Shown here one piece after another: positions 1 through 64,000 of a DNA stretch of 64,000 nucleotides. Where the stretch lies: contig NW_013657648.1 of NCBI RefSeq assembly GCF_000142905.1, forward strand, positions 62,001 through 126,000. The letters run 5' to 3'. Under the pieces are notes generated by a model. It did no database searches. It saw only the letters and a program-made list of their open reading frames with translations, and was not told the origin of the DNA. A program made the translations under genes and the position numbers. Numbering within the stretch: position 1 is the stretch's first letter; every line of letters starts with the position of its first letter. The DNA is from Thecamonas trahens ATCC 50062 (lineage: Eukaryota > Protista > Apusomonadida).

Positions 1-341
1 ACACGCTCTCTGCCCTGCAGCGCACCCCGCCTGCGGTCCCAGACCCGCCGCCGCCGCGCCGCGCTCCGCCAGTGCCCGTAGCCGCCAGCCCTGATCCTGC
101 CCCTCGCAGGCAACCTGCCACCACGTTCACCGCCTCCACCCTACCGCCGGCCCCCACCGCTCCCACTCGCCCTCACCCTCGCCGCTCTCCTCCGCCCCAT
201 CACCGCCCGCCATCGCCGCCGGTCTCGAACGATCTGTGGGCAACACTCCCGCCCGCGCCGGCGTCGCGAGCCCGCCTCGAAGAGATGCGCCGCCGCAAGG
301 GCGCACGCGTCCGCCTCTCCCCGATCAAACCTGTTGACTAG
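1..341 (+). CDS. 3' end of a Pro-rich hypothetical protein (runs in from before the window)
   Basis: Frame 3 is open from the window start to TAG at 339-341 (...RARLEEMRRRKGARVRLSPIKPVD*). It converges on the channel gene. No domain recognised. Confidence 0.45.
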   Translation, partial: TLSALQRTPPAVPDPPPPRRAPPVPVAASPDPAPRRQPATTFTASTLPPAPTAPTRPHPRRSPPPHHRPPSPPVSNDLWATLPPAPASRARLEEMRRRKGARVRLSPIKPVD

Positions 342-402
342 CCGATGCTGCACCCGCGCGTGTGTGTCTCGCGTACAATGACCTTCACTCTCTTCAAACA
401 CA

Positions 403-2649
403 TTACTCGATCGAGACAACGGTGGTCGTCCCACCGCGTGCATTGGCGCGGGTCGACGCGGGCGGCGCCGGGGCGACGCGGTTGCGGCGGCCGCCTGCTA
501 CGCGGCGAGCATGGACAGCAGCGTCAAAACCGGTCTCGCCCTCGTCCGACATCTCCATTGAGGTCGAGTCGTCGAGGCGGCGACTGGACCCCCTGCGGCG
601 CACGCCGCGATTGACGCTCCCGGTCGAGGAGACAGCCGGAAGCGGAGCGCGGGGCGCCGAGCCCGAGTCGCCCGAACCGCGGCGGTCCGAGACGGCGCGG
701 GCAAGCTTGCGCGAGGAGCGGTTGGTCCTGGCAGCGACTGTCGCCTGCTGGCCCGAGACAAAGGCTGAGAACGGGACGGCGGCGTCACCGGTCGACGCCA
801 CGTAACCCCGCTGCGCCATAATCTGAGCAATGAGTCCCATGAGCACCTCGTACGTGTAGTCAAGGTCATCGAGCGACATCAGCCCGATGGTCGAGGCCTG
901 TGCAGTCAGTTGCTCGACCGCCCGGAAAAACATCGAGAGCGGCATGGTGGTTGCCGTCGCCGACCGCGGGACAACCAGCTGTGAGGCGTGGGCGGCGGCG
1001 GCGCGGACGAGAGGCAGCCCGGGCCCAGGCGACGGCATGGCCAGGTTGGGTGCGGGTGCGTCCATCGCGCCCGCTACCGCTGCCGTGACTGGCTGTCCCG
1101 GGCCAGGCGGCGAACCAAAGGCTTCAGCCCCGGGCGCCATGACCTCGCGGACTTCCTTGTTCTGGTCCTCGGTCCCGAGGTCGTTGGCCATGCGGTAGAT
1201 CTCCATGGCGTACTCGGGAAAGTCAGAGAGCGCCTCGTCGACATCCTCCTTGAGGAGAACAAAGACGTCGACAAAGGTCTTGGCAATAATCGACGCGTTA
1301 CGCTTGGCCTTCATCAGCAGCGCGACTTCGCCAAAGAATGAGCCCTCGCCGAGCGTGTTGACCTTACCCACGCCTGCCAGCTCGACGGTGACGATGCCAC
1401 GGGTGATAAAGTACATCGAGGCGCCAAAGTCGCCTTCGCGAATGATGTAGTCGTTGGGCGTGTAGACCTCGGGCTTGAGCTTGCGGGTGAGCTCCTGCAA
1501 GAACGACTCGTCGCCGCACTTTTCAAACAGCGAGACTTTGCGCAAAATGTCCTTGTTGAGGTCCGACGACACGTCGGCCCGCAGATGGAGCGGCAGGTCA
1601 GAGAGAATGATGGCGTCGTTGAGGCCGGCCTGCCGCTGCCAGATGTACTGGTAGTAGTTACGGATCCGCTGCTGGAGCACCGGATTGATGCCCTTGTACC
1701 GCATCCACAGGTTGACAATGTCGAGCTTCTTGCGGAACTTGGCTCCGGTGGCGTTGCGGTTCGAAATAAGGTCTCCGACGTTACCGATAACGGAAGCAAA
1801 GACAAAGATGCCGATGAAGAGCATGCCGAACGAGAACGCGAGCTCTAGATTGGTGTCGGGCGAGTTGTGGTCGGGGCCCATGCCCGTCAGCAGCGTGATG
1901 CACCAGAACAGCGCCCGCGGATACGCCTCGTGCGCCGGCTTGGTCACCAGCGTCTGCATGCCCTGCGGCCACCCGGTGCCGACCGGCTGCGGCCACCCGC
2001 CCTCACCGAATCGCTTGTTCTCCTGCTTGACCGTCGCAAAAAACGCGCAAGCCGTCCAGTGCGCAAGCATCATGATGCCGCAGAAGAGCTTGGTCAGCCG
2101 AAACACCACAGGTCGCGACGTCGACTGCTCCCACGATCGGAAGATGTTCGGCACGTGGTAGAGCCTCAGCAACCGGTTGAGCCGCATGAACGCGTGCGGC
2201 TGGCAGTCGTACAGCGCAAAGTCAAATGGCAGCGACGCCACAAGATCCAGCAGGAACGAGCCGTGGAGGTAGTTGCGAACAACAAGCCGGCGGGTGGTGA
2301 CCACCACACCCAGCGCGTAGTAGCCAACGTAGAACCGCCAGAAAATGTCCACCAGCAGCACCACGTCGCCGAGATAATCAATGGTCCACCATACTTCAGG
2401 CAGACACATGCCCGGAAACGTAGTTCGCATCGGTACAAAGACCGAGTTGTACGAGATGACCAGCAGGAGGAGGACCGACCAATACGCCCGCGTTTTCGAC
2501 TTTGGCGAGAGCAGCGCGTACTCGACCGCCGACTTGCTCCAGAAGCACATCCTCTTCTCCGCCCCATCGTTCTCGTTCCTCTGCCATGACTCCTTGAGCA
2601 CCTTGAACTCTCTACACATCCGCTCGCCCGTCCATACACAGCCATACAC
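403..2649 (-). CDS. Cyclic-nucleotide-gated/HCN-family cation channel (6TM + C-linker + cNMP-binding domain)
   Basis: S3 FLLDLVASLPFD, S4 RLNRLLRL, pore ALFWCITLLTGMG, C-linker RIRNYYQYIW/SDLPLHLR, CNBD FFGEVALL..KRNASI. The true start may be the ATG at 2690 (MADVEGGRKA) joined through a short intron; not resolved. Confidence 0.9.
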   Translation of the reverse strand: MYGCVWTGERMCREFKVLKESWQRNENDGAEKRMCFWSKSAVEYALLSPKSKTRAYWSVLLLLVISYNSVFVPMRTTFPGMCLPEVWWTIDYLGDVVLLVDIFWRFYVGYYALGVVVTTRRLVVRNYLHGSFLLDLVASLPFDFALYDCQPHAFMRLNRLLRLYHVPNIFRSWEQSTSRPVVFRLTKLFCGIMMLAHWTACAFFATVKQENKRFGEGGWPQPVGTGWPQGMQTLVTKPAHEAYPRALFWCITLLTGMGPDHNSPDTNLELAFSFGMLFIGIFVFASVIGNVGDLISNRNATGAKFRKKLDIVNLWMRYKGINPVLQQRIRNYYQYIWQRQAGLNDAIILSDLPLHLRADVSSDLNKDILRKVSLFEKCGDESFLQELTRKLKPEVYTPNDYIIREGDFGASMYFITRGIVTVELAGVGKVNTLGEGSFFGEVALLMKAKRNASIIAKTFVDVFVLLKEDVDEALSDFPEYAMEIYRMANDLGTEDQNKEVREVMAPGAEAFGSPPGPGQPVTAAVAGAMDAPAPNLAMPSPGPGLPLVRAAAAHASQLVVPRSATATTMPLSMFFRAVEQLTAQASTIGLMSLDDLDYTYEVLMGLIAQIMAQRGYVASTGDAAVPFSAFVSGQQATVAARTNRSSRKLARAVSDRRGSGDSGSAPRAPLPAVSSTGSVNRGVRRRGSSRRLDDSTSMEMSDEGETGFDAAVHARRVAGGRRNRVAPAPPASTRANARGGTTTVVSIE

Positions 2650-2985
2650 CCGTCAGTCACCGCCTTTCTCCCGCCTTCCACGTCAGCCATGGCGCTGACG
2701 GTCCGAACCCGGAACCGTCGCCGAACAAGCCCCGCATGGCCACCCATACCACCGCACACACAGCCACAGCCATCACACACACCATCACAACACACACAAC
2801 CTCATCACACACGCTTCATACAACAACATACTCGATTTTGAACGCTTGCTTGGGCATGCTTGCCTCGCCTCGCTTAAAAAACGGCCCGCACCGGCTCGCT
2901 ACGCTTCCTTGCCTCTCGCGCGCACGAGAGAGAGAGAGTGAGAGACAATGACGCTTCCGAGTCTGTGGCAGCCACCTCGGCCCCA

Positions 2986-3477
2986 NNNNNNNNNNNNNNN
3001 NNNNNNNNNNNNNNNNNNNNNNNNNNNNNNNNNNNNNNNNNNNNNNNNNNNNNNNNNNNNNNNNNNNNNNNNNNNNNNNNNNNNNNNNNNNNNNNNNNNN
3101 NNNNNNNNNNNNNNNNNNNNNNNNNNNNNNNNNNNNNNNNNNNNNNNNNNNNNNNNNNNNNNNNNNNNNNNNNNNNNNNNNNNNNNNNNNNNNNNNNNNN
3201 NNNNNNNNNNNNNNNNNNNNNNNNNNNNNNNNNNNNNNNNNNNNNNNNNNNNNNNNNNNNNNNNNNNNNNNNNNNNNNNNNNNNNNNNNNNNNNNNNNNN
3301 NNNNNNNNNNNNNNNNNNNNNNNNNNNNNNNNNNNNNNNNNNNNNNNNNNNNNNNNNNNNNNNNNNNNNNNNNNNNNNNNNNNNNNNNNNNNNNNNNNNN
3401 NNNNNNNNNNNNNNNNNNNNNNNNNNNNNNNNNNNNNNNNNNNNNNNNNNNNNNNNNNNNNNNNNNNNNNNNNNNNN
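2986..3477. other. Assembly gap (N-run); others at 17768-17867, 28272-28993, 30672-30771, 35571-35670, 37509-37615, 42990-43089
   Basis: Runs of N, mostly flanked by poly-G/poly-C tracts. Confidence 1.
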
Positions 3478-3873
3478 ACCCCCCCCCCCCCCCCCCCCCC
3501 GCCACCCATTCCACCAATATCAACTGCCACACATTCGCAACGGCATCAATGAATGGCACCCCAGTTCCACACGACAACCGCCAACGAATCATGTCACGCT
3601 CACAAACTCGGTCCCCTCCCCCTCCCTCCCTCCTGACCTCCCCCCCCTCCCCCCCCCCCCCCGCTCCCCCCTCTTCCCTCCATCCTCCTCCTCCCCCCTT
3701 CCCCTCTCCCCTTCCCTCTCCCCCTCACCCGGGGCAATATAAAAAAAACACATACCTTCCACTCGAACGTCTCTCTTCTCCCGCACACCAAAAAAACCCG
3801 CACAAAAAACGACTGCCCACGATCCCTGCAGTCTCGCCCGCACACCTCCAACTCAACCCCCACTGCACCTCCC

Positions 3874-6800
3874 ATGGCGACTCCGTCCAACTCGCTGGCC
3901 TACTGGCTGCAAAGACTGCAGGCCTTGCCGGATGTTCGACTCCCTTGTGACTTTCCCCGGAATCACCACGCGCCGGTCGAGGCCGACGTCGTGCTCTCGC
4001 TGGCGGAACCGACGTGCAACGCACTCCTCCGCATCTCGCTCGACACCGCCGTCAAGCCCTTCCACATCGTTCTCACAGCCCTCGCCATCCTCCTCCGCAA
4101 GTTTACCGGCGATGATGACATTGTTCTCGGCTCCTCGCACGACACCAATCCGCTTGTCCTCCGCCTCGACCTCGCCCCCGACAACGCCCCGCTCACCGTC
4201 GCCCAGCTCCTGACCCGGATCAAGGACGCCGACGACACTGCTCGTGCCCACCCGATTCCGTTTGACGAGCTCGTTGATGCCCTCCGCCATCGTGATGACT
4301 CGCTCGACTCGCTCTTCTCCATCCGCTTCTTCAACGCTTGCGAGGTGTCCGAGCAGACAGAGGCCGCCGCTCGCGCAGAGTGGACCATCTACATCGAGCA
4401 CGAGCCCGACACCCGCCGCCTCCTCCCGCTCCGCCTCCGCATCCGCTACGACTCCCTCCTCTACACCCGCGCTCGCATGGTCAACGCCCTTCACCAGATC
4501 GACGCCATCATCACCGCCATGGCCGCAAACCTCGACGGCGACCTCGTCGACATTTCGCCGCTCACTCTGCGCGCCCGCGCCGTGCTCCCGGACCCGACCC
4601 GCCCGCTCTCGGACACCTTTGTCGGCCCCATCGTCGACTTTCTCGCCCGCCATGCTGCCGCCACCCCCGACCGCCCACTCCTTGTCGAGTACCCGGTTGT
4701 GAACGACGACACCGCCGCTGGCGCTCTCGATCCCGTCACCTACACCTACGCCGCCATCGACGCCGCCGCCAACCGCGTCGCCTCCGCCCTCGTCGCCGCC
4801 GGCATCGTCTACGGTGACGTTGTTGCCCTCTACGCCCACCGCTCCTCCGCGCTTGTCACCGCCATCTTTGGTATCCTCAAGGCCGGCGCCATTTTCACCG
4901 TCATCGACCCGTCGTACCCTACAGCCCGCCAGCGCCTCTATCTCGAGGTTGCCCAGCCGCGCGCCATCATCACCCTCTCCCGCGCAGGCCCGCTCGCGCC
5001 AGACGTCGTCGACTTTATCGACAACGAGCTTGCGCTAAAGCTCATCATCAACGCCCTCACCCCGCTCGCGGACATCCCGCAGCTCGCCGATGCGGATACG
5101 GATTCCCCGTCTGTCGCCATCCACGCAGACACCTTTGCCACCCTCTCGTTCACCTCGGGCTCGACCGGCATCCCCAAGGGCGTCCTCGGCCGCCATGTCT
5201 CGCTCACACACTTTACCCCGTGGATGGCCGAGACCTTTGGCCTCTCGGCCTCGGATCGCTTCACCATGCTCTCCGGCATCGCCCACGACCCCATCCAGCG
5301 CGACGTCTTCACCCCGGTCGTCCTCGGTGCCTCCATTCACATTCCGGACTCGGCGCACATCCTCACCCCGGGCGCCCTCGCCCAGTGGCTGGCCGACTCG
5401 GCCTCGACCGTCACCCATCTCACCCCGGCCATGGGCCAACTCGTCACTGCCAACGCCGTCCTCGGGCCCGGCGTCCATCTCGCCCTCTCCACAGCTTTTT
5501 TCGTCGGCGATGTACTCACCCAGCGTGACGTTCTCCGCCTCCAGGCCCTCTGCTCCGAGCACTTTGTCACCGTCAACATGTACGGAACGACCGAGACCCA
5601 GCGCGCCGTCTCTTACCTTGCCATCGACGCCTGCCCCAACAACATGGCCCTCCGCAAGCACGTCCTTGGCGCAGGCAAGGGCATGTGCGACGTCGATCTC
5701 CTCGTCCTCGTCCAGGACTCGGCAGCCACATGGCGCCTCGCCGCTATCGGCGAGCTTGGTGAGCTCTTTGTCCGCTCGCCACACCTTGCCTACGGCTACC
5801 TTGGCCGTGACGACGAGACAGCCAAGAAGTTCCTAGCCAACCCGTTTGTCGACCAGCTCGCCCTCGCTCGTCAACCCGGCGACGTCGCCCCGCTCCTTCG
5901 CGATCGCATGTACCGCACCGGGGATCTCGGCCGCTTTGCCGCCGACGGCTCGGTCGAGTGCGTCGGCCGCGCAGACGACCAGGTCAAGATCCGTGGCTTC
6001 CGCATCGAGCTCAAGGAGATCGACGCCGTCCTCGCCTCCCACGACTGCGTCCGCGAGTGCATCACCCTTGTCCAGCGCGACTCGGCCGAGGAAAAGGTGC
6101 TCGTCGCCTACTTTGTCCCGCAAGTCCCCGACGTCTACGACATCGCAGACATCCGCGTCCTCCTGCGCTCCAAACTCCCGTCGTACTCGGTGCCCTCTGT
6201 CTTTATGCCGCTCCAGTCCTTTCCGCTCACCCCCAACGGCAAGCTTCATCGCGCCATGCTCCCGGCCCCAGACCTCACCTTTGCTCTCGATACCCGCGCC
6301 CATCACCTCTCCGCCCGCGAGTCGCTCGTTGTCTCGCTCTTTTCTGACGTCCTTGCTCGTCCCGTCGGGCCCGAAACCGACTTTTGGGACGCCGGCGGCC
6401 ACTCGCTCTCCGCCACAGAGCTCACCTTCCGCCTCCGCCGCGAGCTTCGCACAGACATCCCGCTCAACGCCCTGTATCAGCATCCCACTCCGCGCGCCCT
6501 CGCCGCCGCCGTCGAGGCCCACATGGACGCATCGGCTGTCCTCCTCCCGCAGGATCAGGCTGCCGCATCGCCCGATGCCGCCAGCTCTCGCGCCGCCGAC
6601 CTCGCATCCCAGCCACCGCCCGAGCTCGAGCTCGAGGTAGAGGCTGCGCTCGATCCGACGCTCGATGCCACCGGTCGCGCCTGGCATGCTCCGTCGGCTG
6701 ACGACGTGGCACATGTCCTCCTCACTGGCGCCACAGGCTTTGTCGGCGCCTACCTCCTCGCTGCGCTCCTTGTTCGGCGGCCCAACGCCACCATCCACTG

Positions 6801-7947
6801 CCTTGTTCGCGGCTCGTCGGTCGCCGATGCCACCTCCCGACTCCACGCCCGCCTCGCCGCTGTCGGCCTCGGCGCCATCGCTGCCGACCCGGCCACCGCC
6901 GCCCGCGTCGACGTCATCCTCGGTGACCTCACCGCGCCCTGGCTCGGCATTGCGCCCGAGCTCCGCGCCACCCTCACAACGGAGCTCGATGAGATCTATC
7001 ACTGTGGCGCTCTTGTCCACTGGGTCTACCCCTACGAGCAGCTCCGCGCCGCCAACGTTGCCTCGGTCCAAGAGTGCCTCCGCTTTGCCGTCACCGGCCC
7101 GCGCGTCATTACCCTCCACTTTGTCTCGTCGACCTCGGTCTTCGACTCGGGCCCATACGCCCAGCGAACCGCGTCGGTCGCCGAAGACGATCCGCTTGAG
7201 CACTTTGATCAGCTCTCGGTCGGCTACGGCCAGTCCAAGTTTGTGGCTGAGACCATGCTCCGCACCGCCGCCACCCGCAACATCCCAGTCCTAATCCATC
7301 GCCCGGCTTACGTCCTCGGCGACTCGACCGCCGGCGCCACCAATGTCGACGACTACCTCATTCGCATGGTCAAAGGCTGCGTCGAACTCGGCGCCGCGCC
7401 CATCATGAAGAACCGAGTCTACGTCGCGCCCGTCGATTTTGTGGCAGAGGCCATGGTCCGCGTCGCAGAAGCCGGGCCGGACGCTCGAGGTCACGCCTAC
7501 CACTTTCTCTCACCCGACGTCTTTCGCATGGAGTCGATGTTCGACGCCCTTGCAGCTCTGGGCTACCCGCTCGAGCGCCTCGACTACGTCGAGTGGCGCG
7601 ATCGCCTCGAGGCCCGCGTCGTCGACGGTGGTCACTCGGAGTCGTCGACCGCCCTCTACCCGCTGCTGCACTTTGTCCTCGACGACCTGCCCACAAAGTC
7701 GATGAGTCCCGACCTGTGCATGGACAACGTGCCAGCCATGCTCGGCGACTCGTTTACCTGCACGCCCATGTCGCGCTGCTTCTACCGCTACATCGCCTTC
7801 CTCGTCACCGTCGGCTACCTCGACCCGCCGCCAAACGCTGACACCGCCAGGGTCGCGCTTCCGGTTGTCGACGTCGCCGCAGGCGCTAACGTCTTGCAGA
7901 TGCGCACCTCGTCAGTCGCCGCCGCTTCGTCGGCCCCATCCTCGTAG
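3874..7947 (+). CDS. LYS2: L-2-aminoadipate reductase (NRPS-like A-T-R enzyme, 1357 aa)
   Basis: A-domain motifs LSFTSGSTGIPKGV, SGIAHDPIQRD, NMYGTTETQRAV, YRTGDLGR, QVKIRGFRIEL. PCP motif GGHSL. Reductase motifs LLTGATGFVG and GYGQSKFVAE. C-terminal ALYPLLHFV as in fungal Lys2. Confidence 0.93.
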   Translation: MATPSNSLAYWLQRLQALPDVRLPCDFPRNHHAPVEADVVLSLAEPTCNALLRISLDTAVKPFHIVLTALAILLRKFTGDDDIVLGSSHDTNPLVLRLDLAPDNAPLTVAQLLTRIKDADDTARAHPIPFDELVDALRHRDDSLDSLFSIRFFNACEVSEQTEAAARAEWTIYIEHEPDTRRLLPLRLRIRYDSLLYTRARMVNALHQIDAIITAMAANLDGDLVDISPLTLRARAVLPDPTRPLSDTFVGPIVDFLARHAAATPDRPLLVEYPVVNDDTAAGALDPVTYTYAAIDAAANRVASALVAAGIVYGDVVALYAHRSSALVTAIFGILKAGAIFTVIDPSYPTARQRLYLEVAQPRAIITLSRAGPLAPDVVDFIDNELALKLIINALTPLADIPQLADADTDSPSVAIHADTFATLSFTSGSTGIPKGVLGRHVSLTHFTPWMAETFGLSASDRFTMLSGIAHDPIQRDVFTPVVLGASIHIPDSAHILTPGALAQWLADSASTVTHLTPAMGQLVTANAVLGPGVHLALSTAFFVGDVLTQRDVLRLQALCSEHFVTVNMYGTTETQRAVSYLAIDACPNNMALRKHVLGAGKGMCDVDLLVLVQDSAATWRLAAIGELGELFVRSPHLAYGYLGRDDETAKKFLANPFVDQLALARQPGDVAPLLRDRMYRTGDLGRFAADGSVECVGRADDQVKIRGFRIELKEIDAVLASHDCVRECITLVQRDSAEEKVLVAYFVPQVPDVYDIADIRVLLRSKLPSYSVPSVFMPLQSFPLTPNGKLHRAMLPAPDLTFALDTRAHHLSARESLVVSLFSDVLARPVGPETDFWDAGGHSLSATELTFRLRRELRTDIPLNALYQHPTPRALAAAVEAHMDASAVLLPQDQAAASPDAASSRAADLASQPPPELELEVEAALDPTLDATGRAWHAPSADDVAHVLLTGATGFVGAYLLAALLVRRPNATIHCLVRGSSVADATSRLHARLAAVGLGAIAADPATAARVDVILGDLTAPWLGIAPELRATLTTELDEIYHCGALVHWVYPYEQLRAANVASVQECLRFAVTGPRVITLHFVSSTSVFDSGPYAQRTASVAEDDPLEHFDQLSVGYGQSKFVAETMLRTAATRNIPVLIHRPAYVLGDSTAGATNVDDYLIRMVKGCVELGAAPIMKNRVYVAPVDFVAEAMVRVAEAGPDARGHAYHFLSPDVFRMESMFDALAALGYPLERLDYVEWRDRLEARVVDGGHSESSTALYPLLHFVLDDLPTKSMSPDLCMDNVPAMLGDSFTCTPMSRCFYRYIAFLVTVGYLDPPPNADTARVALPVVDVAAGANVLQMRTSSVAAASSAPSS

Positions 7948-7976
7948 ACAAATGAACCTCGAGCTACAGCCCGCAA

Positions 7977-10900
7977 TCACCACGACGACGTCGACATCGA
8001 CGACGACGCCGCGCCAAAGTCACTCAACGACGCCCGATGTTGCGGCACCGGCCAGCTCGGAATCATGGCTATCGACCCACGACGCTCGCCCCCGCTTGCG
8101 CCTCCAACGTGGCCCCATGGCGTCCGACCCTGCTCCATGTCACGATCAAAGACCCGGAGGCTCTCGCGCGCCCGAGACAGTCGCATACTCGCCGGAACAA
8201 TCCGCTTGAGGCTGCGGATCCACAACACGCAGACCGCCGAGAACGGAGCACAGGCCACAATGTAGATCGGAATGAGGACGTAGAAGAACGATGAGATCGC
8301 GCCCACAGAGTATGCCGCCACAAGCACCACCATCATCGTTGCGTACGCCACAATGCCGAGCACCGCCATGACAGCCTCCAGTGGAAAGTCCCAATACCCG
8401 TCGATCGACTGGTAGCAACACATCATGAGCCCGCCAATGAGCCAGAGGCCCGACTGGACAAAGAACGGTGAGAAGACTTCCCAGATGGTTGTCGACGGCG
8501 CGAGTTGGCCCTCGATGAAGAGCGTGACAAGCACGTTCGACGCAATCATGACGCCAAAAGTGAGGATGAAGAACAATGCGCACGCCGACTTGAAGAACGA
8601 GTCCCATCCGCCCTCGTAGAGCATGTCGTCCACCACCTCGGCAAAGGCCAAGAGCACAAGGGCCGCTACCGGGAGCTCTGCAATGTACGTCGGGATGAGC
8701 ACGACCGCCCAGTGCCAGTTGAGCAGGCCATCGAGCTTGCATGCGATAAAGACAAATGGGATGGCCACAAAGAGGAGTACAAGCCCAAAGCAGCACATGG
8801 TGCCAGCCTCATCGACGTCAACGTCAGGAAGTGCGTAGCCGCAGCAAAGCGTGATGAACAGGACCCCGAGTGCGGCGTAGAGAGGCGAGAACACTACGTT
8901 CCACGTCAGATCGATACTCCCGTCGAGTTGGAGTGCAAGGAGGACCGTAAATGCCACAACCGCCATCGCAACCACCAGACTGTAGCACGAGATTCCAGTC
9001 TGCCCTAATGCATCACTCCGCACGATTTGCGCCCGCTGAATCTGCTGCGAGCGATCGTTGCGCGCGTTGAGTATCGCCCGTCGTGCCATGGAATTTCTCT
9101 CCTCACGCTCGGCGCGCGCCTCTCGCGCCCGGATGGTGAGCACATAGTGGTAGCACGGCTCGCCCGGGAGCTTGGCACGCCATCCAGGCGTGACGTTTCG
9201 GGCCAGGAGCGCGCTCGATGTGGCCTCAAACTCAGCACTTGCCGCGTACCGCCGCCACAATACCTCATCCATGGCCACAATCCGCCAGGTGTGGCAGACA
9301 AAGACCGCCCGGCCGAGGTCTTCCGGCCGGAGCCACTTGAAGATCTCCAGCAGGAGCTCAACCGGCAAGTCGACCACCGTCGCCTCTCCGCTTGCTGCCC
9401 ACGACGGCACTCTCAAATCCGCAACCTCGTCATACTCGTCTGAGGTAGGCTCATCAGCCTCTTCTTTGCCCTTGCCCGTCGCCGCCGCGCCAGTGTCGCG
9501 CTCTGTCCGCCGCTTCTTCCGCCCACCCGTCTTGGCCCCGTACCAGTATCCGCGCGGCGTAAGCGGCGGGCGGGCGGTGACGCTACTCATCGACACGCCC
9601 GGGCCGAGCCAGCCGCCGTCAAAGTGAGTCAGCGTCGACGCCGCAACCTTTGCAAAGAACAGTCTGCGTGCAAAGTACTCCTCCTCGCGCTGGTCCTGCA
9701 GACTCAGGCTTCCCAACTCGCCTTTTTCTTCCTCCGGCAGCGAGTAGGTCTCGTACGTCCACGCGTCCTGGTCGTCGAGGAGCGCAAACTCGAGCGCAGC
9801 GTCGCCGTGCGGCGTCACCATCGACGACGTGCTGTACACCGAGATAGACTTGGCGGAAGACTCGCTGTCAGTGCTGATGCCGGCATGTTGCCGCTCGATC
9901 TGACGCAGCAACCGGGCCTGCTGCCGGACAATGTCCCGCGCTCTAGTCGCGCCAGCAGTCGACGACGGCGGCCGCCGCGGCACCCGGCGCCTGCCGCGGA
10001 GCCGCTTCATCCCGCTCGTTGTCGGCTTGATGCCAAACAGCAGCTCTTGGACTTTTCCGCGGTGGGCCACAAACCGCACACCGTGGTTGCCACGGACGGC
10101 CTCCTCGCTTGGACCGGCAAAGACGGCGTCATCGTCCTTCAGCGCCGCCACCGCCGATACGCCGTCAAGCGACGATGTACTCGACGTGAACACATCTTCC
10201 TCTGACGAGTCGTAGTCGGAGCTGTCTGGCGTGTGGCGCAGGAGCTCTTGCTGCTGCGCTGAGGCCGGGGCCGGAGGGGACGAAACTGCGAGCTCAACCT
10301 CGTTGACTTGGAGGCCCGACGACTCCGACGAGCCGAGCGCGTCACTCGGATCATACGCCTTGATGCCGGCAGCAATGCAAGCATCGCAGCGGAACCGGCC
10401 GGACTTGTCGCCGAGAGTAAAGACGTAGTCGCGGAACGACTTGACCTCGTCGCACCCCGGACACGCGACATGCTTGCCGCGCCGGACCGCGGCAACAAGG
10501 TTTTCGTTGCGAGCGATCCGCCGTTGCCTGCGGCGCTCCATCCGGGCTGCCTTGCGTTCAGCCTTGAGCGACATCAGTTCGGCCTTGTTCAGCAGCCGAG
10601 CAATCGGCGGAGGCGGGGGGAGCAGCACGCCATTCGCGTCGTAGCTCAGTTCGATGTAGTCAACCGGCGATCTCGGGACCATCAGTCGCTGCCGAAGTGG
10701 CGAGGCGGGTGGCACCTCTGCTTCGACTGCATCCTTGCCTGCAGCCGCATTGTTGCCCGCCACCGTTGCGCCTGTCGCCGCCGCGGCGCCTGTTGTCCCC
10801 GCGGCGCCTGTTGTTGCCCCTGACCTGTCCAACTCGGCTGAATCATCGCTCGCCGAGGGCTCGGCATCCGCAGCCGCAGTAGCCACAACCACAGCAGTCA

Positions 10901-11099
10901 CAGGCAGAGCAGCCACAGGCACAGATGCGGCAGCCGTAGACGCAGCCGCAGGCTCGGCACGGGAGGCATCGTCCAGGCAAGCGTTCAGGTGTGCGTTGAA
11001 GACAGCGGCAGCGGTTGCTTTGGAAGCGCCGTGAGGAGGGGTGACCGCCACACCACAGACAAAGCACATGCGGACGTCATCATGGGAAGAAGTAGACAT
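7977..11099 (-). CDS. UBZ-type zinc finger + C4 finger + F-box + Tmemb_185A (TMEM185/FAM11)-like multi-pass membrane protein
   Basis: One 1040-aa ORF. CFVC..FNAHLNACL; CPGC..CDAC; F-box DLPVELLLEIFKWL..VCHTWR..DEVLWR; repeated hydrophobic units LQLDGSIDLTWNVVFSPLY, CKLDGLLNWHWAVVLIPTY, WEVFSPF. Confidence 0.8.
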   Translation of the reverse strand: MSTSSHDDVRMCFVCGVAVTPPHGASKATAAAVFNAHLNACLDDASRAEPAAASTAAASVPVAALPVTAVVVATAAADAEPSASDDSAELDRSGATTGAAGTTGAAAATGATVAGNNAAAGKDAVEAEVPPASPLRQRLMVPRSPVDYIELSYDANGVLLPPPPPIARLLNKAELMSLKAERKAARMERRRQRRIARNENLVAAVRRGKHVACPGCDEVKSFRDYVFTLGDKSGRFRCDACIAAGIKAYDPSDALGSSESSGLQVNEVELAVSSPPAPASAQQQELLRHTPDSSDYDSSEEDVFTSSTSSLDGVSAVAALKDDDAVFAGPSEEAVRGNHGVRFVAHRGKVQELLFGIKPTTSGMKRLRGRRRVPRRPPSSTAGATRARDIVRQQARLLRQIERQHAGISTDSESSAKSISVYSTSSMVTPHGDAALEFALLDDQDAWTYETYSLPEEEKGELGSLSLQDQREEEYFARRLFFAKVAASTLTHFDGGWLGPGVSMSSVTARPPLTPRGYWYGAKTGGRKKRRTERDTGAAATGKGKEEADEPTSDEYDEVADLRVPSWAASGEATVVDLPVELLLEIFKWLRPEDLGRAVFVCHTWRIVAMDEVLWRRYAASAEFEATSSALLARNVTPGWRAKLPGEPCYHYVLTIRAREARAEREERNSMARRAILNARNDRSQQIQRAQIVRSDALGQTGISCYSLVVAMAVVAFTVLLALQLDGSIDLTWNVVFSPLYAALGVLFITLCCGYALPDVDVDEAGTMCCFGLVLLFVAIPFVFIACKLDGLLNWHWAVVLIPTYIAELPVAALVLLAFAEVVDDMLYEGGWDSFFKSACALFFILTFGVMIASNVLVTLFIEGQLAPSTTIWEVFSPFFVQSGLWLIGGLMMCCYQSIDGYWDFPLEAVMAVLGIVAYATMMVVLVAAYSVGAISSFFYVLIPIYIVACAPFSAVCVLWIRSLKRIVPASMRLSRARESLRVFDRDMEQGRTPWGHVGGASGGERRGSIAMIPSWPVPQHRASLSDFGAASSSMSTSSW

Positions 11100-11405
11100 G
11101 ATGGTTGGCCTTGCCCTGTCCTCACTCGACTTGCTCCGTCGTCACTTCAGCCTCTCGTCGTACACTGACAAAGCCGCCGAGTCGAGGCGCAGCAGCCGTC
11201 CGAGAGTTGGCTGTTACTGGCATTGAGTGACTCGAGACGGCGAGAATGGAAACAGGCTTCCGCCCAAACGGGCTGGGACGGGTGGGCGGGTGTGCTCAGC
11301 TCAGCTCACCGTGCATCCACCACCGCATGCTCTGGATATTCATTTATCACGGCCAGTGTGCCAGGCAGCGCCCACGCGCCCACACACAAGCCATCGATCA
11401 TGCGT

Positions 11406-14095
11406 CTACGAGACAAAGGTGATGGTGGAACGATCAGAGGAGATGGTCCACACGCCGATGTCGGCGTACTCGTCCATGACGTCGTCGAGGAGGGCGGCGG
11501 TGTAGCCCTTGGCGATGACGAGCGGGAGGATGTCGTCGTAGCGGAGCGTCTGCGAGTGGCCGCGGCGGGCGTCCTCGTCGCGGATGATGGTGTAGATGGC
11601 TGACTTGGGGTCAAGACCCGACGAGCTGCTCGAGTCCGAGGTGAGCGAGGCCTTCGACATGTGCATGAGGCGGACAGCCTCATCGACGTCGGGCTTGGTC
11701 ACGACGTCGGCAAAGCGGAGGCGGGCAAGCGCCTGCGCCAGGCGGAGGACGCCGAGCAGGGTCCGCGCCGACGTGTGGCCGTGGAGCTCCTTGCGGCGGG
11801 CCTCGTTCTCGCGCATGCCAACGTACGTCGAGACAACGTACGACGCAAGGTCGTCGGGCACCACCGGGTTGCACTCGCGCGCCCTCGCCACGTACGCCCG
11901 GATAAGCGCTGGGTCGTACGGCTCAAAGTCGAGCGGCGGTGCCTTGGCCTCGCGATGGACGTAGCAAATGTGCTGCGCAAGGAGCTGGTCCTTGTCGACG
12001 TCGGGCGTGTCGAGGAGGAGGAAGACAAGGTCGAACCGCGAGAGCAGCGCGGCAGGCAGGTTGATGTTCTCCGTCGGCGAGAGCCGCCGGTTGTACCGGC
12101 CCATCACCGGGTTAGCCGCCGCCAGAATCGACGTCCGCGCATTGAGCGTAGTGATGATGCCGGCCTTGGCAATCGAAATCGTCTGCTGCTCCATGACCTC
12201 GTGGATGGCCGTCCGGTCCGACTCGTCCATCTTGTCAAACTCATCGATGCAGCAAACGCCCATGTCGGCCAGGACCAACGCGCCGCCCTCCAACGAGACC
12301 TCGCCAGTTGTCTTGTCGCGGATGACGGCTGCGGTGAGACCGACGCCGGACGAGCCCTTGCCTGTTGTATACACCCCACGCGGCGTCAGCCGCGAAATGT
12401 ACTTGAGCAGCTGCGACTTGGCCACACCCGGGTCGCCCATGAGGCACACGTTGAGCTCGCCGCGGATCTTCATCGAGTTGCGCACGTTGCGCGAGACGCC
12501 GCCCACCAGCAGGAGCAGGAGCGCCTTTTTCACGTCCTCCATGCCGAAAATCTCCGGTGCAATCGACTTGGCCAGCTTGGAGTACACCGCAGAGTCGGCC
12601 GCAAGCGTCGCCACCGCGTCGTCAGACACGGCGTCCTTGGCCGTCTCGGCGTACGACTTTTGGTCTTGGTCATGTGCATGGCCTCCACAAACGTGTCAGC
12701 CACAAGCCCGGCTCGGATCTGCCGGAACCCGGTGTACGAGATCGGGAGGAAGATGCCGGTGACCTCGACCGTGTCGCCCGCCGTCGCAACACGCGTGAGC
12801 GAGCCCTTGAGGTGGATGGTGATCGACCGCGGGACATGGCCCACAGGCACCTGCGACGACAGCTCCTGCAGCCGCATCTCCTGGAACTTGACAAACTTGG
12901 ACCCGCGCGTTTGCATGTACAGCTTGCCGCGCGTGTTGTTTGCCCGACACCGCTCCGAAGGGCACTGTGCCACAGGCATAAACGTCCGCCCGGTCACCTC
13001 CTGGTAAATCTCAAACCCGCACACGTCGCACGTGTACGTCGCCACCTGGATGAGCGGCTTAACCTCGGTGATCCGCGTCACCACCCCAGAGAGCGTGATG
13101 AGTGACCCGATCTGCTCCGCCCCGGCCTCGCGGATCCCCATTACCTCCTTCTTGGACGGCGGGATGAACCGCAGCTCGTACCTCCGCCGCATCGCTGGCG
13201 GAAACTCGGGTACAGACGGCCCGGCGCCGTCGTCGCCACCAGCTCCACCAGCTCCACCGCCGGCCCCGCCAGCCGCGCTCCCGCCAGCTGCGTTTGCCCG
13301 CTCCCGCCGCTGATGCATGAGCACATCCACAATGTCGGCGTCCTCCACATTAGCCGTCGGCTCCGGCAACACCTCGTCGATGGCCTCCTGGAAGAGAGTG
13401 AGGTACCGGGCGGTGTTGTGCGCCACTGCATCCGCCAGCCCGGTGTTTCCACCCGTGAACTCCATCAGATCCTCCAACGAGACATTGACCTCGCGGGTCT
13501 CCCTGTTCGCCACCGCTTGCAGCACCGCCATGTAGTGTGGCGGGTCGCTCGGCTGCGCCGTTGCCGGTCGAAAGTTGAGCACAAAGTCCTTGACCGTCGC
13601 TGCACACGCACCCCGTCACCCACCACCCCGCATCGTCCGTCAACCCACACCGTCCGTCAACCCGCACCGTCCGTCCGCCCGTCGACCGTTTCCGCGTTGT
13701 CACCCGCTCGACCCGTGAGTGACGACCAGACCAGTCCGTGCCCCATCACGCCCCCATGACACAGAGAGAGAGAGGGGGAGAGGAGGGAGGGAGGGAGAAG
13801 GAAGGGGGGGAGGAGAAGGCGGAGGGGGGGGGGGGAGGGGGAGGAGGTGGGGGGGGGCAGTGGCGGAGGCGGAGGCCAAAGAAAATTCAGTTGCCCTGGA
13901 TGGGACATTCTCCGTCACCTCACGGGAGGGGGGGGGGGGGGAGGGGAGGGGAGGGGGGAGGGGGGGACGGGGAAGGGGGATGGAGTGGGAATAGAGGGGA
14001 GAGAGAGAGGGTAAAGAGTGTGGCATATGTATGGGGGGTGAGTCGGTGAAGGACGTACCCTTGTCGGACACGTAGTCCCGCCGTGAAGACGCCAT
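11406..14095 (-). CDS. MCM7: DNA replication licensing factor MCM7 (exons 14095-14059 and 13599-11406; 1-nt frameshift near 12660)
   Basis: The spliced N-terminus reads [22 protein letters not shown] (intron 14058-13600, GTACGT..CAG). Motifs: zinc finger [25 protein letters not shown], Walker [31 protein letters not shown]. Restored length about 743 aa. Confidence 0.95.
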
Positions 14096-14744
14096 GGCTG
14101 GTGTGAGTGGCGTGTTGCTGCTCTCGCCATTTGCTGTAGATTCTGCGCTGCTCACCGGCTGCTCCCCAGCTGCTCGCCAGGCAAACCGGCTTCCACGACC
14201 TGATTCAACAGCAAGTGGTGAGGTCGGCTGCTCGGGCTGTCTTCGTCATGGGTCCTCGTCATGGTACGTGCTCTAATACCATCGAGCAAGTCGTCATCTC
14301 GCTCGTGAAGGCGCTGGCAGCCAGCTCATGCACACCATCGTCGACCCATCACCCAAAGCAAAACACCCCATATCCACCCATCCGCCCCATCCCCACCTCC
14401 CTCCTCCTCCCCCTCCTATCCCCCAACCCAACCCAACCCATCGTCATCATCATCTCCATCCCCATTACCATCCCCATCACCATCGCCACAACCTCTAAAA
14501 ACAATCCACACCAATAAGAGGGCACATTTTGAGCGACAAAAACCCGCCACAGCCACAGCCGCAAGCACACACACCCCCCCTTCCTCCCACCACCACCCAC
14601 CACCACCACCACCACCACCACACCCTTACCGCTCGCACTCCTCCTCCTCCTCCTCTACACACACTCCTCCCACACTACCACCTTCACACACATACACACA
14701 CCCTCCCCTCCCCCCCCCTTTCCCCTCTCTCTCACTTCAACACC

Positions 14745-16204
14745 ATGTCGTCGAGCGACAATGGGAGCTCGTTGTCAGAGCCGCGCGGAGAGGCCGAGCT
14801 GTACAGGGATGCGTCGGTCGATCGTCCCAAGGAGTGGTTCGACTGGGAGTCGCTCAACCTCGCATGGTCTGAGCCCGAGCCGTATCACGTCATTACCAAG
14901 CTCGGAAGAGGCCACTTTGGCGAGGTCTTCTCTGCCATTGATGTCCGCAAGGAAGCCGCTCTTCGCAAGAAGTTTGCCTCGGCCGCTGGCTCGGCTGCTG
15001 GCTCGGGCCCGTCGGTCTCGGACAAGGTCGAGAGTGGGCGTAGCGCCAAGGGCAAGGGCGTGGACGATGACGACGAGAACGAGAGTGCAGCGAGCACGGA
15101 GAAGGCCGGAGCGGGAGGTGCGGAAACACTTAGCCTGCCGGCAGAGGCAGAGGCCGAGCTGCTGACAAAGTCGACGGTGGTGATCAAGGTGCTCAAGCCG
15201 GTCCAGTTGTCGATCATCAAGCGCGAGATCAAGTTTCTCACCAACCTCCGGCGTGGGACAAACATCATCAAGCTGTTGGATCTTGTGGAGAACCCGCTGA
15301 CGGCGCAAAAGTCGCTCATCTTTGAATATGTCGACACGCCCGACTTTAAGAAGATGTACGCGGGCTTCTCCGACCACGAGGTCCGGTTTTACATGTACCA
15401 GCTCCTCCTCGCCCTCGACTACACCCACTCCAAGGGTGTCATCCACCGCGACATCAAGCCGCACAATGTGCTCATTGATCCAGTCCGCAAAACGCTCCGC
15501 CTCATCGACTGGGGCCTCGCCGCCTTTTACAATCCCGGCCAGCGGTTCCGCAAGTTCCCCGGAACCCGCGTGTTCAAGGCGCCCGAAATGCTGATGCAGT
15601 ACTCAAGGTATGACTATGCCGTTGATATGTGGTCGTTTGGCGCCATGATGGCCGGCATCGTCTTCAAGAAGCATCCTGTCTTCAAGGGCCGCAAGGAGAA
15701 CATCAACGTTCTTGTCGCCATCGTCAAGCTCATGGGCTCGGACGGCCTCTTCGACTTTGTCGACAAATATGGCGTCCGCCTCCGCGACGAATGGGACGAG
15801 AAGCTCGAGGGCTACGAGGGCTCGACTTGGGACTCTCTCGTCACCCGCAAGAACAAGTCCCTTGCCGTCGCCGACGCCATCGACCTCCTCTCTGGCATTC
15901 TTGTCTACGACCACGAGCACCGCCTCAACGTCCGCGAGGCCATGGACCACCCGACTTTGATCCTGTTCGCGACGAGTGTGAGGACCATGCCCGCCTGGCA
16001 GGCACCGTCGCTCACCGCCGCGGCATCCCGCCCGAGGGCACAAACTCGGGCTCCTCCGACGAAGACTTTATGGCCATCTCGGACGGCGGCGCCCACAACT
16101 CGGTCCCGGCCGGAGCCACCCCGCTCACCGGCACCTCCCGCAACGGCTCCGACCTCTCCTCGTCCTCGGACGCCCAGCTGGGCTCGTCACGTTCGCCGGC
16201 ATGA
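14745..16204 (+). CDS. Casein kinase 2 alpha-like Ser/Thr kinase, divergent (1-nt frameshift near 15951)
   Basis: HRDIKPHNV, the CK2-diagnostic LRLIDWGLA, YDYAVDMWSFG, LVYDHEHRL..REAMDHP. Adding 1 nt restores HP(Y/D)FDPVR and a stop at 16202-16204. Confidence 0.85.
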
Positions 16205-16271
16205 CCTCGGATGCGTCATTGAACACAACCTGGCCGTCAGTCCCCTTGTATGTATGTAGCACGCGCCGTCT

Positions 16272-17507
16272 TTACTCGTCGTCGTCCGAGAACACAATCG
16301 CACCCTTGGTCCGCGCGCCCACGGTAATGGCCTGAGCCGTCAGCTCGGCCCGCTTGCGCAGCGCCTCGGCGCCCTGCTCGGCCGCACTCATCTTCTTGCC
16401 CTTGCGCCGCTTGGGCATCCGCCGAGCCGAGACCTCGGCCGGTGCCTCCGCGTCGTCATTCTCGCCCCGAGTGCCGCTCTTGGCCTTGGCCTTGGTCTTG
16501 CTCTCGCTCCGCTTGCGCTTCCGCGATGGCGTCGCTGCATCATTTGCCTCGACCTTGGCCTTGCCATCGTTCTTGGCCTTGCCATCGTTCTTGGCCTTGG
16601 CCTTGGCTTCGCCCGGTGCGGCCTCTTCAGACTCGCCAAACAGCCGCTTCTGCCGCCGCGCCCACTCCTTGGCCTGCCATCCGGTCAGCTGCTCCGGCTC
16701 CTGGTCCGGATCCATAAAGAACGGATCCGAGGTGACCGAGGCCCGCGGCCGCGGCGGGCGCGAGCCGTACGCGTGCGCCTCGTCGTCGTCGCCGACCTCG
16801 TCGCCCTCCTTGGGCACCGGCTTGCCCTTGTCATCAAACTCGTACGCCTCGAGCTTGCCACTGCTGATGGCGTCCATGATCGATGCACGGATGCCCGCCA
16901 TCGTTGTCTCGTGCTCGGCCAGGTTCGCAACCGAGAGGTTCTTGCCCGGAAAGACGCTGATGTACTCGCGCTCGTGGAAGGGGAAATGCATGACGACCTG
17001 GTACATCTCAACCAGGTCCGCCACCTTGGCTGCCGCTGCAGCCTTGGCCTCCTCGTCGTCGCCGGCCTCTGCCGTCTTGCGGGCCTTGTACGCCTGCTTG
17101 ACCTTGCGCATCAGCCTCCGACGATCAAAGAACCGCACCCTCCGTGCCGCCAGGATCCGATCCTTGGTCTCCTCGGCCTTCTTCCGCTCCTCACGCATCT
17201 CCTCCAGCAGCGCCAGCTCTTCCTTCTTGGCCGCCACAAGCTCGGGCGGCAGATTGGGCCTGCTCAGCAGCCGCTTGATATCGCGCATCTTCTTCTGCGT
17301 CCCTCCCCTCGGCCAGTTGTTGTACCCACCATAGCCACCACCACGGCCACCACCACGACCACCGCCACGTCCACCACGACCACGTCCACCACTCCAGCCG
17401 CGACCACCACCGCCACCACCGCGACCCCGACCACGACCACCGCCAGCGGCACCTCGTCCCCGACCCCGGCCACGACCACCGCCACGACCTCTACCAGGAC
17501 CAGACAT
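16272..17507 (-). CDS. EFG1: rRNA-processing protein Efg1-like with an N-terminal RGG box
   Basis: KKMRDIKRLLSRPNLP, RVRFFDRRRLMRK and VMHFPFHEREYISVF resemble Efg1 motifs. Gly/Arg-rich N-terminus; basic and acidic C-terminal tail. Confidence 0.72.
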   Translation of the reverse strand: MSGPGRGRGGGRGRGRGRGAAGGGRGRGRGGGGGGRGWSGGRGRGGRGGGRGGGRGGGYGGYNNWPRGGTQKKMRDIKRLLSRPNLPPELVAAKKEELALLEEMREERKKAEETKDRILAARRVRFFDRRRLMRKVKQAYKARKTAEAGDDEEAKAAAAAKVADLVEMYQVVMHFPFHEREYISVFPGKNLSVANLAEHETTMAGIRASIMDAISSGKLEAYEFDDKGKPVPKEGDEVGDDDEAHAYGSRPPRPRASVTSDPFFMDPDQEPEQLTGWQAKEWARRQKRLFGESEEAAPGEAKAKAKNDGKAKNDGKAKVEANDAATPSRKRKRSESKTKAKAKSGTRGENDDAEAPAEVSARRMPKRRKGKKMSAAEQGAEALRKRAELTAQAITVGARTKGAIVFSDDDE

Positions 17508-18072
17508 TGATGGTATGGATTGGTTTGGTTATGTGTACGAGAGCTACCTAGTCAACCCAGTCACGTCTCCTCAGTAGCAACCGAAGAGTGTGGTGAGGTG
17601 GGTGTGGATGCCTATGCCTTGCCCCGCCGCCTTCCTCCCCCACCCCCACCCCATTCGGTCTCTGCTGTGTCGGATGGATGGATGGTTGGATGGGTGGAGA
17701 GAGTGGACCGGGGGGGGGGGGGGGTGGGGGGGGAAGGGGGATGGGTAAAGGGCACTGGGTTGGTGCGNNNNNNNNNNNNNNNNNNNNNNNNNNNNNNNNN
17801 NNNNNNNNNNNNNNNNNNNNNNNNNNNNNNNNNNNNNNNNNNNNNNNNNNNNNNNNNNNNNNNNNNNGGGGAAAGAGGATGAGATGGATGGGTAGGTAAA
17901 CGTGTGAGGAAGGAGGTGGTGTGTGCTGATGGGGAGGATGCTCAGGCGATGGAGTGGTAGAGGTGGTTGATGTACGGGGGGGGGGGGAGGGGACAGGGGA
18001 GGGGAGGAGGAGGAGGAGGGTGATCAGAGCTGCGGAGGACGACACCGACAACCACACTCCCCTCTCCATACA

Positions 18073-18103
<31 letters not shown>

Positions 18104-18183
18104 AACATACCACACATATTCTCGCACATACATACTCGTACGCTCAAGTATACAATTATATAGACATATAACGCACGCCAACC

Positions 18184-19017
18184 ATGGTCAAGGAACTCCC
18201 TGAGGCGGTGGGCTCGGTGGTCTCGCCCGGTCAGGTCGTGGGTAAGCTCGACGACGCCTCGCTCCGGCTTGGCTTTGGCCTGCTGCAGGACGGCAAGAAG
18301 GTGAAGGCGACCAAGGCGGGTGTCTTGCGCATTGCTGGTGGCAGGGTGGTGCGCAAGCGAGTGGCGAATGACGGCAAAGAGGGCAAGGGCAAGAGCGAGG
18401 CCGGCGCATCATCAGAGACCGAGACGAGCGAGAACAAGGCCGTGGTGGTGATCAAGAAGGATAGCCCGACCGCGACCATCATATTCTGGGTGGATGCGGC
18501 GCAGAAGCGGTACGTGCCGGCGCGGGAGGATGCGGTGGTTGGCGTGGTCACCGCGCGGCGCGGCGAGAACTACGACGTCGATCTGGGCTCAGCCTTTCCG
18601 GCTGCGCTCTCGCTGCTGGCCTTTGAGGGCGCGACCAAGCGCAATCGCCCGCAGCTGGAGGTCGGCGACCTGGTGTACGCGCGGGTGACGCTGGCGGACA
18701 AGGATATGGATCCGGAGCTCGAGTGCGTCGATGCCAAGGGCAAGTCAGCTGGCTACGGCCCGCTTGCCGACGGGTATGTGGTCAACACCTCGCTCTCGCT
18801 CGTCCGGCGACTGTTCAATCCCAAATGTGCAGTCCTGGCTGCACTCGGTGCTCGCCTCCCGTTCGAAGTGGCGCTGGGCCTCAACGGGCGGGTCTGGATC
18901 GACTCGGCGAGTCCGCTCCATACCATTGTCATCGCCAATGCCATCCTCAACTCGGAGTTTCTCACCGATGCCGAGGTCACCGTCATGGTCAACCGCCTCC
19001 TGGCCAAGCTTGGTTAA
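18184..19017 (+). CDS. RRP40: Exosome complex component RRP40 (EXOSC3)
   Basis: QKRYVP..EDAVVG, AFEGATKRNRPQLEVGDLVYARV, DMDPELEC, FEVALGLNGRVWI. Confidence 0.95.
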   Translation: MVKELPEAVGSVVSPGQVVGKLDDASLRLGFGLLQDGKKVKATKAGVLRIAGGRVVRKRVANDGKEGKGKSEAGASSETETSENKAVVVIKKDSPTATIIFWVDAAQKRYVPAREDAVVGVVTARRGENYDVDLGSAFPAALSLLAFEGATKRNRPQLEVGDLVYARVTLADKDMDPELECVDAKGKSAGYGPLADGYVVNTSLSLVRRLFNPKCAVLAALGARLPFEVALGLNGRVWIDSASPLHTIVIANAILNSEFLTDAEVTVMVNRLLAKLG

Positions 19018-19399
19018 ACTACCCCCCCCCCATGACTGTACTACTACCATACCCGTCGTCTACGGCATCGACGGCATCGACGGCATCGACAACAACAAAC
19101 ATGGTGAGACGAAAAAAAGCGAACGATTGCACCAACAACTGATAACAGCTGATTCAGAGTATTGTCTGTCTGGAAAGGCGGGAAAAAAGGGGTCAAAGCC
19201 AAACAAACGGCGGAAGCAGGCAACAGCCAGCAGCCAACGAACGGCCACCAACGGGGACCGCCACCTCCCGCCCGCCCTTGCCACGGCTGCCCCGTCTGCG
19301 ACCACCACCACCACCACCACCACCACCACCACTCCACCACCCACTACTACCCCCCCCCCCCCCCACACACACACACACACACATACTGCTCTCCTGGCA

Positions 19400-22300
19400 A
19401 TGACGGAGCTGCTGAAGGAGTGGCTCAATGACCGAGTCGGGCTCTCGCAGCGAGTCACTTCGCTGGAGGCCGACTTTGCCGACGGCTACCTCCTTGGCGA
19501 GCTGCTGGCGCACTATGGTGCCCAGGGCGACTTCAATCTGTTTACTCGTTCGAGTTCAAAGCTGGATGCACGGGTGGGCAACTGGAACAGACTCCATGCC
19601 TCGCTGAGCGCTCTGGGCATCCGCCTCGCCTCCAACACCGCCAACGACATCATGACCGAGAAGCGTGGCGTGGTCGGCAAGCTGCTGTATCACATCAAGA
19701 TGACTGTCTCGGGCATGGCTCCGACAACTCCCTCTCAAAGGAGACTCACCGCTCCCTGGGAACCGCGCCAGGACGCTGCTCCGCTCTCGCACGGCCGCAG
19801 GCTCGACCGCCGCTCTCTCCGCGCTCGCCGAGGCCTCAGCGCCACGGCCGAGCCGCAACCGGCCGCCCACGGCGCGCCTCCGCCGACTTCAGCCGCGCTT
19901 GCTGCACGCTCGCCGCACAAGGGTCATTCGGCCTCAGGCCCGGGTGCTGCCGCGGGCCAAGCTGTGGTGTCGCTGCCGCCGCTCGCCGCCACAGGCGCAA
20001 GCGCAACCGCTCCGCAGTACGCGGCGATGGAGAAGCGGCTGTTCCAGACCAGGCTCCGTGACATGCAGTCGGTCTCGCAGTCGGGCAACGCGGCGCTGTC
20101 GACCGTGGTCAAGCGGTTCGCTGACCACCGGCGCGCTCACGACGCGCGGGTCCACTCGGAGATGCTCCGTGCCGAGCACGAGCGGACGGCGCAGTTTGCC
20201 GAGGCGCGGCGGCGCGAGCTCGCAGCGCGGGCCGAGCGCGCCCGCGCCTCGGCCGCCTTTGAGGAGCAGTCCAAGCTCAATCACGAAAAGGCGATGACGC
20301 TGCGGCTCGAGCGCGAGCGCACCCAGCGCCAGTTTGAGCTCACTCGCAAGTACAAAACGCTTGCCAAGGTCCAGCAAAGCCGCGCGGCCGAGGCCGCCGA
20401 GGTCAACGACGAAATCGAGTCGTTTGAGAAGAACATTCGGAGAATGGGTGTGGGTGAGAAGGAGAACAAGGCCATGGAGGACGAGCTCCACGATCCATCC
20501 AAGATCCTCACCTGGGCGGCCAAGGCCAAGCTCCCGCCGGTCGAGCACATGCGTCGCATCCGCTCAATGGTTCCGACCCGCTCGCAGATGGAGGAGGCGT
20601 CGGCGTCGTATTTGGCCTCCATCCAAGCCTCCAAGCGCGACGAGGTCGAGGCCCGCAAGGAGCGCCAGAAGCGCCGTCGCAAGGTTCTCCTTGAGCAGCA
20701 AAAGGCTCACCTCGACATGGAGGAGAAGCGCGTCGAGCAGCTACTGCTCTCCAAGCTCATGCGCCAGTCGCAGGCCGAGGCCCAGCTCGCGCACAATCTG
20801 CTCAAGACCCGCTACGAGAAGCAGGTCATCTACGCCAACCGCGTCTTCCGCGAGTCGCAGTACGCCGCCCGCCGACAGGCCGACTTTGAGGCTGCGCTCG
20901 AGCGCGACAAGGTCCTTACCGCCGCCGCCGCAGACCGCTACCGCGCCCAGGTCCTCGCCGAGAAGGAGCGCCACGCTGCGCTCCTCCGCGCCAACGCCGC
21001 CGAAAAGTACGCCGCCAACTACGCGGTGTGCGAGGCCGTCACCCACGCGCTTGTCGACCTCTCCATCAAGGTCGCCGAGTATCGCTACATGACCGATAAC
21101 CTCGTGCCGGCCGCCATGATGTCCGAGTGGGTCGCCTGCTTTGTCGCCGGCATGCCGCTCTTCAAGCCGGCCGTCCTCTCCTCGCCGCCGCCCACCCCCG
21201 ACAAGGACGCCTCGTCGTTCCTCCTCACCGACACTGCCGACAACTCGCACGGCGACGACGGGTCGGTCGACGCCGCTGGCGGCTCGACCGCCACCCTCAC
21301 TGCTGCCGCCGAACAGACGGGAGCTTCACTCAGTCTGCCGCCCGGTGCGGCTCCTGGCCATGGACAAGGCCAGGGCCTTTCAGGAGCCGACGCGTCCGAC
21401 GCCTCGCCGCCGGCATCGCCGCGGTCGCACACCTCCGCGGCCTCGTCCAAGACATCGCGCCGCCGGTCGTCGAAGCACTCTCACCGCCGCCAGCGCTCTG
21501 CCGGCTCAAGCGCGGGCTCGGTCCGCCGCCGGCACTCGTCGAGTCGTGGCCCTACCCGCACCGACGCTGCCGAGGCGGCGGCCGGTGACCAAGGCGCCGA
21601 CTCAGGAGGTGCCGACGAGTCGGCTGCCGTTGACGATGACGACGCCAGCGTCGAGCTTACTAGCGCCCGGCTGGGCATGGCTCTACCGGAAGGTGACGAG
21701 CTCAAAGAGCCGCCAGTCCCGCCCACCGCCTCGTCGTCCGAAGCAGGCGACTCGCTCCCGTGGGGTTCCAACGCTGCTGATCGGCTTGCGGCCGAGTTTT
21801 CAGAGGACGATCTCAACAGCGACGGACGCGACGAGTCAAAGGCAGGCGACTTTACCCCGCGGGTCTTCCCGCCGGCGCTAGCGCTCACGCCGCGGTCAGC
21901 AGCTGCCGCCGCGGCGCCGAGAAAGACCCCGTCGCAGCGGCACGTAGCCGCTGTCCTCGACGCACTCGCCCTCGACGAATACCTCAGCGGTACTGGCGAG
22001 TGGCTCTTTGACGGCCCGCCGCTCTCGCACAACCGGGTACTCGGCGACTGGGTCCGCGACCTCATTGCGCTTGCGGTCCCGCCGCCGCCGCCGCCGCCCA
22101 AGCCGGTCCTCCCTCCGTTCCCGCTCAAGGTGGCGATTCTGGGCAAACCGTTGACCGGGAAGTCGTACATGGCGCGGCGGCTTGCGCAGGTCCACTCAAT
22201 GGAAGTACTCACGCCTGTTGGCGTTGTTGAGTGGGCGCTTGCTGCTGCGCCTGCGCCCGGTGAGTCGGGTGGAACCGATGATTTTGCCCTGGCGCTGGCT

Positions 22301-25300
22301 GCGGCGGCTGCAGAGGTGCCGGCGCTCTCGGCGTCGGGCGGTTCGACAGTCTTCGAGGCATCGGGCGCGATGGCGAGCAACAAGCCGCGGCGGCGGTCGC
22401 GAGGCTCCAAGACTACAGCTCCGCCGCAGCCCGACTATGCGAGCATGTCGCTCGCGCAGCTGGCGGCGGCTACGCAGGCGGCGCTGGCGGCCGGCGCCGT
22501 GGTTCCGGACCCGATTCTGGTGGCGCTCTTTGTGGCCCGCATCCGCGCGCTCGACAATGTCTCGGGCTGGGTCCTCGATGGCTTTCCGGCCACACTCGAT
22601 CAGGCCAAGCTGCTCGAGGCCGCACTCTCCGGCTACGAAGAGCCCGGGGTGAGTGGAGCGAGCCACCGGCGGACCGGTGGCAGCTCAGGCCACTCGGACT
22701 CGCGACCGTTTGCGGCGGCAGTCAAGCGTGGGTCTGCACGCAAGTCGCGGATTGCGCCGCCGACCGAAGTGCCCGACCCGGTGGCGCCGCCGCCGGTCTC
22801 GCACATGGACCTTGTCATCGACCTCGACGTCGACGACGACGCCATCTTCCGACGGGCGCTCGGCCGCGTCGTCGACCCGGTGACTAACCTCCGGTACCAC
22901 ATCGAGTTTGACCCGCCTCCGTCGGACGCTGGCATTGCCGACCGGCTCGAGCCTGTCGACGACCCGGAGCGGACGCGCGAGCAGCTCATCCACCGGCTGG
23001 CTGTCCACGGCGACGCCGCCCCGCAACTTGCGCAATGGTTCTCGTCATTCCAGGATCTCTACGCCCGTGTCCCGGTCTACGACTCGCTGGAAGACTCGTT
23101 CAAGGTGGTTTTCACTCTGCTCGACGCACGCATCGCCGCACGCCGCGAAGCCGAGGCCGCTGCTGCCGCTGCCGCTGCTGCCGAAGCCGCTGCCGCCGCA
23201 ACGACATCTGCCGCCGCCCCGGAAGAGCCCTTGGCTGCCACCGCCGCCCGCCTCAACTCGACAAGCGGAGCGCCGCAGACAAACGCCGACGAGTCCGAGC
23301 TGGAAACGTCCCGGAGCCACGTGACGGCCGTGAGTGCAACTGGAAGCGAGACCGCTTGGCTCGAGAGTGGTTATGCGGCCGCTGGCGGCGAAAGCAGCCG
23401 TGGGCGCGACGACGAGGTTGACGAGGACAAGGTCGTGGGTGAGACGGCGTTGCTCTCGGCCGGCACGCTGACGCTGGAGGAGGATGCGGCGCACATGCTT
23501 CTGGAGCAGTGGTTTACGCTCGAATCCGTGTATACGCAGGACGCGCGCCTGGTGTTCCGGCACCTCCGTGAGCTGCGGTACGAGGTGGTCCACCACTTGC
23601 ACGACGTACGGTCGTCATTTGCCGAGTTTCTGCGGCGCCCGGCGCAGGTGACCGCCGAGCTTGTGGCCTCGTTCACGACGCAATTCAACGCCATGGAGGC
23701 CGACCTCCGGCTGGAGCCTGCGGCCAAGGCCGAGCTCTTCCAGCAGACTGACGACCTCAAGGAGGTACTGTGGACGATCGCCGACACGCGGCTGGTTGAG
23801 GCCGAAGCCGAACGTGCGCTCATTCTCAACGACCGGTGGCTGGAGAACACGCTGGCGCAGGTAACGAACCTGTTCATCCGGCTTGTGCAGCTGGAGGTTG
23901 ATCGGTTCCAAGCCTCGTCGCTCTTCCTGCATGATCTTAACGCGGTGGCGCTCGGCCTCCCGCTTCCGGACGGCATGCCGGAACGAGTGGAGCTGCCGAC
24001 GGTCGCCATCCAGCCGCTTGTTCTCCTGGACCGGTCGGCCATGCTTGGTGCGTCGCGTTCTATGGCGTCTGCGAGCTCAGTCGCTGCCGCCGCCGCCGCG
24101 GCGGCGATGGAAACGAACCTGAGTGTCCCAGCGAGTGCCGAGTCCGCCACCCCATCGTCACGGCGAAAGGGCAAGTCAGTCTCAACCTCATCACGGCGGT
24201 CGCGGCGAGCAGCAGACGGCGAGACCGAGGCCGAGGTTGAAGGTGGCGAGACCGGACCGGACGGCGTGGGCGACCGGACAAGCTCGCCGCAGCCCAAGCG
24301 GCGGTCGCACCGGTCGTCGTCGTCGCGGACGGCGCGGGCAACGCCGAGCACGCCGGCTGCAAGCACGTCAGCCGGCGGCGCGGTGACAGCCGCGCCGGCA
24401 AAACAGGTCACGCTGGAGGATCTGGTCGGGTACGAACAGGCGACGCTTGATGTGCTCGCCAACGCTGCTCATGCGGCGCTTACGCTGACCGGGCTGGACC
24501 CGGAGGCCGATGTCCGGGCGGAGCTGCCCGACGACGGCGGTGAGCTGCGGTTCGGTGAGCTCGGCGAGCTGGGCCAGGTCCATGTCGCGTGGGTGCGATA
24601 CATGGAGATTTCCGGTGCGCAGTCGAAGCTCAACGTGTCGGTCTCGTCGCTCATGGCCAAGCTTGCCGAGGCGTCGCAGGTGGCAGCCAGCTCTGCGCCG
24701 GTGGCGGGTCTGCCGGCGACGTCCTCGCGCGACCGCAAGCGCGGCTCGTCGCGGCGGAAGGAGACGGCGGCGTCGGCCAAGGTTAAGCGCGGGACGACGC
24801 CAGCGCCGACGCAGATTGTGGACGACTTTGAGAGTCTACAGGCGGCGATGGTGGCGTCCTACGCCACCGCGTTTGCAGCTGGCCTTGTCCTCGGGACAAC
24901 TGCCGAAGCTGGGGCTGAGGCAAACCCCGATGTCGAGGCGGTTGTGGACGACAGCACTGGTGGGAGCGGGCGGGGTGAGACTGTGCCGGTGGTGGCGCGG
25001 TGGCGGGCAACACCGTCCCCGCGTGTGCTCGGCGAGCTCTTCCCGCTTGGGGCGTGCCAGCTGTTGTTTGACGGCGAGCGAGTGCGCGGCGGCGGGCGGC
25101 ATGTGATGGACGACGAGGCCGGCGGGGCGCTGGCTAGCATGCAGAAGATGCGTGACTCGTCGCCGCTCGTGGTGGCGTACAACGCGCTGCCTGAGCAGAG
25201 CCGGCGGTTTGTGCGCGCGCGGTATTCAGAGGCTGTGGTGTTTAGCCAGCGGGTCGGTCGGCTGTTTGCGCGCGGAAACGAGGTTGTGGGGCGGCTGGGT

Positions 25301-27174
25301 GCCGAGGCGCGGACGACGTACACGGCACTGGACGAGACGCTCGGAGCGCGGTTCCGCAAGGAGGTGGGTGCCGTCAACGCGCTTGTCCACCATGCCCGGG
25401 TGGCCATCGAGACGGAGCAGTATCTGGAGTACCAGCTGAATTTGGAGGACACTCACTTTGTCATCGACAAGCGGCTGCGGGTCCGCGAGGCGCCGCCGCC
25501 GCCACCCGCACCACCTGTGCGGGAGAGCCTGCACGAGCGGCGGTTTACTGTCAAGCAGCTGCTCTCGCTCTGCCTAGCGTTCTCGGCCGAGGCGCCGGGC
25601 GGGATGGTTGCTGCCGATGACTTTGTGCTGCTCATTTTGCGGCTGCAAGCGGCGTCTGCGCACGGGCAACCTGCACTTCCCAAGGCATGGCTTGACCTGC
25701 CGCGGCAGCGCATCGAGCTCCTGGCGTCAATCATCGATGTCAACCGGACCGGCTCGGTCGACTGGCGCGAGCTTGTGGTCCTCCTCGCGCTGCCGTACTA
25801 CCCGTCGCTCGCGCAACTGCGGACGCTGAAGCGGGCTTATGCGGCGCACGACCACCAGTCACGCGGGCGCGTCTCGCGAGAGGCGTTTGCCTCTGTCCCG
25901 CTCTTCTTTGAGCACTCTGCCATGTGCAAGCTGGTCGAAGCGCAGCGGGCAGAGGACGAGGCGGCGGCCGAGGCAGCGGCAGCCGAGGCGGCGGCGCACG
26001 GCGACGACGACGACGACCTGCTCCCGCCGTCACCAGGGCCGATGGCCATTGGGCGGTCGTTTGACCCCGAGACGTTTGACTCGGAGTCGTCGGTTTGCTC
26101 GCTCGACGCTTCGCAAGTTCTTTTGCCGAGGCCGAGGCTGCTGCGGCTGCTGATGCTGATGCTGCTCCGGGTGCAGATGCTACGGTGGATGTGGTCGAGG
26201 TAGCGAGTACGCCGCGGGGTGTCGAGCGCAGTGTGCCGCTGCTCGAGCTCAACCTCGAGCACGGGGTGGATGAGGCTGAGCTGACGCGGCGGTCGAACCT
26301 GACGACGATCGGGCTCGAGACGCCGTTGCCGGAGGATCCTCAAGAGGACACCGGGTTCCCGCGGTACTACGAGCCCGTAGGCGATGCAGCGCTCGAGGCC
26401 ATGGAGTTGCGGTACGTGACCGATGAGGCGACTGGCTTTGACCGGGCCGGGCAGCTCAAAGAGCTGTTTGCGTTTATGTTCCTCGATCATCTCACGCCGG
26501 CAGAGAGCGGCGGCGTCGACTACGTCTCGCTGCTGCGGTACCTCTGCCGCGACGTCTCGGGTCTTGCGGCGGTCCGCAAGGCGTGGCTGGTGACGGCGGC
26601 GGTGGCGAGCAACAGCGAGGATGCGTCTGGCGAGCAGCTCGCGACAGAGCACGCGGCGCAGGCTGCGGCAGTCTCGATCATCCAGCTCAAGTCGATTCTG
26701 GAGCACGCGACAATGCCGTCGTCGGTGCCCGAGGACGACAACCCGTTCTCACGCAAGGGCCTCCACCAGGTGTACCACGAGCTCGGGCTCGCCCCATCGG
26801 CCAAGGTCACCTTTGATGAGACAGTCGGCTCGTCGCTCGCGCCACTCCTCACGCCGGTCATGTACGCATACACCCGCAAGGCGACGCACCTGGTGTTTGA
26901 GCAGGAGCAGTTCCTCTCCTCGGTCTCGGTCTCTGCGCTCAACGAGTCGGCGGCTGCTGGCGAGAGCCACCTCCTCGACGCCGGCATCAGCGTCGACGAC
27001 GAGAAGGAGATCGACAAGCCGAGTGTAGTCCGGGGCGAGTCTGGCGCTGAAGGCGACGAGGCCGAGGCCTCGATGGCACGGACCGAGGCCTCGCGTGAGC
27101 CGCGGACGCCGCGGACACCGAGTGAGACGGCAAAGCACAAGAAGAAGCGGAAGAAGCGAAGCAAGCGCCAGTAA
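19400..27174 (+). CDS. SPEF2: Sperm flagellar protein 2 / KPL2 / CPC1-like central-apparatus protein (1-nt frameshift near 26095)
   Basis: N-terminal CH domain (MTELLKEWLND..DFADGYLLGELL), coiled coil (RQKRRRKVL..NRVFRESQY), split adenylate-kinase-like domain (GKPLTGKS, GWVLDGFP, RALGRVVDPVT..YHIEFDPP), EF-hand-like DVNRTGSVDWRE. Continues in ORF 26095-27174; about 2590 aa. Confidence 0.88.
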
Positions 27175-27189
27175 AGCAAGCCAAGCTAC

Positions 27190-28101
27190 CTACCGTGGCT
27201 TGTAGGCCACAATGCGCCGGACGAGGCTGCCAAAGTCGACGATGTGGTGCCAGAGCAGGGCGGTCACCCATGCAAGCGCGAGCGGTGAGGCGCACCACGA
27301 CCACGACGAGGACCGGAGGCCGGCAAGCGGCGTCGCGTCGCTGGCAAGGCGGATGCCGAGCCAGAGCGTCGACGCTAGCTTGGCCGGCACAAAGGCAAGG
27401 CAGGCCATGAGATCAAGAGCGAGGGCGACGGCGGAGGCACGCCACGCGGGCGGCAGGACCCAGCGCAGATGCAGCAGCGCGGTGTGGAGCTCGGCCGCGA
27501 GTGGGACGTAGGTAAACGGTGCCATGCCGCACGAGCCGATTGTCGCCAGAAACGCCACCAGACATGGCGCCGATGCCAGCCACCGCACGCGTGCCGCTCT
27601 TGCCGCCGCCCGCGCGCCCGCCGAGTCCGAGTCGGTGGCGAGCGGGGAGAAGGCGAGATGATAGACGGCGCCGCCGGCAGCAACTGCGGCGGGCACCCGC
27701 GAGAGGCCCGGCGCCCATCCGGCGAGATCGTTGGCCAGGTACGGTGCGGCGACAAAGTGGGCCGTGGCGAGGAGGCCCACCATGGCCGCCAGGCCTGCCG
27801 CCACCAGCGCCCCCGCCGCCGGGCCATGGGGCGATCCTCCACGACGAGCGTCCGATGGGGGGAGGCGAGTCGGTGGAAGCGGTGCGCACGATGCGCGGGC
27901 AAGGAGCAATGTCATGCGAGCCGCCGCAGTCTCTCCAGCCGCCACTGCCGCCACCGCCGCGGCAAAGCCCGCGGAGAGGACCAGCGCCACCGCCGCCGCC
28001 GTGAGCACGTCGGGTGCCGTGCATGTGCGCGACGCCGCCGCCGCCGCCACCGCCACCGCAGGGAGCGTGTATGCCCCGATGACCACAGACACGCCGACCA
28101 T
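27190..28101 (-). CDS. Multi-pass membrane protein, TLC-domain-like
   Basis: Several hydrophobic segments. LAAELHTALLHLRW resembles the TLC E-x-S/T-x-x-L-x-x-R-W motif. The 5' end lies near a gap, so upstream exons are possible. Confidence 0.5.
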   Translation of the reverse strand: MVGVSVVIGAYTLPAVAVAAAAASRTCTAPDVLTAAAVALVLSAGFAAAVAAVAAGETAAARMTLLLARASCAPLPPTRLPPSDARRGGSPHGPAAGALVAAGLAAMVGLLATAHFVAAPYLANDLAGWAPGLSRVPAAVAAGGAVYHLAFSPLATDSDSAGARAAARAARVRWLASAPCLVAFLATIGSCGMAPFTYVPLAAELHTALLHLRWVLPPAWRASAVALALDLMACLAFVPAKLASTLWLGIRLASDATPLAGLRSSSWSWCASPLALAWVTALLWHHIVDFGSLVRRIVAYKPR

Positions 28102-29296
28102 GTCCGGTGGCGAGGGGTGGCGGTCGGTAGCTGGTGAGCTGTTGCAGTCGCGTGAGCGCGAGCAGAGTGTGTCGTGGGTGGCGAGGGGCCAGTGAGGGGT
28201 GGCCGGCGGCGGGTGGGGGGTGGTTGATGAAAATATTTTACAGGGGTTGAGTAAGGGAGGGGGGGGGGGGANNNNNNNNNNNNNNNNNNNNNNNNNNNNN
28301 NNNNNNNNNNNNNNNNNNNNNNNNNNNNNNNNNNNNNNNNNNNNNNNNNNNNNNNNNNNNNNNNNNNNNNNNNNNNNNNNNNNNNNNNNNNNNNNNNNNN
28401 NNNNNNNNNNNNNNNNNNNNNNNNNNNNNNNNNNNNNNNNNNNNNNNNNNNNNNNNNNNNNNNNNNNNNNNNNNNNNNNNNNNNNNNNNNNNNNNNNNNN
28501 NNNNNNNNNNNNNNNNNNNNNNNNNNNNNNNNNNNNNNNNNNNNNNNNNNNNNNNNNNNNNNNNNNNNNNNNNNNNNNNNNNNNNNNNNNNNNNNNNNNN
28601 NNNNNNNNNNNNNNNNNNNNNNNNNNNNNNNNNNNNNNNNNNNNNNNNNNNNNNNNNNNNNNNNNNNNNNNNNNNNNNNNNNNNNNNNNNNNNNNNNNNN
28701 NNNNNNNNNNNNNNNNNNNNNNNNNNNNNNNNNNNNNNNNNNNNNNNNNNNNNNNNNNNNNNNNNNNNNNNNNNNNNNNNNNNNNNNNNNNNNNNNNNNN
28801 NNNNNNNNNNNNNNNNNNNNNNNNNNNNNNNNNNNNNNNNNNNNNNNNNNNNNNNNNNNNNNNNNNNNNNNNNNNNNNNNNNNNNNNNNNNNNNNNNNNN
28901 NNNNNNNNNNNNNNNNNNNNNNNNNNNNNNNNNNNNNNNNNNNNNNNNNNNNNNNNNNNNNNNNNNNNNNNNNNNNNNNNNNNNNNNNNNNNNTCACGCC
29001 ACGCCTGAGACGTGCACACGCCGGTGGCGTCCTCGAGGCCTCTCGCTGCGGTCGGCGCTCAAGGGACTACGCCGCCACGTACCGCCGGGCAAGAACGCCG
29101 CTGCCGACGCCACTGCTGCTGCCGAGCTGGCTCTGCCGCCGCCGGCAAGCCGTGGTGCGGCTGCTGGCCGGCGCGCCACCGGCCGGCGCAACGCCTCGGT
29201 CCGCAAAGAGGCCGCCAAGGCCCGCAAGGTGCGAAAGTGGAGCGCTGCTCATCCCGAGTGGGTTCCGTCATCCTCGTCGTCATAAGCTCGTGGAGC

Positions 29297-30482
29297 TCAT
29301 GCCTCGCCCTCGGCCGCAAAGTCCGAGATGGCACTGGCGACCGCGTCGGCCTTGTCGAGGGTGCGGGCAAGCGCAGCGGCGAGCGGGCCGGTCGCCTCGA
29401 GCGCCGCCATGAGGCCGGCCTTGGCCGACGCCAGCTCGGCGTCGGCGGCCGGCGCGTAGCCCGACGACTGGGCGCGGAGCATGTCCGGGTGAGTGAGCCC
29501 GACCTCAAAGTTGATCGACTCGTCCGGCGCGCGGTCGACCGTCTGCAGCAGCGTGTGGAGGCCGGAGCCTGCGTCGAGCGCGGCCTTGCGATCCTTCATG
29601 TTGTCGAGTGCAGCGTTGAGGTCGGCGAGCCGGTTGTCGAGCGTCCGCAACTGCGCTTCCTGTGCCGCGTGGGTGATTTTGAGCCCGGTCAGCTCTTGGG
29701 TGTTCTTAAGAAAGGTGGCCTCCAGCTCGCGGTTCGACTCATCGAGCAGGGCGTACACCGCCGTGTTGCGCTTGCCATACGGCACGGCAAGGCGGGCCAT
29801 CTTGGTGTCGAGCGAGACAATGAGCGAGTTGAGGACCGAGGTTGCCTCGGCGCGGCGGAGCGGCGGCGCCTCGTTGGCAATCGGCTCGACCAGCGACTCC
29901 ATGAGCGAGACGAGGAAGGCCCGGTTCGCCGTCGTCATCGGCCGCCACTTGGCTACCTTGGTCGACGTCACCGACTTCCACCGCGCGTGATCGTCGCGCC
30001 GGTTGCGCGAGCCGCGTGGGCGGCCTCGCCGGCGTGCCCGCCCGATCTCGTCATCGTCCGACTCGGCCGAGCCCGCCCGTGCCGATCCGGCCACCCCACC
30101 GGCATACTCGCTGCGCACGAGCCGGCCTCGCCCGACCAGTCCACCCCGGCCCGCCGGCGTGTACAGCTCGTCCTCAGGCCGACCCATGTACAGCCGGCCC
30201 ATCCGCGCCTCGCCGTCCGACGACGTATCCGACAGCAGCGCGTCCTGCGTCTCTAGCTGTCGCCCGCTCGCCCGCATGTTAAACCGCCCGGCCATGTCAT
30301 CCGCCTCGGACGACGACCGCGTCGACCGCTCGTCATCGTCCGACGACGAGAACCGCGGCCTGCGGACCGGAGCCGTCACCGCTGCGCCCTCGAGCCGAGC
30401 CCCGTCACCCACCAGCCGCGCATGCCTCGCATCCAGCCCATCCGACGCAGGCGAGTCTGTTCCCGTCCCCGTCCCCGTCTCG

Positions 30483-30533
<51 letters not shown>

Positions 30534-30646
30534 CCTGTCGACGTCGTGCCCAGACTGCCGTACTGGGCGCCCGGCCCGGAGCCCGGAGGGTTCAGCCGCC
30601 GCAGCGCAAACCTGTCCGTGGTCGGAGTCTCGTCAAAGCTCTGCAT
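29297..30646 (-). CDS. CENP-Q/Okp1-like kinetochore (CCAN) subunit candidate
   Basis: A low-complexity N-terminus is followed by KWRPMTTANRAFLVSLMESLV...LDTKMARLAVP, a long heptad coiled coil and LHTLL, the same order of features as CENP-Q. The 5' end abuts a gap; CAG near 30641 may be a splice acceptor. Confidence 0.55.
30482..30533. repeat. (GTCGCC)n hexanucleotide repeat encoding a Thr-Ala tract
   Basis: About 8 tandem copies visible. Confidence 0.9.
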
Positions 30647-30946
30647 GTGGTACAGTGAGTTGGGGAGGAGGNNNNNNNNNNNNNNNNNNNNNNNNNNNNN
30701 NNNNNNNNNNNNNNNNNNNNNNNNNNNNNNNNNNNNNNNNNNNNNNNNNNNNNNNNNNNNNNNNNNNNNNNGGCGGCAGGACGACGCAAGGCTGCGGCGG
30801 GGCGGCGCAAAGCGGCGGCGGGACGACGAAAGGCGGCGGCGGAGAAGCGGCGGAAGCGACGATCGGGTGGATCGATGAGGCGCGGACGCAGGGGGCGGAC
30901 GGTGATGACGTCGGCGGGAGTGATGGGGCAGAGGAGCCATGACAAC

Positions 30947-31552
30947 ATGTCGTTTTCGAGTGGCAAGCCGGTGGAGGTCATCGTTCTCCGTGTGGTTCTG
31001 GGAGTCGCTGTTGTCGGCACCTTGGCCTCGATCATGCTCATCATCATCTCCAATCATGGCTTTGGCGATCCTTGCGACGACAACAACTTTTTCAAGGACA
31101 GCACAAAGTGCTGGGGCAAGAAGAACGGGCCCATCCTCCTCGGCATCATGCTCACAACCGCCGTCCTGGCCGCTATCGGCCTCGCCATTACCAGCCGCAT
31201 GAGCAGGATCAAGATGAGTGGCGGCGGAGGTGGCTTGGATGACTTGGATGGCTACGACTCGGGCGTTGGCGATTACGAGTACAGTAACGATGCCGAGGCC
31301 GGCGGCGCAAGGAAGCGCCGCGGCGTCAACCCATTCGATGAGGGCAAGGCCGACGAGTCGGCCGACGGCCCCCGTCCCGCGCGACTCTTCACCAAGGGCA
31401 AGCGGGCGGCAGCAAGCGCCCCGCCACCGAGCGGCAGCGAGTACAACAGCGATGACGACAGCAATAGCAGCAGCGAGTACGAGTACGAAGAGAACCCTTC
31501 GTCCGATAGCAGCGAGTACGAGTACGACGATGGCTACATGTACGAGAGCTGA
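30947..31552 (+). CDS. Small two-TM hypothetical protein with an acidic Ser/Tyr-rich tail
   Basis: Two hydrophobic helices around a loop with 2 Cys. The tail carries NPF and repeated SSEYEY. Codon usage matches neighbouring genes. Confidence 0.6.
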   Translation: MSFSSGKPVEVIVLRVVLGVAVVGTLASIMLIIISNHGFGDPCDDNNFFKDSTKCWGKKNGPILLGIMLTTAVLAAIGLAITSRMSRIKMSGGGGGLDDLDGYDSGVGDYEYSNDAEAGGARKRRGVNPFDEGKADESADGPRPARLFTKGKRAAASAPPPSGSEYNSDDDSNSSSEYEYEENPSSDSSEYEYDDGYMYES

Positions 31553-31658
31553 AAGGCGATCTCACGAGCGCTGCATAAAACTAACACGCTGCACGCCAGT
31601 TGAAGCGGCTTGCTCAGGCGCGGGCGTGGCAGGTATGGTTTATCCGAGACGACCTCGT

Positions 31659-32879
31659 CTACCCGCGCTGGGCAGCGTAGGCTAGCTTCTTGCGGCGGCG
31701 GCGGGCCTTCTTCTTGGCAGCCTTGGCAGCAGCCTTTGTGGCAGCCGGATCGGCGTCTTCGCCGCTGGCCTCGTCGTCCGAGTCTGAGCCGGCCTTGTCC
31801 CAGTCCTTGAGGGTCTTTGAGCCGGCCGAGGCGAACGAGTCGCGGAGGTAGCCCGCGGCCGGGGCAGCGTCGGCGTCGGCCTGGCCGTGGCGGGCGCCGG
31901 CGGCCGAGCGACGGAGGGAGTCGGCCTGCTTGGCCTGCATGGCCTGGGTCTTCTGAAGCAGGTCGAGGAACGAGTCCTTGGAGATGTTGTCGACCCGCGG
32001 GGCGGTGATGATCTTGCCCTCGAGCGCCTCGTTGAGCGAGCGCTGGTGGGTGCTGACGGCGTTGAAGAGCTGGACCACGCCCATGGTGGCAAACTTGGCC
32101 ATGGAGAGCTCAAACTTGGTGGAGATCGGCGGCTGCGGGTTGTGTCCGCGCTCCTTGCGCATGGCGCGGGCAAGCGCCTCAGACTTTTTCTTGGCCCGCG
32201 AGGCCTTGATCTCGGCGTTGATCTTGGTCACCAGCGACTTGTTCTTGGCCAAAATAGGCTTCTTGGCAGCAGCGCCCAGAGAAGTGCCCATGACCTTGGC
32301 AAAGGCGCGGCCAAAGGCGTTGGGCTCATCCTCGCCCTCGCTCCCAGCGCCGTCGTCGTCATCGTCCGAGCCGGCCAGCATCAGCTCTTCGCGGCCATCG
32401 CCCTCACCCTCGCCACTCTCGCTCCCATCGCCCGCCCCGTGCTTGGCCAGGAACTTGGCCTTGGCCTTGGCCAGGTTCTTGTTCAGCGCGCTCACCGCCA
32501 GCTCGTCGCCCTCAAAGGCCGAGTCAAACACAGCCTTGCCGCCGGCCACCAGGCTGTCCTCGGGCTCGGCGCCATCGTCATCGTCCACCACGTCGTCGTC
32601 CGGCACCTCCTCGCCTTCGGACGCTCCCTCGGACGCGCCCTCGTACTCGCCCTCGTACTCGCCTTCGTACTCGTAGTCCTCGCCGCCGCTCGAGCTTGCC
32701 GAGGCCATGCTGGAGGCAGCAGCCGACGAGGCAGCCGACGAGGCGGCGGATGGGGAGGATGAGGGGAGGCTGCGCCGCTGGCGCTTGCGGACGGGCTCCC
32801 TGCCAGCCGAGCCCGAGTCTGACGAGCATGACTCGCTGCTCTCCTTCTGTCCTGCATGCCTCCGTTTGCGGTTGCCCAT
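31659..32879 (-). CDS. RRP15: Ribosomal RNA-processing protein 15
   Basis: AFAKVM, KKPILAK, KFATMGVVQLFNAV, ISKDSFLDLL, YLRDSF..KDWD match Rrp15 motifs. Confidence 0.88.
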   Translation of the reverse strand: MGNRKRRHAGQKESSESCSSDSGSAGREPVRKRQRRSLPSSSPSAASSAASSAAASSMASASSSGGEDYEYEGEYEGEYEGASEGASEGEEVPDDDVVDDDDGAEPEDSLVAGGKAVFDSAFEGDELAVSALNKNLAKAKAKFLAKHGAGDGSESGEGEGDGREELMLAGSDDDDDGAGSEGEDEPNAFGRAFAKVMGTSLGAAAKKPILAKNKSLVTKINAEIKASRAKKKSEALARAMRKERGHNPQPPISTKFELSMAKFATMGVVQLFNAVSTHQRSLNEALEGKIITAPRVDNISKDSFLDLLQKTQAMQAKQADSLRRSAAGARHGQADADAAPAAGYLRDSFASAGSKTLKDWDKAGSDSDDEASGEDADPAATKAAAKAAKKKARRRRKKLAYAAQRG

Positions 32880-33050
32880 ATTGCCTGTCTCTCAACCTGG
32901 CGTCGGGTGTGTCAGCCTTGGCCAGGAGGGGGGGGGAAGGGGGGGCGGTGGCGAGCGGAGATGGATTGGGCCGAGTGACAGGAAGGGGGGGGGGGGGGGA
33001 GGGGGGGGGGAGGGGGGGGTATGCACAGGCATGATCGCATGGCATCGTCT

Positions 33051-33123
33051 GCCATCGCACACTTCAGCCATCGCACACTCCTGCCATCGCACACTCCTGC
33101 CATCGCACACTCCTGCCATCGCC
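33051..33123. repeat. 16-nt tandem repeat GCCATCGCACACTCCT (about 4.5 copies)
   Basis: Seen directly, between the divergent RRP15 and phosphatase genes. Confidence 0.85.
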
Positions 33124-33394
33124 AACCACTGCCATCGCCCATCACCGCCCTGGGGAATGGGAATGGCAGTGATGGCGACTGTGATGCCGATAGCGGTGGC
33201 AATGGCAATGGCGGTGGCAATGGCCATCGCCATCCTGATAGCAATCCTGATGGCGATGTCGAGTCCAGATCCGAAGTGGAATGACTTTGTTCCGGCCGAG
33301 GGAGACCGAGAGTGGGCAGGGCCGCGCACACGGCCAACTCCTCCACTCCTCCTCCTCCTCCTCCTCCTCCTCCTCCTCCTCCTCCCCGCCCACC

Positions 33395-34297
33395 ATGGCC
33401 ACCGCACACGCCCTGCCGGTGCTGTTCCCGCCCGGCCCGAGCCGAAAGACCATCCTCGTCGTCCGGCACGCACAGAGCGAGCTCAACGCCCACAAGCACG
33501 CGCCCGACTCAGGCGGCATCGCCACGGCGCCGCAGGCTTGGCGCGCCGATGCCCCGCTCTCAGCCCTCGGTCGCGAGCAGGCTGCAGAGGCGGCGGCGGC
33601 GGTGGCGGAGCTGTCCGAGGCAGCAACGGCGGCGGTGGTGGCGGCGGCACCACTGGCACGGTCGCTGCAGACCGCCCTGGCCGTCTCGGACGCCCTCGGC
33701 GGGAGTCTGCCCATCGCCGTCTCGCCGCTGCTCCGCGAGGCGACCAAGAAGCGGCCCATCGGCCGTCCACTCGCTGATCTCCGCGCAGAGTTTACCGATC
33801 CGCGCTTCGACTGGACAGACGCCACCGACGACTCGTGGATCGCCAGTGTCGAGGATGTTAAGGCCGCCCCGGCCCGTGCTGAGGCTGCCCGCGCCTGGAT
33901 CGCCGCACGGCCCGAGCCTGATCTTGTCCTCATCACCCACGGCACCTTCTTCAAGCTTCTCTCCGGCACGCAGCTCAAGCTGGTCAACGCCGAGCTCCGC
34001 TCTCTCATCGTCGAGCCCTCGGGCGCTGCCGTCCTCTCGCCGCCGCTCTTCCGCCTTGCCTCAGCCGCCCACAATGACGACTCGGACGCCCCCGACTCCG
34101 ATCCCGCTGCCGACCCCGCTCCTGCGCCCGCCCCTGCCCCCGACTCGCTCGAAGACTTGGCGCGGCTGCTCTCCTCGCAGATCCGCGGCTCAGACTGGCT
34201 CTCGGCCAACCCGGCCACGGGCCCGACTCTGCTCGAGCTTGCCGCCGAGCTGACCGCGGGCACATCACCACCAGCCGACGACCAGCCAGGGCAATGA
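33395..34297 (+). CDS. Histidine phosphatase / phosphoglycerate-mutase family protein
   Basis: ILVVRHAQS (RHG/A motif), PLARSLQTA, SPLLRE, LITHGTF. CACCATGG start context. Confidence 0.85.
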   Translation: MATAHALPVLFPPGPSRKTILVVRHAQSELNAHKHAPDSGGIATAPQAWRADAPLSALGREQAAEAAAAVAELSEAATAAVVAAAPLARSLQTALAVSDALGGSLPIAVSPLLREATKKRPIGRPLADLRAEFTDPRFDWTDATDDSWIASVEDVKAAPARAEAARAWIAARPEPDLVLITHGTFFKLLSGTQLKLVNAELRSLIVEPSGAAVLSPPLFRLASAAHNDDSDAPDSDPAADPAPAPAPAPDSLEDLARLLSSQIRGSDWLSANPATGPTLLELAAELTAGTSPPADDQPGQ

Positions 34298-34416
34298 ACG
34301 CCGCCAACACCCCATACACACACTCTCTCACACACACAGCCACACACACTCTCTCACACACACACACACACACTACAAACAGGTTGTATGCCGGATGTTG
34401 GGTTCTGGTTCTTTAT

Positions 34417-35072
34417 CTACGCATCAAAGTTGATGGTGCTGACCTCGAGCTGCGAGGGCAGGGTGTCCTTGAGACGGGCAGCCTGGTCCGGGTCCACACG
34501 GATGGTGTACAGGTACTTGGAGCAGCGGACCTTGAACTTGACCACGCCACCGACCTTCTTGATGCGGCACTCTATACTCCCTCCACCAGGTGAGTCACTC
34601 GCTCCCTGCCCATACCCCCTTCCCCCCTTCTCCCCCCTCTGTCTCCCCCCCCTTCACAGCCTCCATCACACAAATACGTACTGCGGGCGTCCTTGCGGGC
34701 GGCAATGTGGAGGAACTTCTTGATGCTCTTGATCTCACGGGGCTACACACCGTACCATTGGACACACATACGTACAACCATATTGTGAGTCTCTTTCTCT
34801 CTCCTGCTCCTGCTGCCTCTCGTGCTGTAGCCCCCTTCCCCCCCTGCTGGTCGCTGTCTAGCGGTGGCGAGGCGCAGACAAAAATCAAACTCTCGCCACC
34901 GCCACCCCCATCTACACAGCCTGGCACACCGGTACAGCAAGCACAGACAGGGCGTGGGCATGGCATTACCATGCGGTATGTACAAGCATGCCTTGTGTAC
35001 CGTGTGGCCTTGTCGTGTGTATTCTCCCTCTCTCCCTGACCCCTCCCTTGCTCCCTCCCTGTGCCGTACCAT
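34417..35072 (-). CDS. RPL38: 60S ribosomal protein L38 (exons 35072-35070, 34742-34682, 34571-34417; 72 aa)
   Basis: The spliced product reads [45 protein letters not shown]..., with GT-AG introns in consistent phase. Absent from the ORF track. Confidence 0.93.
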
Positions 35073-35246
35073 GGTGGAACAGATAGACGAGTTGTCCCCC
35101 GTCTGTCTCGCTCCGCCTTGCCATCCATTAATCCGCCCAACAGCCATCCATTAATCGTACGAACGAATGACCGAATCCCTCCGAATGCCTGCCATTCAAC
35201 CAAACCATCGAATGATCGATCATATGAACAAACAAGCGAACAAACG

Positions 35247-35378
35247 AATGAATGAACCAATGAATGCATGAACCAATGAATGCATGAACCAATGAATGCA
35301 TGAACCAATGAATGCATGAACCAATGAATGAAGGAACCAATGAATGAAGGAACCAATGAATGAACCAATGAATGAAGG
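35247..35378. repeat. 16-nt tandem repeat TGAACCAATGAATGCA and variants (8 CCAAT-containing units)
   Basis: Seen directly; an AT-rich island between divergent RPL38 and RINT1. Confidence 0.9.
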
Positions 35379-35535
35379 ATCCCATGCCATTCGGGTGGAC
35401 CAACACCTTATTCATCCTCACCAACAATAATCATATCCATCATGCCATTTATTCCCTCCTCCCTTAAATCCCCAACACTTTCGCACTCTCGCCACTCGGC
35501 CTCCCCTCACTCCCGACGTCACGTCTTCTCAGCTC

Positions 35536-37480
35536 ATGGCTCTGGACGCGAGCTTCCCTACCCTCGATGCNNNNNNNNNNNNNNNNNNNNNNNNNNNNNN
35601 NNNNNNNNNNNNNNNNNNNNNNNNNNNNNNNNNNNNNNNNNNNNNNNNNNNNNNNNNNNNNNNNNNNNNNTCTCGCCCTCGCCGCTCCGCCTCCGCATGC
35701 TGCCGACGCTCCCGCCGCCGAACACGCTGGTGCGTCAGTTCGTCGCGCGCTCGCGGCCCCGCTTGGTGAGCTCATTGCCGTCGACGTGGCGCTAGGCGAG
35801 CTCAGCGTCGCCCGGGGCACCTGCCGTCGGTTCGAGGCACTCCACGCGAGCCGCATGCAGGCAGTCGCGGTCGCGCTGGCAGCCTCGCTCACCGCCGCAC
35901 TGCAGGCTGAGCTCGAGGCCGCCGGGTTCGTGGCGTTTGAGGCCATCACGGCCGCGGACTTGCGTGGCGAGCCTGGATCGAGCCTCGCCCAAGTCGACGC
36001 GCTCCTTGCCGAGGCCGTCGCGCTGCAGGACTTGGTGTCCGGCGTTCCGCCACTTGCCGCCGCGCTCGGCCTCGGGCCGGATGCGCCGCGCGGCGAGCTT
36101 GCCGTCCGCTGGCTCGCGCACCCGCTCAAGATTCGGTTCCACCGCCACTTTCTGGCGCCTGGCTCGGCCACAAACCGGCCGGACAAGCCCGAGTGGATGT
36201 ACGCCCATGTGGCCAAGTGGCTCCGCAAGCACGCGCTCGTTGCCGTCTTTCGCGTCGGCGCCGTGCTTGCGCCCGACGCGCCCGACGGCGTCGCCGCCTT
36301 GCAGGCTACTTTTGCTTCGGTCGTCCTCGAGTGGGTCGCCTTCAAGGTCAACGCCGAGCTCGAGGCCTCGTGGGCCTCGCCAGGCTTCCTCCTTGCCCAC
36401 GCCATCTCCGAGACGCTGGCGTTTGACGAGAGCCTCGACGCGCTGCTCCACACTCCCGCCGCCGCAGACATCCACATCCTCCCATGCTTCTACGCCCACG
36501 AGCGCCGGGTCGAGGCGTGGCTGGCGCTCGAGCGCGACGCTGCCCACGCCGAGCTTGACGCGCTCCTGGCTGGAAGCGACGTGGCGCAGGCGCGGGGCGT
36601 TATCGGCCTCACCAGCGCCCTCCTCGACCGGCTGTACGGCGTCCCGGGCTGCCGTGCCTTTCAGCGCGGCATGGTGGAGCTTGTTGCCCACATCGCCTCC
36701 CGCTACCTCCGCGTCCTTGTTGCCGAGCTCCGTGGCATGATTGGCTCATCGTCACTGGCGCCGGCGCAGTGGTCGCGGGCGGCGACGGTGCTCAACTCGA
36801 TGAAGACCGTCCGCGACGCGCTTGCTGCCGAGGATGACGCTCTCCGCGCGCTGAGCCTGGCCGCGGCACTCGCCGACGGCGCGGCCGCCGACTCGCTCTT
36901 TGGCTCTATTGTCGACGCCTACGCACTCGCCGCCGACTCACAGATCGATTCCCTTGCTGAGAACGTCGAACACACGTTTCACGTCTACACCTCCGGCTAC
37001 CGCCACGCCGCTGCCGATGAGGCCTCGCTGCGGCTTGCGCCGGGCCTCTCGGCGCTCCGCGGCGTGCTCGGCCTTGTCGAGCCAGTCCTCGCCTCGCCAC
37101 TCTTCGAGACCTTTTGCGCCACTGTCGGCGTCCGTCTCGCCCGCTACCTCCTCAAGCATGTTGTGCGCAAGCCGAAGAAGCGCTATACCGCCGCCACCGG
37201 CGCAACCCTCGCCGCCGACATGCGATCGGTTGTCCTCCTCGTCCGTCGCGAGTTCCCCGAGTCACGTCGCGTCGGCGTCGTCTTTGCCCCGCTTCTGCAG
37301 ACCGTCGATCTCCTTGCCCTCCCGCCCGCCGACCTCGCCGAGCTCCGCCAACAGGCCGAAGCCGTCCGCCTCCTCGGCCTCCCCGCCAAAGCCCGGGCCT
37401 TTCTCGAGGTCAACGCCGCCGACGCCATCGGCAGCATCGACGATCTCTTCCGTCTCCTCGAACTCCGTGGCGACGTGTAG
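35536..37480 (+). CDS. RINT1: RINT1/Tip20-family tethering subunit (Dsl1/NRZ complex); 5' part interrupted by a gap
   Basis: IRFHRHF...TNRPDKPEW signature, HAISETLAFDESL, WLALER. Start codon tentative. Confidence 0.8.
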
Positions 37481-37649
37481 CTCCCCCCCCCCCCCCTCTC
37501 TCTCTCTCNNNNNNNNNNNNNNNNNNNNNNNNNNNNNNNNNNNNNNNNNNNNNNNNNNNNNNNNNNNNNNNNNNNNNNNNNNNNNNNNNNNNNNNNNNNN
37601 NNNNNNNNNNNNNNNCCACCCCCCCATACACACACACACACACACACCT

Positions 37650-39737
37650 ATGTCAGACACCTCCGCCCTCTCCTCCCGCCTCGCCGGAGTGCTGGCCCTG
37701 GACCTCGACGCGCCTGCCCTCGCCGCCACCCTCACGGCCTACACGCCGACTTCCCCCACCACCACCACAGCCACACCCGCCACCACCACAACCACGTCCT
37801 CCTCCCCCTCCTTCACCGCCACAGCTCCGGCAAGGGGCCTGCCGCTGGCCGAGGCGCTGCGGTCGCAGCTGGAGAGCGCAGGGTTGGACTCGCTGCGAAG
37901 CTTCCTAGCCGCCCACGCCCCGCTGGAGGAGGAGCTGGACGGGCTCGACGCCGCCATTCGCGCCCTGCATGCCCGGACGGCGGCGACTCAGGCGCGGTAC
38001 CAGGCTGCTGTGGGCGAGACGTCCGGGCTGGTGGCGCGCGCTGGCTCGCTGCAGGCCCAGGCTGCCATCGAAGCCGACAAGGCTACCATTGTCTTGGCCT
38101 TTCTGGCTGCCTATCAGCTCACTCCCGACGAGGAGGCTGCGCTCAAGGCGCCCGCGCTCTCCGAAGCCTTCTTTGCCGCCCTTGACCGTGTCCGCGCCAT
38201 CAAAGCCGCCTGCCACGACGAGCTGCGCCCGGCTCCGTCTCAGCTCGCCGGACTAGAGATCATGGATCAGATGGCGGTGCTGGAGAACGAGGCCTACGAG
38301 CGCCTCTATCGCTGGGTCCAGTCCGAGGGCCGCTCGCTCGACAAGGACGTGGCTGAGATCCCAGACCTGCTCCGCAAGGCTGTGGTCGCGCTCAAGCTCC
38401 GCCCGGAGCTCTTTCAGTGCTGCCTGCAGGAGGTCGCCTCTGCCCGCCACACCGCCGTCGTTCGTGGCTTCCTCGACGCCATCACCCGCGGCGGACCGTC
38501 GGGCATGCCGCGGCCCATCGAAGTTCATGCCCATGACCCGCTCCGCTACGTCGGCGACCTCCTCGCCTGGCTCCACCAGGCTGTCGCCTGGGAGAAGGAG
38601 CTGGTCTCGGTCCTTTTTGCCGGCGCGCCGGCTCCGGCTCCGGCTCCGGCGTCGGCCACCGGCTCGCCTCCGCGCGCCGCGCCCGACGCCGACTTTCTCG
38701 AATCGCCACAGGCTCTACTCGCTCACATCTTCCAGGGCGTCTGCCGGACCTTTCAGGTCCGCTTTGAGCAGTCTCTGGCCCAGCTCGGCGCTGGCTCCGC
38801 CGCTCCTGGCTCCGCCGCTGCCGGCTCCACTGCTGCCGCCCGCGCCGCCGCCCGCTCCTCACCCAAGTCGCTCTCCACCCTCTTCTCGCTCTCGAACCTC
38901 CTCCAGTTTTACACCGTCACGCTCGGCGCCTTCCTCGGCGAGTTTGCGCCGCTGGTCGAGTGCATCGGCGTTTGTCGCGGCCGCGCCGAGGCTCTCTTTC
39001 AGCAGCAGCTCAAGGGTCTCGCCGACGCACTCGTCCACCGCCCACCGTCGGTTCCGTCCTCGCTCCGCCCGCCACCCGTCCTCGACACCACCGTCGCCCA
39101 GCTCTCCGAAGTCATGCTCACCTTTTCCGGATCGCTGGTCCCCGAGGACGAGCGCGAGTCGCAGTTTGCGCCCATCCTCGACCTCGTCCTCCATCCTCTC
39201 ATCAAGGCCTCCACCCTCTCTGCCGTCGCCCTGCAGCCGGCAGACATGGCTGTGTACATGCTCAACTGCCTGGGCCTCATGCACGCTGCCCTCGCAAAGT
39301 ACGCATCCTTTACCGCCCCGGCTCTAGAGCTCGTCACCGGCCAGATGGACGCCCACTTGCACACGCTCGTCGAGGAGCAGGCTCAGTCCATCCTGTCAGG
39401 CTGCGGCGTCCTCAGCAAGCTCGCCGTCGCCCAGGAGCACAATCCAACGACCGCCGGCCCGCTTTCCCGCGTCGACGGCATGGCCCGAGACGACATGGCC
39501 GCCGTCATGCGCGCCTTTGACGCCCTCCTCTCAGCCACCTCTGTCCTCGTCATGCCCGAGGCTGAGCGCCTCGTCGACCCCACCGCTCGCCAGAATGTCC
39601 GCTCACAAGTGGCAGAGTTTATCGCAGACGCCTACGCCCGCATCTACGACGCCGTCTGCGACGCCCGCAACGGCTACGGCAACCCGGCGTCCATCCTCCT
39701 CCACTCGCCCGACGAGATCAAGATCCTGCTCCGCTGA
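37650..39737 (+). CDS. COG6: Conserved oligomeric Golgi complex subunit 6
   Basis: FLAAYQLTPDE, AGLEIMDQM..AYERLYRW, FLDAITRGGPSGMPRPIEVHAHDPLRYVGDLLAWLHQA, VYMLNCL. Confidence 0.95.
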   Translation: MSDTSALSSRLAGVLALDLDAPALAATLTAYTPTSPTTTTATPATTTTTSSSPSFTATAPARGLPLAEALRSQLESAGLDSLRSFLAAHAPLEEELDGLDAAIRALHARTAATQARYQAAVGETSGLVARAGSLQAQAAIEADKATIVLAFLAAYQLTPDEEAALKAPALSEAFFAALDRVRAIKAACHDELRPAPSQLAGLEIMDQMAVLENEAYERLYRWVQSEGRSLDKDVAEIPDLLRKAVVALKLRPELFQCCLQEVASARHTAVVRGFLDAITRGGPSGMPRPIEVHAHDPLRYVGDLLAWLHQAVAWEKELVSVLFAGAPAPAPAPASATGSPPRAAPDADFLESPQALLAHIFQGVCRTFQVRFEQSLAQLGAGSAAPGSAAAGSTAAARAAARSSPKSLSTLFSLSNLLQFYTVTLGAFLGEFAPLVECIGVCRGRAEALFQQQLKGLADALVHRPPSVPSSLRPPPVLDTTVAQLSEVMLTFSGSLVPEDERESQFAPILDLVLHPLIKASTLSAVALQPADMAVYMLNCLGLMHAALAKYASFTAPALELVTGQMDAHLHTLVEEQAQSILSGCGVLSKLAVAQEHNPTTAGPLSRVDGMARDDMAAVMRAFDALLSATSVLVMPEAERLVDPTARQNVRSQVAEFIADAYARIYDAVCDARNGYGNPASILLHSPDEIKILLR

Positions 39738-39747
39738 ACTCCTCTCG

Positions 39748-42208
39748 CTACGTGCCAGCCAGGTACGCTTCCAACAGCGCCAGCTCGTCTTGGCCCACTA
39801 CGTCGCGGAGGAGTTGCACCACTGCCTCGGTGCTCATCCGATGCTCGCCGTCGACCTCCCGGCCGTGCTCCTGCACCAGCACATGCGCCTCAGACTCGGT
39901 CATGCCGAGCTCGGTCACCACCTCGGCGAGCTCGTCACCGGAAAACGAGCCGCGGCCCTCGTAGTCAAACTCGTTCAAAATGTCCCTCAGCCGTCCACGC
40001 TCCGCCATCGCCGCAGCCACAGCGCCCGCCAGATGCGGCAGCGTCTCGTCGTCCACAACAGAGCCCATCACCCCCTCCAGCTTGTTGATCGCCACCGTCT
40101 CGGCGCCTTGCATCATGATACGCGCAAGGCTCTTGGCTCCTGCTGCGTCGCCGTCGCACACCACTCGCGTCAGCTCCAGCAACTCGGCGTAGCCTAGCTC
40201 GCCAGTGGATCCTATGTCGACAAGTTCCAGCACTGAGCGCAGCGTCTCCGCCTCGGGCGCAGCGTCCGAAATCCGTCGCACTGCCTCGGGCGATAACCGC
40301 TCCACCAGCTCGGCGTGAAGCTGCACAACCGACGCATTCTCGCCGACTGCGTCCACCACTTGCGCTTGCCCAGCCCCATCACCCGGCATGGCTGCCTCGA
40401 GGACCATAGCCATCGCGCTCGCATCCAGCCGCCCGTTGCAGAGCGGATCAAACGCCTCCAGCGCGCCAAGCAGGTCGCGCGAGACCTGCGCCTCGCGCGC
40501 CCGGTCCTCGTCGACCTCGTCGTCCGAATCTTCGTCCGAAAACTCGACGTGGGGCGACGTCGAGAGCGTCCGCACCAGTACGGGTGCACTGCGGGCAAGC
40601 GCAGCGAGCTCAACTGGCCCAACATGGGCCTCTAGCGCGCGAGAGAGCTCGTCAATATCGGCCCGGCCGACCCCCGCCGTCAGCTGCTGTGCGAGTTGGT
40701 CGCCACCCTCGTCGCCGAGAATCGTCTGCGCCAGCGCGAGCGTGGTCGCCACATCAAACGAGCCGATGCTCTGAGGATCGTAGGCGCGGAGCACATCCGC
40801 CACCGTCGCTTCTGTTGGCAGCGACGCCGCCTTGGCCGCAAGCGCTTCCAGCAGCTGTGGCGTCATCTGCGGGGCGAGCACAACCGCGAGCTCGGTGGCA
40901 CCCACACTCGCGCCGTTGTCGTTATCGAGCGAGTCGAGGAGAAGCCCGGCGTGGTCGGCGTCGCCAGAGCACGCAATGGTGCAAATAGTCTGCTGCGCGG
41001 CGCGGGTAAACGTACCATCACGCTTCGCAAACCGACACAAGACCTGCTCCAGCGTCAGAGACTCCTCCGCCGCGGCTTGAGCCGCGTCGTCGTCCGATGT
41101 CACGTCGACTACATCCACCAGGTCACTGCTGGAAGACTCGCCTTCCGTGTCCTCATCGGCGCTAGACTTGTCGTCGTCATCGTCGTCGGTGGTGCTGATG
41201 TCAGGATCGCCATCACTGTCACTCGCGTCTTCCAGCTCGACCACATCACTGGTCTTGCCTCTGCTGCCAGCAGTCAGTTCCGGGTCAGAGTGCGAGATCG
41301 GACCGACACCACGGGTGACGGCCAGTGCAAGCTCATCAAGAATGGCCGGCGTGATCTGGGCGTCTAGAACGGCTGCAAGCTCATGCAGATCAACAGGCTC
41401 GCCGTCTTCGCCCAGCGAGTCGACAAGGAGCTGCGCGTAGTCCTCGTCGCCGCCGCACACAATAGTGCAGATGGTCGGCAGCGCAGCGAGCGGGACGGTG
41501 TTCTTGCTCCCAAACCGGGCCAGGACGCCTTCCAGTGAGACCGGTGTGTCGTCATGGTCGGGCAGGGGCGAAACAATGGTCTCGGGTCCAACTCCTGTCG
41601 CTGCCGCCGCCTGCGCCATCAGTGCATTAAGGATGTCCGGCGTGACCTGCGCCTCAAGCACAGCCGCAAGCTCGTCTGGATCCACAGCCTCGCCGCTCTC
41701 GGCCAGTGAGTCGACCAGCAGCTCGGCGTAGTCGGCATCGCCGCCGCACACAATGGTGCAGATGGTCGGCAGTGCATCAAGCGGGACCGCCGACCCGTCG
41801 CAGAACTGCGCCAGAACACTCACGAGGTCTGTCGCAACCGGCGCCGACTGCGGCTCGCTCACCACGTGCGGCGCAAACGCCGCCGCCTCGTCTTCGTCCA
41901 GCACCCGGATGTCCTCGTCCGACGAGTACACCGAGTCAACCATAACCACCGCCAGCTCGGTCGGCGGCTGCGCAGCCTCTGCCTGCATCTCGTCGTCGAG
42001 ATCAATTACCAACATCGAGCCTGACGACTCACCGCCAACCGAGATCGTTGACCCACCATCGCTGTCATAAGCATCCGCGTTGCTATGCAGCCCTGTCAAC
42101 GGAGAAAACGGTTCTGGATCGACAATGCCGGCGAGCGCAGCCTCGAGCTCTGAGTCAAGGTCGTCGTCGTCGTCGTCATCGTAATCGTCATCGTCGTCGT
42201 CGTCGTCG

Positions 42209-42243
<35 letters not shown>

Positions 42244-42888
42244 GTAATCGTCATCATCGTCGTCGTCATTATCGTCATCGTCATCGTCATCGTCCTCTTC
42301 GAACAGTACAGCGTCCACGCTGCCAGGACCGCCGACTCCGGAGCCAAGCCAAGCAAAGCCACCAACTGGACAAATCCGCTGGTGGGCACGAGCCGCAGCA
42401 CGGGAATCACGGACAAGCTGCTGCAGGCGCCTGATCTCCGCCTTGAGCACATCGACCGAGTCCGAGGCCCAGACCTCGGCGCTGACGAGCTCGACTTCGG
42501 AGCTCGATTCGGGAGAGACCACCGACGAGACAGCTGATCCGCTTGGTGAAGCCGATGACGCCCGCGAGCTCACATACTGCGCGCGGCGAACAGCAGCAGC
42601 ACGGCCCATGATCCTATCGGCCTGAGCCAAGACGCCTGCCACCGACGACGATGAGTACACTCTGCGGGCAAGAGCTGGAGAGCCTGTCGCCAGAGCACTA
42701 GCCCTTCCAGCAGCTAGAGCCACGTGCCCGGAAGAAATACGCTGCCTGCGCGAGGCAGACACGGCCGCACCCATTGACGACGACGACGACAGTCTGCGGG
42801 AGATCGAGGTTGACGAGCCAGTGCGGACAGCATGGACCGAACGGACAGACTGGACAGTTCGGACCGAGTACCCATGCTCACCACCCAT
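39748..42888 (-). CDS. Acidic protein with a poly-Asp tract and about 7 degenerate EF-hand-pair-like repeats
   Basis: Long open frame. Three close repeats (VLAxF..TICTIxCxGDxDxAxLLxDSL..ELAxVL) and four EF-like loops (YDPQSIGSFD, FDPLCNGRLD, VDIGSTGELG, FDYEGRGSFS). Start uncertain because of the gap upstream. Confidence 0.65.
42160..42296. repeat. (TCG/TCA)n trinucleotide tract encoding poly-Asp
   Basis: Seen directly. Confidence 0.9.
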
Positions 42889-43354
42889 GACGACACCGGT
42901 GTCCGCCAGAGCAAAGCAAAGAGGGGTGAGAGGGGTGGTAGGGGTAGGGGTAGGGGTAGGGGCAGTGGAGGACGGGGGGGGGGGGGAGTNNNNNNNNNNN
43001 NNNNNNNNNNNNNNNNNNNNNNNNNNNNNNNNNNNNNNNNNNNNNNNNNNNNNNNNNNNNNNNNNNNNNNNNNNNNNNNNNNNNNNNNNCCCCCCCACCC
43101 CACACACACACACTATCAGATCTGGTTTGGTACGTAAACTGAACATATTCAGCAATCTCTCCCCATCCCTTCCCATCCCTTCCCCCTTCTCACCCTCCCC
43201 TCCCCCCTCCCCCCCCCCACCACACACACTCGAGCTCATCACCCTTGCCAATGCCTTCAGCACAGCAGTGCTGATCAACCGCCAGCTGGCGAAAGTGATC
43301 ATTCCCCACCACCACCCCCACCTGTCCCGACCTCCACACAGCCAACTCACAGCC

Positions 43355-46300
43355 ATGCACACCCTCACACTGTGCTGTTTGGTGGTACTGGTGCTTGCAT
43401 GCCCAGCTCTGGCTACACTCAACATTCATATGGTACGCCTTTGGCCAATGGTCCTCGGTCCTTGGCGGCAGGAACAAGGTCCGGGCGCACCTGTTGGCTG
43501 CACGCCTTTTTGACGGCTTTTTCTGCACTTGCCGTCGCGTCCAACACAACCATCTACCAGCGACGAGGCCTTTTCTTCCCACTCCCTGATGTTCGTCTGA
43601 GTTCCTTTACAATGATGACCCTTCTTTGCTTGCCAAGGCCTGGTGTGCGCACCTCCATAGCTTGCACGCATCGCCTGCTCTGCATCTCACGCCTGGTCTC
43701 CTTCTCTTGCAGATCTGCCACACCCATGACGATGTGGGGTGGCTCAAGACGGTGGACGAGTACTATATGGGAGCCAACTCGTCGATCCAGCTGGCAGGCG
43801 TGCAGTACATTCTCGACTCGGTGATGCCTGCGCTGGAGGCGAAACCGGAGCGCAAGTTCATCTACGTCGAGCAGGCCTTTTTCCGCATCTGGTGGTCGCA
43901 GCAGGACGCGGCGATGAAGGCCCGGGTCCGCAAGCTGGTCGCCGACGGTCAGCTCACCTTTGTCGAAGGAGGCGACGTTATGCCTGACGAAGCCAACCCG
44001 ACGTTCTCCGACTGGGTCGACGCCCTCACCCGCGGCCAGCGGTTCCTGCTCGACGAGTTTGGGCCCGAGGCCTCGGTCGCCTCGTCGCAGGTCCTGTGGC
44101 AGATCGACCCGTTCGGCCACTCGCGGACCGTGGCGCTTGCCGCTGCGCTTGGTGGCGCCAACATCGGCGTCCTCGGCCGCATCGACTACCAAGACATGGC
44201 TCATCGCGAATCAACCAAGCGCATGGAGTTTGTGTGGAAGACCTCGCCGTCGCTGGCGAGCATGGGTCCCACCGCCGATCTCTTTACCCTGAAAACCTTC
44301 AACGGCTACGGCCCGCCCGATGGGTTCTGCTTTGACGTCGTGTGCGACGCGCCGCCGATCCAGGCTGATCCGCTCCTCGAGGACGTGAACATCAAGGAGC
44401 GCGCCGACGCCTTTGTCGCCGCCGCCAAGAACTGGGCCTCCGTCTATACCTCAAACAACGTCATGATGACCATGGGCTCGGACTTTCAGTACCAGGCCGC
44501 CAACATGTGGTTCAAGAACCTCGACCTACTCATGGGCTACATTCAGGACAACGCCGCCGCCTACGGCGTCGACATCTTCTACTCGACACCACAAAACTAC
44601 GCCGCGTATGTCCACGCTGCCAATCTCACCTACACGTACAAGACCGATGACTTTTCCCCTACGCCGATGCGCCCGCCGCGTACTGGTCTGGCTACTTTAC
44701 CTCGAGGCCGGCACTCAAGCGCTACGTCCGCTCCAACTCGGCCTATCTCCGCCTCTCGCGCCAACTCGAGGCTGCAGCCATGGCAGCCTCGCCATCGGGC
44801 CCGGTCGGCTCTACCGACGGTCTCTGGGACGCGGTCTCGGTCCTGCAGCACCACGATGCCGTGGCCGGAACCGAGAAGCAACACGTTGCCAACGACTACG
44901 CCAAGCAACTCTACATCGGCCACGCCCACGCCGACGCCCTCACCTCGGACGCCCTCGCCCGCCTCACCGAGCGTTCGTACTCGGGCCTCGTCTTTGACCA
45001 GTGTCGCCAGGCCAACGTATCTATCTGCGCCGCCACTCAGGGCGTGCCTGCCCGCGACGGGCCGGGCGTCGTCGTCGTCCTCTACAACCAGCTCGCCACG
45101 GCCACCAGTGTTTGGCACCGCCTCCCAGTCGACTCGACCGAGTGGGCGGTGGTCAACGCTACCTCGGCTCCGGTTCCGGCCCAGATCGTGGTCAACCCGC
45201 CGCCGCTCCCCGGCCGGCCGACTGCCTCCAAGTACACGCTGGTCTTCCACGCCGCAGACCTCCCGCCGATGGGCTATGCCACCTTCTTTCTGGTGCCTGC
45301 TTCGTCGGCGGCGCCGGCGGCTACGCTCGCTGCCCGCGCCGATGGCCCGCCGAATCCGGTAGGCAACGCTCACTTTGAGCTTACCTTCAGATCCGACGGC
45401 CTCCTGGCGGCATACACTGACAAGGCGCGCGGGCGGACAACCAAGCTTGTCCAGCGGCTGGCGTACTACAATGCTTCCGCTGGCGGCGAACAGCCTCATC
45501 CGCCGGTTCTCAACGAGTTCCAGGCCTCGGGGGCGTACATCTTCCGACCCAACTCGTCGGCGCTGTTCTCTACCGGGCACGCCGCCGGAGCCGACATCTC
45601 GGTCCAGAACGGCCCCTTTGGCGTCGAGATCCTTCAGCGCTTCTCCGACTGGGCCTACCAGCAGATCTTTGTCTACGCTGGCGAACTCGCACCTACCGTC
45701 GAGTACACCATCGGTCCGGTGCCCATTGCCGATGCCGACGGTAAGGAGGTGGTCACCGTCTTTGCCTCGGAGCTCGACTCGGGTGCTAACTGGCACTCGG
45801 ACGCCAACGCCCGCGAGATGATCGCCCGCCGTCGCAACTACCGTGCCACCTGGCAGCTCAACTGCACCCAGGCCATCGCATGCAACTACGTCCCTGTCAA
45901 CACTGCAATGTACCTTGAGGATGACGCGGCGCGCCTCACCCTTGTCACTGACCGCTCCAACGGCGGCTCGTCCATGGCGTCTGGCGAGCTGGAGCTCATG
46001 ATCCACCGTCGCTTGCTCTTTGATGACGCGCGCGGCGTCGGCGAAGCCCTCAACGAGACTGGCATCACTGGCAACGGCCTCATCATCCGGGCCCGCCACA
46101 TGTTCCACGTCGGTAGCCCCGAGTCTGGTGCCGACTTTCAGCGCCCGGCCGTTGCTCGCATCACCTACGAGCCGACCGCTTTCTTCGCCCCGCTCACGGG
46201 AACGCCCGCCGAGTGGGCCGTCGCTCATCGCACGGCCTGGTCCGGCCTCTCCGCCCCGTTTCCGCCCAACGTCTTCCTCCAGACCCTGCAGCTCCTTGAT

Positions 46301-46666
46301 CCAACCACCGTCCTCCTCCGCCTCTCGCATCGATACGCGCTCGGTGAGTCGGCCAAGTGGTCGCGCCCAGCCACCGTCAACACCACTGGCCTTTTCACCG
46401 CCTTTTCCATCACCGCATGGACCGAGCTCGCACTCACCGCCAACCAGCCTGTCGCCAACCTTCGCTCTCGGTTTGTCTGGAACTCATCCGGCGGGCCCGA
46501 AGCTGCCGTCGCTTCGCCACTGCACAGCGCCGTCAACCGTGCTTCTCCGTTCCGGCCCTCGCCGCATCGCCCAGATCGCGGCTACGGCACGGGCCCCTCA
46601 GTCGAGCTCCTCCCCATGGAGACCCGCACCTTTGAGCTCGTTGTCGAGTGGAAGCATGAGGCCTAA
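43355..46666 (+). CDS. MAN2B1: Lysosomal alpha-mannosidase, GH38 (exons 43355-43432 and 43713-46666; 1-nt frameshift near 44653)
   Basis: Signal peptide; spliced [37 protein letters not shown]; restored DDFFPYAD..YWSGYFTSRP; QHHDAVAGT; ELMIHRRLLFDDARGVGEALNE. About 1010 aa. Confidence 0.93.
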
Positions 46667-46876
46667 AGAGTGTTTCCCACCACCAGGCTTGGGCTGCCCT
46701 TGTCGGGCGCGCGCTAGCGGTCAGCGCACGAAACGATCTCTTCCAAAAACGTCAGCGTCCACAGCTCCAAAGACAGAAGCACGCGGCGAGGCGGCCAGGC
46801 GCCTTCCGCCAGCCACTCGCCACCAGTCAGCCGCAAGCAACCTCGCTGGAAGCCAGCTCTCTCTCCCTTTCCAAAC

Positions 46877-49800
46877 ATGGACAGCCTCTTCCTCGAGCTG
46901 CTCCAGCCACGCGAGCCACTACCTCCGTCGCTCCATGGCTCTGTCCCGTCGCGCCTGACCCTCGCCCGGCTGGTGGTTCGTGTGGCCACCTCGGCGTGGA
47001 CAGCACCGTGCGGGACGGTTCCAGAGACCTCGCTACGGGCAACTTTGGAGCATGCAGCCTCACATCTGCCGCAGGCTTTGGTTGCTGTGGACTTGCTGGC
47101 GCCAGCAGAAGGCGTTGTGGCCGACCTCGCCGCCCTGTTGGTCACCCCGCTCCGACCGGACTCGCCGCGCACGGCATGGGTCCACATCGCCCTGGCCTCA
47201 CTCCTTGCATCGGCGGCAGCATGCGCAGAGACGTGCTTGGAAGCCGCGCGCCCGCGGGCGGCGCAGGGTTTTCTATCGCTCGTCGAGCGGTATGCCGGCT
47301 ACGCCGACCGCACGCCAGAGGTGGTGGCCCTCGAGGCGGGAGTGCAGAAGCGGCTCGGCGACATCGAGATCGCGCTCTTCGACACACCGCAAGACACGCC
47401 GGGTGCCCGCGATGAGCCTCTCTTTCCCAGACTCGAGCAGCTTCGAGCCAACTCGCCGTTTGAGGCCCTGCCACCGCTCCCAGCCTATACCCGCATCGCC
47501 ATCCGGTATGCTGAGGCTGAGCGCCAGGCGACCGAGCATGCCGCCCAGCGCCGCCACCAGGTAGCGCTCCTCCGCAATGCCGGCATGTTTGAGCTCTTCC
47601 ACACCGACGCGTTTGACGTCGGGCTTTGGCCTGCCCGTCTCCATCGCGCGAGGCAGAACGTCGGCGAGCTGACGTTGGCAGCGGCGGCAGACGAGCTGCT
47701 CGCCCTCGCGGAGCGCACGTATCTGGCTCAGGCCTTTGACCTCGCGGTAGCGTTTGGGGCGCTGGCGTTTGAGGCTGGTATGGGCGGGGACGACGCGTGC
47801 TGGGGGCACGCCTTTCGGGCCCACGAGCTGCTTGCTGCTGCCGTCCGCGCGGCGCTTGATCCGAGCTCGTTTCGGCTGCAGTACTCCGAGTCGCTGCCGC
47901 CCCTGGAGCTGCCGTGGGCCGAGGCACGGGAGGGCCTGGCAGCGTCGCGCGAGAGTGTGGCAGACGCACCGTGGCTTGACCCGTCCATCCACGCCACCCA
48001 GCTGCTTGATGTCCACCTGCAGACTAGCGACCACCGGGTCGAGCTATTCCGAGCGCTCATTGCCGACGCGCTCGCCAGCGTCGCCCCTCCCCTCACAACC
48101 TACCATTCACGGTTCTCTCGCTCGGCTCGATGTCAGCCGGGGCCATGTCGATGTACTCGGACGTCGAGTTTGCCATTTTACACGGGGTGTGTGAGGCAAC
48201 GCCGTGGTTTGAGGAGGCTGTTCGATCACGGTTGACGGGTGCGTCTGCAGAGGTCTCGGCGGTGAGCTCGGCCAAGACTGCGGCGGTGCCGGAGAGCGTC
48301 GGCGCGCCGCAGCACGAGGTCGAGGCCGAGGCCGAGGTCTCAGCTCGTATCGAGGCCGAGCTCAAGGCAGAGTACCTTACCGAGCTAGAGGCCTGGTTCG
48401 AGGTCTTTGTCACTGCACTCGAGCTCAAGGTCATTGCGCTCGGCGAGACGTCGCCCAACGCCAACTCGGAACGGTGGTCACGCGGCTTTTGCTTTGACGA
48501 CGGCGGCAACACGCCGCTGGTCAAGGATCCCAAACTCATCCAAACGCCTGAGGGCATGGTAAGCCTTCTCTGGCCGCCCGGCTCCTACGTGCCGGACCTC
48601 ATGCTTGTTGGTGCGCTGCCGGACGCCGGGTTTCTCTTTGGCGACGTCGATCTGTACGACGAGTTCCACACGCGAATGAGGGCGCTTCTGGCCACGCCGC
48701 ATCCGACGCTCCGCGGCACGCTTGGTCAGGTCTATGGTGCTGTATTGCTGAAGGAGGCCCTCGGCGAGGGCTTTAAGCCCAAGTTCCTCTCCAGCGCCAC
48801 GCCTCTGCTTGACGTCAAGCAGTCGATGTATCGGTTCTGCTCGCTGGTTGTTTCGGGCATGGTCCGGCTCTTTGCGCGAGTGATCACGACGTCAAACGCT
48901 CGGCGGCCGGCGTACATCTCGCACCGGGTCCGAGTCCGGTCGCTGGTCGCGGACCGCGCGCTCGACGCCATCATCGGGCGGGCACTGTTGATGGGCATTG
49001 CGCTCGCTGCGCACCTCCGCAACAAGGCTCAGGCGTTGGCCGGCACCGAGGCCAATGTGGTGTACGCGAGCGAGGATGCTGTCCCGGCGGGGACCCGAGG
49101 CTACGTCGTGCCGCCCGGGGCGGTCGAGACCCTCGCACGGGTGTACCACGCGCACGTCGAGCCGGCTTGGCAGGCTGCTGTCGATTTCCACGACCAGCTG
49201 CTCGAGCTTGGCATCGGGCAAGTGGCCAGCGGCGCGCTCCACGAGGTAGCGTGGGAGTCGGGCGGTGGCGACGACACTGGGCTGCAGGTCTCTGCGCCTG
49301 TGCGGTTCCAACTCGCGCTGTCGGACACATCGCGGTTCGCGGAGGCTCAGGCCGAGCACGTGCTTGACCACGTAAGCGAGCGGTCTGAGCTTGGTACGCT
49401 CCTTCATGCACTCTCGCATACACTGCTGAGCATTTCGACAGCGGAGCCACCACGAGCGGTGGGAGGCGGTGGGCGGCGGGCTGAGGCGTCTGCTGCGGTC
49501 CACGTCTCGACCTGGCCGCTGGAGAGCAGCGGCGGCAACGGGCCGCCAGTGGTGGTGGAGCACGGCGTGGCGGCGTGGTGGACAGCTGTGCTTGCGTTTT
49601 CGCGATCGATCGACATCCGGTCGCGACGGTACCGGCTCCGCGTGTACCGGGAGTGCTTTGTGGGCAACGAGGCGGTGCGGCTGCTGAAGGCGACGTTCCC
49701 CGATGTCAACACAACCGGGCAGGCGCTGGCGGTGGGCAACACCATGATGCGCGAGGGCGTGTTCAGCCATGTGGTCGACAAGAAGCAGGTCTTCCGCGAC

Positions 49801-52800
49801 GGCCACTTTTTCTACCGCTTCTCCAAGGACCTTGATCTGGCTGCGATCGCGGCCAAGGCTCGGAGAGAGGAGCGGGACAGCCACAGCTCGCATCGGACGT
49901 CAACCGGGCTTGATGCGGCGCTGCTGCAGCAGCTCTCGCCGCTCATTGCGTGGATTGTCGACGCCGACCACACGCCGTGGCAGCTGCTCACCTCTGCTGG
50001 CCACGAGCCTGCGGCAGCCGTCGAGTCCCCTAATGTCCTTGATTCTGTGGTTGTCTCGGGCCTCTGGGGTCACGTGGCGGCACTCGACGCATGGTATCAG
50101 GCGTTGGTGACGTCCAAAGCCTTTCCGTCCGGCACCGCTGCACTCAAGGAGAAGCTCTGCACTGTGTGCCGGGCGCTAGCGGCGCACTTTACGGTCGCGG
50201 CTGAGAGCATGGGTGAGGTTGTAGCGACGCTTCGGACGCAGCCGGGCGAGTCAGTCGAAGCGCAAGCTGCGATGGCGGTGGCGCGGGATGCGGTGCAGCC
50301 ACACGTGGTGGTGCATGGTGTGACAAGTGGCGTGAGGGTACTGCGGGCGGGGGGCGACCAGACGCTAGTCGAGGCTGCGGTGCAGGGCAAGCTTGCGCTG
50401 AAGCCCATCCAGGCCTCGCCCGGATTTACGTATGCGATGCAGCTGTTCATTCCGCTCACGATTGCGGGCGGGGCAGCGCTGGACGAGCGAGTGCTGGCGG
50501 ACCTTGTCAAGGTGCAGCCGCGGCACAACGCGATGCGGATGAGCCCGAGCCGGGCGCAGGCGAGTGACCTCTTTCATGTTTTTGCCAAGTACCCGGGCGA
50601 GGAGTCTCTGCGCGCTGTACTGGAAGCGCGGCCTCACGGCGATGACGTGCTCTCGACCTCGTGGCTGCCGTGGCAGTACACGACGGCGTTCCTGCGGACA
50701 ACGCTGATGCAGCCGTCGTCGGCGTCTGCAGACGCGTACAAGGTGCGGTACATGAAGCGAGCCGATGGGAGCAAAGTGCCGATTGCGCTTCCGGTGGCGC
50801 ACTCGAACTTGTTTGCCGCCGACGCGTTTGGATGGGCAGCATCGCTCGGGCAGCGGCGCACGCTCTCGATTGCGCTCTGCTTTGACCAGATGCTGGCTCC
50901 GATGGACGAGGAGGCTATGAAGGCGTTCATGGACCGGCGGCCGCAGACGGTCATCTCGATGTGGCTTGCGGCCATGGACCGATATAATCGGCGGATCGAG
51001 GCCATGTTTACACTCTCGGAGCTCGACGACCTGTTTGCCGGCGGCGACGGGTCGCTGCTGCCGTTTTTCGTGCCTGCGGACCTTGTGCAGAACTTGTATG
51101 ATCGGTATGTACACATGCAGGCACTGCTTGCGTCTGCCGTGGACGCCGGGGCGCCACTGACGCACCTCGAGCTGCTTCTTGCGATTGATCCGGACATCGG
51201 TGCCATGTACCGCGAGGTGCTTGAGAGCGCACCAGGACCGCTGGCGCGGTATGCGGCGGCGGAGAAGAGGATGGCAGCGGCAGCAGCGGCGGTGCGTGTC
51301 CGGGCAAACTCAACAAGCCCGCGCGGAGCGCCTGCGTCTGCATGGGGCAAGTCGCGGCTCTCGAGCGTGTCGGCGTTTGTGGCTGACGGGCGGATGGAGC
51401 CGCAGGCGGTGCTGGGCAGCTTGCAGTTTGACAGCGCCGAGTCATCACAGATGGCGCTCGCTGGCGCGCGCGACTCGCTGGTGTACGGCAACGGGAGCGA
51501 GTTTGCGGCGCTGGGCGAGCTGGGTGCCAAGGAGAACGTGGTGCGGCTGGTCCCGTTTGCCAACCTCTCGCCTGGCGAGCAGGTCCGTGTGCTGGAGAAT
51601 GTGCGCGATACGCCGTTCGTCTCGCTCACGCTCCGCGGGTGCTCGGTCCTGCGGACGAGCGGCTGGCAGCGATTCTGGAGCACACGCCGCATCTGGAGCT
51701 TCTGGACGTCTCGTTCTCGAGCGGGCTTGTCTCGCCGACCGGCTCGTTGACGGAGATGCCCAAGCTGCACACGCTCGTTCTACGTGGGGTGACAACGCTT
51801 GCTGCGCTGGAGCAGAGGTCGCGGCGGTCGCGTTACCTACCTGCCCTCGCGCGGCTGGATGTGCGCGGATGCGGGGCGCTGAAGATGTTGGACATTCCCA
51901 AGTTCCCGCTCTCGATCCGGATCGACCCGTCGGGGCTGGCCAACATGGAACGAGTGCGGGTAGCCGGAGTCGAGTGGACGCTCGCGGTGTGCCTGGTGAT
52001 CAACACGCTCAACAACACGCAGGCAGACACGTTGCAGCTGGAGGATGTGAGCGGCGTGTCTGCGGCTGAGGTGCAGAGCCTTGTGGGCGTGGTCTCCAAG
52101 TCGCAGTTTGTCAACGCACTGATGCTCAACCGGGTGAGCTTTGCCGGCGGCGCCGGCAACTTGATCCCGCAGCTGATGCGGAGCGCAAACGCGCTCAAGT
52201 GCGTGACCATTTCCGGGTGCCGTGGGGTGGAACTTGCGGCAGTTGTGGCGGCTGCGACCGAAAGCGCGCATCTTCGCCAGCTCACACTGAGCGAGTTTGA
52301 CTTTGCGGCCGGCGGCGGGGCGCTGGTGCGGCAGTTTGATGCCATGCTGCAGGCGCGGTCGAGCCTGCGTGCGCTGACGCTGCGTGGGTGTGGGCTCAAT
52401 GGGTGCAGCAGGGTGCTCGCGGCGCTAGGACGGGTGCTTAACCGGCGCGGCGGGGGGCTCTCATCGCTGGATCTGAGCGACAACGGAATCTCGGGTCTCG
52501 GGCTCGCGGAGGTCATCTCGGGCCTGCTTGGGGGTGGCGAGGCGTCGGCGATGGGCGCACTGGGCATGATGCTGGGCTCTGCCATGTCGCGGGTGGGTGT
52601 AGGCGGGCGCAAGGTGAGCGGGGGTGGAAACTCTGGAGCTGTACACGGCACGTCGCTGACAACGCTTGTGCTCGACGGCAACGCGCTGGGAGGGCGCGAT
52701 CTTGGGGCGCTAGGCGGGGCGCTGGCGGCCAACTGCTCACTCACGGCGCTCTCCCTCAGCCGCAATCCGATCGGGGAGCATATGGCGTCGTTTGCGCGTG

Positions 52801-53267
52801 GGCTCTCGGGCAACACGCGGCTGACGACGCTCGAGCTCGACTCTGCGCAGCTTGGCGACGCCGGGGCGCTTGCGCTCGCCACGGCGCTCGCGGGCAACCG
52901 CGCGCTGCGGTGGCTCTCATTGCAGGCGAACCGAATCTCTGCCGATGCTGGAGCCGAGGTTGTGGCCGCGCTTGTCTTTGTCACCCACCTCAATCTCGCG
53001 TTCAACGGGTGGGGCGAGGAAGAGATGTTTGAGGCGCTGGCGGTGGTTGCCGCGCGGGTGAGCAGCGCAGGTGCCGAGTCTGACGACGACGACGTGTCTG
53101 AGGCATCTGACCCGGTCAGCGAGGGTGAGACTGGTAGCAGTAGCAGCGCACAGGCACCGAGCAGCGACCGCAAGCGGACAGTGTTTGTGGGAGAGTCCGC
53201 CGTGGTCGAGCTCCCGTGGGGCGTGGCGCAGCAAAAACCTGCGAAGAGTAGTTCCCAGAAGGAATGA
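46877..53267 (+). CDS. Large multidomain protein: helical N-terminus + GlnD/DUF294-like nucleotidyltransferase + DEP + degenerate kinase-like region + RNI-like LRRs (1-nt frameshifts near 48090 and 51650)
   Basis: Three overlapping co-oriented ORFs join if 1 nt is added at each junction. Restored PPP..FTVLSLGSMSAGAMSMYSDVEFAIL. DEP IRSRRYRLRVYRECFVGNEAV..FRDGHFFYRF. LRRs LSSLDLSDNGI, LTALSLSRNPIG, LRWLSLQANRI. Confidence 0.75.
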
Positions 53268-53363
53268 ATTTGTTCGCAAAGAGAACAACGCGGTGGCGTC
53301 AAAAACGGACCGAGGCGGTGCAGCGGACGGGTGTGCCGATGACTCGGCACAACTCGACTCAAC

Positions 53364-54638
53364 ATGGCCGACACTGTGGATCTCAATGAGATCACCGAGT
53401 ACTTTGACGACGAAGAGGTGCTAGCGGACAAGTGCCGCGAGCTGGCTGGCCTGATTGCGCAAGCGCGCAAGGGTTACTTTTTCACGGGCGCGGGCCTCTC
53501 GACGTCTGCGGGCATCTCCGACTACCGTGGGCCAAACGGGGTGTGGACGCGGAGGGCGCAGGGGCGATCCGCCCCGCGCGGGGTGAGAATCACACAGGCG
53601 ACGCCGACGTACGCGCACATGGCGGTGGCGGCGCTTGTGGAGACAGGGGAGATGCGCGGAGTGGTGAGCCAGAACGTCGACGGCCTGCACCGGCGATCGG
53701 GGGTGGCGCGGGCGGACATCGCCGAGCTGCATGGCAACTGCTACCTTGAGGTGTGCTGGAAGTGCGAGATGGAGCACCTACGGACGTTTGACGTCTCCGA
53801 GCGAATCAATGGGTCTGGGCGGTGCAAGGAGTGCGCCAAGCGGGTACCACACTTTTGCCACTGCACCTCGCGCAAGTGCGGTCGCCGCGGGTGTGGGGCG
53901 GTGCTCAAGGACTCGATCATCCACTTTGGTGAGAATCTGCCCGAGGGAGATCTGGAAAAAGCATTTGCGTGGGGCCGCAAGGCGGATCTGTGTGTGGTGC
54001 TCGGCTCGTCGCTGCGGGTGACGCCGGCGGCGGACGTGCCAGCCGAGACGGCGGGGCGCGGCGGAGATCTGGTCATTGTTAACCTGCAAAAGACACCGCT
54101 TGACGACGAGGCTTCGCTCATCATCCGCGGGCGCATCGATGATGTGATGACGCGAGTGATGGCGGAGCTTGGGCGGAGCGACGAGGTGCTCCCGTTCTAC
54201 GAGTCGCCGGCGGCCGTTGCCGAGGCGGCGCGGATGGGTGTGCCCCCGCCGCCGGCCGCAGTGGCGAGGATGGATGGCGCCGCAGCCGCGCCAAGCTGTC
54301 CCGACACGCTTTTTGTTGGCAACACGGCGAGGGCGAGCAAGAAGAGCCGCAACACCAAGTGGACTGTGTACGTCCGCCCGGCAGTGGCTGACGCGCCCGA
54401 TGGCACCGCCGTCGACGACATCATCGAGACCGTAGAGTTTGGTCTTCATTCTACCTTTTCCCCATCGCAGATTGAGGTGAGCCAAGCGCCGTACGAGATC
54501 ACCCGCGTGGGGTGGGGCACCTTTGACGTGAAGATCCGAGTCCGCTTCCGCCCCGAGACCGGGCGAGCGCCGCTCGCGCTGGTCCATCCGCTCTCGTTCT
54601 CTGCCGGTGGATCGCAGGCTGATGTGGCGCTAGAGTGA
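53364..54638 (+). CDS. Class IV (SIRT6/7-like) NAD-dependent deacylase fused to a C-terminal YEATS domain
   Basis: Sirtuin motifs FTGAGLSTSAGISDYRGPNGVWT, SQNVDGLH, ELHGN, LGSSLRVTPA, IVNLQKTPLD. YEATS motifs VGNT..KWTVYV..VEFGLHSTF..PYEITRVGWGTFDVKIRVRF..HPLSF. Confidence 0.9.
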   Translation: MADTVDLNEITEYFDDEEVLADKCRELAGLIAQARKGYFFTGAGLSTSAGISDYRGPNGVWTRRAQGRSAPRGVRITQATPTYAHMAVAALVETGEMRGVVSQNVDGLHRRSGVARADIAELHGNCYLEVCWKCEMEHLRTFDVSERINGSGRCKECAKRVPHFCHCTSRKCGRRGCGAVLKDSIIHFGENLPEGDLEKAFAWGRKADLCVVLGSSLRVTPAADVPAETAGRGGDLVIVNLQKTPLDDEASLIIRGRIDDVMTRVMAELGRSDEVLPFYESPAAVAEAARMGVPPPPAAVARMDGAAAAPSCPDTLFVGNTARASKKSRNTKWTVYVRPAVADAPDGTAVDDIIETVEFGLHSTFSPSQIEVSQAPYEITRVGWGTFDVKIRVRFRPETGRAPLALVHPLSFSAGGSQADVALE

Positions 54639-54676
54639 CATGATTGGTAAAGAGTGACATGATTGGTAAAGAGTGA
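54632..54676. repeat. 19-nt direct duplication AGAGTGACATGATTGGTAA spanning the sirtuin stop codon
   Basis: Two exact copies plus a 7-nt partial copy. Confidence 0.9.
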
Positions 54677-54814
54677 GTGGTTGGTGGACGAGTGAGTGGT
54701 TGGTGGGCGGATCATCGAGCAGGTGGTCGGGCCATCGGGGAGGTGGGCGGGCCGTCGGGTTGGTTTGGCGGGCGGCGCCACTCGACGCCACGGCCGGTGA
54801 CCGGCAGGCGGGCG

Positions 54815-56356
54815 ATGGCGGAGTGCAGGGTGGGCATTACATTGTGTGACCTACCTGTCGAGCTTGTCCACCGCATTGCGTTCAAGTGCGCGGCCGGCGA
54901 GGTGGCGCGGCTGTCGGCGACGTGTCGCAGGCTCCACCGCATGCTGCTCGGCTCGGCCTACGGCCGCGACAAGACGCGGGTGCTCAAGGGGTTGGCCTGG
55001 TGCGTGGACGGCGGCTTCGAGCGGGCGGCACGGATGGCGCTGGCCGAGCCGGGCGCAGATCCGGGTGGAGACGACAACGATGCTCTGCGGACAGCGGCGA
55101 TGCAGGGCCATGCCGGCATTGTCCGCGCTCTGCTCGCCCATCCGGCAGTCGACGCCACCGTCTTCTTCAACGAGCCGCTCATGTCGGCCTGCACATACGA
55201 CCACGCCGACGTCGTCCGCGCCCTGATGGACATGTCCGAGGTCGATGTCACTGCACAGGAGAACCTAGCCATTCGCTCGGCCTGTGCTCACGGCTCGATC
55301 GACGTTGCTCGCCTCCTCCTCGCCTGTCCAGAGGTTGATCCCGCCGCCTGTGGCGCAGAGGCTCTCGAGTGGGCCATTCGTGGCGGCCACCTCGAGTTGG
55401 TGGCCGAGCTGGTGGCTGATCCGCGCATTGACGCTGCCGCTGATGGTTCAGCCGCGCTAAGCGTGGCAGCAAGCGTCGGTGAGTGCGGCATCGTCACGCT
55501 CCTCCTCGAGTGCCCGGGCGTGGATCCCAGCGCCAACAACTCGCAGGCGCTGCAGAATGCATGCGCGGGCGGACACACTCATGTGGTGGCGGCACTGCTG
55601 GAGGACGGGCGGAGTGAAGCTCATGCGGATCGGAATGCGGCACTGCGTCGCGCCGCCGGTCTCGGCCATGGCCGCGTCGTGGAGATGCTGCTGACAGTTG
55701 AAGGCGTGGACGCGAGCGACAAGCACAACGACGCTTTGCGGACGGCGGCGTCCGAGGGCCACGCCGAGGTGGTGGCGCTGCTCATGGCCTGTCCGAGCGT
55801 CGACGCCTCTGACTGCTGGAACGAGGCGATCCGACTCGCCGCCTCTGCCGGACACGCCGACGTGGTGGCTCACCTCATCTTGGACCCGCGGGTCAAGCCG
55901 GGCACCAACAACAACTACGCGCTGCGAACTGCGATAGCCCTCGGTCATGCTGACGTTGTGGCTCTCCTCCTCGCTCATCCCGCGGTCAACGTCGACGCGG
56001 TGGGCAGCAAGATGCTCCTGATCGCGGCTCAAAACGGCCACGCCGCCGTGGCCCGCATCCTCGCCGCCGACCCACGATGTGCACGATCAGAAGCCGAGCT
56101 CGTCTCTACTGCGAGCCTTGCGCGCAACTGTGGTCACGATGACGTCGCTGAGGCGTGTGAGGCTGCGGCAGTGCGACGATGGGGCGGAGCGGGACCGAGA
56201 GCGGGAGCGGGAGCGGGAGCGGGAGCGGGAGCGGGAGCGGGAGCGGGAGCGGTAGCGGGAGTGGGATGGCGAGCTCGGACGAGTGCTGGAGCTGGAGCGA
56301 GAGCGAAAGTGGGAGCGAGAGTGGGAGCAGCAGTGAATGATGTCCAGTGCGTTTGA
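54815..56356 (+). CDS. F-box + ankyrin-repeat protein (about 12 repeats of 31 aa)
   Basis: F-box-like LCDLPVELVHRIA..LSATCRRL. Repeats of the form VDPSANNSQALQNACAGGHTHVVAALL. Gly-Ala tail encoded by (GGAGCG)n. Confidence 0.85.
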   Translation: MAECRVGITLCDLPVELVHRIAFKCAAGEVARLSATCRRLHRMLLGSAYGRDKTRVLKGLAWCVDGGFERAARMALAEPGADPGGDDNDALRTAAMQGHAGIVRALLAHPAVDATVFFNEPLMSACTYDHADVVRALMDMSEVDVTAQENLAIRSACAHGSIDVARLLLACPEVDPAACGAEALEWAIRGGHLELVAELVADPRIDAAADGSAALSVAASVGECGIVTLLLECPGVDPSANNSQALQNACAGGHTHVVAALLEDGRSEAHADRNAALRRAAGLGHGRVVEMLLTVEGVDASDKHNDALRTAASEGHAEVVALLMACPSVDASDCWNEAIRLAASAGHADVVAHLILDPRVKPGTNNNYALRTAIALGHADVVALLLAHPAVNVDAVGSKMLLIAAQNGHAAVARILAADPRCARSEAELVSTASLARNCGHDDVAEACEAAAVRRWGGAGPRAGAGAGAGAGAGAGAGAVAGVGWRARTSAGAGARAKVGARVGAAVNDVQCV

Positions 56357-56534
56357 GGAGGGTTGCGTCCGAGGTGGGTGAGGAGGATGGGTGTGGGTGG
56401 GCGCTGCGGTCCGAAAATATTTTTCAGCCATCCGCCGGGTCCACGCCGAGCGCCACCACATTGGTTCAACCGACACGTCGCCAAGGTTGTCTTGGCGGCG
56501 CGACGGCGACACGTCACCGCCAGCAGGAGCAGAC

Positions 56535-57665
56535 ATGGCGGCAGCAGGGGCAGGAGCGGGCGCGGGAGCAGGGACAGGGCCGGCGGTGCTGTGCGTGGCA
56601 GGGTATCTGGCGGTGCGTGGGCGGAAGCGAGTGGGCCGGTGGCGACGGCGGTTCCTGGCGCTGGAGGACACGACGCTGACGGTGTACAAGAAGGAGGGCA
56701 AGAAGGCGCTGGCGACTCTGAGTTTTACCTCTGATGCCCGCGAGACATACATCGAGGACTTGGCGTGTGCGACGCCTCCGGCATCGCCGGCCAAGGCCGC
56801 CAAGGCCGCCGCCAAGGCCGCGCGCGCCGCCGCCAAGGGCAAGGCCAAGCCGTTCCGTGTCTCCATCGGCGGCGTGCTGCTGCGGCTGCGAGCGCACACG
56901 CTCGATGCCAAGACGGCGTGGATGGACATGCTCTCGGCAGCTATCGAGATGGCTGTTGAGCGCGGTGTGCCGTCGCGAACAAACGGCGGTGTGGCCGGGC
57001 CGGGCCCATCTGGCGCGGGGCTTGCAGCCCTGCTCGACGGCGACGACGACGACGACGACGACTTGATGGACGATGACGAGGTCACGGTCATGGACTCAGA
57101 CTCAGACTCAGACTCGGGCATGCATGGCTCGCGCAAGTGGCGGCGTTCGGTGCGCCCGGGCGGGGTGCTGCGCCGGCTGCGACAGAGCTCGCAGACCTCG
57201 GAGTCGCTGAAGCGGGCCGAGGAACGCAACGCCGAGCTAGAGGCGCGAGTCGCCGAGCTCGAGTCGACCAACTCGGCCTTGACGAGCAAGCTCGCCGCAG
57301 CCGAGGAAGACCGCGAACTGCTCGCTGACGAGCTGCGGTCCCGTAGCGCCGAGCATGAGCGGCTAGCGAGTGTCTTCTCGGCTCGCATCGAGGAGCTCAT
57401 TGCCGAGCTCTCGGATCGGGACGACGAGTTGGCTCGGCTCAAGGCTGCCGTTGTGCCGCCAGTGTGGATCAAGAACAAGAACCGGAGTGGGTGCGCCGAG
57501 TGCATGCTTCCCTTTACCGTCACCCGGCGACGCCATCACTGCCGGCTCTGCGGCGAGATCTTCTGCGCCAAGTGCTCGGCGCACAAGGTCCCGCTCCTCC
57601 GTGGCAAGAACAAGAGCGTCCGCGCCTGCAACCGATGCGCGCTCCTCGCCAACACCTACTCGTGA
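56535..57665 (+). CDS. PH domain + coiled coil + FYVE zinc-finger protein
   Basis: PH: AGYLAVRG..WRRRFLALE..KTAWMDML. FYVE: CAEC..FTVTRRRHHCRLCGEIFCAKCS..RACNRC. Confidence 0.85.
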   Translation: MAAAGAGAGAGAGTGPAVLCVAGYLAVRGRKRVGRWRRRFLALEDTTLTVYKKEGKKALATLSFTSDARETYIEDLACATPPASPAKAAKAAAKAARAAAKGKAKPFRVSIGGVLLRLRAHTLDAKTAWMDMLSAAIEMAVERGVPSRTNGGVAGPGPSGAGLAALLDGDDDDDDDLMDDDEVTVMDSDSDSDSGMHGSRKWRRSVRPGGVLRRLRQSSQTSESLKRAEERNAELEARVAELESTNSALTSKLAAAEEDRELLADELRSRSAEHERLASVFSARIEELIAELSDRDDELARLKAAVVPPVWIKNKNRSGCAECMLPFTVTRRRHHCRLCGEIFCAKCSAHKVPLLRGKNKSVRACNRCALLANTYS

Positions 57666-58086
57666 GCGATCGAGCCTGCCTCCGCCGACACTGTCATGAT
57701 TGCAGCCCAGCATGAACCAATGAAGCAGGAAACAACCAAGATGAGATAATGGTGCTGGCGGCATGCCTCCCGTGATGTAGACATAGTTTTCAGCGTGTGG
57801 CCCAGCTTGTGTGGCGGGAGGGGCGGAGCAAAGGTGTGGCAGACATCTCGAGAGACATGCCAATAGAACGTCCCATGGGACACGATCTACGGATCTGAGC
57901 GGTGACTCGGATTCACCACAATCCGCGTTTGAGTGTGAAACAAACAAGCCGACGACACCATCACCAACGAGCGCATCCGCACTAAACATATATAGCAATC
58001 AACCAAGTCAGAGTACTGCAGCGTCAGCCCCTCCTCCCGCGATATCAGCTTGAACGCCAGTTGGCTCGTCGGCTCGTCGGCTCGGC

Positions 58087-58287
58087 GGTTGGTCGGCGGT
58101 TGGTTGGTTGGTTGGCGGTTGGTTGGTTGGTTGGTTGGTTGGTTGGTTGGTTGGTTGGTTGGTTGGTTGGTTGGTTGGTCGGCGGCTTGTCGGCGGTCGG
58201 TTGGTTGGTCGGCGGCTTGTCGGCGGTCGGTTGGTTGGTCGGCGGCTTGTCGGCGGTCGGTTGGTTGGTCGGCGGCTTGTCGGCGGC
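58087..58287. repeat. (GGTT)n microsatellite followed by a 30-nt minisatellite TTGGTTGGTCGGCGGCTTGTCGGCGGTCGG (about 4 copies)
   Basis: Seen directly upstream of TMEM245. Confidence 0.92.
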
Positions 58288-58444
58288 TCGTCGGCAGGCG
58301 CTAAGCAACAACAACATCGATGGCCACTGCACTCGAGGCGCGAGCTGGGGCAGCAGGGATAGTTCCGACAGAGAACAGGGGCGCGAGCAAGACGGGAGGA
58401 GTATACGCTATCCGTGGTAGCAGGTGGTGTGAGGGGAGGTGGAC

Positions 58445-61400
58445 ATGTCGTCGTTCTCTGCCGTCTTCCCGCTAGATACCTCGACCGAAGCTGGCGTGGC
58501 CTCTGTGCGGCAGGCGTACCTCAATGCCTCGGCCATGGCCATCTTTGCCCTTGTGGGCTACACACTGTATCACAAGTACGTAGAGGGGGAGGGGAGGGTG
58601 AGGGGGAGGGGGGAGGGGGGAGGGGGAGAGGGGGGAGGAGGGGGGGGGAGGGGGGGGGGGGGGGGGTCATGGCTGTGGAGGACAGAGGTCCCACGCCGAG
58701 AGCCAGAGCCAAGAGCCAGAGCCATACCCAGCCCAGACTCACATAGCGCACACCCGCACCAAACACATGCACACGTATGGGACTCGCCATGGCACCCGCA
58801 CGGCACACGTGGAATCTGCTCTCTCATGGGATGCCTCATCGCATGTCAGCCTCATCATATTCTCATCCTTCTTCAATCCGCTGCTCTGGGCCGCCCTCGT
58901 CGGCTTTGTCCTGCACTTTGTCAAGCTCCGCGCTGTGCGCTCGGTCCGCACCTACGTCGACTCGGCTGAGCTGTCGGCATCAGTCCACTCGCTGCCAGCG
59001 CTTCTGTATCTGGCTGCACTGCCGCTTGTCCACCTCGCCCATCGTGTCGACGCGCTCTCGACCGCCATCTTTGACTGGATCTGGGCCATGATCGAGTGGG
59101 CGTGGGCGCTGTCGTGGGCCCATTGCTCGCTGGCGGTGGCTGTCGCTAGTCTTGCGCTCGCTTGCAGCGTCGAACCGTCGACGTATTGGCTTCTTCATGC
59201 CGCGGCGTGCAATCTTGCGCTTGACGCCCACCGGACGCTCCTGTGGCTCGCAGACTGGTCGTGGGCCTACATTCTGCTGTCATGGCTCGCACTCTTGCTC
59301 TTCCGCTTCCGCATCCGTGCACTGGTCAAGCTCCAAGCTGGGCCCGGCCGCGGCGAAGAGCAAAGCGACACAGGCTCGGTCCAGCCGCACACCCGCTGGA
59401 CGCGCTCCCTGCTCAACAGCCTCGACTGGGCTGTGTGCGCGGTGACGTTCACCATCTTCCCGGCCGCTCCGCTCTACGCCTCATGGGGCTCGCTCTGGTC
59501 GACGCTCTCCTCAGGCCTCTGCTGCGGGCTGGTCTACCTCGGCTACCTCCACAACCGCGAGGACGAGCCGGCGACAGCGTGCGGAACGCCAATCGAAGAG
59601 GGCGAGGCCGGCGCCAACGGCACGCCGCTCGACGTCGCTGACCTGCGCACGCCGGCCCAGATGCGCAAGGCGCCTGAGACCATCGACGTCCAGGTCATGT
59701 CGCGAGCGTCGTCACTGGCATCGGCCTACCGGCGGACGGTCGAGCAGGGACACGGGAGCCGGCGTGGCGGGCGGCGGCGGCGGCGGCGACGAGCAAAGAG
59801 CTCGTCCAAGGTGCATCAGTCGATGTGGTTTGCGCTGCTGTACGTGCTCTGCGCCGCAGTCCTCATCACCCGCTTCCCGCTTTTCCGCATCCTGGCCGGC
59901 GTCGGCGGCGTCATCGTCGGCGGTCTCGTCGTCGCCAAGGTGGTGACGCGCATCTTGGCTGGGCCGACCGCCTCCTGGTCATCGACCGTGGCGTACGCGT
60001 CGTCGACCCGGGTGGCGAGTGCGGCGGGGCGGGCATGGGCCGACGCGCTCTGGCTCCTCCGCCGCGTCTCGCCGGCGCCGGTGGTTGAGTTTGTGCGGCT
60101 GATGTGGGACGGCGTTGTCTATGCCGACCGAGCCATTGTGGCACAGCTTCGTGACAAGGCCAACGTCCTTGTCACACTCATGCTCATTGTGGCGTTCTTT
60201 GTCACCACCATGGGCGGCGGCACCTTTCTCACCTTTCAGCTCCAGGCCGAGTCGATGGTCATGTTCACCAAGTCGCAGCAGGTGTGGCGAGCGGCGACGC
60301 ATGCGCCGCTGGTGGAGCGGGTCTGGTTCGCCTCGGTCGGCGCCCGCGACGCCGTCGCCATGGACGCCGCCTTTGCCTCGGCCTATGATGGCGCACGATC
60401 CGCCGCGCTCTCCTGGGTTCAATCACGGCTAGAGGAGGCCTTTGGTACAAACGTGAACATCACGTACATCGAGTCGCAGGTCACAGCATACTGGCTCAGC
60501 GCCGGTGGCAACGGCAACGGCACGGCTTCGTCCGGCAGCGTATCAGAGCCGCCTGGTGTAGCGAACGGCGGGCGCTCGCCGGGAAGCGGCGCAGGGCCAG
60601 TCCCATCCGAGGCGCCACTGGCGTGGATGGCGTCGATAGTGCGACAGGCGTCGGAGCTCCGCGTCCTGCAGTGGGTTCGTCGGCTTAAGCTCGCCCAAGT
60701 CCGCGAGACGGTGGGCGCGTACTTGAGCTCGATCTCACAGGCAGCGACGTCAACCTTTTCGTTTGTCTCGTTTGTCTTTTGGCTCTCCTTTGCTGTCCTC
60801 AAGGGCACCATTGACATGGCCGTCTCGCTCGTCATCTTCTTCTCCGCGCTCGGCTACTTTCTGGTCTCGGACACCTTCCGGCCGCTCGACATTCTGACCT
60901 CGTTCTTGCCGACGGCGCAGCTGCAGGCCAAGCTCCGCAAGGACGTGGAAGACACGCTCAACCAGGTATTCCTCGCCTCGATCCTCCTTGCCTGGTACCA
61001 CTTCCTGCTCGTGTGGGCCACGTTTGAGTTTGTGGGCGCCGATCTCGTATACATCCCGGCCCTGCTCTCGGCCTCGATGGCAGTCATCCCCAAGTTCCCG
61101 TCGTTCCTCTTTGTTGTCCCGTTTGCCGTCGAGATGTGGCTTGTGCAGGACAAGCCGTACGCCGCACTCTTTGGCATGTTCCTCCCGCACCTGCTCGCGT
61201 GGTGGTTTGTCGACACTGCCATCCAGGCCTCCATCAAGCGCTCACATCCGTACCTGACCGGCCTCGCCATGGTCGGCGGCCTCTCGCAGTTTGGCCTGCA
61301 AGGCGCCATCTTTGGCCCGCTCCTCGTTTCTATGCTCATGATCGCCACCTCGTTCCTCACCTCGGAGGCCGCGGCCTCGGACGAGTTCATGGCCTCGTTC

Positions 61401-61607
61401 ACTGGCGCAGGCTCGTCGCCCACTCCCCTGCCGCCGCTCGCCTTTCCCACCCCGGCCTCTGCCCCGGCCTCGGGCCCTGTCGCCCTCCGCAAGCGTGCCG
61501 CTCACCAGCGCGCCGCCGCCGCAGACTCGCCACTCGACGTCGTCGCCGCCAGACGCGGCCTCGACGTCGACGAGCTCGCTGCCGAAGGCGATGCTGTTGA
61601 AAAGTGA
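58445..61607 (+). CDS. TMEM245: TMEM245-like membrane protein, AI-2E superfamily (exons 58445-58575 and 58850-61607)
   Basis: Spliced RQAYLNA..YHNLIIFSSFFNPLLWAALVGFVLH (intron GTACGT..CAG). C-terminal HPYLTGLAMVGG..FGLQGAIFGPLL signature. Confidence 0.88.
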
Positions 61608-61883
61608 TGGACAAAGGCTCAACTACCTGTCCAATTGCTTCTGTTGCATGCGTGTGTTTGTGTGTTGTGGCTGATTGTGCTACGCGTGTGCGCCCCCCCC
61701 CCCCCCCCTCCCTCCGCTCTTGCCCAGGCATGTATGGGCTATAACATCCAGAGCGTAGACGCTGCATCCCCCATCATCCCCATCGTCATTTGCGCAGCGG
61801 CTCGCCGTCCCACCGCCTCGCCGTTGCGTCACTCGAGTTGATGCGCCGTTCGGCAGTTTGCACAAGTTGATGCGATGCCGGCG

Positions 61884-62282
61884 TCACGGCAGCGAACGGA
61901 CATGCGGCGCCGACGCCGGGCGGGCGCGGCAGGTGGACGACGAGGACGAGACGGAGCTGCTGCTGGCACTCCTACCTGCTTCTGAGCCATGGCTTGCCAG
62001 GGATGACAACGATGGGTCCGACCCGTAGATCGGATCGTCGGCATAGTCGGCCGGAGGGCCGGAAGGCAGCGGTGGCGAGTTGAGCAGCCGGCCTGGCAGC
62101 ACTTCGTCACACTCGAGCGGAAGGATGCGCATGCGGGCCGGCCGTGGCGGCGACGAGTCGGCATCAAGGCGCCTCAGGCTCATATCACGTCGCGATGCAA
62201 GAGTCGGACTGTGCGGGCTGTGCGGGCTATGCGGGCTGGCCTGCGGACAGGCCTCCGGGGAACTCGGTTGATCTGTCTCCAT
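61884..62282 (-). CDS. Possible short Ser/Pro-rich hypothetical protein
   Basis: An open frame of about 132 codons fills the space between TMEM245 and FAM13. No domain recognised. Confidence 0.25.
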   Translation of the reverse strand: METDQPSSPEACPQASPHSPHSPHSPTLASRRDMSLRRLDADSSPPRPARMRILPLECDEVLPGRLLNSPPLPSGPPADYADDPIYGSDPSLSSLASHGSEAGRSASSSSVSSSSSTCRARPASAPHVRSLP

Positions 62283-62471
62283 CGCCAAAGTGTTCCTTGA
62301 ACACGGGCGGAAGGCTGAGGAGTGAAGTGCTGGCAGACGCCCGGCACCATCTCATCGCATTCTCTCATCTCTCGAGCGTTCTAGCACGCGTGCGCCGCGG
62401 CCGGGTTGGGCTCGGCCTTCTTTATGTCGTGCACTGTGCACGAGGTATCGCGGGTGTCGCGGGTATCGCGG

Positions 62472-64000
62472 CTACGCCCCACTGCCTTCGATCTGCTGCT
62501 GCTCGTATGCGCTGTAGATGGCGTCGGCCTCGGCGAGGCGCACCTTGCACTCCTTGTACGCCTGGTACTGCGACTGAATGGGCGCCCGGTCCTCGACGTA
62601 CTGGACTTTGCGCCCGTGCATGGCCATAAACTCAGACTGGTAGTGGTGGAGGAGCACCTGGAGCTTGCGCTTGCGGTCCTTGATGGTGAGGTAGAGCGCG
62701 TTGGTGGCCTTGGGAATCGAGGGGTTAAGCATGGGCGCCGTGACCGGGACAGCCGGGTCAAAGTGAGCAGAGACGGCGGCCTGCGCCGAGGCCGGCTTGG
62801 CTCCGCCCCGGCCGCCACCGCCGCCGCTTCCACCGCCGTCGGCGCTGCCGCCAGCCGAGCAAAGCGACTTGAGCTCGCGGTACCGCTCGTAGAGCGGGCG
62901 CATGACCTCTTTGTCAGCCTTTCGCGGCTGGACCCCGTGGCGGACTTCGTATGCCGAGTCGAACGCACGCAGCTCCTTCTTGATCAGCGACTTTTCCGCC
63001 TCCTGCTCTGCCGTAGTCATCGCAAACACGTCCTCGGGCCGACCGGCGTCGGCGCGCGCCCTGGCCAGCCGCCGCAAGACAGTCGGCAGCGGGTCGGCAA
63101 GGTAGGCATCGATCTCAGAGTCCGGCTCGGGCTGCTGCGTCTCGCTGCTCCCGTTCCCGCCCCCACTCCCGCCGCTTGCTGCCGCAAACGCTGCGGCAGC
63201 TGCTGCCGCCGGCTCTGCCACCTTGCTCCGAAGCGCTGCACTCGGCGACAGCGCCGCACCATGCTGTGCAAACCTTGCTCGTCCAAGGCGGCCCACCGGC
63301 GACGCTATCGACTCGACCGAGCCGGACTGGAGGGTGGCGAGAATGTTGGAAAACGACTGGAAGAGGGCGAGGGTGCCCTCGATGGGCGCCCACTCGCTCG
63401 GCAGTGGGTCGCGGTCGTGCCGCTTGGCAAACACCCGCTTGAACACCGTGATGTCGACATCAAGCTTGGCGATCTGGTCCTCGAGGTATGGAATGTCTGC
63501 CCGGGTCCACTGGTACTCGGTCACGACAGGCGTCTCGACCTTGTCTGCGTTCTCACCCAGCGGAGTTTTGCCGCCACTAGTGCCATCTCCGTTGATGGCG
63601 TCCAGGCTCTCGCGCCGCTGTGCACGGCGGACGGCCTCGACCCGCGACCGTCGGTTACGTGGCGAGTTTTGCGGGCCGTGGACCCGGAGCTGCCGGGCGG
63701 AGCCGCCAGCGCCAGCCGCCACGCTCAGCTCCTGCGACGACGACTTGATCAAGTCTGCAATCGACGAGTTGAGCATCGAGTCGAGCGCCCGGCGCGTCGG
63801 CGACTGGATGCCCTCGGCGGCGGTACCGGCCTCGTCGGCGTCGTGTAGCAGCGACTCGTCGACCGAGTCGTTGGGCGAGTAGAGGGCCTCGCGCGAGGCA
63901 GCAGCAGCGGCGGCGGTGTCGCGCGGCGGCGACGCTGGAATCGGGTTGAACAGCGGCTCGTAGAGGGCAAAGATGTCGCGGGTGATGGCGTTACAGTACG
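62472..64000 (-). CDS. FAM13: FAM13-family RhoGAP protein, 3' portion (5' end beyond the window)
   Basis: Frame open to the window edge. YCNAITRDIFALYEPLF resembles the end of the FAM13 RhoGAP domain. C-terminal repeats EKSLIKKELRAFD..MRPLYERYRELK and KRKLQVLL..EFMAMHGRKVQYVEDRAPI..YKECK. Confidence 0.85.
   Translation of the reverse strand, partial: YCNAITRDIFALYEPLFNPIPASPPRDTAAAAAASREALYSPNDSVDESLLHDADEAGTAAEGIQSPTRRALDSMLNSSIADLIKSSSQELSVAAGAGGSARQLRVHGPQNSPRNRRSRVEAVRRAQRRESLDAINGDGTSGGKTPLGENADKVETPVVTEYQWTRADIPYLEDQIAKLDVDITVFKRVFAKRHDRDPLPSEWAPIEGTLALFQSFSNILATLQSGSVESIASPVGRLGRARFAQHGAALSPSAALRSKVAEPAAAAAAAFAAASGGSGGGNGSSETQQPEPDSEIDAYLADPLPTVLRRLARARADAGRPEDVFAMTTAEQEAEKSLIKKELRAFDSAYEVRHGVQPRKADKEVMRPLYERYRELKSLCSAGGSADGGGSGGGGGRGGAKPASAQAAVSAHFDPAVPVTAPMLNPSIPKATNALYLTIKDRKRKLQVLLHHYQSEFMAMHGRKVQYVEDRAPIQSQYQAYKECKVRLAEADAIYSAYEQQQIEGSGA

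Follow-up and report, generated by a model that had tools for sequence, protein, structure and literature searches.

Results

The window analysed in this study is a stretch of 64,000 nucleotides from the genome of Thecamonas trahens ATCC 50062. At positions 46877-53267 of the window lies a gene annotated as AMSG_06988, a "DEP domain-containing protein" of 2086 aa, and the protein read from the window shows 100% identity with AMSG_06988 (P0001) of T. trahens. The first-pass annotation of this DNA had treated the gene as hidden. This is not the case, since a public model exists for it as well as for its one Thecamonas paralog, AMSG_09190, which is 45% identical. In the assembly the coding sequence is divided among three open reading frames on the plus strand, 46877-48235 (frame 2), 48130-51750 (frame 1) and 51639-53267 (frame 0), and at both junctions the open frames overlap. 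The features discussed below are:

46877-53267, plus strand: whole gene AMSG_06988, a single uninterrupted open reading frame of about 2130 codons when both absent bases are counted
46877-48079, plus strand: N-terminal region, rich in Ala and Leu and some 400 aa long, with no family match and conserved solely in the paralog (E 1.9e-9)
48080-48168, plus strand: false GT-AG "intron" 1 of 89 nt, which spans a missing base and takes out the catalytic motif
48088-48089, plus strand: break 1, where a C-run in the assembly is one base short; the X2 contig has the extra C
48091-49257, plus strand: predicted DrrA/GlnE-type adenylyltransferase fold with a HEPN-like helical half (model residues 1-389)
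48124-48168, plus strand: G-S-x10-D-x-E catalytic motif, GSMSAGAMSMYSDVE, aligning with GSLAKAQATEYSDLD of DrrA
48439-48519, plus strand: second conserved block, LGET...GFCFDDGGNTPL, with its G, D136, GGN and P unchanged or almost unchanged throughout the family
48811-48834, plus strand: DVKQSMYR block of the helical half, in which Lys243 and Arg248 are family-invariant, aligning with "VKthimR" of DrrA
49609-49821, plus strand: DEP domain, PF00610 (residues 494-564 of the second open reading frame; E 1.2e-16)
50257-51279, plus strand: PI4K-type-II-like kinase fold in which the Asp/Asn of the family (PED....N) and DNDH are replaced, a predicted pseudokinase
51619-51659, plus strand: false GT-AG "intron" 2 of 41 nt, which spans the second missing base
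51651-51652, plus strand: break 2, a base absent from the assembly; an A is added here in the contigs of X1, X2 and X4
51654-52950, plus strand: leucine-rich repeats of the RNI/LRR_6 type, from Pfam and repeat cores
52951-53267, plus strand: acidic, Ser-rich C-terminal tail, followed by the stop codon

Three reading frames form one intact gene

It had been proposed that one base added near 48090 and another near 51650 would fuse the three open reading frames, and contigs of other runs, together with the overlapping frames, agree with this proposal. Behind 48088, within the C-run, a single added C is found in a contig from a 2020 run of the same organism (X2, spanning 47500-48357); this contig, of a depth of only 2.6, is the one that bridges break 1, while the X1 and X3 contigs stop there. 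Behind 51651, one added A is found in the contigs from an estuary metagenome (X1), the 2020 run (X2) and a marine metagenome (X4), and a loose end of X3 is concordant. Among the contigs of the other runs no joint of a spliced form was found across the gene, a result at the level of contigs rather than of RNA. Since these contigs have single extra bases and show no splicing, the two frame changes are assembly errors, and the three open reading frames are one intact gene with a corrected length of (6391+2)/3 = 2131 codons including the stop. The variants comprise 9 synonymous and 10 non-synonymous changes (p 0.04), only a mild lean towards synonymous change.

The public model of AMSG_06988 skips from "...ADALAS" to "FAILHG..." and from "...VRDTPF" to "RLAAIL...", and therefore leaves out 48080-48168, with the catalytic motif, and 51619-51659. 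The expectation that annotation would lose the catalytic motif is thus correct, the false 89-nt "intron" covering 48124-48168 entirely. We considered whether the two gaps could be real short introns and rejected this, because each skipped stretch continues the frame of the exon that follows it, and what they encode is the most conserved motif of the family and a regular LRR, and further because the other contigs have single added bases and no joints at these places.

These findings also bear on whether the locus could be a frameshifted pseudogene, a set of three genes or contaminating bacterial DNA within the assembly. Such a view could draw on the two frame changes in the assembly as it stands and on the bacterial appearance of all non-Thecamonas relatives that can be placed, but the missing bases are present in contigs of two metagenomes and of a later run of the organism. 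The view is further contradicted by the DEP domain, by a second copy on another contig and by the position of the gene in a 401-kb contig amid eukaryotic genes, with a GC content like that of the host. Its neighbours encode a SIR2-YEATS fusion and an ankyrin-repeat protein, and GC content is uniform over the region. This explanation is largely refuted and we regard it as very improbable. The host of the gene is a eukaryote, as the identity with AMSG_06988, the eukaryotic neighbours and the even GC show, and the earlier suggestion of a bacterial-type catalytic domain in a eukaryotic protein is upheld.

The head resembles DrrA and GlnE

Searches and folds were run on separate pieces of the protein, by reference, so that the helix directly upstream of break 1 and the inter-domain contacts lie outside the folded pieces. 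A word-indexed homologue search returned no protein other than the window protein itself, and when the N-terminal, NTase and middle pieces were compared with Pfam, NCBIfam and PDB (phmmer), only DEP and LRR were matched. The NTase piece fell below all Pfam and NCBIfam NTase models, including the gathering thresholds of DUF294, DUF294_C and SidM_N. Screening 1.8 billion representative proteins retrieved 82 relatives, and among 19 short ones DUF294 was matched by 15, DUF294_C by 11 and SidM_N by three. Because these relatives pass the thresholds and the Thecamonas piece does not, its membership in DUF294, DUF294_C or SidM_N is only transitive, and its assignment as an NTase is based on relatives, profiles and predicted fold.

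The AF2 model of the NTase region (pLDDT 80, pTM 0.76) has DrrA (6yx5_B) as its best Foldseek match, at E 1.3e-5 and probability 1.0, and GlnE as the next. By VIA-align, DrrA reaches Z 20.4 over 264 residues and GlnE Z 14.9 and 14.4. In the predicted structure the NTase core is followed by a helical, HEPN-like substrate-binding domain of the KNTase_C clan, and this half (residues 213-370) aligns with HepT HEPN toxins at Z of about 8 by VIA-align. A clean family profile (A4, rebuilt from trimmed references after the earlier A1 was overrun by TPR matches against PDB) matches DrrA with an E-value of 2.9e-11, and the catalytic motifs fall in register. The first-pass annotation had placed a pol-beta NTase with a helical half like that of GlnE and DUF294 at 48090-49070; AF2 with Foldseek and VIA-align gave a DrrA/GlnE-type fold there, and the scores of DrrA (Z 20.4) and GlnE (Z 14-15), together with the DUF294 matches of the relatives, sustain the assignment. 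Judged from predicted structure and sequence comparison, the head falls into the GlnE/DUF294 class of pol-beta NTases and has their helical substrate-binding half; more exactly, it is DrrA/SidM_N-like.

All of the sequence motifs quoted in the first reading are present. GSMSAGAMSMYSDVE conforms to the strand-helix-strand pattern h-G-[GS]-x9-13-D-h-[DE]-h and lines up in every column with 60 relatives and with the motif of DrrA. The G-S, S-D-x-E, D136, GGN-P, K243 and R248 are all conserved in the window protein, and every invariant or nearly invariant position of the family is kept in both Thecamonas paralogs despite their 45% identity. The Arg and Glu of canonical DUF294 ("GR.E") are absent, as they are in DrrA, and their loss is also common to a clade with SH-aLRT support of 99. 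Catalytic impairment had been suspected on account of these two residues, but this caveat is moot, since active DrrA and the whole well-supported clade are without both; we rejected for the same reason the idea that the loss means decay. Neither does the loss track the kinase module described below, because P0033, P0052, P0056 and P0073 have that module yet retain Arg and Glu.

A head of this kind could be active without being a protein AMPylase, for example in GMP, UMP or CMP transfer, in modification of small molecules or nucleic-acid ends, or in synthesis of a nucleotide messenger. All these chemistries fall within the pol-beta NTase superfamily, the segment from GS to D departs from the canonical "GR.E", and the Hailong HalB oligonucleotide synthase matches the fold weakly (Z 6.9). 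By profile and fold, the nearest proteins are nevertheless DrrA and GlnE, both of which modify proteins and stand far above the others, and DrrA has the same HEPN-like helical half, including the invariant Lys and Arg, so that we hold such an activity to be distinctly unlikely.

DEP domain, LRRs and a predicted pseudokinase

The DEP domain recognized earlier at about 49610-49820 is confirmed by PF00610, with 60.8 bits against a cut-off of 32.7 over profile positions 2-72 of 72. The RNI-type LRRs recognized at the C-terminus are likewise confirmed, since the third open reading frame exceeds the cut-offs of both LRR_6 (37.8 bits versus 23.4) and LRR_1 (33.4 bits versus 20.6) and shows repeated L..L.L..N/C..L cores. 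A precomputed Pfam match, PF27087, was considered as a hidden novel domain and rejected, as it is the LRR family LRR_TMOD-LMOD. NLR/STAND innate-immune receptors have a central NACHT or NB-ARC P-loop NTPase beside their LRRs; with respect to the possible immune-like role raised earlier, Pfam searches covering every piece as well as P0001 detected neither NACHT nor NB-ARC nor any TIR-type module. The N-terminal 400 aa or so are described as a helical region.

Between the DEP domain and the LRRs there is a further module, additional to the architecture first noted, whose model resembles PI4KIIalpha (Z 9.6 over 240 residues, and 9.3). The top 30 structural matches are all kinases, atypical or lipid kinases; MavQ scores Z 6.0, and language-model features suggest LepB_N (PF18640). 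At the level of sequence the module has no Pfam match at E up to 5 and, with the A3 profile, no PDB match at E up to 10. At the aligned catalytic positions, bacterial members have PED....N and (I/V)DNDH, whereas the window protein has PSS....A and PVAHS; the bacterial members retain K, PED....N and DNDH, and the window copy has lost them. The paralog AMSG_09190 has lost the catalytic Asp, and its DNDH stretch coincides with a break in its model. Because the model is weak (pLDDT 60) and aligns with the bacterial members at an identity of only about 20%, the call of a dead kinase is provisional, and we describe the module as a bilobal PI4KII-like kinase fold apparently without catalytic residues, that is, a predicted pseudokinase.

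The loss of these residues raises the question of whether neither enzyme-like module is active, leaving only a scaffold of DEP, LRRs and helical regions, as the missing DUF294-typical Arg and Glu and the want of any Pfam NTase model at threshold on the protein itself might also suggest. However, the same Arg and Glu are missing from active DrrA, and the invariant and nearly invariant positions of the family are intact in both paralogs, which are only 45% identical. We therefore consider an inert scaffold rather unlikely.

Relatives are found in chlamydiae

As far as they can be placed, the relatives other than the paralog are all on bacterial-looking contigs. Those with names are all Parachlamydiaceae or other Chlamydiae, a Parachlamydia MAG being among the sources; the GTDB loci found are Chlamydiae in 13 cases out of 13, and ordinary bacterial genes surround all seven of the relatives whose contigs were read. 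Giant proteins of Parachlamydiaceae and other bacteria (for example MCE5317408, P0004, P0005, P0016, P0056 and P0073) contain a homologous NTase, with E-values as low as 1e-27, followed in eight by a homologous kinase-fold module, and variable C-terminal repeat domains. In P0056 and P0073 the same kind of NTase-kinase pair is fused to Ras/Roc GTPase domains. A gene transfer between chlamydiae and the protist is likely. The family tree, obtained by a quick method, midpoint-rooted and with both Thecamonas rows of deviant composition, does not fix the direction of transfer.

Discussion

On balance we favour the view that AMSG_06988 is a large cytosolic multidomain signalling protein composed of a helical region, a DrrA/GlnE-type NTase, a DEP domain, a PI4KII-like pseudokinase and LRRs, with its NTase-kinase pair exchanged with chlamydiae. 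In such a protein the NTase head would most likely take AMP or another NMP from an NTP and attach it to a target protein at a hydroxyl side chain, comparable to the action of DrrA on Rab1, and the DEP domain would place the protein at a membrane. The pseudokinase and the LRRs may serve as binding or regulatory modules that choose the target or control the head, and small GTPases would be the likeliest targets. The family is expanded in amoeba-associated chlamydiae, and an exchange of the NTase-kinase pair with them is probable; the gain of DEP and the duplication may have followed later in the protist lineage.

The closest known system is the N-terminal domain of DrrA/SidM from Legionella pneumophila (SidM_N, PF20879; PDB 6yx5, 3nku, 3l0i), which has the same fold as the predicted Thecamonas head. 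The G-S-x10-D-x-[DE] motifs are aligned, neither protein has the DUF294 Arg and Glu, and the Lys...Arg helical block is common to both. In contrast, identity between the two is only 12-14%, the motif ends in D-x-E in the Thecamonas protein and in D-x-D in DrrA, and behind the motif the Thecamonas protein carries a helical insert some 60 residues long. DrrA acts as a secreted effector of a bacterium and contains Rab-GEF and PI4P-binding domains, whereas the Thecamonas protein is encoded by a eukaryote's own gene with DEP, pseudokinase and LRRs. GlnE and the DUF294/DUF294_C proteins (PF03445, PF10335) likewise combine a pol-beta NTase core with a helical substrate-binding domain, but the Thecamonas protein is without tandem AT domains, a PII or CBS/cNMP context and the "GR.E" signature. 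The bacterial giants, themselves uncharacterised, differ in their intact kinase catalytic motifs, in having no DEP, and in carrying TPR, WD40, Ank, Ras/Roc or OTU domains in place of RNI-type LRRs. PI4K type II alpha and the Legionella lipid-kinase effectors (LepB_N, MavQ) have the kinase fold in common with the pseudokinase, with no match at the sequence level. Dictyostelium Roco proteins and NLR-type receptors are also large and combine LRRs with a kinase-like module, with DEP in some Roco proteins and LRRs of the RNI type in NLRs. Unlike these, the Thecamonas protein has no Roc-COR, NACHT or NB-ARC by Pfam, and its enzymatic head is an NTase.

This study also carries a lesson for annotation, in that tiny false introns mask indel errors in the gene models of this assembly, and one of them deleted precisely the catalytic motif.

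It has been recognized that the known eukaryotic AMPylases are of the FIC-domain (FICD) and kinase-fold (SelO) types, and that the adenylyltransferase class has been described from bacteria only, as GlnE and SidM/DrrA (PMC12409994). We speculate, tentatively and at somewhat less than even likelihood, that Thecamonas has an endogenous, active AMPylase of the DrrA/GlnE type, placed by DEP and controlled by pseudokinase and LRRs, the first known of its class in a eukaryote's own signalling, and that the same NTase-kinase cassette marks a large undescribed family of small-GTPase-targeting effectors in amoeba-associated chlamydiae. An intact DrrA-type head in a eukaryotic DEP-pseudokinase-LRR gene would add a third class of AMPylase to eukaryotic signalling. 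Through this gene a domain of a Legionella effector is connected with a wider family common to chlamydial symbionts and a protist, which bears on the origins of effector domains.

Results

One gene behind two assembly errors

At the AMSG_06988 locus of Thecamonas trahens ATCC 50062, translation of the window reveals that the adjoining frames are open simultaneously at both ORF junctions, so that a single-base shift at each would fuse the three ORFs without meeting a stop. In a protein database search the translated ORFs are 100% identical to AMSG_06988 (2086 aa, 'DEP domain-containing'). Comparison of this protein with the DNA shows two jumps, '...ADALAS' to 'FAILHG...' and '...VRDTPF' to 'RLAAIL...', indicating that the public model reads two short stretches as GT-AG introns.

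Features of the AMSG_06988 locus
46877-48235, plus strand: ORF 1, frame 2
48130-51750, plus strand: ORF 2, frame 1
51639-53267, plus strand: ORF 3, frame 0
48080-48168, plus strand: GT-AG 'intron' 1 of the public model, 89 nt, from the protein/DNA comparison
51619-51659, plus strand: GT-AG 'intron' 2 of the public model, 41 nt, from the same comparison
49609-49821, plus strand: DEP domain (PF00610, E 1.2e-16), unambiguous
about 50596-51648, plus strand: kinase-fold module between DEP and leucine-rich repeats (LRRs), by homology to relatives

We aligned contigs of four public runs to window 47500-52500 (5001 letters). One extra A behind 51651 is present in contigs from an estuary metagenome, a marine metagenome and the organism's own 2020 run; a loose end from the run of 2010 agrees with it. 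Behind 48088, within a C-run, a contig of the 2020 run spanning 47500-48357 has one extra C, while the estuary and 2010 contigs end exactly at this position; contig ends at homopolymers are usual. Spliced forms were sought as joints in the aligned contigs across 47500-52500, and none was reported. The single extra bases and the lack of joints show both frame changes to be bases missing from the assembly rather than introns or mutations, the first being supported by a single low-depth contig. The corrected gene is one open reading frame of 2131 codons including the stop, as the first-pass annotation had claimed, and the public model indeed misses the catalytic G-S...S-D-x-E motif, which is encoded inside 'intron' 1. 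Variants in the metagenome contigs (9 synonymous and 10 non-synonymous, against a chance expectation of 26% synonymous; p 0.04) lend mild support to constraint on the gene. Estuary and marine metagenome contigs (X1, X4 and X10) match window 47500-52500 at about 99% identity, showing that close relatives of the sequenced strain live in the environment.

The paralog AMSG_09190 (2269 aa; contig C45, minus strand, about 2301-9279 of C45:255000-264999) has four model 'introns' of 56, 32, 52 and 32 nt, none divisible by three. These look like further assembly indels that the gene caller has bridged with tiny introns, a practice that seems common throughout the Thecamonas annotation.

The nucleotidyltransferase head resembles DrrA

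Plain sequence searches of the nucleotidyltransferase (NTase) piece against Pfam, NCBIfam and PDB gave no match. HMMER, run in full against 1.8 billion representative proteins, returned 82 relatives, the paralog being the best (E 1e-56, 45% identity). Query and relatives share the blocks 'LGS....M..YSD.EFA.L', 'LGET ... GF.FDDGGNTPL' and, further on, 'VK..LYR'. Among 19 short relatives, DUF294 exceeds the Pfam threshold in 15, DUF294_C in 11 and SidM_N in three, and language-model features agree with these assignments. The AF2 model of the region (pLDDT 80, pTM 0.76; 64-sequence alignment) has a sole Foldseek match with E < 0.001, DrrA in complex with Rab8a (6yx5_B, E 1.3e-5); the two adenylyltransferase domains of GlnE come next. 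VIA-align likewise matches DrrA (Z 20.4, 264 residues, 3.8 A) and GlnE (Z 14.9 and 14.4), and the helical half matches HepT HEPN toxins (Z about 8). A profile from trimmed NTase segments also matches DrrA (E 2.9e-11), with the family motif aligned to 'GSLAKAQATEYSDLD' and the 'VK..LYR' block to the helical domain of DrrA. The proposed pol-beta-type fold is supported, and all family-invariant positions (G-S, S-D-x-E, D136, GGN-P, K243 and R248) are present.

It had been cautioned that replacement of the usual Arg and Glu between GS and SD might impair catalysis. Both residues are equally absent from DrrA, an active AMPylase (PMC3710099, PMC12409994), which settles this caveat, and from a clade with SH-aLRT support of 99 that comprises both Thecamonas copies and relatives P0003, P0004, P0005, P0016 and P0028.

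A probable pseudokinase and leucine-rich repeats

RNI-type LRRs fill the C-terminal 540 residues, with LRR_6 and LRR_1 above Pfam cut-offs and PF27087 (LRR_TMOD-LMOD) as the precomputed family; together with the DEP domain and the NTase fold, they uphold the earlier domain-level reading. The N-terminal 400 or so residues are Ala/Leu-rich, with matches in the paralog only.

A module homologous to the kinase-fold segment lies 3' of the NTase in the paralog and in P0004, P0005, P0016, P0033, P0052, P0056 and P0073. Family models and PDB searches gave no sequence-level match for it. Its AF2 model is moderate (pLDDT 60), and Foldseek and VIA-align retrieve kinases exclusively: PI4KIIalpha comes first (Foldseek E 1.4e-3; VIA Z 9.6 and 9.3), then actin-fragmin kinase, PI4KIIIbeta, Vps34, Fam20, CtkA, MavQ and HipA. 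Language-model features suggest a resemblance to LepB_N. In our alignment the bacterial members retain Lys, 'PED....N' and '(I/V)DNDH', all of which are replaced in the window copy, so that the module is probably a pseudokinase there. In the paralog the Asp of PED is lost, and the DNDH stretch is unreadable, at a break in the model.

Distribution and origin

Thecamonas has exactly two copies of the NTase family gene, and all named relatives come from Parachlamydia MAGs. A GTDB scan (one genome per species, exact FDDGGNTPL-type pattern) found 13 loci, a lower bound given the exact pattern; every locus is chlamydial, and a single Parachlamydia MAG accounts for 11 of the 13. Parachlamydia sp. bin.582 (JAJFUZ01...) has at least 11 DrrA-like NTase loci, mostly TPR-fused, a large lineage-specific expansion. 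Seven other relatives whose contigs were read have ordinary bacterial neighbours, including EF-Ts, HipBA, MoxR/BatA, Ku/LigD and folate genes, and carry fusions to WD40, TPR, Ank, Ras/Roc or OTU domains. In two bacterial-looking giants (L006:946-6747 and L007:2444-9628), Ras/Roc GTPase domains and ankyrin repeats are attached to the NTase and kinase-fold cassette, and one of the pair has an N-terminal OTU protease as well.

Contamination as the source of the Thecamonas gene is rejected by its 401-kb contig, its eukaryotic neighbours (a SIR2-YEATS fusion and an ankyrin-repeat protein), its host-like GC content and its DEP domain. A quick midpoint-rooted tree pairs the two Thecamonas copies as sisters and places them within a bacterial clade, which favours a transfer, putatively from a chlamydia-like bacterium to the protist, presumably followed by DEP gain and duplication.

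The SIR2 (sirtuin)-YEATS gene, next downstream (53364-54638, plus strand), is one 424-aa ORF with both Pfam domains above threshold. Elsewhere in the window, the 2-kb bins 2001-4000 and 28001-30000 have about 45% GC, against about 65% in the remainder. The cumulative GC skew changes direction at about 46-48 kb, where AMSG_06988 and a long ORF on the minus strand (44630-46330; no Pfam match) diverge from each other (about 46330-46877).

Discussion

Taken singly, the enzyme class, the DEP domain, the LRRs and the kinase fold are already known. What is new is their combination, the fact that a eukaryote encodes it as a gene of its own, and the recurrence of an NTase-kinase cassette among chlamydiae; our literature search turned up no account of any of the three, and a 2025 review lists adenylyltransferase-class AMPylases from bacteria only (PMC12409994).

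An innate-immune-like receptor, raised as a possibility in the first-pass annotation, finds no support besides the LRRs, and Pfam detects neither NACHT nor NB-ARC in the protein. Our analysis demonstrates its domain order, fold classes and motif conservation; by analogy with DrrA and GlnE, the NTase head may move AMP or another NMP onto a protein hydroxyl. DrrA modifies Rab1 and two relatives join the cassette to Ras/Roc domains, so small GTPases are our best guess for the target. The DEP domain would supply membrane placement, and the pseudokinase and LRRs may provide target choice or autoinhibition.
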